A stretch of DNA of 64,000 nt from Macrostomum lignano (GCA_002269645.1 NIVC01000712.1:310001-374000); one strand, 5' to 3'; shown: positions 1 through 64,000, numbered from the stretch's first letter. Made by a program: numbers and translations. Notes: a model not told the origin generated them from the letters alone.

Positions 1-496
1 AAGCAATAAATTACAGACTCGTCGCACACAAAAACATAAGCCTAGTTCAGTCAAGTAATATGAACGTACGTAATATAAAACTGCCTTAAATATTAGGCTG
101 CTTCCTGGGTTGATTCCACTCTGTTCAGGTGATTCTTCTGTTGATTCCATTTCGCCACCAAGAAGCACCGAGAAACCGCCCAGTTAGGTAGATTCCAAGC
201 ATGGAATCATCCGATTGGTCTGTTTCCAGCGTTCGGCTGTTTCTTTTTCTGGAAACACCGTAGATTCCAACTGGAATCACCCAAAGAAACATCCCAATTT
301 TTCAGCGGGAATATAGCAAACAAAATATAGCTGCATATGTGTAAGTTTTTGGCTTTTGTTGATTCTGTAACTATAAGCTATAATAAAGGCTTGCAGAACT
401 TTTTGATCACCCCTCGTAGAGTAAACATGGTTAAGAGAGTAATTATGGTAAAGAGATTCAATATTATTATGCCCTCTTATTCTTACAACACTGCAA

Positions 497-640
497 TTAA
501 TTCCCCACAGTCTTGTTATCTGAGCAATTCCCCTACAGCCCTGGCATCTGAGCAATTCCCCTACAGCCTTGTTATCTGAGCAATTCCCCTACAGCCTTGT
601 TATCTGAGCAATTCCCCTACAGTCCTGGCATCTGAGCAAT
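497..640. repeat. Short tandem repeat, ~28-bp unit (cttgttatctgagcaattcccctacagc), about 5 copies
   Basis: Direct reading of repeated units. Confidence 0.85.
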
Positions 641-921
641 GTAACTGAGCATTCTCATTTGAGCAAATAGCTTATAAAAATAGCCTTTAGCAATATGTGG
701 CAACACAGCGTGTTTCGTACCTTGTAGCTATAAATAGAACCCATAAATTTCGCAGCATTGTGCAACTTACATTGGGACTGTGGAAAAGAGTACAGTACAG
801 AAATTGTTGTACATTCTGCTGTGGCTATAAAAGCACTCTCATTGCTTTCATACACTCGATGCTTTGGTCAGCTAACAAGGTATCTGAAACTTGCTAAACT
901 CTCCAGCCACCGTGTTAAGCA

Positions 922-1410
922 ATGGCTACAGGAAGATTCACGTTCTTCTTCACCAAGGAGTCGCCATTTAGTCAGTTTTATCCTTGCCAGTTCAAAGTTG
1001 ACGGCTGCACATTTAGCTGCGCAGAGCAGTACATGATGTACCGCAAAGCGAAGCTGTTCAACGATCACGCGACAGCCGAGGCTATCTTAGCTGCGACTAA
1101 GCCGGCAAAAATGAAAGCCCTCGGCAGGCAAGTCGACGGCTTCAATGACGACGTGTGGAAAGAGCACAGATGGGAGATTGTCCATTCGGGTAACATGGCC
1201 AAGTTCGGCCAGAACCCGGAGCTATTGCGGACACTGTTGGACACGGAGGGCACCACACTGGTGGAGGCGGCCCCTAACGACTGTATCTGGGGCATTGGCC
1301 TAGCCGAGTCAAATCCTGACGCCAGGGATCAGGCAAAGTGGCGCGGTTTGAATCTGCTTGGCCAGATTCTTACTCGGGTGCGCGAGGATCTGAAACCGAC
1401 TGTTGCTTAA
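922..1410 (+). CDS. NADAR / YbiA-like N-glycosidase family protein, single coding exon, 162 aa
   Basis: ORF carries the family motifs SPFSQFY, AEQYMMYRKAKLF, KALGRQV, GNMAKFGQN, LVEAAPNDCIWGIG and GLNLLGQILTRVR. Confidence 0.93.
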   Translation: MATGRFTFFFTKESPFSQFYPCQFKVDGCTFSCAEQYMMYRKAKLFNDHATAEAILAATKPAKMKALGRQVDGFNDDVWKEHRWEIVHSGNMAKFGQNPELLRTLLDTEGTTLVEAAPNDCIWGIGLAESNPDARDQAKWRGLNLLGQILTRVREDLKPTVA

Positions 1411-1519
1411 ATCACTCTGGGATACTTCATGACTCTGTGGCTGTATCACTTATCGTAACCACAGTTCCAAGGTTAGTCCTAGATCTGAGATGCTCACTTT
1501 AGTATAACAAATGGGATTT

Positions 1520-1705
1520 TCTAGAACCAGTTAAGTCTAATAATGAGATCTAATGAGATTATCAGGTTCTCAGTACAGTCTAAGGGTGAGATCTAATGAG
1601 ATTCTCAGTTGAGTCTAAGGATGAAATCTATTGAGATTTTCAGTTCAGTCTAATGATAAGATCTAATGAGATTCTCAGCTTCTCAGTTCAGTCTAAGGAT
1701 GAGAT
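1520..1705. repeat. Degenerate tandem repeat (agtctaa..gagatctaatgagatt)
   Basis: Recurring 'tctaatgagatt' and 'agtctaa' motifs. Confidence 0.55.
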
Positions 1706-2193
1706 CTAGTGATACTCTAGATGTGTCGATATTTAAGCATTATTATTTTGTTAAATTTTATTTTACTCGTAAAACCTTTCCTACTCTAGAATTTTGTTTA
1801 TTTGCGTTAACTTTGTTTAAACACAACAGCAACACAGCTACTTTATAAAGTGAAATAAAACATTTATACTTATTTTAACTCTTGGATTGTATATCTATCT
1901 TGCAAATTTACATTCACATTTGCTGTGATGATGACATTCCTAGCTAATAAACAATTTATCTAATCAGTTGTACAAGTTCTAAAACAGACTTCTTATTGCA
2001 ATCGCATCTTAGTGTTTGCTTTTTATATTTAGTAATGCTGCAGTCAGTGTCGTTTGATAACTATTGACAGTATCCTGTTGTAAATGAACTTCTTTTTTAT
2101 TTCAGCACAGTGTGTCAGTCTGACAGCTATCTGTACTTAACAGACTGTCAGGTTTTCAAAAAAATCTTTGTGCATCACATCAGTTAGGCAGTC

Positions 2194-5100
2194 ATGGGCA
2201 GCACAGTGGCTGACACGATGCTGGCTCTGTCCAAGCACACATTCACTACAGATATTGTGACTGCCGTGCTGCCGGTGAAGAAGGTTGAGCAGAAGAAAAC
2301 TATGCGACCTTCGTTGTTCTTTGTGCTTACCAGTGAGTGCCGCGATGCATTTAGTTAGCCTAGCAGCCTCCCAGATCCTCAGCTACTGGGCCAGCCTCCC
2401 AGATCCTCAGTTGCTGAGCCAACCTCCCAGCAGATCCTCAGTTGCTGGGCCAGCCTCCCAGAGTGTCAGTTGCTAGGCCAGCCTCCCAGAGTGTCAGTTG
2501 CTGGGCCAGCCTTCTAGAGTGTCAGTTGCTAGGCCTGCCTCCCAGATCCTCAGTTGCTGGGCCAGCCTCCCAGATCCTCAGTTACTGGGCCAGCCTCCCA
2601 GATCCTCAGTTACTGGGCCAGCCTCCCAGATCCTCAGTTACTGGGCCAGCCTCCCAGATCCTCAGTTACTGGGCCAGCCTCCCAGATCCTCAGTTGCTGG
2701 GCCAGCCTCCCAGATCCTCAGTTACTGGGCCAGCCTCCCAGATCCTCAGTTACTGGGCCAGCCTCCCAGATCCTCAGTTACTGGGTCAGCCTCCCAGAGT
2801 GTCAGTTGCTGGGCCTGCCTCCCAGTTCCTCAGTTTCAGGGCCAGCCTCCTAGATCCTCGGTTGCTGGGCTGCCAGCCTCCCAGATCCTCAGCTGCTGGG
2901 CTGCCAGCCTCCCAGAGTGTCAGTTGCTGGGCCTGCCTCCCAGTTCCTCAGTTTCAGGGCCAGCCTCCCAGATCCTCGGTTGCTGGGCTGCCAGCCTCCC
3001 AGATCCTCGGCTGCTGGGCTTCCAGCCTCCCAGAGTGTCAGTTGCTGGGCCTGCCTCCCAGTTCCTCAGTTTCAGGGCCAGCCTCCCAGTTCCTCAGTTT
3101 CAGGGCCAGCCTCCCAGATCCTCAGTTACTGGGCTGCCAGCCTCCCAGATCCTCAGTTGCTGGACCACCAGCCTCCCAGATCCTCTGTTGCTAGGCCACC
3201 AGCCTCCCAGATCCTCTGTTGCTAGGCCACCAGCCTCCCAGATCCTCTGTTGCTAAGCCAGCCTCCTAGATCCTCAGTTTCAGGGCCAGCCTCCCAGATC
3301 CTCAGTTGCTAGGCCACCAGCCTCCCATTTTCTCAGTTGCTGGGCCTGCTTCCCAGAGTGTCAGTTGCTGGGCTGGGCCAGTCTCCCAGATCCTCAGTTG
3401 CTGGGCTGCCAGCCTCCCAGATCCTCAGTTGCTGGGCTGCCAGCCTCCCAGATCCTCAGTTGCTGGGTCACCAGCCTCTCAAATCTTCTGTTGCTAGGCC
3501 AGCCTCCCAGAGTGTCAGTTCCTGGACCAGTCTCTCAGAACTCAGCATAGTCTCACATGCCCCGGACTCACGCAGAGAGCCGCTCGCGCACCGGAGACGT
3601 GACCCTTCACCTGGTGAAGAAGGGCGACAAAGCGGACAGCTACAAGCGCAAAAAAACTTGGGCCCTCACCGACATTCGCCACGTTGACGGCTGCTCGGCC
3701 GGCGACCTTGACCTTGAATTGACCTTCGCCGACGGCGCAAAGAAGCGCTGGACGTGTTTCAGCCACCGGGACAAGCAGGAGTACGCTGAGCGGATGCAGT
3801 CCACAGTCAGGCAGGTGCGCGGTTGCGCAATCAAATTCGCTAACTTCCCTTCGAATCTGGGCGGCGCAGCAAAGTCAGCCGGCGTTGGCGGTAGCGTCGG
3901 TAGTAGCGGCGTCGCTTCGTCTGGTGTCCAGCAGCGACGTCGGGAGCTTCAACGAGAACGCGGCGACTCATTCGCTGCTAAGGTTAGTTCGCTAGTGATG
4001 TTACTATCGACTTTTTTAGTAAGTAGTTTAGTAAGTAGTATGTTGCGAATAAGGCTCGTATTTTTTCTCTACAAACTCCATAGCAGCTAGCTATTTTTAT
4101 TTAAAATTTTTCTAATGTGCAATTTAATAGCGTATAAAATTATTTTCACTACATATCGGCAACAGGATTTCTTACGAGTAATAACGATTAATAACGATAG
4201 TTAATTCTGGTTTTTTTATTTTCTGCATGAATATTCTTTTTATTTTATCCTTATGCTTCTTATAGTAAGTGGTTAGTTTGGGAAATTTGTTATTAAATGC
4301 AATTAATCTTTAACAGGTTTTGCTGACTTCTGCTGCGAAGCCGAATCAGCCTTCACATTTTGGAGTCAATTCTCAGGCAGGATTTATTATTAGACCTGTT
4401 TATTATTATTACAGAAACATAGTTTTTATATTTCTAATATTGCATATAAGACTGCACCGTATTTGTTAGGATGCATGAATCTATTTTTTAATTGTTCATT
4501 GCTAGTCTACTCGAACAAACCAGTTGAAAACGTTACCATGACAGGAATCTTTAAAGAGTCATTGCAAACAACTTTCTAGTGACTTTAGCGATTCTGGGGC
4601 GAATCTCGTGACTTTATTTACGACTCAAACGCGTCTAATGTGACGAAGATGCGACTGTTGCGTCGATCATAAGCGCGTCACGTGAGTTGTAGAGTCGTCT
4701 AAGAGTCGTGTTGGTGCTTAACGTTTGCTAGAGATGTGACAAAGTTCATCACGCGACGCAAGTGCGCTTCAAACGCAACTCAGTGAGTCTAAGGCGACTC
4801 AGCACGTCTCAAATAAGACTTTACAGCCCCATAGTCGTTATATCATTGCCCCAGAGTCTTTTTAGAGCCGCAGGTAATAAAACGCTTCAGTGATTCTTGA
4901 GCGACTCTTTGACGACTCTTTGGCGACTTGTACCGTGACATCTCGTCGTTTTAGAGTCGTTTAGAGTCACTTCTTTCCAGTTTTACCTGTGTAATCTGCA
5001 ACGACTCCGGGGCGATGCAATCGTGACTCTGAGACGTTTCTTGGCCTTAAGTACCGTTTTTAAACTTAAGTTTGTAAACTGTTTTTTTATATTTCTGTGC

Positions 5101-6953
5101 CGTGTCTGTACTTTTCATGTAGTTGTTTCTGCATGAAGCACTAATTCAGGTCTAAATCTAAATCTACATCAGAGGAGTTGCTAGATGCCAATGCTTAAGC
5201 GGGTTGGCGAGCTGCCAAGGCTCAAAGAGGAGGCCGATATCTTAGGTTGCGAATTCTGGAGATTATTATTTTTTTATTTATAATTGCCCTGACAATATGC
5301 AACAGGCCGACGACGGCACCGGCAAATCCTCGGACGCTGGCGGCGCTTTCGACATGCTGAGCGACGCGGAATCGCGCGATCTGCAGGCCTTCCTGGACAG
5401 CAACAAAGAATCCGTGCACAATGCCGAGAATTTTGTTCGGCGACTCAACGAACAGTTGAGATCGTTGGAACTGTCTAATATTCACGCTTTGATATCGTCT
5501 GGAGCTCAGGTTGGTTGGCTCAGTGAAATGCTATAGTTATTTTTATAAGTAGCAGTGTACTACGATCTGTGTGATTGTCTGTTTGGTGCACTCGACCCGG
5601 AGGGTTCTCTGTGACTGGGGCGGCCTGGCTTGCGTCGTCAGCTGAGCTACCATTGCTCTAGGTGAACCTGCCCGTGCAGGAAGCTGGTATATAGACCACC
5701 TCGAAGGCATCATGAGCAAAGCCCCAGAGCAGAAGTTGCTACCCTGCCCGTTGAAAACGTTACCGGGACAAGAATTGCCTAAAAGTTGTTGCAAACAACT
5801 CTCTAGTGACTCTAAGCGACCCTGGGGCAACTCTTTTGACTTTTTAGCGACCTGAAACGCGTCCAATGCGACGGAGAGGCGACTGTTGCGTCACAAGTGC
5901 GTCACGTGAGTTGTTGAATCGTAAGAGTCGCAAAAGAGTTGTCAAAGAGTCGTTTTCTTGGCGCTTAACTTTCCCTAGAGATGCGACTCTACCGTGAAAT
6001 CCCGTTGTTTTAGAGTCGTCTAGAGTCGCTTCTTTCTTGTGTTACCTGCAAAGACTCTAAAACGACTCTGGGACGCTTCTGGGCCTGGTTACCGTTTTCG
6101 TCGGGCTGACAGTATGACCCACCGGGATCCGAGGTCAGCGACAGGCTTTCACCTCATTGGTGGTCTGTGAGCAGACTGCGGGTCCACAAGCTGGTTGGCG
6201 GTGCCAAGTCTTGCAACTAACGACAGAGCTTCGCAGTTAGGACAATGATCGGCCATGAAAGCATCCAACCCCCGTTGTAGTTAGCCCTACATGAGGCTCC
6301 ACATAGGGACCCGAAAATTCCGGTTGCCCAAGCCTATGCTCTTGCTGGGAACTCCGTTTAACAACAACAAGTAGTAATCTGTACATTCAGAGCCAGCTAC
6401 ACGTCCGTCCGGCTTGCGATACTCGTCCATGAATTACCACCAACCCCACGCCCCGTCCCTCAGGTAACGCAGCTCACCGATCATGTCCAATCGGCTCGCG
6501 GGGTTGTTGAACAACTGGAGCACCGAGTCCAGGGCTACACTGGCCGCCTGCAGTCTGTGGCGCCGGCCATCGAGTGCCTGGCCGACCGGGACAAGCTGGC
6601 CAAGCTGTCCGCGGCCAATCAGCTACGCGCTGCCGAGGCTCTCGAACGCCTGCTAGCCGCGATTCGTTTCGACGAATCCGACAGACGACTGTTGCGAGAG
6701 CCGAACTTTAAAGATAGAGCCTGCGTGCCCGCCCTGCTGAAGGCGGCTCGCCAATGCGACTCGGTGCTGGCAGCCGATGTGCCGCCGGAGCTGCGCAAGA
6801 TGGCCGCCGTCAAGGACTCCACGGAGGGCTTGATTGAATTGAAGAGATCGTTTGCGTCTGCGCTGGTCCGGCATTTGAATGACATCTTTATTAACTATGT
6901 GAGTTGATGGTCACTTTCCTCTAGTGAGTGAGTTAGTTAGTTAGTTAGTTAGG

Positions 6954-6989
<36 letters not shown>

Positions 6990-7139
6990 CAGTTAGTCAT
7001 TTAGTTAGTTAATTAGTTAGTTAGTTAGTGAGTGAGTCAGTTTGTTAGTTAGTTAGGTAGTTAGTTAGTTATAGTTAGTTAGTTGGTTAGTTAGTTAGTT
7101 AGTTAGTTAGTGAGTGAGTCAGTTTGTTAGTTAGTTAGG

Positions 7140-7179
<40 letters not shown>

Positions 7180-7231
7180 GAGTGAGTCAGTTTGTTAGTT
7201 AGTTAGGTAGTTAGTTAGTTAGTTAGTTAGG

Positions 7232-7262
<31 letters not shown>

Positions 7263-7343
7263 GTAGGTAGTTAGTTAGTTAGTTAGTTAGGTAGTTAGTT
7301 AGTTAGTTAGTTAGTGAGTGAGTCAGTTTGTTAGTTAGTTAGG

Positions 7344-7402
<59 letters not shown>

Positions 7403-7403
7403 G

Positions 7404-7449
<46 letters not shown>

Positions 7450-10400
7450 TAGTTAGTTAGTTGGTTAGTTAGTTAGTTAGTTAGTCAGTAAGTTAGTTAG
7501 TTAGTTAGTTAGTTAGGTAGTTAGTTATGAAGAGTTTAAGATTGGTGATCAGTCGCTCGAAAACTCCCACTTCTAGACACTGGGGAACAAGTGCCTAGGT
7601 ATGTGCAAAATCAAGTAACTCTTACTGGGGCGGATCCTCTTGTAGGTTGCAGACGTTCGAGTCTTACTTATAGGTTGTAGGGCTAGCTGGCTTTGTTGAG
7701 CGGTAGCGGTAGTGAATGGTTGTCTCCTGGAGTCCTTAACTTTATCTGTGGGTCGACCAAGAACGAGAGCGGATCAGAAGTCTTGACGGTCCTCGAGCTC
7801 GGAATCAACAATAGAACGTGCACCCTAATAAACAATTGAATTCTTTGAGTTCTGTAATAGGTCCTCCTAAAGGGCGTCTTCTTCGTTACGTCCGAGACGT
7901 AACGGATAACTCAAATCAGTCAATAAATCCTCTAGGAGTATAACCTAGGAAACAAGGTCTTTCTCAGATGTGTCGACGATAAATGGCTCTCGTGAACTCA
8001 ATTAATCAACTTATCAATGCTAGCAACAAAGAACTGAATCGGGTAAACGCTTACCAATCTGTCCGGATTTCGCCCCCTCAGAGATGGGTCTTCTTTTCTT
8101 TGTCAAAGTCTTCTTTGAGACCGATCCGAGTCTGATTTTTTAACTCGGATTTTCACCTATATTTATAGCATAATATTGGGGGAAAAACCGGTTTAATATC
8201 GGATATTTACTTAAGTCATACATGCTTTAGCATTACCATATATGGGGTTAAGCAAATACAGCTGTTGAAAACCGGTTCCTTGATCAATTAGACGTTGGTC
8301 CTACGCGCAGATACTAGAATGACTAGATAGGCCACTCAACACATTTGCATATAAGCTACTTTCAGTTCAGTAGTAAGTTAAATAGAAGCATTTTATTGTA
8401 TTTTTAAAGCAAGGCTCATTTATTGGCTCTTGCCCCCCAACTTCTACTAAAACCCTCCAATCGCGCTTTTCCACTACCCCCGCCCCACCCCAATTTTTAT
8501 TGCCTTTCTCGGAATTCCAGCCTAAAGCTGCCATGTACATTTCAGTTGACTGACTAATGTACATTATTGCTTAACCAATTAGCGAGTTGTTTGCGCCTGC
8601 AAGCTTGGGCTTCTAAACTTATCAAAGTCGTTTTAGCTGCCTTTATTTTTATAAAATAGCTCATGTACTTCTTCGCTACTGAACTGAAAGTAGAAAGCTG
8701 TTTTACTAAGAGATATGCCTAAGTGGGCGATCTAGTCATTTTAGTATGTGTGGTCCTACGAAGGGTTCTGAATCACTCTATTTGCGTAGCCATGACTCCT
8801 AAAAGTAAATATTATTAAAATAAACATGACTCATTCTAAAAAATAGATGGACTTTTAGTCAATAATCCAACCTGTGTGTCCGAAAGTCGGTCCAATAAAT
8901 CGCCAACCCTTTCTCCCCTTTCCGAATCCCCATAGGCCAATCGGCGCACCACTGCCCGCTCCAAGTCTCTGGCCTTCTCAGGTCACGACGAGAACAAACG
9001 CGAGCTGCTCCAGTTCAGCCAGCTGATGGCCTGGCTGAAGCTCAACAACAGGGAGATGTTCGACGAGCTAAAGGGGGTGAGGCTGGCTGTGGATTTTGCT
9101 TTTTTCTGTCACTTTTTTATGGTTCTTGTCCTTCAGAATGTGTCTTTGGCCGCCTCGTCTTTTCCTTCAGGTCCCTCAGATTTTTCCTGTTTTTGTGGCC
9201 TCTGTTAGTTCCGTCATTGGGACTGTCTACTTTCTTGTCCATCCGGTCCTTTCTTGTCCATCCGGTCCTTTCTTGTCCGTCCGGTCCTTTCTTGTCCGTC
9301 CGGTCCTTTCTTGTCCATCAAACGTCTTTTCTTGTCCATTAAAAGTGTTTTTCCTGTTTATCAGAAGCCTTTTTCTTGTCCATCCGGTCCTTTCTTGTCC
9401 GTCCGGTCCTTTCTTGTCCGTCCGGTCCTTTCTTGTCCATCAAACGTCTTTTCTTGTCCATTAAAAGTGTTTTTCCTGTTTATCAGAAGCCTTTTTCTTG
9501 TCCATTAGAGGTCCTTGTCCATCAGAGGTCCTTTCTTGTCCATCAGAGATCCTTGTCCATCAGAGGTCCTTTCTTGTCCATCAGAGGTCCTTTCTTGTCC
9601 ATCAGAGGTCCTTTCTTGTCCATCAGAGGTCCTTTCTTGTCCAACGGAGGTCCTTTATTTTCCATCAGAGGTCCTTTATTTTCCATCAGAGGTCCTTTAT
9701 TTTCCATCAGAGGTCCTTTATTTTCCATCAGAGGTCCTTTCTTGTCCATCAGAGGTCCTTTCTTGTCCATCAGAGATCCTTGTCCATCAGAGGTCCTTTC
9801 TTGTCCATCAGAGGTCCTTGTCCATCAGGGGTCCTTTCTTGTCCATCAGAGATCCTTGTCCATCAGAGGTCCTTTCTTGTCCATCAGAGATCCTTAACTG
9901 TCCATCACACGCATTTGAATCTGTCTCCTTGCCCACCCAGTCTATCATACTGGAGTGTCTATGGCCCAACTCTCTCAGGCTCCGATCCCTGTCGCCTGTC
10001 GCCATTCCAGCGCTACTCCCGCTCTCTCAGTAAAGTTTACGATGCCGAATTTCGCGAAGTAATAGAAACAGTCAAAGCCATACTGCAGCCGCTAAGCAAA
10101 GACAAAGGAAAACCCGGAGCGCGTAAGTTCTGCTTATAATAATTTATTTTAAAATGAAGGCCATTCCTTACGAAGCTTTAAAGTACCAGGCGTACTCTAA
10201 CGTTTACAGTGCGTCACGCCGGCTCAAACTCGTCGCTAAATCGCGAAGGCTCCAAGCGCAGCATCGGGGGCGGCGGCGGCGGCGGCGGCGGCGCAGACTC
10301 GAACCCGGCCGATTCCTCGTCGTCGTCGACCCTCAGTAGCATCGCCGCCACCTTGGGATCCTCCGTGGCGACGCTGGATAACGTAGGTTTCTTCATCTGA

Positions 10401-13400
10401 CATTTTTAGAGCTAATTAGCTGACGAGGAAAATTGCGAGTTATAATTCTACTCCGGCCGTTTACCTCTCAGGTGTTCGAAAAAGTTCTTGACGCCCTAGA
10501 GCCGATGGTAGACTCCGAAGAGACCTTCTGCCAGGCGTTTTTTGATCTTCAACCGTCAGTGCAGCAGCAGACGTCCACCCTGACATCCTCGGTGATGAGC
10601 ACAGTCTCAGATGACGGCACCATTCTGTCTGTGGACAGTGGCGACTCGCGTCAGTCCTTAACGCGGCAGGAGGGTAAACAGGTGCGACAGCGCTACCAGT
10701 TTGTATTCGATTGTTATTGCTGAAAATGCTCGAAATGTGCCCTAAATTACCACAAAATCACGCCCTCAACAATCGATAAGAAAAATCGCCCTCAACCACC
10801 TAGAAGAATCGCCTTAATCAGCATAGAAGAATCGCCCAATCAGCATAGAAGAATCGCCCCAATCAGCATAGAAAAATCGCCCCAATCAGCATAGAAGAAT
10901 CGCCTCAATCAGCATAGAAGAATCGCCACAATCAGCATAGAAGAATCGCCCCAATCAGCATAGAAGAATCGCCCCAATCAGCATAAAAGAAGCGCCACAA
11001 TCGGCATAGAAGAATCGCCCCAATCAGCATAGAAGAATCGCCCCAATCAGCATAGAAGAATCGCCCCAATCAGCATAGAAGAATCGCCCCAATCAGCATA
11101 GAAGAATCGCCCCAATCAGCATAGAAGAATCGCCCCAATCAGCATAGAAGAATCACCCCAATCAGCATAGAAAAATCGCCCCAATCAGCATAGAAGAATC
11201 GCCTCAATCAGCATAGAAGAATCGCCACAATCAGCATAGAAGAATCGCCCCAATCAGCATAGAAGAATCGCCCCAATCAGCATAAAAGAAGCGCCACAAT
11301 CGGCATAGAAGAATCGCCCCAATCAGCATAGAAGAATCGCCCCAATCAGCATAGAAGAATCGCCCCAATCAGCATAGAAGAATCGCCCCAATCAGCATAG
11401 AAGAATCGCCACAATCAGCATAGAAGAATCGCCTAATCAGCACGAAGAATCGCCCCAATCAGCATAGAAGAATCGCTCCAATCAGCATAGAAGAATCGCC
11501 CTAATCCGCATAGAAGAATCGCCCAATCAGCATAGAAGAATCGCCCAATCGGCATAGAAGAATCGCCCCAATCAGCATAGAAAAATCGCCCCAATCAGCA
11601 TAGAAGAATCGCCCCAATCAGCATAGAAGAATCGCCACAATCAGCATAGAAGAATCGCCCCAATCAGCATAGAAGAATCGCCCCAATCAGCATAGAAGAA
11701 TCGCCCCAATCAGCATAGAAGAATCGCCCCAATCAGCATAAAAGAAGCGCCACAATCGGCATAGAAGAATCGCCCCAATCAGCATAGAAGAATCGCCCCA
11801 ATCAGCATAGAAGAATCGCCCCAATCAGCATAGAAGAATCGCCCCAATCAGCATAGAAGAATCACCCCAATCAGCATAGAAGAATCGCCCCAATCAGCAT
11901 AGAAGAATCGCCCCAATCAGCATAGAAGAATCGCCCCAATCAGCATAGAAGAATCGCCCCAATCAGCATAGAAGAATCGCCCCAATCAGCATAGAAGAAT
12001 CGCCCCAATCAGCATAGAAGAATCGCCCCAATCAGCATAGAAGAATCGCCGCCCCGCCGCCCCAGGAGCTAGACGAGCTGCTCAAGCAGATATTCTCATC
12101 CGCTGTGGGCTTCCTAGACGCCTTGGCAAGCGCGTGTCACTCGGTGAGCGCCGAGTTCAGCATGCAGATGCTGATCCGGTCAGCTGATCGGTCGGACAGG
12201 CAGAGCGGCCGGGGCCGCCACCTGGGCTACCTGTACGCCCAGCTGTGCCTTCGAGCAAAACAGCGATTCGACCAGTTCATCGACCAGATGTCGGCCGAAT
12301 TCCTGGAATTCCGTGCCAATAAAAAGTCCCGCTGCGGCGTGGTGGCTCCGGTTCTTACCTACGAAAAATTTGCCAGCCGAGCTGGCCCGGTATTTCGAGA
12401 CTCGAAACGTCTGCCGGACTTGGAGCGGGCACACGAGAAACTGCTGGAGACGCTGGTCAATCTGGTGGAGCGGGTCGCTCAGGAGCACGGGAAAACACCG
12501 CCCGCTGTGGTGCTCATGGGTGCGCGTGACTTGGGTTGTTTTGTGGGGTGGCTTCGTCTTCGAGTATTGGGTGGTTTCAGTTGCAGATATTGGGTAGTTT
12601 CAGTTGCAGATATTGGGTAGTTTCAGTTGCAGATATTGGTTAGTTTCAGGTGCAGATATTGGGTAGTTTCAGTTTCAGATATTGGGTAGTTTCAGTTGCA
12701 GATATTGGGTAGTTTCAGTTGCAGATATTGGTTAGTTTCAGTTGCAGATATTGGGTAGTCTCAGTTGCAGATATTGGGTAGTTTCAGTTGCAGATATTGG
12801 GTAGTTTCAGTTGCAGATATTGGGTAGTTTCAGTTGCAGATATTGGTTAGTTTCAGGTGCAGATATTGGGTAGTTTCAGTTGCAGATATTGGTTAGTTTC
12901 AGGTGCAGATATTGGGTAGTTTCAGTTGCAGATATTGGGTAGTCTCAGGTGCAGCTATTGGGTAGTTTCAGTTGCAGATATTGGGTAGTTTCAGTTGCAG
13001 ATATTGGGTAGTTTCAATTGCAGATATTGGGTAGTTTCAGTTGCAGATATTGGGTAGTCTCAGTTGCAGATATTGGGTAGTTTCAATTGCAGATATTGGG
13101 TAGTTTCAGTTGCAGATATTGGTTAGTTTCAGGTGCAGATATTGGGTAGTTTCAGTTTCAGATATTGGGTAGTTTCAGTTGCAGATATTGGGTAGTTTCA
13201 GTTGCAGATATTGGGTAGTTTCAGGTGCAGATATTGGGTAGTTTCAGTTGCAGATATTGGGTAGTCTCAGGTGCAGCTATTGGGTAGTTTCAGTTGCAGA
13301 TATTGGGTAGTCTCAGTTGCAGATATTGGGTAGTTTCAATTGCAGATATTGGGTAGTTTCAGTTGCAGATATTGGGTAGTTTCAGTTGCAGATATTGGTT

Positions 13401-15931
13401 AGTTTCAGGTGCAGATATTGGTTAGTTTCAGGTGCAGATATTGGGTAGTTTCAGTTGCAGATATTGGTTAGTTTCAGGTGCAGATATTGGGTAGTTTCAG
13501 TTGCAGATATTGGGTAATTATTGGGTAGTTAGGTGGAAAGTGGGGATAGCTTCAGGTGGGAAGTGGGAATAGCTTCAGGTGGGAAATGGGGATAGCTTCA
13601 GGTGGGAAGTGGGAATAGCTTCAGGTGGGAAATGGGGATAGCTTCAGGTGGGAAGTGGGGATAGCTTCAGGTGGGAAATGGGGATAGCTTCAGGTGGGAA
13701 GTGGGGATAGCTTCAGGTGTAAAGTGGGGATAGCTTCAGGTGGGAAGTGGGGATAGCTTCAGGTGGAAAGTGGGGATAGCTTCAAGTGGAAATTGGGGAT
13801 AGCTTCAGGTGTAAAGTGGGGATAGCTTCAGGTGTGAAGTGAGGATAGCTTCAGGTGGAAAGTGGGGATAGCTTCAGGTGGAAATTGGGGATAGCTTCAG
13901 GTGTAAAGTGGGGATAGCTTCAGGTGTAAAGTGGGGATAGCTTCAGGTGTAAAGTGGGGATAGCTTCAGGTGGGAAGTGGGGATAGCTTCAGGTGTAAAG
14001 TGGGGATAGCTTCAGGTGGGAAGTGGGGATAGCTTCAGGTGTAAAGTGGGGATAGCTTCAGGTGTGAAGTGGGGATAGCTTCAGGTGTGAAGTGGGGATA
14101 GCTTCAGGTGGGAAGTGGGGATAGCTTCAGGTGTAAAGTGGGGATAGCTTCAGGTGGGAAGTGGGGATAGCTTCAGGTGTAAAGTGGGGATAGCTTCAGG
14201 TGGGAAGTGGGGATAGCTTCAGGTGTGAAGTGGGGATAGCTTCAGGTGTAAAGTGGGGATAGCTTCAGGTGGGAAGTGGGGATAGCTTCAGGAAGCCCAA
14301 CGCCCCCTACTACTCAATGCTACTCTGCAGAGAACTTCCACCGCCTGGAGAGCATTGTCCGGTCGCAGCGCATGCAGCGTCTGGACCGGATGCGCCGGGA
14401 TTTGAGCGACAGGCACAAACAAAATCGAACCGAATACGTGCGCAACTACATGGGCAGGCCGTTGGAGAAGCTGAGCGTGAGTTGCACTAACAGATACTTA
14501 GCTGACACTACAATATTAACAGCTACTTGCTAAGAAACTTTTGAGCACCTTGACCCAACGCCTTCTGTGGCATTGTCACACACAGCTCCGGCGCTGAGGC
14601 AACTCTGCCAATTCCGCTGGCTCCTGAGCACATGCAAGCAGGCGCGCACTCACACACACGCTCACACACAGCGGCCCTGACCAGGGGTCGTGGCGCGAGA
14701 GTCAGACGCGCTTAGTGCTGAGATGCTCTGTCCACCTTAGCAGGCAGATATTTAGCAAGAGGCCAATTAGGCATAATCTTAAACAGACTCGTCATTTTTG
14801 TATAGGCTTTTTATTATTATTTTTAGTCTTAGATCTTAATCTTAGACAGAGATTAAGACTGGCTATAAGACAGAAAAGTGTAGACAGACAGACAGACAGA
14901 CACTAAAAACAGACACTTATACAGTCACTTATACAGACACCTAAGAGATTACAGACACTCGGGCGGACAGACAGCCACCTAAAACTGACACTTAAGACAG
15001 ACACCTAAGAGAGGACAGACGCTTAAACAGACCGAGATAGACACCCAAGATAGTACAGACACTCGGACAGATAGACAGACACTTCAAACAGACACTTGAG
15101 ACAGGCACTAAGAGAGGACAGACACTCGGACAGATAGACAGACACTTCAAACAGACAGTTGAGACAGACACTTAAAACTGCCACTTATGACAGACACTCA
15201 GACAGACACCTAAAAGAGACAGACACTTCAAACAGACACTTGAGACAGGCACTAAGACAGATACTCGGAAGGACAGACAGACACTTAAAACTGCCACTTA
15301 TGACAGACAGACAGACACCTAAAAGAGACAGATACTTCAAACAAACACTTGAGACAGGCACTAAGACAGACACTCGGAAGGACAGACAGACACTTAAAAC
15401 TGCCACTTATGACAGACAGACAGACACCTAAAAGAGACAGATACTTCAAACAGACACTTGAGACAGGCACTAAGACAGACACTCAGACAGACACTTAAAC
15501 AGACCGATATTGAGACAAGACAGTGGCTAAACAACACGAGCTCATTAATCTGCCCCCGTCTCCAAACTGCACTGCAGGAGTTCTTCGACGGAGTAGAGCA
15601 GAACCTGTCCCGCGGCGTGACCCCAGACGAGGTTGGCTACCTGCAGCAGTACTCCCGGGCTGAGCTGAAGAAGATTATCCGAGATTACCCGGCTAAAGAC
15701 GTGAAGCGCAACCTGGAGCAGCTGCGGAAGAGAGTAGAGAAGCACCTGTCTGAGGAAGGCAGCCTGCTCACGGCTGTGTGGCATGAGATGCAGCAGACTC
15801 TTCTGGCCCAGTACAATCAGTTCAACCGGCTCATTGCCCAGTGCTATCCCAATGCCAATCTGGCTTTGGAGTTCTCCGATCATGATCTGCTGCGATTCTT
15901 TAATGACATCGGCAGCAGAAGCAGTCCCTGA
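2194..15931 (+). CDS. EXOC1: Exocyst complex component 1 (Sec3), 11 exons, predicted 924 aa. Exons: 2194-2332, 3576-3982, 5306-5509, 6464-6898, 8936-9076, 10011-10122, 10210-10382, 10472-10681, 12066-12519, 14331-14476, 15578-15931
   Basis: All introns GT-AG with consistent phases; summed exons 2775 nt. Translation resembles EXOC1 as recalled: PH-like N-terminus KKGDKADSYKRKKTWAL, NAENFVRRLNEQL..NIHALISS, KKSRCGV, KTPPAVVLMENFH, MGRPLEKL, YPAKDVKRNL..VEKHLSEE..LL..VW..MQ, C-terminal QCYP..LEFS..DLL.FF. The exon 8 donor is the least certain. Confidence 0.93.
2360..3545. repeat. Minisatellite, ~28-bp unit (cagcctcccagatcctcagttactgggc) with variants; fills EXOC1 intron 1
   Basis: Direct reading. 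Confidence 0.95.
4527..5060. mobile_element. MITE-like non-coding element, copy 1, rich in GAGTC/GACTC motifs
   Basis: Starts aaaacgttacc and ends gtaccgtttt (short imperfect TIR); clearly similar to 5754-6098. Confidence 0.6.
5560..6372 (+). mobile_element. Possible non-autonomous retroposon remnant ending in (AAC)n, interrupted by the MITE at 5754-6098
   Basis: GC-richer non-coding block in EXOC1 intron 3 ending tttaacaacaacaa; boundaries approximate, class uncertain. Confidence 0.25.
5754..6098. mobile_element. MITE-like non-coding element, copy 2 (shorter, internally deleted relative to copy 1)
   Basis: Same ends (aaaacgttacc ... taccgtttt) and shared internal blocks such as gcaaacaact.tctagtgact and gcgactgttgcgtc. 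Confidence 0.6.
6925..7527. repeat. (GTTA)n microsatellite with GTGA/GTAG interruptions
   Basis: Direct reading. Confidence 0.97.
7546..8286 (-). mobile_element. Probable solo LTR (741 bp)
   Basis: Begins and ends with TGATCA (TG..CA); flanked by near-identical 5-mers attgg (7541-45) and attag (8287-91); TATAAATA on the minus strand; a related block lies at about 44680-44750. Confidence 0.5.
8306..8752. mobile_element. MITE with ~65-bp imperfect TIRs and an 8-bp TSD
   Basis: Left cgcagatactagaatgactagat...ctactttcagttcagtag is the inverted match of right ctactgaactgaaagtag...atctagtcattttagtatgtgtg; gtcctacg is repeated at 8298-8305 and 8753-8760. Confidence 0.7.
9225..9905. repeat. Minisatellite, ~21-bp unit (ggtcctttcttgtccatcaga); EXOC1 intron 5
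   Basis: Direct reading. Confidence 0.93.
10780..12050. repeat. Minisatellite, 23-bp unit (aatcagcatagaagaatcgcccc); EXOC1 intron 8
   Basis: Direct reading. Confidence 0.97.
12565..13525. repeat. Minisatellite, 23-bp unit (gcagatattgggtagtttcagtt); EXOC1 intron 9, first array
   Basis: Direct reading. Confidence 0.97.
13530..14292. repeat. Minisatellite, 23-bp unit (gatagcttcaggtgggaagtggg); EXOC1 intron 9, second array
   Basis: Direct reading. Confidence 0.97.
14875..15510. repeat. Degenerate gacagacac-rich compound repeat; EXOC1 intron 10
   Basis: Repeated blocks such as gacagacagacacttaaaactgccacttat. Confidence 0.8.
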
Positions 15932-17673
15932 TATGTTCAGCCTGTTGTTTTGTAACTGATTTATAAATTTATTAAAGTGACCATTGGATAAACAATATAG
16001 AAGTCGATGTTTATAAAGCAGGATTTCTATGAGAGAGGCTGCTGCTGGCAACCATCTTTGTGTGCTGATGTCTATGGCTGAACCATCAACTTGCTTGCCT
16101 TTTCCAGTCTATGTCTATGGTCAAGACCAACTCTACTGCTGAGGTGCCATAGAATAAGATTGTGTGCCACTAAAAAAAGGACACTGCGTTTAACTTGTCA
16201 ACAGTATCTATAGCCATATAAGGATAGTTCTCCAGATGAAATCTAAGGTATAGTTTTACCAACATCCATTTTTTGGCTCTTCATATATCTAACAGTGGTT
16301 GGGCCATAGACAAAAGCTATTTTGTCTTCCATAAGCTCCATTCGAAATAAATGGTTTGACGAAATCAAACGTAGAGTGGACCAATAATTTACTAAGAATA
16401 AATTGAACCGTAGTAATTGAAATTTTGTCTATGACTCAACTCTCTTCCCATCAGCGAATCGTAAACACAGATTTTTCAGACTTGCACTAAATATAATAGT
16501 TTTTGCTTCAGCGCCCTAACTATACCTCTGTTCAACTAGCTACCAGATTACGCTCGTATCTTGATGTCCTTCAATTCAAGCGCTGTTTAAAGTCCTCTTG
16601 TATGATGTCGTGTACTATTCTAACCACTATTCTGTACCTATGAAATGGATTAATTAGTGATTTTACCGATTATTTCAACTGAACCTATATTATATCATCG
16701 CTTTGAATAATTATCACCCCCCAGAATACTCGCCCAGCCTTGCTGATGATGTTATACTTTTTAAACGGTGCAACGAAAGTTAACAAAACCGTCATCTCGT
16801 CACCTCGTCATCTGTCATTGTCGAAGGCCTCAGCAAAGGCCGTCCGTGTCCGTGACCCCCTCCCAGCCAGTGTTGACCTGCTGCTCAGTGGGACCCAAAA
16901 CCAATCATCGGGATGCCGGTCTTGGCCAAGTGGTCATTGTTCCTCCAGGATGCACGCTATCATGCGTTGTCTTGGTTGTGGGACCCACCTTAGTAGACAC
17001 GATGCCTTAGCTGATTCTTTAGTTGTGTGTCAATTTTTTATCAAACCAGTAAAACCATTTTGTACAAGCCTCGTACAAAAATGTACACTCAAATTTACGG
17101 AGGGCGAGGCGCCTCGTTTCCTGGAAAATTGATCAAGTTTTCTAAGAAAGCCGGTAACCCCGTGCTATTTCTAAATACAGTATAAAAATTGTAATTATTG
17201 GATTATTCATCAATTTAAAAGGCGTGCTCTGATGTGATTACAAAATAAACAGTTTCTTAATTGGTGTTTTGTTGCAAAGACTTTAATTAATCAGTCTTTC
17301 CCGCAGTCATTCCGAACTAATAAATTTTGCATGTACTTATTAGTACAATATTTTGTTACTTAGAATACCGTTCTTGTATCATAAGAAAATGTGTTCAAAA
17401 CGTTATGTACGCTAAGCAATTACGCTTTGAAATACAAATTCAATGTGCACTGCAATTCACATTCTGGTGGCATAAAATGAATTATTTTCGTCATAATTAA
17501 ATTTATTTAATTTTAAATTTACTAGGGCATGTACTATTTGTCTAGTTTTTAAAAAATATTTTGGCTAGAATGTCATAATTTATAATAAACTAGTTTAGAA
17601 TTCATTATTGATTTTGACAAATCACATAGTGGAACCGTTATTTTACTTATTCTTCAATTGTAAATACTCGTTA

Positions 17674-19165
17674 CTTACTTACTTACTACTGACGGGGGGC
17701 GCAGGCGCCGCGAATAGGCCGCGAGGCCCCTATCGCAACCCCAAGGTAAAAGAGCACAAGGATTAGCCTTGGGGGTGCGCCCAGTCCCCGCCAGTAGTCG
17801 GCAGGTCCGCAGTGGAGGCATCGGCGACCCTCATCCGGCCGGAGTCCCGGACGAAGGCGCGGAGGTCTCGGATATTGTCCGCGGTGGTCAGCTCGTCCAT
17901 CCGCTGGGGGTGGCCGAGGTATTTGTGCCGCGCCTTGTTGAAGTAAGGGCAGAAGGTGACGTGATGCTCCGCGGTCTCCTCTCCTATGCCACAGAAGGGA
18001 CAGGTGGGAGGGCAACCGGTTTGCAACGATATATGTCTCTGGAAGAATCCGTGGCCGGTTAGGACCATGCACATCTCCCTGAGGTCGGTTCTGTTAAGCG
18101 AAATCAGATAATCAGAGACTTTCCTGTTCAGGTTAGGCATGGCAGAGCGGCTCTGCCTGTACTCGGTGCAGCTGTTCCAGTGGAGCTGGTGCTGCTGATG
18201 GAGCCACCTGTTGATATGGCGGGTGACTTGCGACCTGGGGGTGGGTAGCCTCATCAGACGGTGGTTGCCGTCTGGGTTGCTGCCCTCCTTGGCGAGAGAG
18301 TCCGCGAGCTCGTTGCCCAGGATGTTGCTGTGACCAGGTGTCCAGATAATTCTAATCCTGTTAAGGACTGAGAGAGATTGCACACTGCGGTGGCATTGAG
18401 ATACTGTAGCAGCGGAGATATTCTCAGTGGTTAAGGCCTTAATAGCAGCTTGGCTATCAGTGTAGAAATTAATGTCAAAATTATTAATGTTCGCCTGAAA
18501 CAGTTGCTGGGCACACTGCTCAATGGCGCAAATTTCAGCTTGGAAAACTGAGGTGTTCTCACCGAGGTGCAGACTTTCCTGGAGAAGCATCTTACCCTCG
18601 TGGAAAATGGCAATACCCGCTCCAGCGCGGCCGTTGAACAGCGAGCCGTCGGTGAAGCAGTGAATGCCCTGGCTGCGCCGGTTCACACCGACATCCAGCG
18701 GAATGTTGTCTCGGCCAGGGATGGCGGTCTTGAAGCCCCTCCTGATGTTGAGGGCGGGAGGTCGACTATCCACATTGCCCAGGTCCATGTGGATGTTGTT
18801 AAGGTCGCGGCGGACAAAGTCCATATGCGGGATTAATGTTTTCATTGGCATAAAGCCAGAGGGCGCGTTATTTAACGTTTTATCTCTGATAAGCCGGGAG
18901 GCAGACTTCATAGCCTCCGCCCTAATAAATAGGTGAAGCGGAGGTAGGTTAAGGATAGTGTTCAGCCCCTCGTAAGGGGTGGACGGGTACGCACCTGTGA
19001 TGGCACGGCAAATGCTGCCCTGAAGCTGGTACAGCCGCTGACGGGCGGCCTTCTGCTCCAGCACGCTAGTCCAGATGAGACTCGCGTATGTGATACTGGG
19101 CCGGATGATGCCGGTATAAATCCAACGGACCGTTCTAGGCGAGAGGCCCCAAGTCGGCCCGATGG
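17674..19165 (-). mobile_element. 5'-truncated non-LTR retrotransposon (Loa/R1-group-like) with RNase H, CCHC finger, (TAAG)n tail and a 14-bp TSD
   Basis: gtaaatactcgtta at 17660-17673 and 19166-19179; (ttac)n on the + strand at the 3' end; open frame throughout. Confidence 0.9.
17763..19165 (-). CDS. C-terminal part of LINE ORF2: RT thumb/connection, RNase H, CCHC zinc finger
   Basis: [29 protein letters not shown]; FTDGS; [11 protein letters not shown]; FYTDSQAAI; [21 protein letters not shown]; LTGHG; [15 protein letters not shown]. Confidence 0.9.
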
Positions 19166-19309
19166 GTAAATACTCGTTAAAACTACTTCATAGTTAGTAG
19201 CTGATAGGAGCATAATGCCATTTGTTTTATCTTATTCAATATAATAATTTATTAGATAACAAGCTACCAATTAAGTTTCCTGTGAAAACGACAGCTTTCA
19301 AGGTTCACA

Positions 19310-19447
19310 AGGGAGTTGCTGAGATGCCAAGGCTTAATGGGGGAGTTGCTGAGATGCCAAGGCTCAATGGGGATTTGCTGAGATGCCAAGGTTCACAAGG
19401 GAGTTGCTGAGATGCCAAGGCTTAATGGGGGAGTTGCTGAGATGCTA
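19310..19447. repeat. Short tandem repeat (gggagttgctgagatgccaagg...), about 4-5 units
   Basis: Direct reading. Confidence 0.8.
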
Positions 19448-19695
19448 AAGATAAAATTTTTGGTTTATTATTTTACAGGTGCCTTTTAGATTTAGTACAA
19501 GTTTCTAAAGTAAAATGTAAAGCACATCGAATAAGGGATTTATAGTAGGCTTGTGTAAAATGGTAATTGCATAAATTTCTGTACAATATCAGTGACAGTT
19601 TTATATTTCTCATTAAATTTTCGTATTTTTTGATTGATAATAAATATTTTAATAAAGCTAGAGATGCCCTATTAATGGAGTCCACTAGCCAGCAT

Positions 19696-20118
19696 TCACA
19701 GCAGGCATCTGCAATAGAACTGCAATCCAAAGCAACCCGAAGCCAACAATAGAATGCCAATAACTGATTCCACTTTAATGAACAGTTGGTCAGGATGCTT
19801 AGGCAGGTAGATGCAGCTCACTATGACCATGCAGAGACCCAGCAGCAGCAGTACTATAGTTAGAAACAGCAGGCAGGCATACTGATTGGCTATTCGATAG
19901 CTGTTCGAGTCGTAGATATTTTTGATGTTCAACTCTTCGTCGTCGAACATACTACCGCCGACGAAGTAGTTTTCCAATCGCATTTTGATCTCTTTAGGCC
20001 AGAAGCACAAGTAGAATAGGATGTACTTGCGCACGCAGTCGCCTGGAGGTTGGAGTGAACGGATTTGAGTCAAATTCAGTTTTGGACAGAGGCTTGTGCA
20101 CTTCTCGCCCCTGTGCAC
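19696..20118 (-). CDS. Possible exon/ORF encoding a small two-TM protein of unknown family; 5' end unresolved
   Basis: 140-codon open frame with two hydrophobic stretches (ACLLFLTIVLLLLGLCMVIVSCIYL; VIGILLLASGCFGL), preceded by ctgtag. Confidence 0.4.
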   Translation of the reverse strand: MHRGEKCTSLCPKLNLTQIRSLQPPGDCVRKYILFYLCFWPKEIKMRLENYFVGGSMFDDEELNIKNIYDSNSYRIANQYACLLFLTIVLLLLGLCMVIVSCIYLPKHPDQLFIKVESVIGILLLASGCFGLQFYCRCLL

Positions 20119-20333
20119 CTACAGCCTTAGTGTCAGCGGAACGTCACTCATCATGACTGCAAAAGGCTCCCCTTGCTAACAAACTACTTCATTTATATGG
20201 TTTGTATTCGTCAATTCTTTTCTATGGCGTAGTTATTTTTCTGGCTATTTGGTCCCCAAGGGACAGAGTGTACATCTCTGTGTAGAAGTCCAGGGTCGCT
20301 GTACACCCAGCTGTGTGTATATGATCTCGGGAG

Positions 20334-21101
20334 TCAGCAGAATGGGCAGAATTGCCTCAGCATTTTTGTGACAATGTCGCAGATGGCGTTGCCTAAAGTT
20401 CAAAGAAGCGGTACAACTCACCAAGCCACCAGTCAAAAAAGGTAGTCCACACGCAGGAGATGCACAGATCAAGGAAGTAGGCGCACACCTTGCACAGGAT
20501 GGCGCACAGTGGTATACAGCAGCAGAGGCAGCCGAAGCACCTGCCGCAGGTCCTGCTGCACAGGCCGCCGTGCAGCAGGTACATGATTCGCTCATTAATA
20601 CGCGATGCTTCCAATCGTGCAGCGAGTTCGAGTTCTTCGTTGAGCATTTTTTCGTGGAATGGATTAACAATCCATTTGTTGAACCACGGCACGTTGCACT
20701 GGACAGTGTGAAAGTCGAATCCAGCTCTGGGGTTTTTTAAAAGAGTTTTTTTAATTTGGAAACTTTCCTACTAGCATTGGGTAGTATATTTACAGCAGGG
20801 CTCACATGAGAAACTGATTCACAAGGTACTGTAGCACGATTCCATAGTCCTGGTACTCGGGCAAGATCCCAATTTTAATTCCTTCAATTGTGGCTTTGCG
20901 AATCTGCTTTGACGATGGGATCACCACCTTGCCGTGAGTCGCTTGCTCACTGCTCGATTCAGCTTCATCGCTGCTGCTGTCCTTTTTTGATTCGTCCGCG
21001 TATCCTTCTTCCTCGCCGCCGAGCATCAGGTCCGCTTGTTCATCAGTGTTGTGCTGCTGACCCAGCTGAGGCTGCATGTCCATGTCGATTACCCAGCTCA
21101 T
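20334..21101 (-). CDS. Orphan protein, ~219 aa, acidic N-terminus and Cys-rich hydrophobic C-terminus; exons 21101-20806, 20726-20422, 20392-20334
   Basis: Phase-consistent GT-AG introns of 79 and 29 nt; C-terminal CSRTCGRCFGCLCCCIPLCAILCKVC...FCPFC. Confidence 0.6.
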
Positions 21102-21474
21102 GCCTATTAGACTTTATCTGGCAGGTGTCAATTATTTAATAATTCATAAATAAATTAAGGTATTCAATCAAAAACTCTATTGCTCATTTTTTAACAAAAA
21201 GTATTTGAGTCGTTTTCTCTGTAGCGTGTAAACTGCCGCAAGTTCGACCATAGACTTTGTCTTAAAATTGTAATATTAATGCTTGAATAACAATGAAAAC
21301 CGGGCGGAAGATTCAATCCATCCCATCTTCGCCCTCCGCTCTGAAATTCCCAATTCCTCCTCACCCAAGCACAATAAATTCACAAGAAATTCATGAATTT
21401 ACTGCTCACTCTCAAAGGTGGCTTGCTATCTATATTTTAGCGGTTTGTACAAACTATTAGTCAGAGTGCCGAGG

Positions 21475-21545
21475 CACAGATACTAAAATACACTAGATGG
21501 CTCACTCAGCCATATTTAGTTAAACTACTCTCTGTTCGGTAGTAT
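21475..21545 (+). mobile_element. Isolated end of the same MITE family as 8306-8752
   Basis: cacagatactaaaatacactagatggctcactc resembles the left TIR cgcagatactagaatgactagataggccactc; no partner end found. Confidence 0.4.
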
Positions 21546-22422
21546 GAGCATAAAAAGCAAACTTTTATTAGTTCAAATAGCACTCCACCATGTAGTGGAT
21601 TTTTTTGATCCACTGCCAGGCTTGGCCATAGATAAAATAATTAAAATCAGCAAAGTTGCGCACGTGTGACTTATCAAATATTTTGCATATCAAGACAAAA
21701 AATAAAGCAGATAATACGTTGATGCCGCTAGATAGAGAGTAGTAAGTTTAGTTGACACGAAGATATAGAATCTGTGGGTAGAGGTGAGGATGCGTAGGGT
21801 GTTGCACGTGCAACTTGATTCCAATTCCAAACGATATTACCGTCAGTCACTTACACAAGTCCATCAAGCTACATTTCAGTAATTGCTGTCCGAGAGACCT
21901 TATGTATTTTCTAGACTGAAATTGTATTTTGTAAAACCATATTTAACGTATGATAAAAAAGAAATCTTTGCAAACAAGTTACGCCAAAAGAACACGACGA
22001 AAAAAACATATTGAGCCTATAGTGTGTATTGTGTTGTAGAGCGGCCGTGACCTCTTGTTATTTTCCGGGGCTCGACCCTGGCGCGCATTAAGTTGCGGGC
22101 CCTCGAGCCGTGACCGCAGGGTTGCTCAATAACAGTATGTGTTTTTCCTAGAATATACTGTCTGTCAATTTGGCAGGAAAGACGTAATTACCATGAGTTG
22201 ATTTGTTTGCAAGAACAGTTGAAGGTCATTTGTATTTTCCTTCGCGACAGCCCATTTTTTATCTATTCTAAACAAGTTGCACGTATTGCTTCGTGTGCGC
22301 TGTTCTGTGCGACGATATTACCGATTGCAGATAGCAAAACTTTGTTTATAGTTTCTCTTCTCGTAATTTTAGTCTCTGACTTGTCGCTTTTTCAGCAGTT
22401 CTGACTAAATAGCGGCCCTGAC

Positions 22423-25400
22423 ATGGGAAAGCTGATCATTGACACCGACTGCGGCCTTGACGATGCCAATGCTATTCTGCTGGCGCTCAGCCATCCAGAC
22501 ACTCAGGTGCTGGCCATCACCATGGTTGATGGCAACACCTGTCTGGATAATGTGGTGCAGAATGTACTTCGAGTTCTGCGAGCGGCTGGCAGGCAGGATG
22601 TGAGTTCGAATCTATGCTCAATTCTATTGCTGTCTGCTATGTAGCAAGAAGTTTTTGTCGCCTTTTTAGGACTTAGGGGGCTGCAGCTCGTGCTCAGAGT
22701 GTCGGACTAACCACTGAAAGGTCAGGGGTTCGATTCTCGACCCACTTGGAACAATTTGTGTCCTTGAGCAAGACACCCAATTGTAAAATGGGATAAGCCA
22801 GCATTAGATGGGGTAATTAATGGTGGGTGTGTGGCGACCCGCGACCCCCCCCCTTAGTCCTTGGACCGAACAGCCGTACGCAGCCTTCAGATGCGCCGCG
22901 CAATAGCTGCGGCTGAGCTGTCGGTTGCACATCTGGCATTAAGGCAGATAAATAATAGTTATTATTTAGGACTGAAAATAAGTGAATGTACTATTTTATA
23001 TGAAAAAGTTAAGCATTAACAATAATCATTAGATAGGTGTTTATAGTGACTTACCCTGGACGGCAGGATCTTCGTTAGCAGATCAGTGCAGTATAACTGA
23101 TATCATTGCTGATAGACCACGAATAAAATAAACAATTTTAATAATAAAGTTTTGTCTTTAATCTATTGTCAGTAGAAATACAAGTAAATTACGACTATAA
23201 TTTTAAAATATATATCATAATGATTGTTATTTTGCGTATCTGGATACTAAGGTTAAAAATGTATTCCTGTTCTGTACATTTCTGAATTCTTGTCCGCGCA
23301 GATTCCCATCTACCGCGGCTCCGCCTGCAGCATGTTGAATCTGCCACGAAAATGCGCCAGCGACTACCACGGCGAGGACGGGCTGGGCGACTTCCCGGAT
23401 CATGAGCCCGTCAGCACAGAGCAGCTGCAGCAGGAGCACGCTGTGTGGGCGCTGGTGCGGCTGCTGCGGGAGCACGATGGTGGGTGTGGGTTTGGTGTGG
23501 GGTCTGGTGTGGGGTTTGGTGTGGTTTCTGGTGTGGGGTTTGCTGTGGTTCCTGGTGTGGAGTTTGGTGTGATTCCTGGTGTAGGGTTTGGTGTGGTTTC
23601 TGGTGTGGGGTTTGGTGTGATTCCTGGTGTGGGGTTTGGTGTGGTTTCTGGTGTGGGGTTTGGTGTGATTCCTGGTGTGGGGTTTGGTGTGGTTTCTGGT
23701 GTGGGGTTTGGTGTGATTCCTGGTGTGGGGTTTGGTGTGGTTTCTGGTGTGGGGTTTGGTGTGATTCCTGGTGTGGGGTTTGGTGTGGTTTCTGGTGTGG
23801 GGTTTGGTGTGGTTCCTGGTGTGGAGTTTGGTGTGATTCCTGGTGTAGGTTTGGTGTGGTTTCTGGTGTGGGGTTTGGTGTGATTCCTGGTGTAGGGTTT
23901 GGTGTGGTTTCTGGTGTGGGGTTTGGTGTGATTCCTGGTGTAGGGTTTGGTGTGGTTTCTGGTGTGGGGTTTGGTGTGATTCCTGGTGTGGGGTTTGGTG
24001 TGGTTTCTGGTGTGGGGTTTGGTGTGATTCCTGGTGTGGGGTTTGGTGTGGTTTCTGGTGTGGGGTTTGGTGTGGGGTTTAGTGTGGTTCCTGGTGTGGG
24101 TTTTGGTGTGGTTTCTGGTGTGGGGTTTGGTGTGGGGTTTAGTGTGGTTCCTGGTGTGGGGTTTGGTGTGGTTTCTGGTGTGGGGTTTGGTGTGGGGTTT
24201 GGTGTGGTTCCTGGTGTGGGTTTTGGTGTGGTTTCTGGTGTGGGGTTTGGTGTGGGGTTTAATGTGGTTCCTGGTGTGGGGTTTAGTGCGGTTTCTGGTG
24301 TGGGTTTTGGTGCGGTTTCTGGTGTGGGTTTTGGTGTGGTTTCTGGTGTGGGTTTTGGTGTGGTTTCTGGTGTGGGTTCTGGTGTGGTTTCTGGTGTGGG
24401 GTTTGGTGTGGGGTTTAGTGTGGTTCCTGGTGTGGGTTTTGGTGTGTGGTTTCTGGTTTGGGGTCTGGTGTGGGGTTTGGTGTATTGTCTGGTATGGTGT
24501 TGGGTATGGGTTTTGTGTTAAGCGTATGGGATCTGGTATGGGTTAGTTTGTGTAGATGCGCTGATAAGGATATGGGTTGGGATCAGGAAAAATAGGGGAT
24601 CGGAAGCAGATTTATTGAAGGTTCTCAATAAATAAACAAAGTCGATCACTGTGTAAGAGAGGCTTCTGCTTATCCCGCCGCAGACGTTGACCTCGTCTGC
24701 CTTGGCCCGCTGACCAATCTGGCCCTGGCCATCCGCCTGGAGCCCGCGCTTGGCAACAGGATCCGCCGGCTCTGCATCATGGGCGGAAACTACAAAGGTA
24801 GTGGATTGCGGCATTCACACACCTGATTGCAGGCCCAAGAGCCACTAGATTACAACTCAGGGGCCACTAGATTACAACCCAGGTGCCACTAGATTACAAC
24901 CCAGGTGCCACTAGATTACAACCCAGGTGCCACTAGATTACAACCCAGGTGCCACTCACTAGATTACAACCCAATTAGCTACTAGATTACAACCCAAGTA
25001 GCCACTAGATTACAACCCTATTAGCTACTAGATTACAACCCAAGTAGCAACTAGATTACAACCCAATTAGCCACTAGATTACAACCCAATTAGCCACTAG
25101 ATTGCAACCCAATTAGCCACTAGATTACAACCCAACTAGCCACTAGATTACAACCCAATTAGCCACTAGATTACAACCCAATTAGCCACTAGATTACAAC
25201 CCTAGTAGCTACTTTAATGCAACCCAATTAGCTACTAGATTACAACCCCATTAGCCACTAGATTACAATCAAATTAGCTACCAGATTACAACCCAATTAG
25301 CCACTAGATTACAACCCAATTAGCTACTCATTTCGCAGGCAAGGGCAACATCACTATGACAGGCGAATTCAATTTTTACCGCGACCCCGAGGCCGCACAC

Positions 25401-26186
25401 GTGGTGCTGCACGATCTGACTGACTCCTGTCAGGTGACCATGGTCGGCTGGGAGGTCTGCGCTGAGAGCATGGTGACCTTTGTGAGTATCGCCACATTTC
25501 ACCTGATACTACTACCTGATTACAATCCCAATACTACCAGATTACAATCCCACTATTACCTGATTACAATCCCACTATTACCTGATTACAATGCCACTAT
25601 TACCTGATTACAATGCCACTATTACCTGATTACAATCCCACTATTACCTGATTACAATCCCACTATTACCTGATTACAATCCCACTATTACCTGATTACA
25701 ATCCCACTATTACCTGATTACAATCCCACTACTACCTGATTACAATCCCAATGATACCAGATTACAATCCCAATACTACCAGATTACAATCCCAATGATA
25801 GCAGATTACAATCCCAATACTACCTGATTACCCTGTTCCCTACCACACGAACTCAGGAGACCGCTGAGCAGCTGATGCTGCAGGGCTGCGGCCCAAAAGC
25901 CGATTTCGTCCGCAGCATCTACGCCAACGTGCTGCGCCAGCGCCTGCTGCCCGGCTTCGTCTTCTGCGACGAGCTGGCGATGGCCTGCCTGCTGTGGCCG
26001 CAGGTGGCCCGGCAGACCGAGCGGGCGCGGTTCCGGGTGGAGCTGGCCGGGCACTGGTGCCGGGGCATGGCCGTTCCCGACTGGGAGAGTCTCGACACCG
26101 GGGAGCATCAACCCATGGTTACCATGGTGACCAGTGTGGATATGACTCGGTTTTTAGATCTCATGCGAGCTTGCCTGAACGGCTGA
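22423..26186 (+). CDS. Inosine-uridine preferring nucleoside hydrolase family protein, 313 aa; exons 22423-22599, 23302-23479, 24684-24797, 25339-25481, 25857-26186
   Basis: IIDTDCGLDD (DxDxxxDD motif), DGN, IPIYRG, HGEDGLG, LGPLTNLALA, IMGG, EFNFYRDPEAA, CDE; phases consistent, 942 nt total. Confidence 0.95.
22672..22950 (+). mobile_element. tRNA-derived SINE with CORE-like domain, copy 1 (nucleoside hydrolase intron 1)
   Basis: B-box-like ggttcgattc, gtgtccttgagcaagacac, tgtaaaatggg and shared 3' part gaacagccgtacgcagcc...gttgcacatctg. Confidence 0.8.
23480..24480. repeat. GT-rich minisatellite, ~24-bp unit (ggggtttggtgtggtttctggtgt), starting at the splice donor
   Basis: Direct reading. 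Confidence 0.95.
24838..25325. repeat. Minisatellite, 23-bp unit (gccactagattacaacccaatta); nucleoside hydrolase intron 3
   Basis: Direct reading. Confidence 0.95.
25500..25830. repeat. Minisatellite, 22-bp unit (cctgattacaatcccactatta); nucleoside hydrolase intron 4
   Basis: Direct reading. Confidence 0.95.
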
Positions 26187-26299
26187 GGTTTGAAGGCTCT
26201 TCGTGTCTGCACCATGTCCCTACCATTTTCCCTTTCCTGAATTGCTGGATGCCCATTCCCGAATCCCCAGATAACAAAGCACGTGCAGATCCTTAATCC

Positions 26300-26665
26300 C
26301 CTGATTCAAAATCCCCAGATCCAAAATCCAAAAATCTTTAGATCCCAGATCCCCAGATCCAAAATCCCCAGATCCCAAATCCCCAGATCCAAAATCACAA
26401 AATCCTCAGATCCCAGATCCAAAATCCTCAGATCCAAAATCCCCAGATCCAAAATCCCCAGATCCAACATCCCCAGATTCAACATCCCTAGATCCAACAT
26501 CCCCAGATCTAACATCCCCAGATCCAAAATCCCGAGATCCAACATCACGAGATCCAAAATCCCGAGATCCAACATCCCGAGATCCAAAATCCCCAGATCC
26601 AACATCCCCAGATCTAAAATCCCAAAATCCCCAGATCCCCAAATCCCAAATCCCCAGATTTGAAA
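26300..26665. repeat. Minisatellite, 15-bp unit (ccccagatccaaaat)
   Basis: Direct reading. Confidence 0.93.
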
Positions 26666-27209
26666 TTCCACGCATTCAAAATGTCTCACATTCAAAGCTC
26701 TAAATTGTTTTGCAAGTTCACTCCCTCTTAGCTGACAATATTACGCGCTTTCAAAATCGTTTCAAAAGGAAAAGCTAGAAGTTTCGAGATCAATCTCATA
26801 TTGTTGAACCGAATGAAATATCAAACCCTTATGCTGCTAGTTCACTATAGTTCCAATGAAATAAAACTTCTTATATGATTTTACATATGCGCATGTTTTT
26901 AACGCAAGTCAATTTTAATAAACTTAGTGTATTGCCGTGACAGTATAGCGAGTTTTTAACACGTTTAATTTTAGTTTTATCTGATATTTATTGAATTTTT
27001 CGACTTGGTACTATTCGTAGTTCTATCTTATTCAGTTTATTAGTCTATTACGCTTAATATACACGATATAGTATACATTAATCTTGATTATTTGCATTTT
27101 AAACTTTGAAAAAATTCAGAAACTTTTTTTCGTTACTGCTTTCTACAAGGTAAAATCTATTTTGATATTCTTGTGAATTGAGCATATGAAATGCTAGATG
27201 CATGTTTAT

Positions 27210-27610
27210 AGTCATGACTCTCACGTATAAATCATCACTGGCCATGACTCACGCTCATGAACCATCACTGGCCATGATTCACGCTCATGAACCATCACTG
27301 GCCATGACTCACGCTCATGCCATCACTGGCCATTATTCACGCTCATGAACCATCACTAGCCATGATTCACACTCATAGACCATCACTGGCCATGATTCAC
27401 ACTCATGAACCATCACTGGCCATGATTCACACTCATAAACCATCACTGGCCATAATTCACACTCATAAACCATCACTGACCATGATTCACACTCATAAAC
27501 CATCACTGACCATGATTCACACTCATAAACCATCAATGGCCATGACTCACACTCATAAACTATCACTGGCCATGACTCACACTCACAAACCATCGCTGGG
27601 CATGACTCAT
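27210..27610. repeat. Minisatellite, 30-bp unit (cactggccatgattcacactcataaaccat)
   Basis: Direct reading. Confidence 0.93.
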
Positions 27611-27920
27611 GAACCACCGGTTGCAGGCTTTGCATTTGAATTATGGAGTTCTCTTTTTCTGTTTAAAAGTCAGGCAACAGCAAGTTCTGTTTACATTAGG
27701 CATATTTAAATGGTTTAAATGTATTCAGTTTACCAAGTGCACCATGGGCTTCATAGTTAGTTGGAATTCGCTATGTAAACATTTTCAAAGTTTTTTAAGT
27801 CAGCCAGCTTTTCCAGTTAAAGATCGCAATCGAGCCACGAACTAATGTAAACTTTATAGATATCAACAACTATTATAGCGTACGTACATGTATGGAAGTT
27901 AAAAGTTAATATTAAAAAGC

Positions 27921-30900
27921 TCAGTTGATTGAAGTAGCGCTTTCAGGTATCGGAATCGGCTTTGAGCTGCTGTCCTTGTAGTACTCTTTGTACTTGACAA
28001 ATGTGCACCCATCCAGATCATAGTGACCCGACGCCGTCGTGAACATCAAGCTGTCACTGTTTGAATCTTCGCTATCGGAGCCACTTGATGCGTCATACTG
28101 GTCTGTCACCTGATCGATTATTTGCAACACCTTTGCGAACTCGATAGCTGGCTTGCTTGACGTCTGGAATATGAGAGGCGGTCATTGAGGTCATGAAGGG
28201 TCACTCTTGTCATGAAGGGTCACTCTTGTCATGAAGGTTCACTCTTGTCATGAAGGTTCACTCTTGTCATGTTCACTCTTGTCATGAAGGCTCACTCTTG
28301 TCATGAAGGTTCACTCTTGTCATGAAGGTTCACTCTTGTCATGAAGGTTCACCCTTGTCATGAAGGGTCACTCTTGTCATGAAGGTTCACTCTTGTCATG
28401 AAGGTTCACTCTTGTCATGAAGGGTCACTCTTGTCATGAAGGTTCACTCTTGTCATGTTCACTCTTGTCATGAAGGCTCACTCTTGTCATGAAGGTTCAC
28501 TCTTGTCATGAAGGTTCACTCTTGTCATGAAGGTTCACCCTTGTCATGAAGGGTCACTCTTGTCATGAAGGTTCACTCTTGTCATGAAGGTTCACTCTTG
28601 TCATGAAGGGTCACTCTTGTCATGAAGGTTCACTCTTGTCATGAAGGTTCACTCTTGTCATGAAGGTTCACTCTTGTCATGAAGGTTCACCCTTGTCATG
28701 AAGGGTCACTCTTGTCATGAAGGTTCACTCTTGTCATGAAGGTTCACCCTTGTCATGAAGGTTCACTCTTGTCATGAAGGGTCACTCTTGTCATGAAGGT
28801 TCACTCTTGTCATGAAGGTTCACCCTTGTCATGAAGGTTCACTCTTGTCATGAAGGTTCACTCTTGTCATGAAGGGTCACTCTTGTCATGAAGGTTCACT
28901 CTTGTCATGAAGGCTCACTCTTGTCATGAAGGTTCACTCTTGTCATGAAGGTTCACTCTTGTCATGAAGATTCACCCTTGTCATGAAGGTTCACTCTTGT
29001 CATGAAGGTTCACTCTTATTATGAAGGTTCATTATGGTCACACAATTTCACTCTTGTTGAGATTCACTTAGATCATGCAGGTTACTCATGTGTTCACATG
29101 TTACTTCCTGTCACTAACTAAGTGCTAAGTCATTAACTAAGTGCACTGAAAAGCACACAAGTATCATGCCCTGGAAGCTTACTTGGCAGCGTACGGTATT
29201 TTGATGCTGTTTATTGTCGCGCGGTACAGTGTCTATTACCAGTCAATTGTTATATATAAGTTTGGTCAGGCAGGCTTCAATAATATCTTGCTTGGCTACT
29301 TATAGAAATCTTTCAACAGCAAAAGCTGATGTGCAGTTTTGCGTCATATGCAAGCTGTTTGCATTAGAAGTTAAAATCTTCACATGTAAACTTGGGAATC
29401 ACATGCCTAACTTGTAGGGGTATTAGCAAGGGGCCGAGTAGAGCGAATTCAAGACCAATGAAAACTGAGTTTAAAGAAACATGAGGTGTACAAGCACACG
29501 CCTGACTATGAGAAAGGAAGTGCCTGTGTTAGTGTACGTATCTGCGTAAGCACTTTGCCTGCATGTAGTCCGCTAAGGGTTTACCCAAATGAGCATGACT
29601 GCTTGTGTCCCAGCTGGCTCCGGATTGACTGTCCGTATCAGCTCAAATGAGACCAGTTCGGTCGGGAGCATGCGGCCTAAAGGACATCTTCTAGGAAGCT
29701 GTGAAGGTGATTGGAAAGTAACACGCAAACTACTCAGGTTTAATTTATTGAGGTTCCGGATGATGGAATAGTCTGTGATTGCAGCCGCTATAGTATATGC
29801 TACACGCATCATAACAGCTTTCATACAAATCTGCATGTGCTTGTAAATACCTGCTGAGTACTGTAGCTCACTTGCTGCTCAGACTGGCCATCGCTGCAGT
29901 CCGCCTGCGGGATACTTCCTGCCAAGTCAGCCAGCTGGCTTTCGCCATTGCTATAACCGCTAGTCGCTTGCTTTGCGGTGACGTACAGGCAGACACCGGT
30001 GACCACCAGGATGAACACTGAAAGCAGCAGGCTAACTGCTCCAATCGCGACTGCCGCGTAGGTTCTTCTAGGAGCGTTCGGATCGGATTCGCTGCTAGCT
30101 TGGGGCTTCAGCGTCAACGGAAACGGTTCAGAGCGGCTGATGTTGTAAACTGTTGTTCCTCGAAACGTCTGCCTTCCGCTACACTGGATTCTCACAAAGA
30201 TGCTGCTCCATAGCAGCGCCAGAGGAATCTTTGCGAGCTTCCACCGCTGAGTTGACGTTTGCTTCATGTTCTGCACGCTTGTGTTGCAACCAAAGTCAGC
30301 TGTGCACTGCACATCGGAAACATTCCATCCGGAATCTGCTCTTGTGACCATGACGGACATGTTTCTGTCGTTCAACTCTGGTGGGGATATTTTCATGCTT
30401 GTTTTGTCTGAAATGGCGGTCACAAATACATCTGACAATGAGCTTTGAATTTATCAAGTGTACAAAGAATCAGTGAGCTCACAGAAAACTGCAGGCAGTT
30501 GATTGGCGCTGGTCTCTACGTCTGGGTACTCGACTCCTGACTGGTTGACCTGGCAGCGCACCAGCCATCGGCTCCGGGCCATCCACCGGCTCACCCACAG
30601 CTGGTGCTCGCTGCTGAAGTCTGCGCTCTGAGGATGGATGAGAATGATTGTTACATTTACCTTCAACTCGAGTTTAGTAATTTCAACTACGTAACTACAG
30701 AACATTATTATGCATAACACGAAGTACAACAATACTGGTACTTCATTACAAATAGTTGACTTCTTAGATTTCCTCTAACCAGAAACTGCAGCTCCTCTGT
30801 CAATAAGCAGTCAGTACAACGCAAACCGAGTCATAAAATTTACCTGAACTTTCTTGAGCAGCTGGGAGAATGGAACTGCCGAGTCAATTAACCAGCAGCT

Positions 30901-33347
30901 GTGGCTCACGGGCCAGAAGCTGCAGCTGTCTGACCTGACCCTGACTGTCCTGACCTCGTGCTCACGCCAGAACTCGGCCTGCTCAAACTCAATCCGCGTC
31001 ACACAGGGCTCTGGAGAGAAAAGACGTCGGAACTGTGCGCTGGATGGTGTGCCAAATAATTCAGATTGTTTCTCTCATTGGCTTACCGCTAATAGCTGCG
31101 ATGCTGTGACGTTTCGCTACAGAGGTGACACTTCCAGTTGTTGCAAAACTTTCTTTGCAATTAATGTAATTAGCCTTCATCCACTTCGACACTGTGAAGG
31201 TAAACGTGGACTTCACAGAAAAGACAGGCAGGTTTTCCGAGTTCCAAGTGATATTCCTTTCCTGCGAATTCGATATTGAGTGAGAGAATGTGAAACACAA
31301 TGCAGGATAAATCTGCCAAGCAGAACTTGGGTTGCTTACAATGACTGCAGCTGTCAGAACCTCAGCCTGTGATGAAGGTGCATTCGAACTGCTAGCTCCG
31401 ATCCAGCACACGTGTCGCGGCTCCGGAGAAGAGTCTGTGGTGATGAAGCTGACGGAAGCTGTTCTTCCGGACACCAACACATCGGGAGGCGAAATTTCTG
31501 ACTGAATTGGCGGAACTGAAAAGCGAATTTCTGGTCTCGTATTACAGAGCGGCTTTAGTGGCTCCAATAAAAACATTGTGAGCTGAACTCACTTCTCAAT
31601 AGCAGCATTCGCTCAAGTCTTGTATCTCTTTGACGTCCTCGACTGCAGCTGAGCAGTGCGCCCTGATGCTCCAAGCTCGATTTGAATTCAAACATTTGCT
31701 GACATTCTTCATGGATCGTTCGCAACTACAATGCCAGAATTTCTCTCTAATCGGAATTATACCGAATGAAAATTGATGTTCATGAAAACCTACATGATTG
31801 ACCCTGAATTGTTTTCCATTGCGGTTCCGTATGCTGCAGTTAAGCCTTGAGCTGGTGGTTTTTAAGCCACAGTCCCGCACGGAAAAGCAGATGGGATCGC
31901 CGACAGAAGATTTTCCGATGTTGTCCAGACTGGTGCACATGGGAGTGTCAACGTCAAGCAGCTGCAGACAGGCGGGTCGACCTGAAAAAGGCGCGAGTTG
32001 ACTACAGAACTCCAGACCAGAATCAATAATTTGAGCGCATTTACCTGTCAGGTTGAGTGCAGACCACTGCAGGTCGCCTGAGCTGTTCTTCAGAAGAATG
32101 AAGGACACTAGGACCTGCCAGTCAAGTTTGATAGCATTGGTCTTCTGAAGGCATTAACTAATATCTTAATGCATGCAACATAAGACAACAGGTCTGTGGT
32201 GACTACCTGGACATTGATCTGTCTCCACCGGTCGCTGCTGCCGTAGGTCTCCCAGCTGGCCCGGCACGGATCCTCCAGCTGCAGCTCCAGCGGGAGGCTC
32301 GAGGCTACGACCGCTGACACGGGCGAGCCGACCGGAGCTGCTGCGAGCCACTGGCCATCTGCAACACGAGTGCTTGGCTGCTAGCTGGTCTCACACTGTG
32401 TCAGAGTGCTAATTAGATGCTAGCTGGTCTCACACTGTCTCAGAGTGCTAATTTAGATGCTAGCTGGTCTCACACTGTCTCAGAGTGCTAATTAGATGCT
32501 AGCTGGTCTCACACAGTCTCAGAGTGCTAATTAGATGCTAGCTGGTCTCGCACTGTCTCAGAGTGCTAATTAGATGCTAGCTGGTCTCGCACTGTCTCAG
32601 AGTGCTAATTGGCTGCTTGCAGGTCTCACACTGTCTCAGAGTGCTAATTGACTGCTTGCAGGTCTCACACTGTCTCAGAGTGCTAATTAGATGCTAGCTG
32701 GTCTCACACTGTCTCAGAGTGCTAATTAGATGCTAGCTGGTCTCACACTGTCTCAGAGTGCTAATTAGATGCTAGCTGGTCTCACACTGTCTCAGAGTGC
32801 TAATTAGATGCTAGCTGGTCTCACACTGTCTCAGAGTGCTAATTAGATGCTAGCTGGTCTCACACTGTCTCAGAGTGCTAATTAGATGCTAGCTGGTCTC
32901 ACACTGTCTCACACTGTGTCCCAGACTCCCTCTGCCTCATCATGCATCATGAGAATGAGTCGGTCAGCGTCACTCACCCCAGTCTCGCACGCTCACCGCC
33001 TCCAGCATCATCGGCTGCCTCAGCTGCATCACAAGCCACCGAGGCCCGGACCGCACAGCAGCAGGGAATCGGTTTGTCTCTGACTGCCGACTCTCCCACC
33101 AACGGCAGTGCGCACCGCTGGGTTGCCAGGTGCGCAGAACGTCAGCCCTGCTCAGCTGCACTGTGACTGAAACATTTTGACTCAGCTGTCAGTATCTGTG
33201 GTTTTCGATTAAAGTTTTTCAAAACCTGCATATTCTGACATAGATCATCAGCTCACCTTCATGTATTGCGTCAGTGCATTGGGCTTCTGCGCTAGAGACC
33301 CGAAGGCTCAGCAGCGCCGGCAGAAGCAGCCAAATCTGCTGCTTCAT
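27921..33347 (-). CDS. Type I membrane protein, receptor pair copy 1: signal peptide, F5/8C-like segment, degenerate C-type-lectin-like region, TM, Ser/Tyr-rich tail
   Basis: Exon 1 (33347-33257) MKQQIWLLLPALLSL; further phase-consistent exons; TM AVAIGAVSLLLSVFILVVTGVCLYV in the exon ending at 29872; putative terminal exon 28163-27921. Some internal exon borders are unresolved and domain names rest on motif resemblance only. Confidence 0.65.
28190..29030. repeat. Minisatellite, 19-bp unit (tcatgaaggttcactcttg)
   Basis: Direct reading. Confidence 0.96.
32380..32912. repeat. Minisatellite, 39-bp unit (agtgctaattagatgctagctggtctcacactgtctcag), about 13 copies
   Basis: Direct reading. Confidence 0.95.
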
Positions 33348-34106
33348 GTTAGCATGGAGTGTCCCAGCGACCAATGTTGTCAGGGTTAAAGTTTATAGCT
33401 GTAAAAATCTCAGATAATTAACCGCAGTTCATGCCACCAGTTAGGTGCAAGGTAAACAAACTTCAAACTGATTGATGCAATGAACTGCGAAACTGTACAC
33501 TTGTGTTCACGCACAGATGTTTTTACCCTGCTTTTAGGAGCGACGTATCCAACAAGCTTTGCCTCCTTCGTTTATGATTTATCGTTTATGAAAAAATGAA
33601 ATGAAACGAGTCGAAAAACTTAGCCTAACCAATTTGCCTTTGACTCCCTATTGCGGCACGACATGGATGGTCGCTCGCGCGGTAGCCTCTCAGGTAGCAG
33701 ACAAGCTGGCAGAGATTCTCGGGCCTGAAAACATCTGAAATGTTCCGGTTTCGAACAGAAGTGCGGGAACTATAAACTACCTGACGTGACGCGAAAGTCA
33801 GGAATCGAATGTTGTTTGAACGAGTGTAAATTCTTGCGATATATTTGCAGTAGTAGAATAGTCTAAGTTGCTTGACGAGACACAGATCGAGAGCAATGGT
33901 TTAAATATTGCGACTATTGAAAATATTGAAGTGGAGTATTGAACTACATTGATGCACTGCGTGATTGAGCAAGTGGAGGGACTTAAGGGGCGAGGCAAGG
34001 CTAGAGCAATGATGTACACTGAATTGCACAGAGTACGCATTGGTTTACAGAGTACATAGAAGTTTAGCATTGAATAAAGTTAAGTGACGGAGTTAGCAGA
34101 ATAAAG

Positions 34107-34440
34107 TTAAGCAAAAAACCGCACACAGTTACCCATGCTAGCAAACCAACGAACCGTCACTTCACTACCTACATCAAACGGATAGGTGAGCCTGTCATGA
34201 GTAAAGGCGGGGCATTCACAGATGAAGTGCTCCGGATTCTGAACGCGGTGAGAGGCCAGAATGGGCAAACCAAACTGTAGATTTTTACCTGGAGGTAGTG
34301 ATACCCGGCTAAACAGCCATGACCCGAGAGGGCCAAGGTCACCTTCCTGATGTCCGTGTGGTAGAGGCCTTGCAGGTCCTTCAAGAGGGCAGGAGAGGGA
34401 CATTGGACAGCCGCGTGGGATTGCTGGCAGTCAGGGGTGC
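34107..34440 (-). mobile_element. Decayed 3' fragment of a Loa/R1-like LINE ORF2
   Basis: Frameshifted LALSGHGCL...CPFW...[12 protein letters not shown], matching the LTGHG / CxxC..ETxEH...CP pattern of the 17.7-kb element. Confidence 0.6.
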
Positions 34441-34479
34441 TAGCCTAATTCTCTGTTCTTAGAAGCCACCTTCGGTGCT

Positions 34480-35365
34480 TGGACATGCCTCTGTAAGGGT
34501 AGAAAAGGAGCTTTGGACATGGCTCTGTGGGGGTAGAAGAGGAGCTTTGGACATGGCTCGGTGGGGGTAGGAGAGGAGCTTTGGACATGCCTCTGTAAGG
34601 GTAGAAAAGGAGCTTTGGACATGGCTCTGTGGGGGTAGAAGAGGAGCTTTGGACATGGCTCGGTGGGGGTAGAAGAGGAGCTCTGGACATGGCTCTGTGG
34701 GGGTAGGAGAGGAGCTTTGGACATGGCTCTGTGGGGGTAGAAGAGGAGCTTTGGACATGGCTCGGTGGGGGTAGAAGAGTAGCTTTGGACATGGCTCTGT
34801 GGGGGTAGAAGAGGAGCTTTGGACACTGAGAATAGAAGAGGAGCTTTGGACACTGATAATAGAAGAGGAGCTTTGGACACTGAGAATAGAAGAGGAGCTT
34901 TGGACACTGATAATAGAAGAGGAGCTTTGGACACTGAGAATAGAAGACGAGCTTTGGACACTGAGAATAGAATAGGGGCTTTTGATATCGCTCTGTGGGG
35001 GTAGAAGAGGAGCTTTGGACACTGAGAATAGAAGAGGAGCTTTGGACACTGATAATAGAAGAGGAGCTTTGGACACTGAGAATAGAAGAGGAGCTTTGGA
35101 CACTGAGAATAGAAGAGGAGCTTTGGACACTGAGAATAGAAGAGGAGCTTTGGACACTGATAATAGAAGAGGAGCTTTGGACACTGAGAATAGAAGAGGA
35201 GCTTTGGACACTGAGAATAGAAGAGGAGCTTTGGACACTGAGAATAGAAGAGGAGCTTTGGACACTGAGAATAGAAGAGGAGCTTTGGACACTGAGAATA
35301 GAAGAGGAGCTTTGGAACTGAGAATAGAAGAGGAGCTTTGGACACTGAGAATAGAAGAGGAGCTT
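34480..35365. repeat. Compound minisatellite: 34-bp unit (agctttggacatggctctgtgggggtagaagagg) grading into a 27-bp unit (agctttggacactgagaatagaagagg)
   Basis: Direct reading. Confidence 0.95.
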
Positions 35366-36753
35366 TTGAGAATGCTTTTGTGCTCTGAAATCGCTCTGTG
35401 GTTCTTCTCAATTCTGAGCTCTCGTACTAGCTGATGAGAATTGAAGCTGCTTTAATCCATTCAATTTTTTTCCAGGAGAATCAATATTCAGAATTGATGA
35501 GTGAGAAATCCGCAAGTAAGAAGCAGATATGGCAACTCAATTTCCTGCACAACCTTCTGTTGCTTCCACAAAGATGAGGAAGCATCTTCCTCTTCCGCTG
35601 TACATCCTGTGTAAGTGTCTTTAGGCAGACGGATCCGTGTGCCTGCTTAGGGGTCAGCGAAATAGGTCTGACTGCTTGTCAGCTTGCTGTCGACTTGATT
35701 TGATGTTTTTTTACATTTTGTGCACCAGATCAACAATTCAATCAAATAAACCCTTTTGCAATGCTGTAATGTTTTTACAATACGAGTGATCAAATACCAA
35801 CTGAGAGGCATATTTGCAGGAATAAAAATTCGAATTTTGTAAATTAAAAAAGCCGACATAATCAGGTGAAGTCGGCATGCTCTGAAGTATACTTGAGTTC
35901 GATTAGAGCACCGAAAGTCTTGGGAGCTTATGATAAAACTATTATAGGGTGACGATGTTGCGACATAACAATCACGTACTTTAAAAATAAATGAATAATC
36001 AATACAGGCTAATATTAGTAGTGATTTCAGCCGCTTTTAGCCGTTTCACATTTCACTTTGCAGTAAAACGACAATTTCACACTTTCTGAGCTCTTGGTGA
36101 AAGGAATTTTCTACACAAATCGACAAAGAATGGCTGCTACTGCAAGTCCTCTAACCTTTGAAACTTCTCACAATAGCAATCCGGCCCGCTCAAGGTTTGT
36201 GTCTTTTCAAGCCTTCTTTTCTCTAGTGAGTCTAATCTCATCTCCCTTCTATTGTCTCTCCTCTCCCTTTTCTTCCTTCTCTAATCTCCCTCTCTCCTAT
36301 TTTATCTCTGCTCTTCCTCACCTACCATTTTATCTATTCTCCTTTATTCCTTGCCTCTGTTGTCTCCTCTCTCTTTTCTATTTCCTCTCCTCTCTCCCCT
36401 GCCTGGCCTGAAGTCATGCGCTGGGTTCTCTATCTGGCCATTGAGGTAAAAAAGGTTTGCTGACCCCTGGTACAGACGAACCCATTAGAAAGCATTCCAA
36501 ATAGCATTCCAAAATTACTAAAAGGAGGCTATATGATAAATTGGCCGGAAAATTTGCTTTTCTGCGAGTCTCCCCACCGATTTCCGAGTACAATATCCTT
36601 CCAATTTACTTGACCATCTAGAGAAACATGAAATATTTCCTTTTCATCTTTTTCTGGTATTTATCGGAATATAACAAATACGATCCCCCAGAAAGAATTC
36701 CTGGAGGACCCTCTCTAACTTTAGCAGTTCTTGAAGCCACAGTCAACCGAGTT

Positions 36754-39700
36754 CTATTCAAAGTGATTCACTCGAATGGTGATCTCCCAGTACTCGTCTG
36801 GATCTTCATAGTAGGTGTCGTCCTGGCTTGGATTTCGCAGCTGCAGGGCACGCTGGCTTTCCAGCATCAGGTCAGCCGGTGAAGTCTGCTGCACTTGAGC
36901 CTGGGCCACCACCCAAGCTGCCGTTAATTCTTTCTGGAATAATTAATTGCACAGAGAGACAAAACGAAAATTGATTTTCTATCGTGCCTGTCCTGTATTC
37001 TAGCATACTATAAATAAGAAAGTTAAACCTTCTAAACAACCGTGTAAATAATTATAGCAGTATAACACTATACTGTTATTAACTTCATTGCCAAGACTTT
37101 TTACTCAAGTCAGACAGGTAGCAAAGATACTAAACTATTTACCAAGGCTTAATAAACAGACGTAGCATTTATCAAGATTTGAAATACATCGTCAGTAAAT
37201 CACTTGAGAAACTTCGCCCCACCCCTTCACCTGCACGTGAACACGGCATGACAGCACTTTCTTCTGGTGGCAATTCTGAATACTAAAATAAAGCTGAAGT
37301 TCATTATTGTGATAAACTTACTGTCTGACTAAATTCGGTTTGGTACAGTATTAAGGATGCATGGCTTTCTACATAAATCTATGAGATTTTAGCATAAAGA
37401 GCCGCATCAGAGAATGACACAAAACTCTTGAAAACCATTAGAAGAGGATTCTTAGAGTTGATCAGATAAGTTTATAAATGAACAAGACTGATTTAAACTT
37501 CTCACTGAGTGTCTTATAGGCGTTAGCGATGACAAGCCTTTACGCTTGTGCTCATTAAAACTGGCTGGCGTACCTGTCCATTGACTTGAGCCTGACCAGC
37601 ACAGCGTCCTGCTCGCGGTGTTGGCTGGCAGAAGCTTCCTGTCGAGTTTGGCACATTTCTGAACCACAGGTAGACGACGATGGCACCCACCATGAGCACT
37701 CCGATCGCCAGGGTCACAACTCGGAAAATGAACACCACTTGAGTTCGCTTAGGAGCGTTCGGGTCCGATTCGTTGCTGGCTTCAGGTTTCAGAGTAAACG
37801 GAAACGTTGCAGAGCTGCTGATGTTGTAAACTGCAGTTCCTCGAAACGTCTGCCTTCCGCTACACTGGATTCTCACAAAGATGCTGCTCCGTAGCAGCGC
37901 CAGAGGAATCTTTGCGAGCTCCCCCCGCTGAATTGAAGTTCGCTTCATGTTCTGCACGCTTGTGTTGCCACCAAAGTCAGCTGTGCACTGCACATCGGAA
38001 GCATTCCATCCGGAATCTGCTCTTGTGACCATGACGGACATGTTTCTGTCGTTCAACTCTGGTGGGGATATTTGCAAGCTGGTTTTGTCTGAAATGGCGG
38101 TCACACATCCATCTGACAATGAGCTTTAAGTCATAGAGTGTACAAAAATTAGTGAGCTCACAGATAACTGCAGGCAGTTGATTGGCGCTGGTCTCTACGT
38201 CTGGGTACTCGACTCCTGACTGGTTGACCTGGCAGCGCACCAGCCATCGGCTCCGGGCCATCCACCGGCTTACCCGCAGCTGGTGCTCACTGCTGAAGTC
38301 CGTGCTCTGAGGATGGATGAGAATGATTGCTACATTTACCTTCAACTCAAGTTTAGTAATTTCAACTACGTAACTACAGAACATTATTATGCATAATCCG
38401 AAGTACAACAATACTCGTACTTCATTAAAAATAGTTGACTTTTTAGATTTCCTCTAACCAGAAACTGCAGCTTCCAGGAAAGCAGTCAGTACAATGCAAA
38501 CCGAGTCATAAAATTCACCTGAACTTTCTTGAGCAGCTGGGAGAATGGAACTGCCGAGTCGATTAACCAGCAGCTGTGGCTGACGGGCCAGAAGCTGCAA
38601 CTGTCTGACCTGACCCTGACTGTCCTGACCTCGTGCTCGCGCCAGAACTCGGCCTGCTCAAGCTCAATCCGCGTCACACAGGGCTCTGTAGAGAAAATAC
38701 ATTGGAACTTTGCACTGTATAACGTACCAGGTAATCTGTATTGTTTCTCTCATTGGCTTACCGCTAATAGCTGTGATACTGTGACGCTTCACTACCGAGG
38801 TGACACTTCCAATTGTTGCAAAACTTTCTTTGCAATTAATGTAATTAGCCTTCATCCACTTCGACACTGTGAAGGTAAACGTGGACTTCACAGAAAAGAC
38901 AGGCAGGTTTTCCGAGTTCAAAGTGATCTTCCTTTCCTGCGAATTCGATATTGAGTGAGAGAATGTCAAACACCAGCTAAATCTGCCAAGCAGAACTTGA
39001 GTTGCTTACAATGGCTGCAGCTGTCAGAACCTCAGCCTGTTCTGAGGTGCTAGCTGCTAGCTCCGATCCAGCACACGTGTCGCGGCTCCGGAGAAGAGTC
39101 TGTGGTGATGAAGCTGACGGAAGCTGTTCTTCCGGACACCAACACAGCGGGAGGCGAAATGTCTGACTGAATTGGCGGAACTGAAAAGCGAATTTCTTGT
39201 CTCGTATTACAGAGCGGCTTTAGTGGCTCCAATAAAAACATTGTGAGCTGAACTCACTTCTCAATAGCAGCATTCGCTCAAGTCTTGCTTCTTGTTGATG
39301 TCCTCGACTGCAGCTGAGCAGTGCGCCCTGATGCTCCAAGCTCGATTTGAATTCAAACATTTGCTGACATTCTTCGTGGATCGTTTGCGTCTGCAATGCC
39401 AGAATTTCTCTCTAATCGGAATTATACCGAATGAAAATTGATATTCATGAAAACTTACATGATTGACCCTGAATTGTTTTCCATTGCGGTTCCGTATGCT
39501 GCAGTTAAGCCTTGAGCTGGTGGTTTTTAAGCCACAGTCCCGCACAGAAAAGCAGATGGGATCGCCGACAGAAGATTTTCCGATGTTGTCCAGACTGGCG
39601 CATATTTGAGTGTCAACGTCAAGCAGCTGCAGACAGGCAGGTCGACCTGAAAAAGAAGTGAGTTGAGCACAGAACTGCAGACCAGAATCAATAATTTCAG

Positions 39701-40545
39701 CGCATTTACCTGTCAGGTTGAGTGCAGACCACTGCAGGTCGCCTGAGCTGTTCTTCAGAAGAATGAAGGACACTGGGACCTGCCATTCAAGTTTGATAGC
39801 ATTGGTCTTCTGAAGGCATTAACTAATATCTTAATGCATGCAACATAAGACAACAGGTCTGTGGTGACTACCTGGACATTGAGCTGCCTCCACCGGTCGC
39901 TGCTGCCGTAGGTCTCCCAGCTGGCGTCGCACGGATCCTCCAGCTGCAGCTCCAGCGGGAGGCTCGAGGCTCCGACCGCTGACACGGGCGAGCCGACCGG
40001 AGCTGCTGCGAGCCACTGGCCATCTGCAACACGAGTGCTTGGCTGCTAGCTGGTCTCACACTGTCTCAGAGTGCTAATTAGATGCTAGCTGGTCTCACAC
40101 TGTCTCACACTTTGTGCCCCCGACGCCCTTTGCCTCATCATGCATCATGAGAATGAGTCGGTCAGCGTCACTTACCCCAGTCTCGCACGCTCACCGCCTC
40201 CAGCATCATCGGCTGCCTCAGCTGCATCACAAGCCACCGAGGCCCGGACCGCACAGCAGCAGGGAATCGGTTTGTCTCCGACTGCCGACTCTCCCACCAA
40301 CGGCAGTGCGCACCGCTGGGTTGCCAGGTGCGCAGAACGTCAGCCCTGCTCAGCTGCACTGTCACTGAAACATTTTGATTCAGCTGTCAGTATCTGTGGT
40401 TTTCGATTAAAGTTTTTCAAAACCTGCATATTCTGACAGAGATCATCAGCTCACCTTTGTGTTTTGCGTCAGTGCATTGGGCTTCTGCGCTAGAGACCCC
40501 AAGCCTCAGCAGCGCCGGCAGAAGCAGCCAAATCTGCTGCTTCAT
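36754..40545 (-). CDS. Type I membrane protein, receptor pair copy 2: ectodomain paralogous to copy 1, different TM and Tyr-motif tail
   Basis: Exon 1 40545-40455 (MKQQIWLLLPALLRLGVSSAEA); exon 2 40364-40176; TM exon ending 37574 (VVFIFRVVTLAIGVLMVGAIVVYLWFR); terminal exon 36933-36754 in phase 0. Confidence 0.7.
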
Positions 40546-42139
40546 GTTAGCGAAGGAGTGTCCCAGCGACTTATTTTGCCAGGGTTAAAGTTTATATTTA
40601 TAACAAACTACAGTTTGTGCCGCCAGTAAGGTGCAGTCTAGCAAACTGCAAATCTAAATAATGGAATGCACAATGAAACTGTACACGCATGTTCAAAAGC
40701 AACATGCACAGGTAGATTGGCGAAAATTCCGTTTCGTGTTTCTGTTTAAAAAAATTAGTTTTTTTGAAATAGATTTTCTCATTAAGTTTTTCTTCTTTCG
40801 TATTCCAATTGTCAATTGTCGTATTCCAATTTAGAACGGGGCAGAATCCTCAATAAAAGTTTCATAAACCCATTTTGTAGATCCTTACCATAAATGCATG
40901 ATTCAATTGAGTTGTCTTTTCGGGGGTAACTCCTACTTGATACATATACGCGTATTTTCAAGGCTTGTGCTTTGCACATCCCTCCTGATGATATGATGAT
41001 CAAAAAAGGCAACTTTTAGCTGGTGGTTAACAAATCATTTTTAGTATTGTGGGTAGGATTATAATTTTTTATTGACAATCTTGTACAGTACTGTATGGTT
41101 CATTATAAATGAGGTAGCGGTGTATAATAATCAGCAGGTGATAGCTACATGATAAATTGATTATAGATTACATTGCTGAATACTGGATATCCGTGAATCT
41201 AACAATCAAGGACTACTTAAGTAGCTAGAAGGACGGGAGACTATGTTTCTTGGAAAATTTTAAGGGGCCGGTTTTGCGGGGAAAATACATTACGGAGATA
41301 GGAGGTTTTCATTTTTCAGCCCAAAAAACTGCTATTGCTCTTGATACCTGTAGTTTATTATTTGCCTAATGTTTATCGTTTGATATGACTTGTCCCTCTT
41401 ATAGCTCTATTGATATTCATAAAGCTTTTCGTGTCCTATGCCTAAAATTCATCAAAATGGCACAGCTAGACACCTTTTTAATATTTTGTTTCAATTTTGT
41501 TGAGCAGTTATCATGTACGATTGTACGTAGGATATAAAATTAACAGAGAATCCTGATTTTATAAACGAAAAGCTCTATAAATGTCAATCAATAGAGCTAT
41601 AAGAAAGGCACAGCATATCAAAAGATGAACATTGGGTCTGCCTTCTAGAAAGAGCGAAATAACCATTTTTTGTGCTGAAAAAAGAAAACCTCCTGTCTCC
41701 GTAATGTATTTTATTTATTATCCAAGAAACCAGTTTCCAGTCTGCCCAAGATGCCCTTGGTAACAATACTATTCGTTTCTGGAATTGATGTACGAGGGGT
41801 GTTGCAAAAGTTTCCCGATTTCCTGTAGGCAAAATCTAGGTATGATTTTCTAGGTATGAGAGTTGGTGTAAAAATCTGGAATAAATAAAATTTAACGAGA
41901 GTGAGTGAAATCTCTGAATAAAGAATTGTATTGCCAAAAATATTGAATCCGAAAATCAACAAAAATAGAAAAATGAACATCTAATGGATAATACTCTCAA
42001 AAAGGCAAAGGAATACTTCTGTGTTTGTAAACAGTTCTGGAAAGCTGGGAAGATGATTAATTAACATTTCATTGCTTCACCAGCGTGAGCGCTATTAACA
42101 TCACCTTTAATGTCCCCAGCACTGTCTCAACAGCTAAAG

Positions 42140-42678
42140 TCACAGGAGCTAATGTCCTCTGCGCTCATATCCCGTGTGCTAACAGGCACAGGAGCTAATG
42201 TCTTCTGCGCTCATATCCCGTGTGCTAACAGTCACAGGAGCTAATGTCTTCTGCGCTCATATCCCGTGCGCTAACAGGCACAGGAGCTAATGTCCTCTGC
42301 GCTCATATCCCGTGCGCTAACAGTCACAGGAGCTAATGTCCTCTGCGCTCATATCGCGTGCGCTAACAGGCACAGGAGCTAATGTCTTCTGCGCTCATAT
42401 CCCGTGCGCTAACAGTCACAGGAGCTAATGTCCTCTGCGCTCATATCGCGTGCGCTAACAGGCACAGGAGCTAATGTCTTCTGCGCTCATATCCCGTGCG
42501 CTAACAGTCACAGGAGCTAATGTCTTCTGCGCTCATATCCCGTGTGCTAACAGTCACAGGAGCTAATGTCTTCTGCGCTCATATCCCGTGCGCTAACAGT
42601 CACAGGAGCTAATGTCTTCTGCGCTCATATCCCGTGCGCTAGCAGTCACAGGAGCTAATGTCTCCTGCGCTCATATTT
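42140..42678. repeat. Minisatellite, 46-bp unit (gctaatgtcttctgcgctcatatcccgtgcgctaacagtcacagga)
   Basis: Direct reading. Confidence 0.95.
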
Positions 42679-43149
42679 CAGTATGTACTAAAATATCCCT
42701 TAATGACAATGGCAATTAATTGCTCTGCTGGCATTCGCGGGGGAGACAGTTAGCTGGAGACGTTAGCGCTTAGGACGGTAGCGCTTGAGACGTTAGCGCT
42801 CGTGACAGTTAGCATCAGAGACTTTAAGCCATAGTAGTGCTATTTAACGCTCACGCTGATATAGTTGTTTACAATAAGAAAATCGAGAGGGTAAAATTTT
42901 TAGTAGAATACATATACAAATTTACGTGTGATCAGAAACAGTAAATGGCAAGAGTTTCATTTCATATTGCATTTCAGGAGAGCAGGGAAAAAGCTTAAAA
43001 GGAAAAGGAAAAAAGGAAAAAAAGTAAAAAGAATATACGAGCGTAGTTTAAGATAAAAAAATTGTTTTTCTTGATCTTGGTAAAAAACTAAAATATCTAG
43101 AAATTATAATGTTTTAGTAGAAAATATTGCGTTCCTTTTAAATTATTTG

Positions 43150-43402
43150 TAGCCTAGTAATTAAAGCGTCGGACTCACGACTTGAAGGTCGGGGGTTCGA
43201 TTCCCTATCCCACTGGGAACAATTTGTGTCCTTGAGCAAAAGACACCTAACTCTGCTCTTCAGTTCACCCAGCTGTAAAATGGGTGCCAGCATTAGCTGA
43301 GGTAATTGAGGGTGTGTGTTGCGACCCCCCAGTCCTTGGACTGAACAGCCGTACGCAGCCTTATAGCTGCGGCTGAGCTGTCGGTTGCACATCTGACCCA
43401 TT
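43150..43402 (+). mobile_element. CORE-like tRNA-SINE, copy 2
   Basis: Same blocks as 22672-22950. Confidence 0.8.
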
Positions 43403-44679
43403 GTGTGTACTCAATATTGTGATTAGTATATTCTTGAAGGATGGTATGCTTCCATTACTTAATTCAAATATACTCGTGCAACGATACAATGCATAAATTT
43501 TAGTATTTTCCATTCAGGAAGTATTTTTCCACGTGACTGAGCTGTTGCTTACCTTTACAAGTCCACCACTGGACCTGTCCTTGGCTCTAAAAGTATTTCA
43601 TTCTGTTTAGAATCTTCGTTCGGAAGGTGAGCACTTTCGTCGGGATTTCTTCTGCGACGAGCTCTCTTCCAAACAAGCAATATTGCTAGAGTTAAAGCAG
43701 CAGGACGGCCACTGCAGCTGCCACTAGAATTAGCGGTGCTCGAAGCGTTTCCTGATTCGCTGCCGAGGCTTCTCTGTTGCTCAACAGCTTCTCCACCGCC
43801 AGCAGCAGATCCCGTTGGCAGTGCAGCTGGCTGCTGCAGTCCCTCTGACTCGCAGCATCGGCTACGTTTATAAAGCTTATCAAGGAGAGCGACGGCTTAC
43901 TGCAATCGTCGAATGTTATCGTCGGACTGACTGATTGATCTACAACGGCTGTTATTGAGGCGCAGGAGCCTTGGATGGGTTGGCCTGATCTGGAATCGGT
44001 CAATGCACGGCCGAATCACTACTCGTATATGCACCTGCGTGTCTTGTGCAATCGAATCATCTACAGTGCAGAGAAAAAAGCAGAAAAATAAGTGTATGGA
44101 TTGAAGTTTGAATGCAGTAACGTACAAGCGAGCAAGTGTATCTGATAGAGATCTCCAGAATACAGTATTAAGCAGACTACTAGAAGTAGTAAGACAAAAT
44201 ATATATAGCACAAACTTTATATGTCACGCGTTCATACTTCATTTTTTGCAGTTTTACCTTTTACATTAAATTTTCGAACCTCGAAATATGGTAAACGTTA
44301 ACCTGAAATCGACCAAAGTTTCACCCTTTCTATTCAATAACCCCACTTGTAGAATGATAAAATTCCTCTTGTAACCTCATCAAAAACCTGTTGAGGCCAA
44401 GAGAACTAAGAACTACGAGGCTCTGAGAGAAGTGTAAACCGATCAGTGAGCCTTTGTTGAAGCCTTTGTTATTTGATTATCGAGGGCTGCGTTATTGCTG
44501 GCCGTTATTGATCAGTTGATTTCTACTGAGTTATTGAATTTGAAGCCTCCCTATTCCTACTAAGGGATTAGATAAGATCCATTGGACTGATTCCGATACT
44601 CTTAGACGATTATTGATTTATTGATTTTGCTACCGTAGAGTAACGGATTAGGTTCACACGACTACAATTCCATAATTTC

Positions 44680-44755
44680 TAGAAGAAGACGCCTTTTCTG
44701 GAAGACCTCGTTATATTTTTATAGAGTTGATTCTATTACTAGGGCGCATCCCGGA
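44680..44755 (+). mobile_element. Diverged fragment related to the putative solo LTR at 7546-8286
   Basis: gaagaagacgccttttctggaagacct...tagggcgca compared with the minus strand of the LTR, gaagaagacgccctttaggaggacct...tagggtgca. Confidence 0.35.
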
Positions 44756-45521
44756 CATCTCTGATTACTGATCGTAAGGAATATATTAACGTCGATGAAT
44801 TAAATTGTTACGTGATCTCAAATTTGGCCGACCTCATGAAACTCCGGAGGAAAATTGCTTCTTGGAAACGAGCTCGACGAATCTGGCCGATGAGAAGAAA
44901 AGCCCACAACAGTAAGCAATCACAAGAGTCTGTTCCCAGACTTGCGGTCTGGAAGCGGGAGTGCGTGCGTTTAGACACTAGACCTAATTCTCTGTCTCTT
45001 TCCCTCTCTAGTGTGCTACTGCAGAATTTTCACAAGTTGCCGTTGTACTCGTAAAAACATAGTCTAAATGCCAGCAGTTAACTTGCTGTCTTGTTGCTGG
45101 CATGCAGCTTATCGTAGGCATATTGCGCGTATCTACTCACTCAGCTATTGCGTGTACTTCGCTTTGACCAAAAAAATGCATGGAAATTATCGAATAGCGA
45201 AATAATGCAAAACTGTCAACAAGAACGAGTAGCGAAATCAATCAGAACACACAAAGCTAGTTTTGAACTGGAATTTACCAGACACTGGAGACAAGATTAG
45301 AGAAAATGGTACTACTCAACCGAAAAATATGCGCTAGAAATTTTCAATCCAGAATTCAAGCGCAATCTGTCACAGTTAAGACTGCGAGACCAAATTGATA
45401 CCTTACGAGAACAGGACCTGCCCAGAGTGCATGTGGGGTTAGAAAGTGAAGTTCACTTCCTGTTTAAGTGTAGTTGGAACTTCTATAGTGCTCTCCATGA
45501 TACAACTGAACAGGAAATTTA

Positions 45522-46290
45522 TGCATACACACATACATACATACATACACACATACATACAAACATACATACATACATACATACATACATACACACATAC
45601 ATACATACATACATACATACATACATACATACACACATACATACATACATACATACATACATACATACATACATACACACACACATACATGCATACATAC
45701 ATACATACATACACACATACATACAAACATACATACATACACACATACATACATACATACACACATACATACAAACATACATACATACATACATACATAC
45801 ATACACACACACATACATGCATACATACATACATACATACACACATACATACATACATACATACATACATACATACATACACACATACATACATACATAC
45901 ATACATACATACATACATACATACATACACACATACATACAAACATACATACATACATACATACATACATACATACATACACACACACATACATGCATAC
46001 ATACATACATACATACACACATACATACAAACATACATACATACACACATACATACATACATACACACATACATACAAACATACATACATACATACATAC
46101 ATACATACACACACACATACATGCATACATACATACATACATACACACATACATACATACATACATACATACATACATACACACATACATACATACATAC
46201 ATACTTACATACAATACATACATACAGTACATATACATACATGCATAGTACATACATACAATACATAAAATACATACAATACATAAATAT
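45522..46290. repeat. (CATA)n microsatellite with CACA/CAAA variants
   Basis: Direct reading. Confidence 0.98.
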
Positions 46291-46891
46291 ACTTTAAACT
46301 AGAGGTCCATCCTGCATTTGGCAGAAATAAACTTGCAGAAATATTTCTTATTCAACAGCAGAATTCCCTCAGCAGCCCGCAACTTACACAAACATACTCG
46401 AATTCGACACTGAAGCCAGTCTATAACAGCCGCTAGCATTACTTCTGACCACAGAAAATAAACTGCTGCTCTCCAATCGGTAAAACATTCCAATACGAAG
46501 CGTTTGACTCAGATTTAGCGGCCTCCTGTTGGGATATGTGAGCTCTCTGGCTGTGTCTAAAAAAATTTAGTAAATCGGTTCAATGATGATGCTTAAGATT
46601 TTGACTTAACTCTTTTGAGTAACTAAACACCACACCCCAAGGGAAGGGAAGGCGGACGCGAGTGTTTGCGACTATCGAGTACATTGCGAGTAGACACGAC
46701 GGTCCAAAATCCGAAAAAATGATAGGAAAAAAGTGAAAAACAGGGGCGCGCAGGATGGCTGGGTCACGCTTGCAAGCAAATAATAAAATAAACCGACATT
46801 AAAACAGCACTCAATCGATAAAACAATAGTCGTCATTAGGATGAAATCAAAAAAGAAGAAATAAGAAAAAACACACGAGTTGAGAAAAAAA

Positions 46892-48114
46892 TCAATGCAT
46901 TTGAGTCCAAGCCAGAGGAAAAAAAGAGCAGACAGCACACCAGCTTCTTCCCGGAGCAGGCAAAAATAATAATTGTAGGCATTGAGATAGTTTTCGAACA
47001 GCCGCCAGCTGGAGGTCGAAGCCCTTCTCCAGCCCAAGGTACACCTGAACCGCCGAGCTCCGCCAGTCGCCCAGGGCCTTGACGACCGGCAGCGGCACAT
47101 CGGCGCGGAACTCCAGCGAGGCACCACCGCGTCGAAGGCTGTGAGGAGACAGAGACCGGTCTGCCAGGCCGGCACGGTGGACGACGTGCTGAAACAAGCG
47201 ACAGAACCGGGTGCCGGTCAGAGGCGTCAGGCCGCCGCTGCTTCGGTAGGCGAAGAGGTGGGCGGCAGCGGCGCGGTCGGGCTGGTTGATGCGCAGGTGG
47301 TGAAGCAGCGCTGCCACCAGGCAGAGCGGGTGCTGCGCCGCGTGCCGGAGGCGCGGAAGGACAACGCGGTGCACTCGCTGGCGAAATTGGTTCGTCTTGG
47401 AGCGCCGAATGTGCAGGATGGCCAGGTCCGTTGATACTTGCAGGTCGCCGCAGGTGACCACCTCGCCAGCTGGTGGGAACGGTTTCGAGCAGCACAGGTT
47501 ATCGCGGCGCAGGAGGTCCCAGAATCCGACCAGGACCGCCGCCCAGAAGGCTGCATCTTAAGGCTGCTGCAGGCGCAGGGTTCCTCGCAGTTTGAGGAGG
47601 TCACCCGGAGTGATGGGCGCCTTGCGCGCAGGTGGCTTGGCGAGTTTGCGCTGCACACCGTGGAGGAGCAGGTCGATGCGGGGGTCGCGAGGAAGGCCGC
47701 GGCCGGTCTTGAGCTTGCAGTGCAGGTCTGCGGCGTTAACGTTTGCACCGACGCTGGCATGCGAGGAGAGGCGGTCGGACAGCGCGATGATGTAGTGCGC
47801 GACCTGCTGCAGAGACGGTCGGGTGCTGTCGATGCGCATCTGCTTGCAGAACCGCTTCAAGGAGTCAATCTGGCAGCGGTAAGAGCACGCGATTGTCTCA
47901 GCGAAGGCCAGGTGGCAGAGCTCGCGGTAGCGCTTGCTGAAGTTCGCGCTCGGGACTTGAGGCGGGCGATCTGTAGGGCGAGAAATTCACAGGTGGCTGG
48001 CGAGAGGGTGTGCTCGCTAAGGTTGCTAAGGTCGAAGTGAACAGAGCCAAAGAGCCGGAGCAGGAAGTTTGTCAGCTCGCTGATGTCATCGGCTCGGCTG
48101 CCTAAGATCTGCAA
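46892..48114 (-). CDS. Tyrosine recombinase of the element (frameshifted)
   Basis: IRRSKTNQF, HSLRRGGA, LGDWRSSAVQVY (R-K-H-R-W-Y catalytic pattern); N-terminal KRFCKQM...LLLHGVQR...KAPITP. Confidence 0.88.
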
Positions 48115-48126
48115 TGTCCCGGGGAC

Positions 48127-49432
48127 GTGGAAGGCCTAGACGGAGAGGTAGCGGTGCGCAGCGAGGAGCATCAGCTGTTGCAGAGCCGAGTTGACGAGCC
48201 GATTTGGCGACGAGCCCTTGTTGATGGCGCCGACTGCGGCGGTGCTGTCAGAGTAGATCACAAGCCGGCTGCCCGGTTGCAGCTGCTGCTGGAAATGCAG
48301 GGCCGTAAGCACTGGCGCGATACTTTCCTTCAAGTTGATGTGCAGCGGCTCAATCTCGGTTGAGTCGCGGTGCCAGTTCATGATGAGCCAGCTGGTGGTG
48401 TCTGGGCCGCGGATGATGCCGCAGCCGCCCCAGTTGGACGCGTCGGACTCGATGGCCCAGCTGGGCCTGTTGGAACGCCAGATTTTGCCGCTGGGGGAGG
48501 CGGCCAGGCAGGCGTCCCACCAGCTAATAATCTTGCGGAGATCATTGTGTACGCGCAGTTTGTGCCGCTGCTGCGTAAGGTCGCTGAGTTCGAGCAGGAG
48601 TGCTCTCAGGAAGCACCTCCCGATGCGGACCACTTGGCAGACCCAGTTGATGCAGCCACAGAGCGATTGGAGTTGGCGCTTGGTGATGCGCTTGCGAGAG
48701 AGCGCGGACTGCAGCTGAGACTTGGTGGCGTCGAGCTTGTCCTCTGGAAGTTCCAGCAGGCCGCTGACGGTGTCGATGAGACGCCCAGGTAGACCAGTTT
48801 AGTGCACGGCGCCACCACCTTGCTCCAGTTGATGAAGAAGCCAAGCTTCCCCAGCAGATTGAGCAGAGTGTCGAGAGCGAGCTGGCTTGCGTCCTTGCTG
48901 GAGGCTGCTACGGCGAAGTCGTCCCGATAGCTGACGATATCGTTGAAACCCCGTCTCTGCATCAAACTTCCACGGAGGCAGCAGCGCCGAAGGGGAGTCG
49001 CGTGTCGCAGATGTACGAGTCGCTGCGCTGGTCGCTGAATTTCCACTTCAAGCCAGTGAGCCGAAAATCGTGCGGGCTGATGCCGACACTCCGGTAGGCA
49101 TTGGTGAGGTCGACTTTGGCCATGAACCAACCGGTTTGCAACTTGGTGGTGAAGTGACTGACGGTCTCGAACTTGATTCGGTAATCGGAAGAAAATCGGC
49201 TGTTTAAGGAGAGACGCGGAGGGTTGGAGCAGTCCTGGATGAGTCGAATCTTGTTGTTGCTCTTCGGAATGGCGCCAAGAGTACTGATAACCTCCGGTTT
49301 GTCACTGACTGGAACGTAGCGGCCATTCAGGACTTCCTCAACCAGCTGCCGGTAACTGTTGACTGATACGTGATTCGAAAGCCGTTGCGGATGCCATTCA
49401 GCAGGAATCGTCAGTCAGGATCAGGATCGTCA
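48127..49432 (-). CDS. RT-RNase H remnant of the element (frameshifts, internal deletion)
   Basis: LGAIPK..KIRLIQDCS, KVDLTNAYRSV, DTRLPFG, SYRDDF (degenerate YxDD), ESDASNWGGCG, HINLKE, YSDSTAAVGAINKG. Confidence 0.85.
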
Positions 49433-49613
49433 GTCAGCTCAGTTTCCCAGGCGGCTGTGGCGAGGTCGGATGAGAGAGCAACGGACTCGAGGGGCTTGGG
49501 ACAGGGCAAGCCGGGGGCAGCGGGGGTTCGACTTTCGCTTCCGCCGGGGCAGCTGCGCTGCCAGTTGAGCCCCCCCCCCGGCCGGCCGCGATCTAGTTTT
49601 TTGAAGTGCAGAA

Positions 49614-50670
49614 CTAGCGCGGGTGCGCCTCGTAGCAGACGTAGCAGACGTGCCTGAACTTGCAGTCGCGCCTTAGGCAGCTGTTGCGGTTGAACTTTAC
49701 GCACAGCTCCCGCCCCTCAGGATCGATCGGGCCGACGAAGCCGGACGGCTGCTGCTTTGGCCTACTGGACTTGAAGTTGGTGCGCTGGGGGATCGCGTTG
49801 CCGCCCTGATTTGATTTTGGTACGTGCCAGAATGTGCTTGGATAGCAGCTGCAGCGACTTCCGCTCCCAGTTGCCTCTCGACTGATGTTGCAGGATCCTG
49901 AAGTCTTCATCGTAACAGTTGAGGGCGGCCTGACTGAAACCCTGGTGCATAAACTCGCCGAACTGGACACAGTAGCGAACATAGGCCTTCAGCTGTTCAA
50001 GATCCACCGCGCCATCCTTAACGGTGACCAGGGGACCCTCGTCGAGGAGTTTCAGCAGGATTCGGTTGCTGCCTGCTACCCACTGACCCGCCGAGATCTG
50101 CTCAGTCCGGACTCTGGACTTCTCGCCAGAGGCAGGCTCCTCCCCATCACGGTTGATAAAGTCCTTCACCAGAAGGGGCTTTGCCGGTCCCGACGGCCTG
50201 GCAGAAGTTCTGTAGAGGCCTTGAAGGCCCAGGTCTGGCAGTCCCAGCTCCGGCTCATAGGCAGCAGTGGACCGGTCAATCGGCAAGGGGCACCGCAACT
50301 TACGGCTCTGTTGGCAAGGCTTGTTCTCCAGCTCAGCCTCGATCTCAGCAGTCTGGGGTTGGAGAGTCCTCAGCCAAAGCAGCTTCTCCTGACGGGCGAT
50401 CCTCTGTTCCAGATCGTCGGTGCCCTGCGGGGCGCCAGCCTCGTCCGGGGTCGCTTCCTCATCGTCGTCGCTGCTGCTGGTGCTGACTCGGTTGATTTCG
50501 CTAGAGTGAGTGGCTGTTGGCCGTCCACGTTGCTTGGCTTGATTGGAAAAACTGGCTTGTTCCAGTCTGACTTGCAACTCTCGCTTGCGACCGCCACTGG
50601 GCAGTCCCAGTTGGCGTAGACGGTCTCTAAGCTGCCTTGCAGTCATTTGGTCAATTGAAATCTCAGCCAT
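49614..50670 (-). CDS. Gag-like ORF with an N-terminal SAP-like motif and a C-terminal Cys/His finger (split by a frameshift)
   Basis: MTARQLRDRLRQLGLPSGGRKRELQVRL; ELCVKFNRNSCLRRDCKFRHVCYVCYEAHP. Confidence 0.8.
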
Positions 50671-52321
50671 TGCAGCCTAGGCAGCACTCACGCCACTCAG
50701 TGCGATAGGGAAAAAATTCATGCAGCGCGAGAAAGGTAGAAGGTGAGGCAGACTGAGTAGAAGCTAGGCGATATATAAACCTCACGGCGGAGGGGTGCAG
50801 TGCAGAGGAGGGTGGCTTGGGGTGGGTGTTTACAACCAATCAGCAAACGCAGATGGTACACAATAATCTTACTGGCAGCAATGAACTCGCTGATCTCAGC
50901 CATGCTGGAGAAGCTGGCCAGCTGAGCATCGCCTCTGATGCTGGACACTGCGACTGTCATATTCTGAGGTGCTGAGCTCACAGCGTAGCAGTAGCCCCGG
51001 AAACTGAGCATGTCCCGGCTGCAGAATCCAGTCAGTGGGGTCACAGCTCTCACAATAACTGCCTGGTTGCACGCTGAACTCGATCGGGCTTTTTCGAACG
51101 ACACAGCTACTCGAGATAGTCTAAAGTGGATTTAATTACGCTCGTAATAACCACCTTGATGCTACTTTATCCATCTATTCTTTAAGTAGCTTGCAATTTA
51201 CCTGTCAGTGAAATTGAGAACCTCAAATAAACCGACTGGCACATTTTGAGGCTTTGTAGAATCAGTTCTGCTGCTGCAGTCTGCAAAGCGAGTGCTGATG
51301 GTGTCAGAGACCTTCTGTAGCACTAACGAGATATACGCGAGACTGGAATGGTTCTATTATTTGCATTGGTATGCGTTTGATTGGAAATCGATTTGAAGCT
51401 TTTGGCCTATCGATTGGAAACGCTGGGAAACGCTGTCTTCGCTCGGTCGAGGGAATTCTTTTTCAAAATTATTTCCGCAAAGTTAGAAAGAGCTGTAGGA
51501 GCCGTAACCTACCGTCAACTCTAGTAGAAGTTTCTAAAATCAAGTCACATAACTTGTAAAAATATCGAACCTCGGATATCGAAACTTCAAATGGTCCTCA
51601 GAAGTCCATAAAAATATAAAATCTCTCTCGTTCAAACGTGATCCTAGCCTGGTGCACATCAAGGCGAGTGCATGCCCCTACAAGTCAGTCTTAGCTAGAT
51701 ATTGATTAAGCTCATCAACTCATCTTGAGTATTGTACATCACATCAGCTCACTAGGTTGGAGCACTTTGTACTGCATGGAGTCGGCGACGCCCTCTGTAG
51801 ACTGACAGCTGCCAGCTGGTGATTCAGTGTCCGCTGACGCAGGCGGCAGGCCCTGGATGACCATTTGACGATGTGACGTCAACTGGTGCACTTTTAGCAG
51901 CCAGTCGCACTTCGAGGCCGGGCTGGAGTTTCTGCTACTACCCGATTCTATCAGTCTCGGTATGAGTCGCTCGTCCTGGTGTCTTCGAGCCGTCATGTCG
52001 ATCTCTAAGGTGTACCCTGTCGGGCAGTAGTGCTCACCAGCCTGACAAGAGCGAATTAAGCTGGAACAAAAGAGCAGGCGAGTAATTGGTAATAGTACTT
52101 AAGCAGTAACTCTTTTCCAAACCACACACTCAGATATTTGTAGGCGGACTGCAGCGTTTCCGTTTACAATCATTCCGTTTCATTTCGTGCAACGATTCTA
52201 TCGAACTTCACCATCGTAGAGTCCATCATCCGTCAAGGAATAATTTTTTTTGGGATCAAAACAATTTATACACGCATCTAGCTCAAAATAATTACGGTTT
52301 AATTGAATAAACATAATTTAT

Positions 52322-52595
52322 TACACCTGCCTACATTGGGCCAGATGTGCAACCGACAGCTCAGCCGCAGCTATTGCGCGGCGCATCTAAAGGCTGCGTA
52401 CGGCTGTTCAGTCCAAGGACTGGGGGGTCGCCACACACAGCCTCAATTACCCCAGCTAATGCTGGCACCCATTTTACAGCTGGGTGAACTGAAGCAATGC
52501 AGAGTTAAGTGTCTTGCTCAAGGACACAAATTGTTCCCGTGAGGTCGAGAATCGAACCCCCGACCTTCAAGTTGTGAGTGATAGGCTACACCTAG
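52322..52595 (-). mobile_element. CORE-like tRNA-SINE, copy 3
   Basis: Reverse complement of the same blocks. Confidence 0.82.
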
Positions 52596-55417
52596 GCTAC
52601 GAATAAAGCAAACGATAAATATGCAACATCAACTTGCCTCTTTCTGAGTGTAAAATGAAATAATACACTGAGCAAACAGTTATCTTAATCCTCTTTACTA
52701 AATCTGAGTTGTCTCAGGCAGACTAATTGACTTAGCAGCTTACCAGAAAGTCACCAGATGTAGGCATAGACAGATAGAGTGTTGAATGTCGAGTACTGCG
52801 ATTGAGACTCCGACAGCTTTCTGTAGGGAATTGATTAAGGTGAGACTGTTGCTGCTGAAGCATCAGTAAAACTGCTACTTAAATTCCATTGCCACTACAT
52901 CTTATCCACCTGTCTCAAAAGTTCTCGCACCATTCATTAAAAATTATATTTCGTGCTGAATATTTCAACATCAGTCCCATTACAAACTTCCTGTCTCCTT
53001 GTCCAATCTCCTTAGTGTATACTCAGCAACATTGAAAAGTCGCCACTCTATGCGCCAGTGAGCAATTTCTCTTGGACTATTCTGAAATAAAAGATGCGAG
53101 AAAACTGATCGGGACAGCTTTAATCCGTTTAACCCTTGCACATCGCTCCCCCACTTCATTCCTCAACTCAAGTCTGCCGCGGTGTGTAAGTTGCGTCACT
53201 CGCAAAGATTGAGAGACTTTACCTGCACTCTCAAAAGTGTCGATCACTGACGGAATCTGCTGTGATGGCGAATTTTCGATGTTGCTGAGTATATTTCTTC
53301 TAGTAACATTTTTATTGACCGAATATTTCTTTAGCGAAACCCAGTTTTTGCGAAATGCAGTTAGAAAATCTGTTGTTGTTCTATAGTTCTGTTGTGTATC
53401 TCATACTTCAGTTTTTTTTCAATTTTTAGCTTCGAATGCTTTAGTGCGACTCACCTCCATAGAAACTCGTCGATAATTCAGAAAAGAACAAACTTGTGAG
53501 AAAAAAATGTCAGCGGCTCCAAGTTCCTTTTAGTTCCTTGTAGACAGTCTTGTGTAAATAGCTAGATGTGCATTTATGGCGCTAGTGGGAGAAAGGATTG
53601 AGGGAGGCGTACATTTTGCTGTACACAAACGTCCACTAACAGTGTAGAGTGCGAACTGTACCTCAGCTGGTCGGCCGAACTAAGTACAACCTTGAAAATT
53701 CTTGCATACTTGTATATTCGTAACTCTCTCGCATTAATTAATTACTAAGTTTAGCTAAACAGGTAAACATTTGGTACTTACCTGTAAGTTACACCTTTGC
53801 CGAAATCTCATTCCGAAGAGTCAGTAAAATTCATTTACTTTTTCTTTGCATTTTCAATTACACCGCAAGTGCACTACATTTTCTACCCAAAGGAAAGTTT
53901 CGTATTGATGAGAACAGTGCACAAGCCTGAGATCAACCGGATATCCCAGACGTCATATTGAAATTAATGCATATTGAATTCCAAGGAAGTGTGCTTAGAT
54001 TCATCAGCTATATATGCTGAACCAAAGCTACACGATTTGCGTATTTAAAGACTGATTATGCGCAGATCATTACGCTCGTATTTATGAAAAATACTGCCTC
54101 ATTTTTTGTCAGTTTCTATTCCTCAATAGTTGCTGTGTCGGAGATCGCTACCTACGATACCTTCGCTACCCCTAATAAGGGCGACTAGCGCAGGATGCTT
54201 CTGCCTCCCTAGACGAACCGAGTCATGAGGTCGTGCCGCAGTAAATCTCAACTCGTCCCTAGTCGAAAGATGAGTACCCAAAAGATCGCAAAAATAACGT
54301 AAATACGCGGCACTCACTTCTTGTTGCGATGTACACGCAACCTTGTTGGAGCATGCTCGTTGCCGATATGTTATAATTTTGACGGAATAACCTACTTAAA
54401 ACGGAATAACCTACTTAAAAAGGTCCAGGCAGTTATTTGTTCAGTTAGCAACGGCACGGATGAGCACCCTTCACTTTGGCGCGTGCAACTTTCTACTTTT
54501 ATACTTTGGCTGACTTGTTTAGTCCTAGTATCTCCAATGGGGTCTCGTGGGTGAGACAGAAAGGGACGAGAAAATACGCGGACGGGGGTGGGATGGGGGC
54601 AGCTCAGACGCACTGCAGGGAGCTGGGGCTGGGTGAGAGAGAAAGGAGAGAGAGGAGGCTATTTTTAGTCTGTTGTACTTTTAGAATTTTTCTTGTAAAT
54701 GGCTGAACACCTTCTTCATCATATCAAGTGCAGATGGTATAGATTTGCTTTTTAATAGTAGATGCCGCGTTTGACAAACTCATACAATATGTAAACAAAC
54801 TTATAATTTCTGAAGACTTCTGAAGCCATGGAGTGAAAGTGAAGCTTACTGAATGTAAAATTTCCCCTTATAAAAAGCTAAAAACTTAGTCAGCTTAAAT
54901 TAAAAAACTTAATTTAAACGAAGAATTGTACATGCCTGTACGAGCGTCCGAGCGTATCTGTTTATTTATTGTAAAATTAAACAATGTAAAGTTAGTAAAA
55001 TAAAAATACAGCGAATGTGCTTAAAAATCACAGCAACAGCTGTACATGTAAGTTATTACTGATAAGTAGTATACCCATAATTAAGTAATAAGTGCATTTT
55101 TTTAAATAGTGCTTTAAACTTTTTACTCGCATGGAATATAAAAAAGTTATCAAAAAGGTTTCAAGTCAGGATAAAACTTGTAAAATAAAAGTTATAATAC
55201 AAAAATATCACTGCCCCTGACAAATGAAGTAATTTAACTTTTGAGTGCAGGGGAGATTGAGTGCCAGAAGCAAGCGTATTGCCTCCAATTAAAAAATAAT
55301 ATTTATACTTATTTCAAGAAAAAGCACCGATGGGTTTTTCGAAATGAGGTTTCAAATGAAATTTGTCAAATGCAGATGAAAATGAGAAAAAATTAACAAT
55401 ATTCGTCGAAATAGTTA

Positions 55418-55645
55418 GCAGGGGGTTAGCCTAGAGCGCCAGACTCACGACTTGAAGATGGGGGTTCGATTCCCAAACTCACTCGGAACAGTTTGTGTCC
55501 TTGAGCAAGACACTTAACTCTGCATTGCTTCAGTTCACCCAGCTGTAAAATGTGTGCCAGCATTAGCTGGGGTAATTGAGGGTGTGTGGCGACCCTCCCC
55601 AGTCCTCGGACTGAACAGCCGTACGCAGCCTTGCAATAGCAACAC
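55418..55645 (+). mobile_element. CORE-like tRNA-SINE, copy 4 (3' end shortened)
   Basis: ggttcgattc, gtgtccttgagcaagacacttaac, ctgtaaaatg, gaacagccgtacgcagcc. Confidence 0.8.
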
Positions 55646-55771
55646 CATAAGGGCAGGTGTAATCAGTTATTAGTTATTATAGTATTATTAGTATTATTAG
55701 TATTATTAGTATTAGTTTGCGACCAGAAGCAAAGAGAATCTGCTTCAGCATCTCGCGGCTCAACTCTCAGA

Positions 55772-57769
55772 TCATGGAAACTGTGAAGCGTGATCTTCAA
55801 CGCTGTTTAACACACAATTCGAGTCACTGCTGTTTGCCTCTCGCCCTGCATCTACTGTCTCGAGCAAAAGGGAAGCATGATTCGGATTTCTGCATGGCGG
55901 TTTCTTTCTGCCCGTGCGAGTACGCAAGTACAGAACTGCACCGATTGCAAGAGTCGCAAAAATTCCAAGAGAAATCCCCAAGACAAGAGGAAACTTGTTT
56001 TCTTTTCTTTCCAGATGGCCAACTTGGGATGTATCGCGGATAAACTTCAGAACTTCTTCGCTGCACTGTCCGTTGCAATCTTTGCGATTTGCCGGAGTCT
56101 CAGGAAAGCTGATCAGCGACAGCATCGGCTGGCTGCAGTTGTCGAACTCAACAACTACTTTGCCTGACGAATTCAGTCTTAGCGTGCCGCAGAGTCCTTG
56201 GTTGGAGCTGGCTCTGGAAATGCCATTGGTATACTACTATCAGTATCGATAGAAGGAAGCAAATCGTCTCGGTTTGGCCTAAAGTCCCACGAAATCCCAA
56301 ATTTGTCCCCCATTTATCTCCTGATAACCTGACTTACTCCTGCATAGCTATAGTCAACTCATCCAACAAGTTATCCATTTCAGTTAACTTAATTAGCTGT
56401 ATATTTGAGGTCTATTTATGTAATGTCTGCTCTTCCAATCTCTTCAATTCAAGTAGCTAACTTTAAACGTCTTGCTAGTTGCTAGTCACCTCTACTTGCT
56501 TACTACTTTAGCTTGCGATTATAAATGGACATACGCTCGTAAGACAAATTAGACAAAGCTCTCACACCTGCAGTAATTATAATAGTGAAAGTTCTCACAT
56601 GAATTCCTCCGAATTGAGAACAGGCTGGAGCAGACAGCCGCTCCCAGTTTTCGCCAAGTAGTACACGGAACTGTTGACTGGTCTGTGAAACAGTCCAAAG
56701 CGGATTTTCTGGTTAAGGTTCAGCGGTCTGGTGAATGGATATTTCTTTTCTCTGGCTGCGTCTAAAATGGAAACAGATTCAATATTCAATCGGCCATGGT
56801 TTAAATCGGATAAGCGTGATTGTATAAACATTTTTAGAATCATTTTTTCATACTGGCAGCAACGAACTCGCTGATCTCAGCCAGGCTGGAGAAGCTGGCC
56901 AGCTGAGCATCGCCTCCGATGCCGGAAATGAACGCTGGTAAACTCTGGCGGTTGGCGCTGATTGCGTAGCAACTACCCCGAAAGCTGAGCATGTCACGGC
57001 TGCAGAACCCAGGTAGGGGAGTTAGCACCCTCAGCTTTGTGGTGCCTATTGAGGCGGCGCTTTTTGATATTGCAGAAACTGACTCGAAGGTTTGCCTGAA
57101 ACAGAATCAATTTGATGAGGCGCTTAAGTATGCCACCAAGCATCATGAAATATCCTGTCAGCTTTTCAAAAGTGTATAATTACTTACGAGTTTGAAATTG
57201 TGAGCACCTCGAACAGACCCTGTTTAACCGTCCGCAGGCTGCTTGAGTTGATGACGTTGCACATTCCATCTGAATTCGAGAGATTAAAAGCGTAACTTTG
57301 CTAGATTAAAATAATTTTACTTAAGTAATTACTTATCTAAGCTAAACTGTGACTTACTGTCGCTGCTGCCAGACCTATGCAGTTGGTACCGCATCTCCAT
57401 GCCTGTTCCACTCTCCCCTGACAGTCCCTGCAACACCAGCCGCTTGGGAGCCGGCAGGCTTTTGAACGTCAGTCGCCAGTTGCACTGGTCAGGCATTCGT
57501 CCATCCACTGCGGATGCAATCAGCCGCTCGTCCTGATGGCTGCGAGTCGTGAGATCGACTTCTAACTCGTAGCCATTCGGACAGAAATGATCGCCGGCTT
57601 TCGATCTGCAATACGGTATTTATTTTGCAAGCTAAACTTTGAAACCTCAATAAATGGCCTTGTGTCTATACATTGTGCCCAAAATGTGTCTGATAGCATC
57701 TTACCGATTTTCCAGACAGATTATGCAAGCGAAAAACAGTTGCAAGCTTCTCCACTTAGTGAAGAACAT
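55772..57769 (-). CDS. Lectin-like type I membrane protein, paralog B
   Basis: Signal exon 57769-57705 (MFFTKWRSLQLFFACIICL); AGDHFCPNGYELEVDLTTRSHQDERL; GFCSRDMLSFRGSCYAI; YPFTRPLNLNQKIRFG; TM LVLGISLGIFATLAIGAVLYL followed by RTRTGRKK. Confidence 0.7.
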
Positions 57770-59393
57770 CTGTAAAATGCGATTGTCGAGAATGCATGGT
57801 TGAAAACTTCTGTTGCTATGGTAATCAGCTCAAAATGGCAGAACTTGTTATAAATGAAAATTTAAGGATCAATGGCTTACCATCGGCTTAAAGAGAAAGT
57901 TTTGCAATCGAACCTCTTGGTCTTACACAGTTATGAATTTATTGATGGGAGTGAGCAACAGCGCAGCTTGACTCAAGGCTTTATAAAACTCGAAAAAGGT
58001 TTTGAGCTTTTTTTTAGTCATTGTGCTTTATATAGGGCTGGGGTAATAGTGGTAATGTGTGCATTCGAACTATAAATAGCTTCATCGTCATCTCCACACT
58101 CTTCTAATGTTATAACCCAAGATAAAAGAATTAGACGGCTAAGCCTTTTTTTATCGCCTGAAAGATGTGCACTCTCTACTCAGCAGGCTTTGCCACTAAG
58201 CTGCATTTTTCAAATGTACATTTTTATAGGAATTCAAAGCTCCACAGAAAGAGAGACTGGACCTCATTTCTATAGCGAGTATGCTTAACCGGGCCGATTT
58301 ATATCCAACATACACCGTATAAAACTTTCTGACCATCTCGAGCTACTCAAAGCCCGTGTTCTTGAGTTAATTTAGCTGCTATGGATTGCACTGCACTGGC
58401 TCATTTCTACACTGTCCGTTGTTCAGTGTTCTTGCCTTGCACTTGCGTTGGCGTTTTGCAACATATAAATTAGGCTTTTGTTTCAATAAAACACAAGATA
58501 TACTCAATAACAGCTAAAGTTTTCGTTCTCGCAACGAAATTCTTGCAAGAAATCCTGCACAGATTTTCTCAATTTTTTTCCAGCCACCAAATGTCTTAAA
58601 TGCTAGTTTTAGAATCCTGCGCAGGAACCACAATCGAACATGCAAAAGTGCCGTTACTCGTTGCATCCTCTTAACCAGCCGCAGAACCGTCTGTCGTAAA
58701 TGTCGCAAGATACGGGGCACCTTGGTGAACTCTTAAGTCCAAAAATGCTCGACGGGTTCATAGAGACTTAGTGAGAATTCTGCCCCTTCCTGCTCCCGCT
58801 CGATGTGGCGTAGCGCTATCGTCTTGAACAATGCAGTTTTTCGTGGCAGAAACCGCTGCTGCAACAGCTTAGGTCTTCCCAGTTGCATTTTGCTCCAGAA
58901 TGACAAGTTCTGTTTTGCCTTTGACGGTCGCAGCCTTCACACGTTTCTGAATCACTGAGGGCAAGGACATGCAGAACTTTTATGCCGTTTGACAGCGTGA
59001 GTGAGCTATCAGTGTACTTGATATTAATTTAATCAGTTTATGCTGTCGGAATCGCTAGTTTGATATTCACGATTAACCATGCAAGACATTTAAATCCTGT
59101 CTAGTAAAATAAATTTATGTACCAGGCACCAGCAGTACAATGATCGCGCAAGAAAGCACCACTTATATTTGATAAAATACAAGTAACTCGCCATAACACA
59201 TTTCTGAAAACAATTTTTCGATTTTTGTTACAAAAGAAATGTTCAATATTATTGTAGTTACTAGTGTAAAAATCATTTAGTCAACTGAGCAACACAGTAC
59301 TTTTATATGTGGGATCTGTAGCCGAGACATTCAACCTGATGAAAGTTGTTAACAATGATTATTTACACTATTGAATGAAACATTTGCATATTG

Positions 59394-61392
59394 TCATTCG
59401 AAAACAGAGTCTTCGCACATTTCATCCTCAATCAGAGTTTTAACCGTCGGATCGTTCGTGCTTCCTTGCTCACTGCTCAGAAACGACTCGGTTGTTTGAC
59501 GCCTGCTTCGGTCTTGATTATTCTCTTCGGAAATCTTTAACGACCACAGCTTTTTCCGGTAAATTAAGCAACCAGTTATTGCTGATGCAAGGGCGAGAAG
59601 GACGAGAAGTATTATAACAAAGATAGCTAACCCTGGCGCACATCCAACTTTCCTGGCAATTAAGTCGAGCCAAAATTCCGAGGTTGGCGTAACAGAGCTA
59701 ATGGTATCGTTTTTCTGAGACTTTGGAGCCGCGTTGAGAGATTTCAAGAGTTCGCTGACATGCTGGTCGTGACTGAAGCTGCAGTTCTTGCAAAGGACAG
59801 GCGCTGACTCGGGAAAAGTCACCAGTGCTGGCAGCTTCTCGTTGCAGTCACCGAACTCGATCATTGCTCCGTATCTTTCATTCAACTCCAGATAGCCGCA
59901 TTTGCCTCCAACTCTTTCGAGTCTGAAATTTATGAAAGTCATAAAAAGGGTCCTATGAAGAGAGTCATAGATTCAAAACTGGACTCACGAAATTCTCTCT
60001 GGCCCGGGAATAAACTTCAGACCGCAGCCGCTCTCCTCTCTGACAATTGACACCACCGAGTTGTCAGGTTCTTTCAGAAACACACCGATGCGAACTCTTT
60101 GCGTGAGATTGAGAGGCCGTTGGAATGGGTAAGTAGTCTTCCTGTCATTGTCTGCAGAGGGTATTGTTTTTTGGGTCACTTTAGCTTGTGCATCTAGACT
60201 TCTAATGTAAAAAAGCTATCATTTGCATATTGCTGAACAAGCTACTAATAGTAGCATTAATACTTTAACAAGGATTACGTAGATATTGGTTAATTTAACC
60301 GTGGCCGTAATATTGGAAGTGTAAAACATTTGCCTAAAAGAAGTATTAGTGAATCCAACTGCACTCACTGGCAGCAATAAACTGTTTGATCTCTGCTGTG
60401 CTGTTAAAGTAGGCCAGCTGTGCCCCGCCAATGATGCTGCGCATTGAGACCTCTAGCGTTTCCTTGACTGGGTTCACCGCGTAGCAGTTGCCATGGAAAC
60501 TAAGCATGTCACGGCTGCAGAAACCGGCCAGTGGTGTCACGGCTCGAAAAACTATTGGCTTGTGACCTTTGATCTGTTCTGATCTGCGGCTAAACGACAC
60601 TGACAGGTAGGTGTTTCTGCAGAAAAAAATTTAGACACAATCTTCACGGTTGTTTCGTTATTAAATTTTTGTCTAGAAATATTTTTCAAGTTTTTATTAG
60701 TTAATGTTACCGGTCTGTCAACGGCAGTGCATAAAATAGTCCTCGTGTAACATTCTTGCGAGCACTAGCGGCAGCGCACTCTGTAGCAGTGTGAAGGCAG
60801 TATAGGAAATGTGTCGGATTTACGCGCATAGGTAATAATTCGAGATAAAAAAACCAGATTGATGTCACTAACTTCTTGTCGGATCGTGCAGCTCATAATG
60901 CAGCTGACTCTCTGAGGAGGTGTTTGTCTCGGAGCCACCTGGAATTCCTTCGATCACGAGAGTCCGACTACCTGCCAGATGCGGCACCTTGAAGCGCCAG
61001 CTGCAGTGGCTCAGCTTGGAGTTCCTTAAATCGGCAACCAGCCGCTCGTCTTGATAGTCTCTGGCTGTTAGGTCGATGTCCAGCTGGGAGTCAAGCACGC
61101 ATGGGTGATCGCCGGCCCGGCAACTGAATAAATCGGTAAAAATGAGAGGTTAGTAGAGTTACGACAAAAACAGTCACAACAGAATTTGGTGGTCTTTCTC
61201 GAGGCAAACATTAGTGAGGATGTCAACTTGATTGAAACTAGAGTCGGACGTGTTGCTATCCAGATCCCCTTTAGTCCCATCCCTCTACAAACACCAGTTT
61301 TTTTGGTTCACGTACCAGCAAAGCGGTCCGCATAAAGTACATATTAGTATTGTAGTGAGCCGTGTTTCTTGACAATACTCTATTATCCGCAT
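59394..61392 (-). CDS. Lectin-like type I membrane protein, paralog C
   Basis: Putative first exon 61392-61316; AGDHPC..LDIDLTARDYQDERL; GFCSRDMLSFHGNCYAV; YPFQRPLNLTQRVRIG; CGYL..FGDCNEKLP; TM GLAIFVIILLVLLALASAITGCLIY followed by RKK. Confidence 0.7.
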
Positions 61393-61484
61393 GATGATTC
61401 TGTGGATAAGGTTAAAAACAGAGGATGGTAAATATGAAGATAATAGCGTAGGAGTTTGTTGAAGTTGGTGCAAGGTTTTACAGG

Positions 61485-61832
61485 TTAGGTGTAAGGTTTT
61501 ATGGGGTGGGTGTAGGGTTTAAAGGGGTAGGTGTAGTAAGGTTTTATGAGGTGGGTGTAGGGTTTTATGGGGGGTGTAGTAGGGTTTTATGAGGTGGGTG
61601 TAGGGTTTTATGGGGTGGTTGTAGTAGGTAGGGTTTTATGAGGTGGGTGTAGGGTTTTATGGGGTGGGTGTAGTAGGGTTTTATGAGATTGGTGTAGGGT
61701 TTTATGAGGTGGGTGTAGTAGGGTTTTATGAGGTGGGTGTAGTAGGGTTTTATGAGGTGGGTGTAGGGTTTTATGGGGTGGGTGTAGTAGGGTTTTATGA
61801 GATGGGTGTAGTAGGGTTTTATGAGATGGGTG
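61485..61832. repeat. Minisatellite, 21-24-bp unit (gtgtagtagggttttatgaggtgg)
   Basis: Direct reading; the same unit resumes at 63258-63360. Confidence 0.9.
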
Positions 61833-62408
61833 TGGGATGGGCGTGGTTCGCGGTTAAGCTACTGGTTTGTATTGCTACTAAGGGTTTTACTAGTGGATTA
61901 TTATCTGCTGTACTGATTTGAGATTTGGTAGAATCGCTGCCACCAGGTTTCCTGTTCCCTAGTCCTATTATTGTAGAGACAAAGGATTGACTCAGGAAAA
62001 CCGAATTGTTTAACAAAAGTTTTATACTTCAAAAGAAAACAAAATGAAAAATAGCATGCAATGGTTGGTGCAAAATGTCAGGCATCGACTACCTGTAGGT
62101 GTACTGCTTCGGCATCAACTACCTCGACAGTGTTTACTTAAAAAAATTTTCCCAATATTCCCTGCCTCTTACCTTCCTAATTTCTGAGATCTGCCGCCAG
62201 CCGGCGAAAATAAAACTAACTAACAAGTCTGCTTTCCCAAGCCTATGACTATGACTATGACTATGATAAGTACTTCCGGCGCCTCAGCCTAAGTAAAAAG
62301 GCTCTTACGCCACTAGAGATAATTTAGATTCCAGATTGGGAGTGTACTCATGTACACTAAAAGCCAATTAGACTATAGAGGACTGTACAGGGCAATAACA
62401 TAAAATCC

Positions 62409-62725
62409 AAACCTCCCCGGGCGACAGTGACAGCGGTTCGACGAACCAGTCAGGAGCCCGTGCCCAAAAACCAGGTTAGAAGGCCCCTTAGCCTGTTAGG
62501 GATGGCCCGAAGGCCTAGAGCCGTGGCAACCATGCTGGGGCCGACCGCCCACCACCCCCGGGTACATATCAAAAACCTCCCCGGGGCCAGAGGGGGTTGA
62601 GTGAACCATTCAGGGAAGCCCGTGCCTACTCCTGGGTTAGATTAGCCAATACCGGTCATTTTACCGCCCCCCACGGCCGTGGCAACCCGAAGGAGCCTCC
62701 CCCCCAACTAAACCCCGGGTACTCT
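62409..62725. other. Two diverged tandem copies of a ~160-bp GC-rich structured unit within an unclassified insertion
   Basis: aaacctccccggg at 62409 and 62573; gcccgtgcc twice; gccgtggcaacc at 62520 and 62676; ccccgggtac twice. Confidence 0.6.
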
Positions 62726-63257
62726 TGCCAACAGACAGTCTCTTATCTTTGAAGCGGCAGGAGGGCTAATCGCCGGGACTGTTTCACCCTTTGCTTCGCC
62801 AACCCGCCATTTCTATTGTGACCGTGCCAACGGTCTCGTCCTGCTCAGACTCAGTCCTGGTTCTGGCACACTCCAGCTTTAATAGGGTCGCTGGCTGTAC
62901 GCTCAGAGGGCGCCTGAGGGATACCGTCAGAGCACCTTGGTACAGGTATAGGCCTGCCTTCCTATACAGCTACCCACAGCCCTTCCCGATCCACTATTAC
63001 CCTCCAACCCAGCCTACTCACTCATCACAAGCTTTCAGCCAGGCAGAGACAAGTTTCACAGGAGTGACTGCGGTTAGGCGTCTCTATGCGAGACAAAACC
63101 ATGCTTTCCCAAGCCCCAAACTGTTCTATACTTCTAGAGAATCCCGAAAACTAGCGATTTTCCCCCACTCTAATTACTTTCCCAAACCTAAACTACTGAT
63201 AGTAGGAAAAAAGCATATCTGCTTCGCTACTAACTCCCGTTCCTAAATAATGCCCTA

Positions 63258-63360
63258 CTACAGGTGTAGTAGGGTTTTATGAGGTGGGTGTAGTAGGGTT
63301 TATGGGTGGGTGTAGTAGGGTTTTATGAGTGGGTGTAGGGTTTTATGAGGTGGGTGATAG
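63258..63360. repeat. Continuation of the 61.5-kb minisatellite
   Basis: Direct reading. Confidence 0.85.
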
Positions 63361-64000
63361 GCTTTCTAAGGTCGGCGATTATTCTTGATCATGAATTTAG
63401 CAGTTTGAGATCGAGTGCCAAGCGCAGGGAGTGAAATGCTGAGTTCAAGCTTACCACTGCCAGTGACTATTTTACAAATGCAGTATTTTTCGTCGGTTTT
63501 TATGCAATTTCAGTCCCTCCAGCTTCATATAGCTCTAAGCTATCGAATGTTTTTTTATTGAATTGAAGTTCCCTTTCGTAATTGCACGCTCTGGGAAAAA
63601 CCACGGACTTGCCGCGGAAGATTGATATTTTGTGTACTTTCAAGAGCTGCATTAGAAGTGTTTACCAAGTGTGTTTCGAATAGACTGAGTATACAGTAAT
63701 TCCATGGAATTGCCTCAGAAATTTAGTGTGCATTTTTACACTAAAGTGAGTGCCTGAAGCGTACTTAAGCAAGGGACAGACAGAGTTATACTGTACAGTA
63801 TTAGCTTTGTAGACTTGTGTTCAAAGACACATTAACAAGGTACGTACGTGAACGCAAAAAAATAAAAACAAGTTTATCTATTCTACTCTTTCATTTGCTG
63901 GATACGGCATAGTTGAAAATCTCTTTCCGAAATCTTTTCGGTTTGCTACGGAGTTGTTTTCTGTCAGTTTACTTAGATATGTTTATAATAGTAGAAACAT

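Follow-up and report, generated by a model that had tools for sequence, protein, structure and literature searches.

Two neighbouring genes, hereafter copy 1 and copy 2, are encoded on the minus strand of the window, i.e. the whole stretch of 64,000 nucleotides of Macrostomum lignano DNA (GCA_002269645.1) that was analysed. They lie 7.7 kb apart on the same strand of the same 516-kb contig. The span proposed in the initial annotation is bounded by the stop codon of copy 1 (position 27921) and by the ATG of copy 2 (position 40545). The following structure was obtained for copy 1:

27921..33347, minus strand: copy 1 gene, A-type (BOX15_Mlig028913g1 / PAA78035.1), 12 exons, intact
33347-33257, minus strand: E1, predicted signal peptide
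33166-32978, minus strand: E1b, recognised through family members
32358-32207, minus strand: E2
32114-32045, minus strand: E3
31981-31794, minus strand: E4
31725-31593, minus strand: E4b
31515-31340, minus strand: E5
31261-31087, minus strand: E6
31010-30844, minus strand: E7
30627-30483, minus strand: E8
30407-29851, minus strand: E9, last ectodomain module, transmembrane segment (TM) and proximal tail
28163-27921, minus strand: E10, Ser/Asp-rich tail with GHYDLDGCTFV (annotated)

Every splice site in this model is GT-AG with consistent phases, and the annotated product P0001 is contained exactly in it. Two exons, E1b (33166-32978) and E4b (31725-31593), had been overlooked in the initial annotation; the Ser/Asp-rich tail that it described was recovered as the annotated exon 28163-27921. 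Copy 2 displays the same 12-exon layout:

36754..40545, minus strand: copy 2 gene, B-type (BOX15_Mlig011726g1)
40545-40455, minus strand: E1
40364-40176, minus strand: E1b
40023-39872, minus strand: E2
39779-39710, minus strand: E3
39646-39459, minus strand: E4
39390-39258, minus strand: E4b
39180-39010, minus strand: E5 (disrupted)
39040..39060, minus strand: exon 5 lesion, GCTAGCA duplicated in place of GTTCGAATGCA, net -5 nt
38936-38762, minus strand: E6
38685-38519, minus strand: E7
38306-38162, minus strand: E8
38088-37574, minus strand: E9
36933-36754, minus strand: E10, tail KELTAAW...YYEDPDEYWEITIRVNHFE

Copy 2 E1b was placed by a fixed offset, and its translation gave the same peptide as E1b of copy 1. 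The splice sites of copy 2 are conserved where they were checked (E1, E2-E10). Several annotation faults were exposed: the CDS of copy 1 (32359-27921) is 5'-partial, that of copy 2 is truncated to 38855-36754 (366 aa, P0007) and starts from an internal Met beyond the lesion, and read-through fusions as well as a 77-kb mis-joined gene model were encountered.

Alignment of the two genes delivered two segments on the minus strand. Copy 1 positions 30069-32442 and copy 2 positions 37750-40107 are direct copies with 93.9% identity over 2374 nt, and a second segment (32834-33509 versus 40033-40695) shows 90% identity over 680 nt. Taken together, both blocks share about 94% of their nucleotides over 3.4 kb, exons and introns alike, which confirms the near-identical duplicate initially described. 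With introns included, the copy 1/copy 2 alignment delimits the following blocks:

30069..33509, minus strand: putatively homogenised block, copy 1 side
37750..40695, minus strand: putatively homogenised block, copy 2 side

The difference in block length is accounted for by a 39-bp minisatellite with 13.6 copies in copy 1 and about 1.5 in copy 2. The likeness starts about 160 nt upstream of the ATG and collapses about 30 codons before the TM, so that the abrupt loss of similarity just ahead of the TM was correctly noted. The claimed rise in divergence toward the breakpoint was also found: in fixed register, identity per 15 nt declines from 15/15 to 11-13/15 in the final 90 nt before the break (73/90). 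Beyond it, 47 of 87 nt are identical in the TM, followed by about 30%, which equals random. The flanks of the two copies have no sequence in common, no further paralogue of the pair was found within the window, and an Rfam search of the window gave zero matches. That collapsed or mis-joined haplotypes or homeologues appear here as a tandem pair is scarcely credible, given the spacing of the copies within one contig, their unrelated flanks and their different TMs and tails. The UniProt-only prediction P0003, which presumably comes from a separate ML2 assembly, also argues against such an artefact, as it carries the same lesion and extends from copy 2 to copy 1 in the order found here.

Divergence between the blocks amounts to 5.6% and is over-dispersed (variance of substitutions per 100 nt 13.0 versus 5.1 expected, P<0.0002), with no excess of long tracts of 100% identity (longest 107 nt, P = 0.28). 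Exons diverged by 4.7% versus 6.8% for introns, and dN/dS (omega) was 0.48 (p = 0.002). Judged from these sequence comparisons, selection on the pair is purifying and not positive. The membrane-proximal replacements that had drawn attention (W/R, W/G, K/E, C/G, MK/LQ) are all present, but the last exon displays a dN/dS of only 0.39 despite its many non-synonymous changes. A ratio well below 1 together with a lack of polymorphism had been named beforehand as evidence against a paired system; the value of 0.48, below 1, goes part of the way in this direction. Indels are rare in exons (1 in about 1490 nt) compared with introns (5 in about 1310 nt) between the two copies, which makes it probable that copy 2 has lost its function only recently.

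Transcript-derived annotation exists for both genes, and the ORF of copy 2 is broken in exon 5. The lesion yields a TAG at 39052-39050, after ...HVCWIGASS, while all remaining exons of copy 2 are open. At the same site P0002, P0006 and P0008 read GASSSNAPSSQAEVL, as does copy 1; the state of copy 2 is therefore derived. The out-of-frame peptide of P0003 corresponds to 39099-39010 at 100%, and this ML2 gene prediction uses a splice form bypassing the lesion. A mini-intron of 40-45 nt or skipping of exon 5 was considered as a rescue of copy 2 and rejected, as the transcript-based copy 1 model P0001 codes through the stretch. Three conserved Trp are lost among the 12 private changes of copy 2 (enriched, P = 0.009). 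As the copy 2-like P0008 has an intact exon 5, the lesion might occur on only one of the duplicated chromosomes of DV1, or be polymorphic.

If the lesion were spliced around or restricted to one DV1 homeologue, both copies could be functional, one ectodomain being served by two cytoplasmic couplings with no charge or adaptor logic. The open remaining exons and intact checked splice sites of copy 2, the depletion of indels in exons and an omega below 1 are in line with this proposal, and so are the B tail kept between copy 2 and P0002/P0006, the copy 2-like P0008 with its intact exon 5 and the possible bypass splice of P0003. It is nevertheless rather unlikely: the transcript-based ORF of copy 2 starts at the internal Met and has no signal peptide, a bypass would delete or garble about half of one module, and the loss of the three conserved Trp is private to copy 2. 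Our preferred reading is that copy 2 is transcribed yet disrupted in the sequenced DV1 line, as indicated by the exon 5 frameshift, the lost Trp residues and a private Gly-to-Arg change in the TM.

The TM segments were delineated as follows:

29980..30057, minus strand: copy 1 TM, AAVAIGAVSLLLSVFILVVTGVCLYV, uncharged, confident helix in the AF2 model
37661..37738, minus strand: copy 2 TM, VVFIFRVVTLAIGVLMVGAIVVYLWF, hydrophobic stretch of 26 residues with Arg at position 6

They align without gaps, in equal length and register, with 47/87 identical nt (54%), which are evenly distributed among the codon positions (17/14/16). In-frame comparisons with unrelated TMs averaged 24/87 and did not exceed 36/87, and codon shuffling gave P ~5e-5. 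By this alignment, the two TMs are diverged homologues. The description of the TMs as unrelated has consequently to be abandoned (47/87 in register versus about 26/87 in controls). Ordinary divergence of the TM and tail exons had been foreseen as a counter-argument to the paired reading, and it applies to the TMs, which align, but not to the tails, which do not. The statement that the two copies carry different tails holds. As proposed, copy 1 has an uncharged TM and copy 2 an Arg (codon CGA at 37723-37721, within VVFIFRVVTL), but this Arg is private to the disrupted copy: Gly occupies the site in copy 1, P0002 and P0006. No charged TM core was found in the other TMs of the family; two further flagged charges lie off the TM core, i.e. 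a Lys of P0027 at the cytoplasmic edge and a charge of P0032 in the signal-peptide region. The Arg would then be a change in a decaying copy 2 and not an adaptor-docking residue.

The A-class tail of copy 1 combines an acidic Ser cluster with GHY[DE]LDGxTFV. The B-class tail of copy 2 (YEDPDxYxxI) is 88 aa long, includes the second 3' exon and contains the motifs YEDP and YWEI, which are conserved in P0002 and P0006. Both classes recur on distant paralogues with very different ectodomains, and both are old. A regex scan of the two full tails for ITIM, ITSM and ITAM gave no match, the ITIM consensus of an inhibitory partner being [SIVL]xYxx[IVL] (PMC3210942). The SVYLVL motif of another tail class was rejected as an ITIM, since a chance rate of roughly 1 per 20 tyrosines would account for it. 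The remaining TM ORFs of the window, located at 56 kb and 59.6 kb, carry no charge in the TM and thus do not represent an ITAM adaptor with acidic TM.

The ectodomains had been described as lectin-like. No lectin match was obtained in Pfam, NCBIfam or PDB sequence searches, and this identity is not retained. Pfam (E up to 10) gave no match for the full products, the N-terminal module and six full-length paralogues, nor did Pfam on raw frames or NCBIfam, and PDB sequence searches with copy 1, a P0001/P0002 profile, the N-terminal module and a profile of 16 family members gave nothing significant. In the PDB, the family profile matched a single entry, the IgSF protein CADM4, at E = 1; the two conserved Cys fall in register. 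About 18 members are automatically named 'Ig-like domain-containing protein' in UniProt; no Pfam Ig match reached threshold. No significant internal domain repeat was detected within the ectodomain. AF2 confidence was low (pLDDT 47.7 for exon 9 and 28.8 for full P0001, from 2 sequences each), with only the TM helix credible. The Ig-like status of the ectodomain modules is weakly supported by these sequence data.

In the paired-receptor reading put forward in the initial annotation, the B-type protein would dock an ITAM adaptor via its TM Arg, the A-type protein would oppose it, and conversion would keep the ligand-binding parts matched. The pair shares with vertebrate paired receptors the related neighbouring ectodomains and a homogenisation that is limited to the extracellular, ligand-binding part and includes the introns, next to distinct TMs and tails. 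The annotation of the two genes is transcript-derived, and the Arg of copy 2 is close to the outer end of the TM, as in FcRgamma-coupled vertebrate receptors. An inhibitory ITIM, a conserved charged TM residue and a short, motif-free activating tail are lacking. The tails contain no ITIM, ITSM or ITAM, the Arg is missing from P0002, P0006 (Gly) and the remaining TMs of the family, and the B tail is long with conserved Tyr motifs. In addition, copy 2 is frameshifted, omega is 0.48, and neighbours with mixed tails are the norm in this family. An activating/inhibitory system is therefore very improbable at this locus. The invertebrate setting of the claim is correct, M. lignano being a flatworm, and the role in immunity or allorecognition put forward with it is hypothetical. 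Convergence on a charged-TM/ITIM-type paired receptor in a flatworm would have been striking, but the evidence does not support it; the mosaic signature by itself is not diagnostic of paired immune receptors.

The mosaic gene structure itself was confirmed by comparison with paralogues. Past the DPNAP motif, copy 2 agrees with the B-type paralogue P0002 at 64 of 77 positions (83%) and with copy 1 at 24 of 112 (21%). The ectodomain proteins of the two neighbouring genes differ at 33 of 407 compared columns, and those of copy 1, copy 2 and P0002 lie at about equal distances from one another, their private changes over the same number of columns numbering 19, 12 and 21. As copy 2 is near P0002 in TM and tail but the three ectodomains are equidistant, ectodomain and TM/tail have had different histories. 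DNA-level exchange, introns included, is the best explanation of the mosaic, an argument that relies on branch lengths compared with TM/tail divergence. Among close relatives the site patterns are reticulate, with four-gamete violations in 14 of 36 site pairs. A split of copy 1 and copy 2 from P0002 and P0006 at 8 sites was not retained as a sign of concerted evolution, as it fits copy 1 as outgroup.

A single chimeric tandem duplication, in which a 5' fragment of 3.4 kb was fused in frame to the 3' end of a neighbouring paralogue with no recurrent conversion, is an unlikely account of the locus, though one of some weight. A single unbroken block, sharply bounded and about 5.6% diverged, fits such an event, as do the identical tracts that are not longer than expected (107 nt, P = 0.28). 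The break is however located within an exon and preserves the frame, and the TMs beyond it remain homologous in register, which implies a full-length paralogue as the recipient and amounts in practice to homologous exchange. Patchy divergence, reticulate sites among close relatives and homogenisation elsewhere in the family also speak against a single event. Taken as a pair, the two copies are compatible with gene conversion, unequal crossing-over or chimeric duplication alike, which cannot be told apart. Of the gene conversion initially invoked, DNA-level exchange is thus favoured, but conversion and unequal crossing-over are indistinguishable with two copies.

Homogenisation of part of the gene, within an orphan receptor-like family specific to M. 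lignano and with copy 2 transcribed but disrupted, is the probable explanation of the locus. The near-identity over 3.4 kb stems from an exchange of DNA, exonic and intronic alike, that starts some 160 nt ahead of the ATG and stops some 30 codons short of the TM. The homologous but anciently diverged TMs and the unalignable tails escaped it. As to mechanism, tandem paralogues would have undergone non-allelic gene conversion or unequal crossing-over, at a time that may correspond to about 5-6% of divergence.

Relatives of the two genes were recovered by a word-indexed homology search with a two-type alignment; earlier word-indexed searches, one with the exon 9 frame and one with the Sec3 exon, gave no matches. 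At least 30 genes in tandem arrays were identified, in Macrostomum only. The restriction to M. lignano is reflected by 33 matches among 5.8e9 clusters and 3 real matches among 1.84e9 representatives. P0004, matched in 17 stretches, was discarded as a low-complexity repeat ORF. In the tandem arrays, adjacent genes with differing tail classes are the norm. The family is defined by the N-terminal module TVQLSRADVLRTWQPSGAHCRWWESRQ...DGQW.AAAPV...LEDPC, a conserved module ISEPC...CSIWNVSHSCWL...VRCSVNQSG, one TM and a tail that belongs to class A, B, C or D, and each of these elements is present in both copies. A smaller cassette at the 5' end is common to the whole family:

32220..33178, minus strand: family-wide 5' cassette of copy 1 (exon 1b, minisatellite intron, most of exon 2)
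32379-32911, minus strand: cassette intron of copy 1, nearly all 39-bp minisatellite
39885..40376, minus strand: family-wide 5' cassette of copy 2, with short minisatellite

The cassette encodes the invariant N-terminal module TVQLSRADVLRTWQPSGAHCRWWESRQ...RDWDGQWLAAAPV...LEDPCRASWE. Cassette DNA of copy 1 shows 93-97% identity with L003 10147-10975 and with six sites of L004, and eight copies gave an identity matrix of 94-98%. Among family members, DNA identity reaches 95-99.5% for exon 1b and 90-96% for exon 2. Across contigs the cassette is 94-99% identical, even where the members are elsewhere only about 30% identical in protein. The exchange process would also operate family-wide on this smaller tract, i.e. 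exon 1b, minisatellite intron and exon 2, and the invariance could result in part from constraint at the nucleotide level rather than from conversion.

The family products are predicted to be single-pass type I membrane glycoproteins with a signal peptide and an invariant N-terminal module of about 113 aa, followed by Cys-containing, beta-rich (probably Ig-like) modules and the TM; several classes of tail are represented. A role in cell-surface recognition or adhesion is conceivable, in which alternative tails might couple one type of ectodomain to different partners, possibly through tyrosine-based or acidic-cluster sorting or signalling. A wider receptor system can be imagined, with dozens of tandem genes, a constant membrane-distal module kept by conversion, fast-diverging Ig-like middles and interchangeable tails with tyrosine motifs, and with conversion perhaps seeded by the minisatellite of the cassette intron. 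It would be a modular, convergent analogue of the multigene immune and recognition receptor families of vertebrates, a prospect that we regard as speculative and improbable. An ITIM-like SVYLVL class and a YEEV class are counted among these tails.

The pair offers a clean invertebrate case of part-gene homogenisation, where the extracellular part is exchanged and old TM/tail classes are retained. Of greater interest is the cassette shared across the family. The locus thereby brings to light a family, uncharacterised and restricted to Macrostomum, in which one cassette is near-invariant while the remainder shows about 30% protein identity. Such invariance is unusual for a membrane-distal module, as variability normally resides in that domain. 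Since transgenesis and RNAi are in hand for M. lignano, the family is tractable for asking how conversion tracts stay confined and whether minisatellites seed them.

Among invertebrates, the Alr allorecognition proteins of Hydractinia are lineage-specific type I membrane proteins encoded in tandem, with assorted tyrosine motifs in their tails. Their Ig-like domains evade sequence-based detection, and the folds came from structure prediction. The flatworm family resembles them in general architecture; hypervariability, allorecognition and sequence homology are not in evidence. In vertebrate paired receptors, 'merohomogenization' has been described for KLRC/NKG2, KLRI, PIR and DCIR/DCAR (PMC3210942). 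The present genes are similar to these leukocyte receptors as tandem paralogues with homogenisation of the extracellular part, introns included, an older and separate history of TM and tail, and patchy patterns, which were attributed to gene conversion in the leukocyte receptors (PMC3210942). In contrast to them, the flatworm pair has no ITIM, conserved charged TM residue or known adaptor and includes a disrupted partner, its protein family is not recognisably related to C-type lectin-like receptors or to classical Ig receptors, and the tract shared family-wide is restricted to the membrane-distal N-terminal cassette, in many genes on several contigs. Primate SIGLEC11 and SIGLEC16(P) are likewise adjacent genes with conversion-matched extracellular exons and differing TMs and tails (PMC5701461). 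There too, one partner can be a non-functional pseudogene and still join in conversion (PMC5701461). The Siglecs possess defined V-set lectin domains, with an ITIM tail in one partner and a DAP12-binding charged TM in the other (PMC5701461), none of which is apparent here. The N domain of the CEACAM family, whose activating and inhibitory members co-evolve, is variable and faces pathogens (PMC2832619, PMC2110893), unlike the invariant N-terminal module of the flatworm. CEACAM is nevertheless also a lineage-specific and fast-expanding family in tandem, whose members differ in their signalling tails and exchange the exons of the N-terminal domain (PMC2832619, PMC2110893).

By an exact match of the neighbouring single-exon NADAR gene, the window belongs to contig NIVC01000712.1 of GCA_002269645.1, beginning at about record position 310,001. 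The assembly NIVC00000000 is Macrostomum lignano Mlig_3_7 (PMC5730564), and its annotation is derived from RNA-seq data (StringTie/TACO, TBONE, TransDecoder). Gene models were built by chaining canonical GT-AG exons by hand and were then corrected with database proteins. The annotated product of copy 1, P0001 (PAA78035.1, BOX15_Mlig028913g1), is exactly contained in the final model, a 12-exon gene encoding a type I membrane protein of ~760 aa. As P0001 is 5'-partial, exon 1, coding for the signal peptide, is a prediction. Copy 2 displays the same exon layout, with splice sites intact among those checked, and the peptide of exon 1b is identical in both copies.

Annotated and revised parts of the two genes
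32359-27921 (-), annotated coding sequence of copy 1, including the Ser/Asp-rich 3' exon
28163-27921 (-), Ser/Asp-rich 3' exon of copy 1, part of the annotated coding sequence
33166-32978 (-), exon 1b of copy 1, revealed by family members
31725-31593 (-) in copy 1 and 39390-39258 (-) in copy 2, exon 4b, LRTIHEECQQMFEFKSSLEHQGALLSCSRGRQRDTRLERMLLLR
38855-36754 (-), annotated open reading frame of copy 2, P0007 (BOX15_Mlig011726g1), 366 aa, transcript-based annotation

Self-comparison of the window revealed two direct copies on the minus strand that match in two segments, 30069-32442 with 37750-40107 (93.9% identity over 2374 nt) and 32834-33509 with 40033-40695 (90% over 680 nt), separated by a 39-bp minisatellite of 13.6 units in copy 1 and ~1.5 in copy 2. 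The similarity extends over introns and exons alike; it begins ~160 nt upstream of the ATG and ends within the last large exon, and blastn and tblastx found nothing in common outside this block. Compared without gaps in one fixed register, the copies agree at 15/15 positions per 15 nt up to ~30155, at 11-13/15 over the following 90 nt, then at 47/87 in the segment coding for the transmembrane domain (TM) and at ~30% (random) beyond. These results confirm the coordinates of the initial annotation, the sudden end of similarity close to the TM and the divergence rising toward it. Changes private to copy 1 are concentrated in the final 30 codons of the ectodomain (SRSEPFPL vs SSSATFPF in both B-types), which places the true exchange boundary near 30155; the conserved ESDPNAP stalk then accounts for the zone of intermediate identity before the TM.

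TM and tails had been described as unrelated. The cytoplasmic parts do not align. The TM-coding segments have the same length and register without gaps, and their 47/87 identities are spread evenly over the codon positions (17/14/16). In-frame comparison with three unrelated TMs of the window gave matches that averaged 24/87 and peaked at 36/87, and codon shuffling a mean of 28.4 (P ~5e-5). Judged against these controls, the two TMs are old, diverged homologues. The tail of copy 2 is not short. Spliced to the phase-0 donor at 37574 is a further exon, 36933-36754, encoding KELTAAW...YYEDPDEYWEITIRVNHFE, which is used in P0007 and in the prediction P0003 and conserved in the B-type paralogues P0002 and P0006. 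The A tail carries CK2-type acidic Ser clusters and GHYDLDGCTFV, the B tail YEDP and YWEI. The Arg in the TM of copy 2 is encoded by CGA (37723-37721), where copy 1 and both B-type paralogues have Gly. Across the family TM segments scanned, copy 2 alone was charged within the TM core; the other flagged cases were a Lys at the cytoplasmic edge (P0027) and a signal-peptide region (P0032).

Over the 12-exon model, dS was 0.079 and dN 0.038 (omega = 0.48, Fisher p = 0.002), with an omega of 0.39 for the membrane-proximal exon and a divergence of 4.7% in exons and 6.8% in introns; no positive selection was detectable by dN/dS between the copies. Substitutions were over-dispersed (variance per 100 nt of 13.0 vs 5.1 expected, P<0.0002) and clustered mainly in short introns, and the longest identical tract (107 nt) was unremarkable. 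A three-way comparison over 407 ectodomain columns counted 19 private changes in copy 1, 12 in copy 2 and 21 in P0002. Beyond DPNAP, identity is 64/77 between copy 2 and P0002 but 24/112 between copy 1 and copy 2. Copy 1, an A-type gene, thus has an ectodomain as near to the B-types as these are to one another, whereas it has diverged from them much further in TM and tail, a true mosaic which requires exchange at the DNA level. This history supports the proposal that sequence was shared through gene conversion or unequal exchange. Among five close relatives, 14/36 informative site pairs failed the four-gamete test, a result in keeping with patchy exchange, though the data are at the amino-acid level only and partly from gene predictions.

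Exon 5 of copy 2 has a complex lesion with a net loss of 5 nt, where a duplicated GCTAGCA replaces GTTCGAATGCA, producing a TAG directly after ...HVCWIGASS. Copy 1, P0002, P0006 and P0008 all read GASSSNAPSSQAEVL at this site, so that the lesion is derived. P0007 starts at an internal Met past the lesion and lacks a signal peptide. The out-of-frame peptide of copy 2 is present at 100% identity in P0003, a UniProt-only prediction which continues from copy 2 into copy 1. P0003 presumably belongs to ML2, an earlier assembly; in that case the lesion and the tandem order would not be artefacts of Mlig_3_7. Three of the 12 private ectodomain replacements of copy 2 lose a Trp conserved in copy 1 and P0002 (W276L, W488G, W499R; hypergeometric P = 0.009). 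Pointing in the opposite direction, indels are rarer in exons than in introns (1 vs 5 events), and P0008 contains a copy 2-like sequence with intact exon 5; on these grounds the damage is probably recent or limited to one of the duplicated chromosomes of DV1. An open frame between the copies at 34172-34444 (-) is homologous to the N-terminal part of P0008, where it precedes the copy 2-like cassette with intact exon 5, a layout suggesting a duplicated (homeologous) version of the locus elsewhere. Exon 4b is charged, with no beta-strand predicted, unlike the surrounding modules, and is partly helical in a low-confidence AF2 model. It bears the highest non-synonymous load of all exons (7.5 non-synonymous vs 1.5 synonymous changes) and may be an alternative exon, as it is missing from the ML2 predictions P0002, P0005 and P0006.

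A profile search with both tail types matched 33 proteins, all from M. lignano, which along most of the sequence are only 27-37% identical to copy 1. Of 1.84 billion representatives, an exhaustive HMMER search with the membrane-proximal module picked out just three genuine relatives. Family members share a near-invariant N-terminal module and a conserved module, ISEPC...CSIWNVSHSCWL...VRCSVNQSG, and fall into four tail classes.

Tail classes of the family
Class A: copy 1, P0017, P0020, P0021, P0025, P0027
Class B: copy 2, P0002, P0006, P0023, P0024
Class C: ...SAYDYPS...IPSVYLVL
Class D: DPVYEEV...

The 5' cassette was compared with the loci of two distant annotated members on other contigs (L003 and L004).

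Positions of the cassette
~33178-32220 (-), copy 1: exon 1b, minisatellite intron and first 115-142 nt of exon 2
39885-40376 (-), copy 2
10147-10975, L003
~10.2k, 19.8k, 38.1k, 49.1k, 55.7k and 89.3k, L004

Cassette DNA was 93-97% identical to one place in L003 and six in L004 (exon 1b alone, 95-99.5%), and the eight cassettes compared were 94-98% identical pairwise. The window pair (98.3%) is hardly closer than copy 1 and an L004 gene (98.0%). Cassette-bearing genes on the three contigs otherwise share ~30% protein identity, against 94-99% for cassette DNA. The tract begins 6-12 nt from the acceptor of exon 1b in 7/7 comparisons and ends inside exon 2; beyond it, DNA matches were limited to three of ~75% over ~100 nt (exon 8) and one of 34 nt (exon 7). 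Selection at the protein level cannot by itself preserve identity at synonymous sites and in an intron, which leaves DNA-level homogenisation of the cassette or its very recent spread. In L004, at least six genes form an array on one strand, their tails being successively of class B, ?, C, D, B, etc., so that neighbours with different tails are the norm in this family. The annotated 77-kb P0023 'gene' (L004, 10001-87216) spans this array, and its model has probably linked in error the cassette at 10.2k, the first, with the B-class tail at 87.0k, the last; at 17.8k there is another B tail, nearly identical. In L003, the 39-bp unit also forms a ~1-kb array (4510-5578) that precedes the P0015 gene on its upstream side and has no cassette exons adjoining. 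This family-wide, DNA-level invariant cassette with its embedded minisatellite is the most interesting element; it lies partly within the coordinates of the pair, and its scope reaches well beyond it.

Pfam, NCBIfam and PDB sequence searches detected neither a lectin domain nor one of any other kind in the family proteins. Automatic UniProt names call members Ig-like, and beta-strand predictions and conserved Cys spacing point the same way. The sole PDB match of the family profile was the IgSF protein CADM4 (E = 1, non-significant), with both conserved Cys in register. Ig-like modules thus have limited support.

Elsewhere in the window, two related single-pass ORFs with uncharged TMs, 55775-56233 (-) and 59397-59972 (-) (31% identity, E = 8e-8), belong to a second orphan family. 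Their module recurs in the fusion predictions P0019 and P0027, where it precedes the cassette-family part on the N-terminal side (E = 1e-8 to 8e-4); on this evidence, the two families seem to lie repeatedly next to each other in the genome. An open frame at 43558-43896 (-), without similarity to the pair, has a TM-like stretch at its end and, after it, a basic stop-transfer sequence (AALTLAILLVWKRARRRR). An exocyst Sec3/EXOC1 gene at 3551-15928 (+) (924-aa product, few long exons) has introns filled with three different 23-bp minisatellite arrays (10779-12050, 12565-13516, 13531-14292). A DIRS/Ngaro-like retroelement at 46672-50676 (-) comprises a gag-like ORF and regions with weak Pfam matches to reverse transcriptase and tyrosine recombinase, none of which reaches the curated cut-offs. 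A separate fragment of non-LTR type at 17766-19187 (-) includes an RNase H domain. Nested inverted repeats at 41282-41712 (arms of 60 nt, 87%, and 50 nt, 82%) make up an element of ~430 bp, foldback or MITE-like, that lies just upstream of the copy 2 block.

The locus is a tandem A/B pair in which one copy is decaying; the family is an orphan one, receptor-like and specific to flatworms. No paper was found naming BOX15_Mlig028913g1 or BOX15_Mlig011726g1, or describing the Macrostomum cassette family. Functionally, paired receptors are defined by an ITIM-bearing partner and an adaptor-coupled partner with a charged TM, and every testable feature of this definition fails in the M. lignano pair. 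Regex scans detected no ITIM, ITSM or ITAM in either tail, and the TM Arg is confined to copy 2. The initial annotation was largely right in what it observed, and sharing through gene conversion or unequal exchange is supported; its activating/inhibitory reading is not supported. In its evolutionary pattern, however, the pair matches the paired opposing leukocyte receptors, for which this pattern was termed 'merohomogenization' (PMC3210942), and likewise SIGLEC11/16, where a pseudogene partner joins in conversion (PMC5701461).
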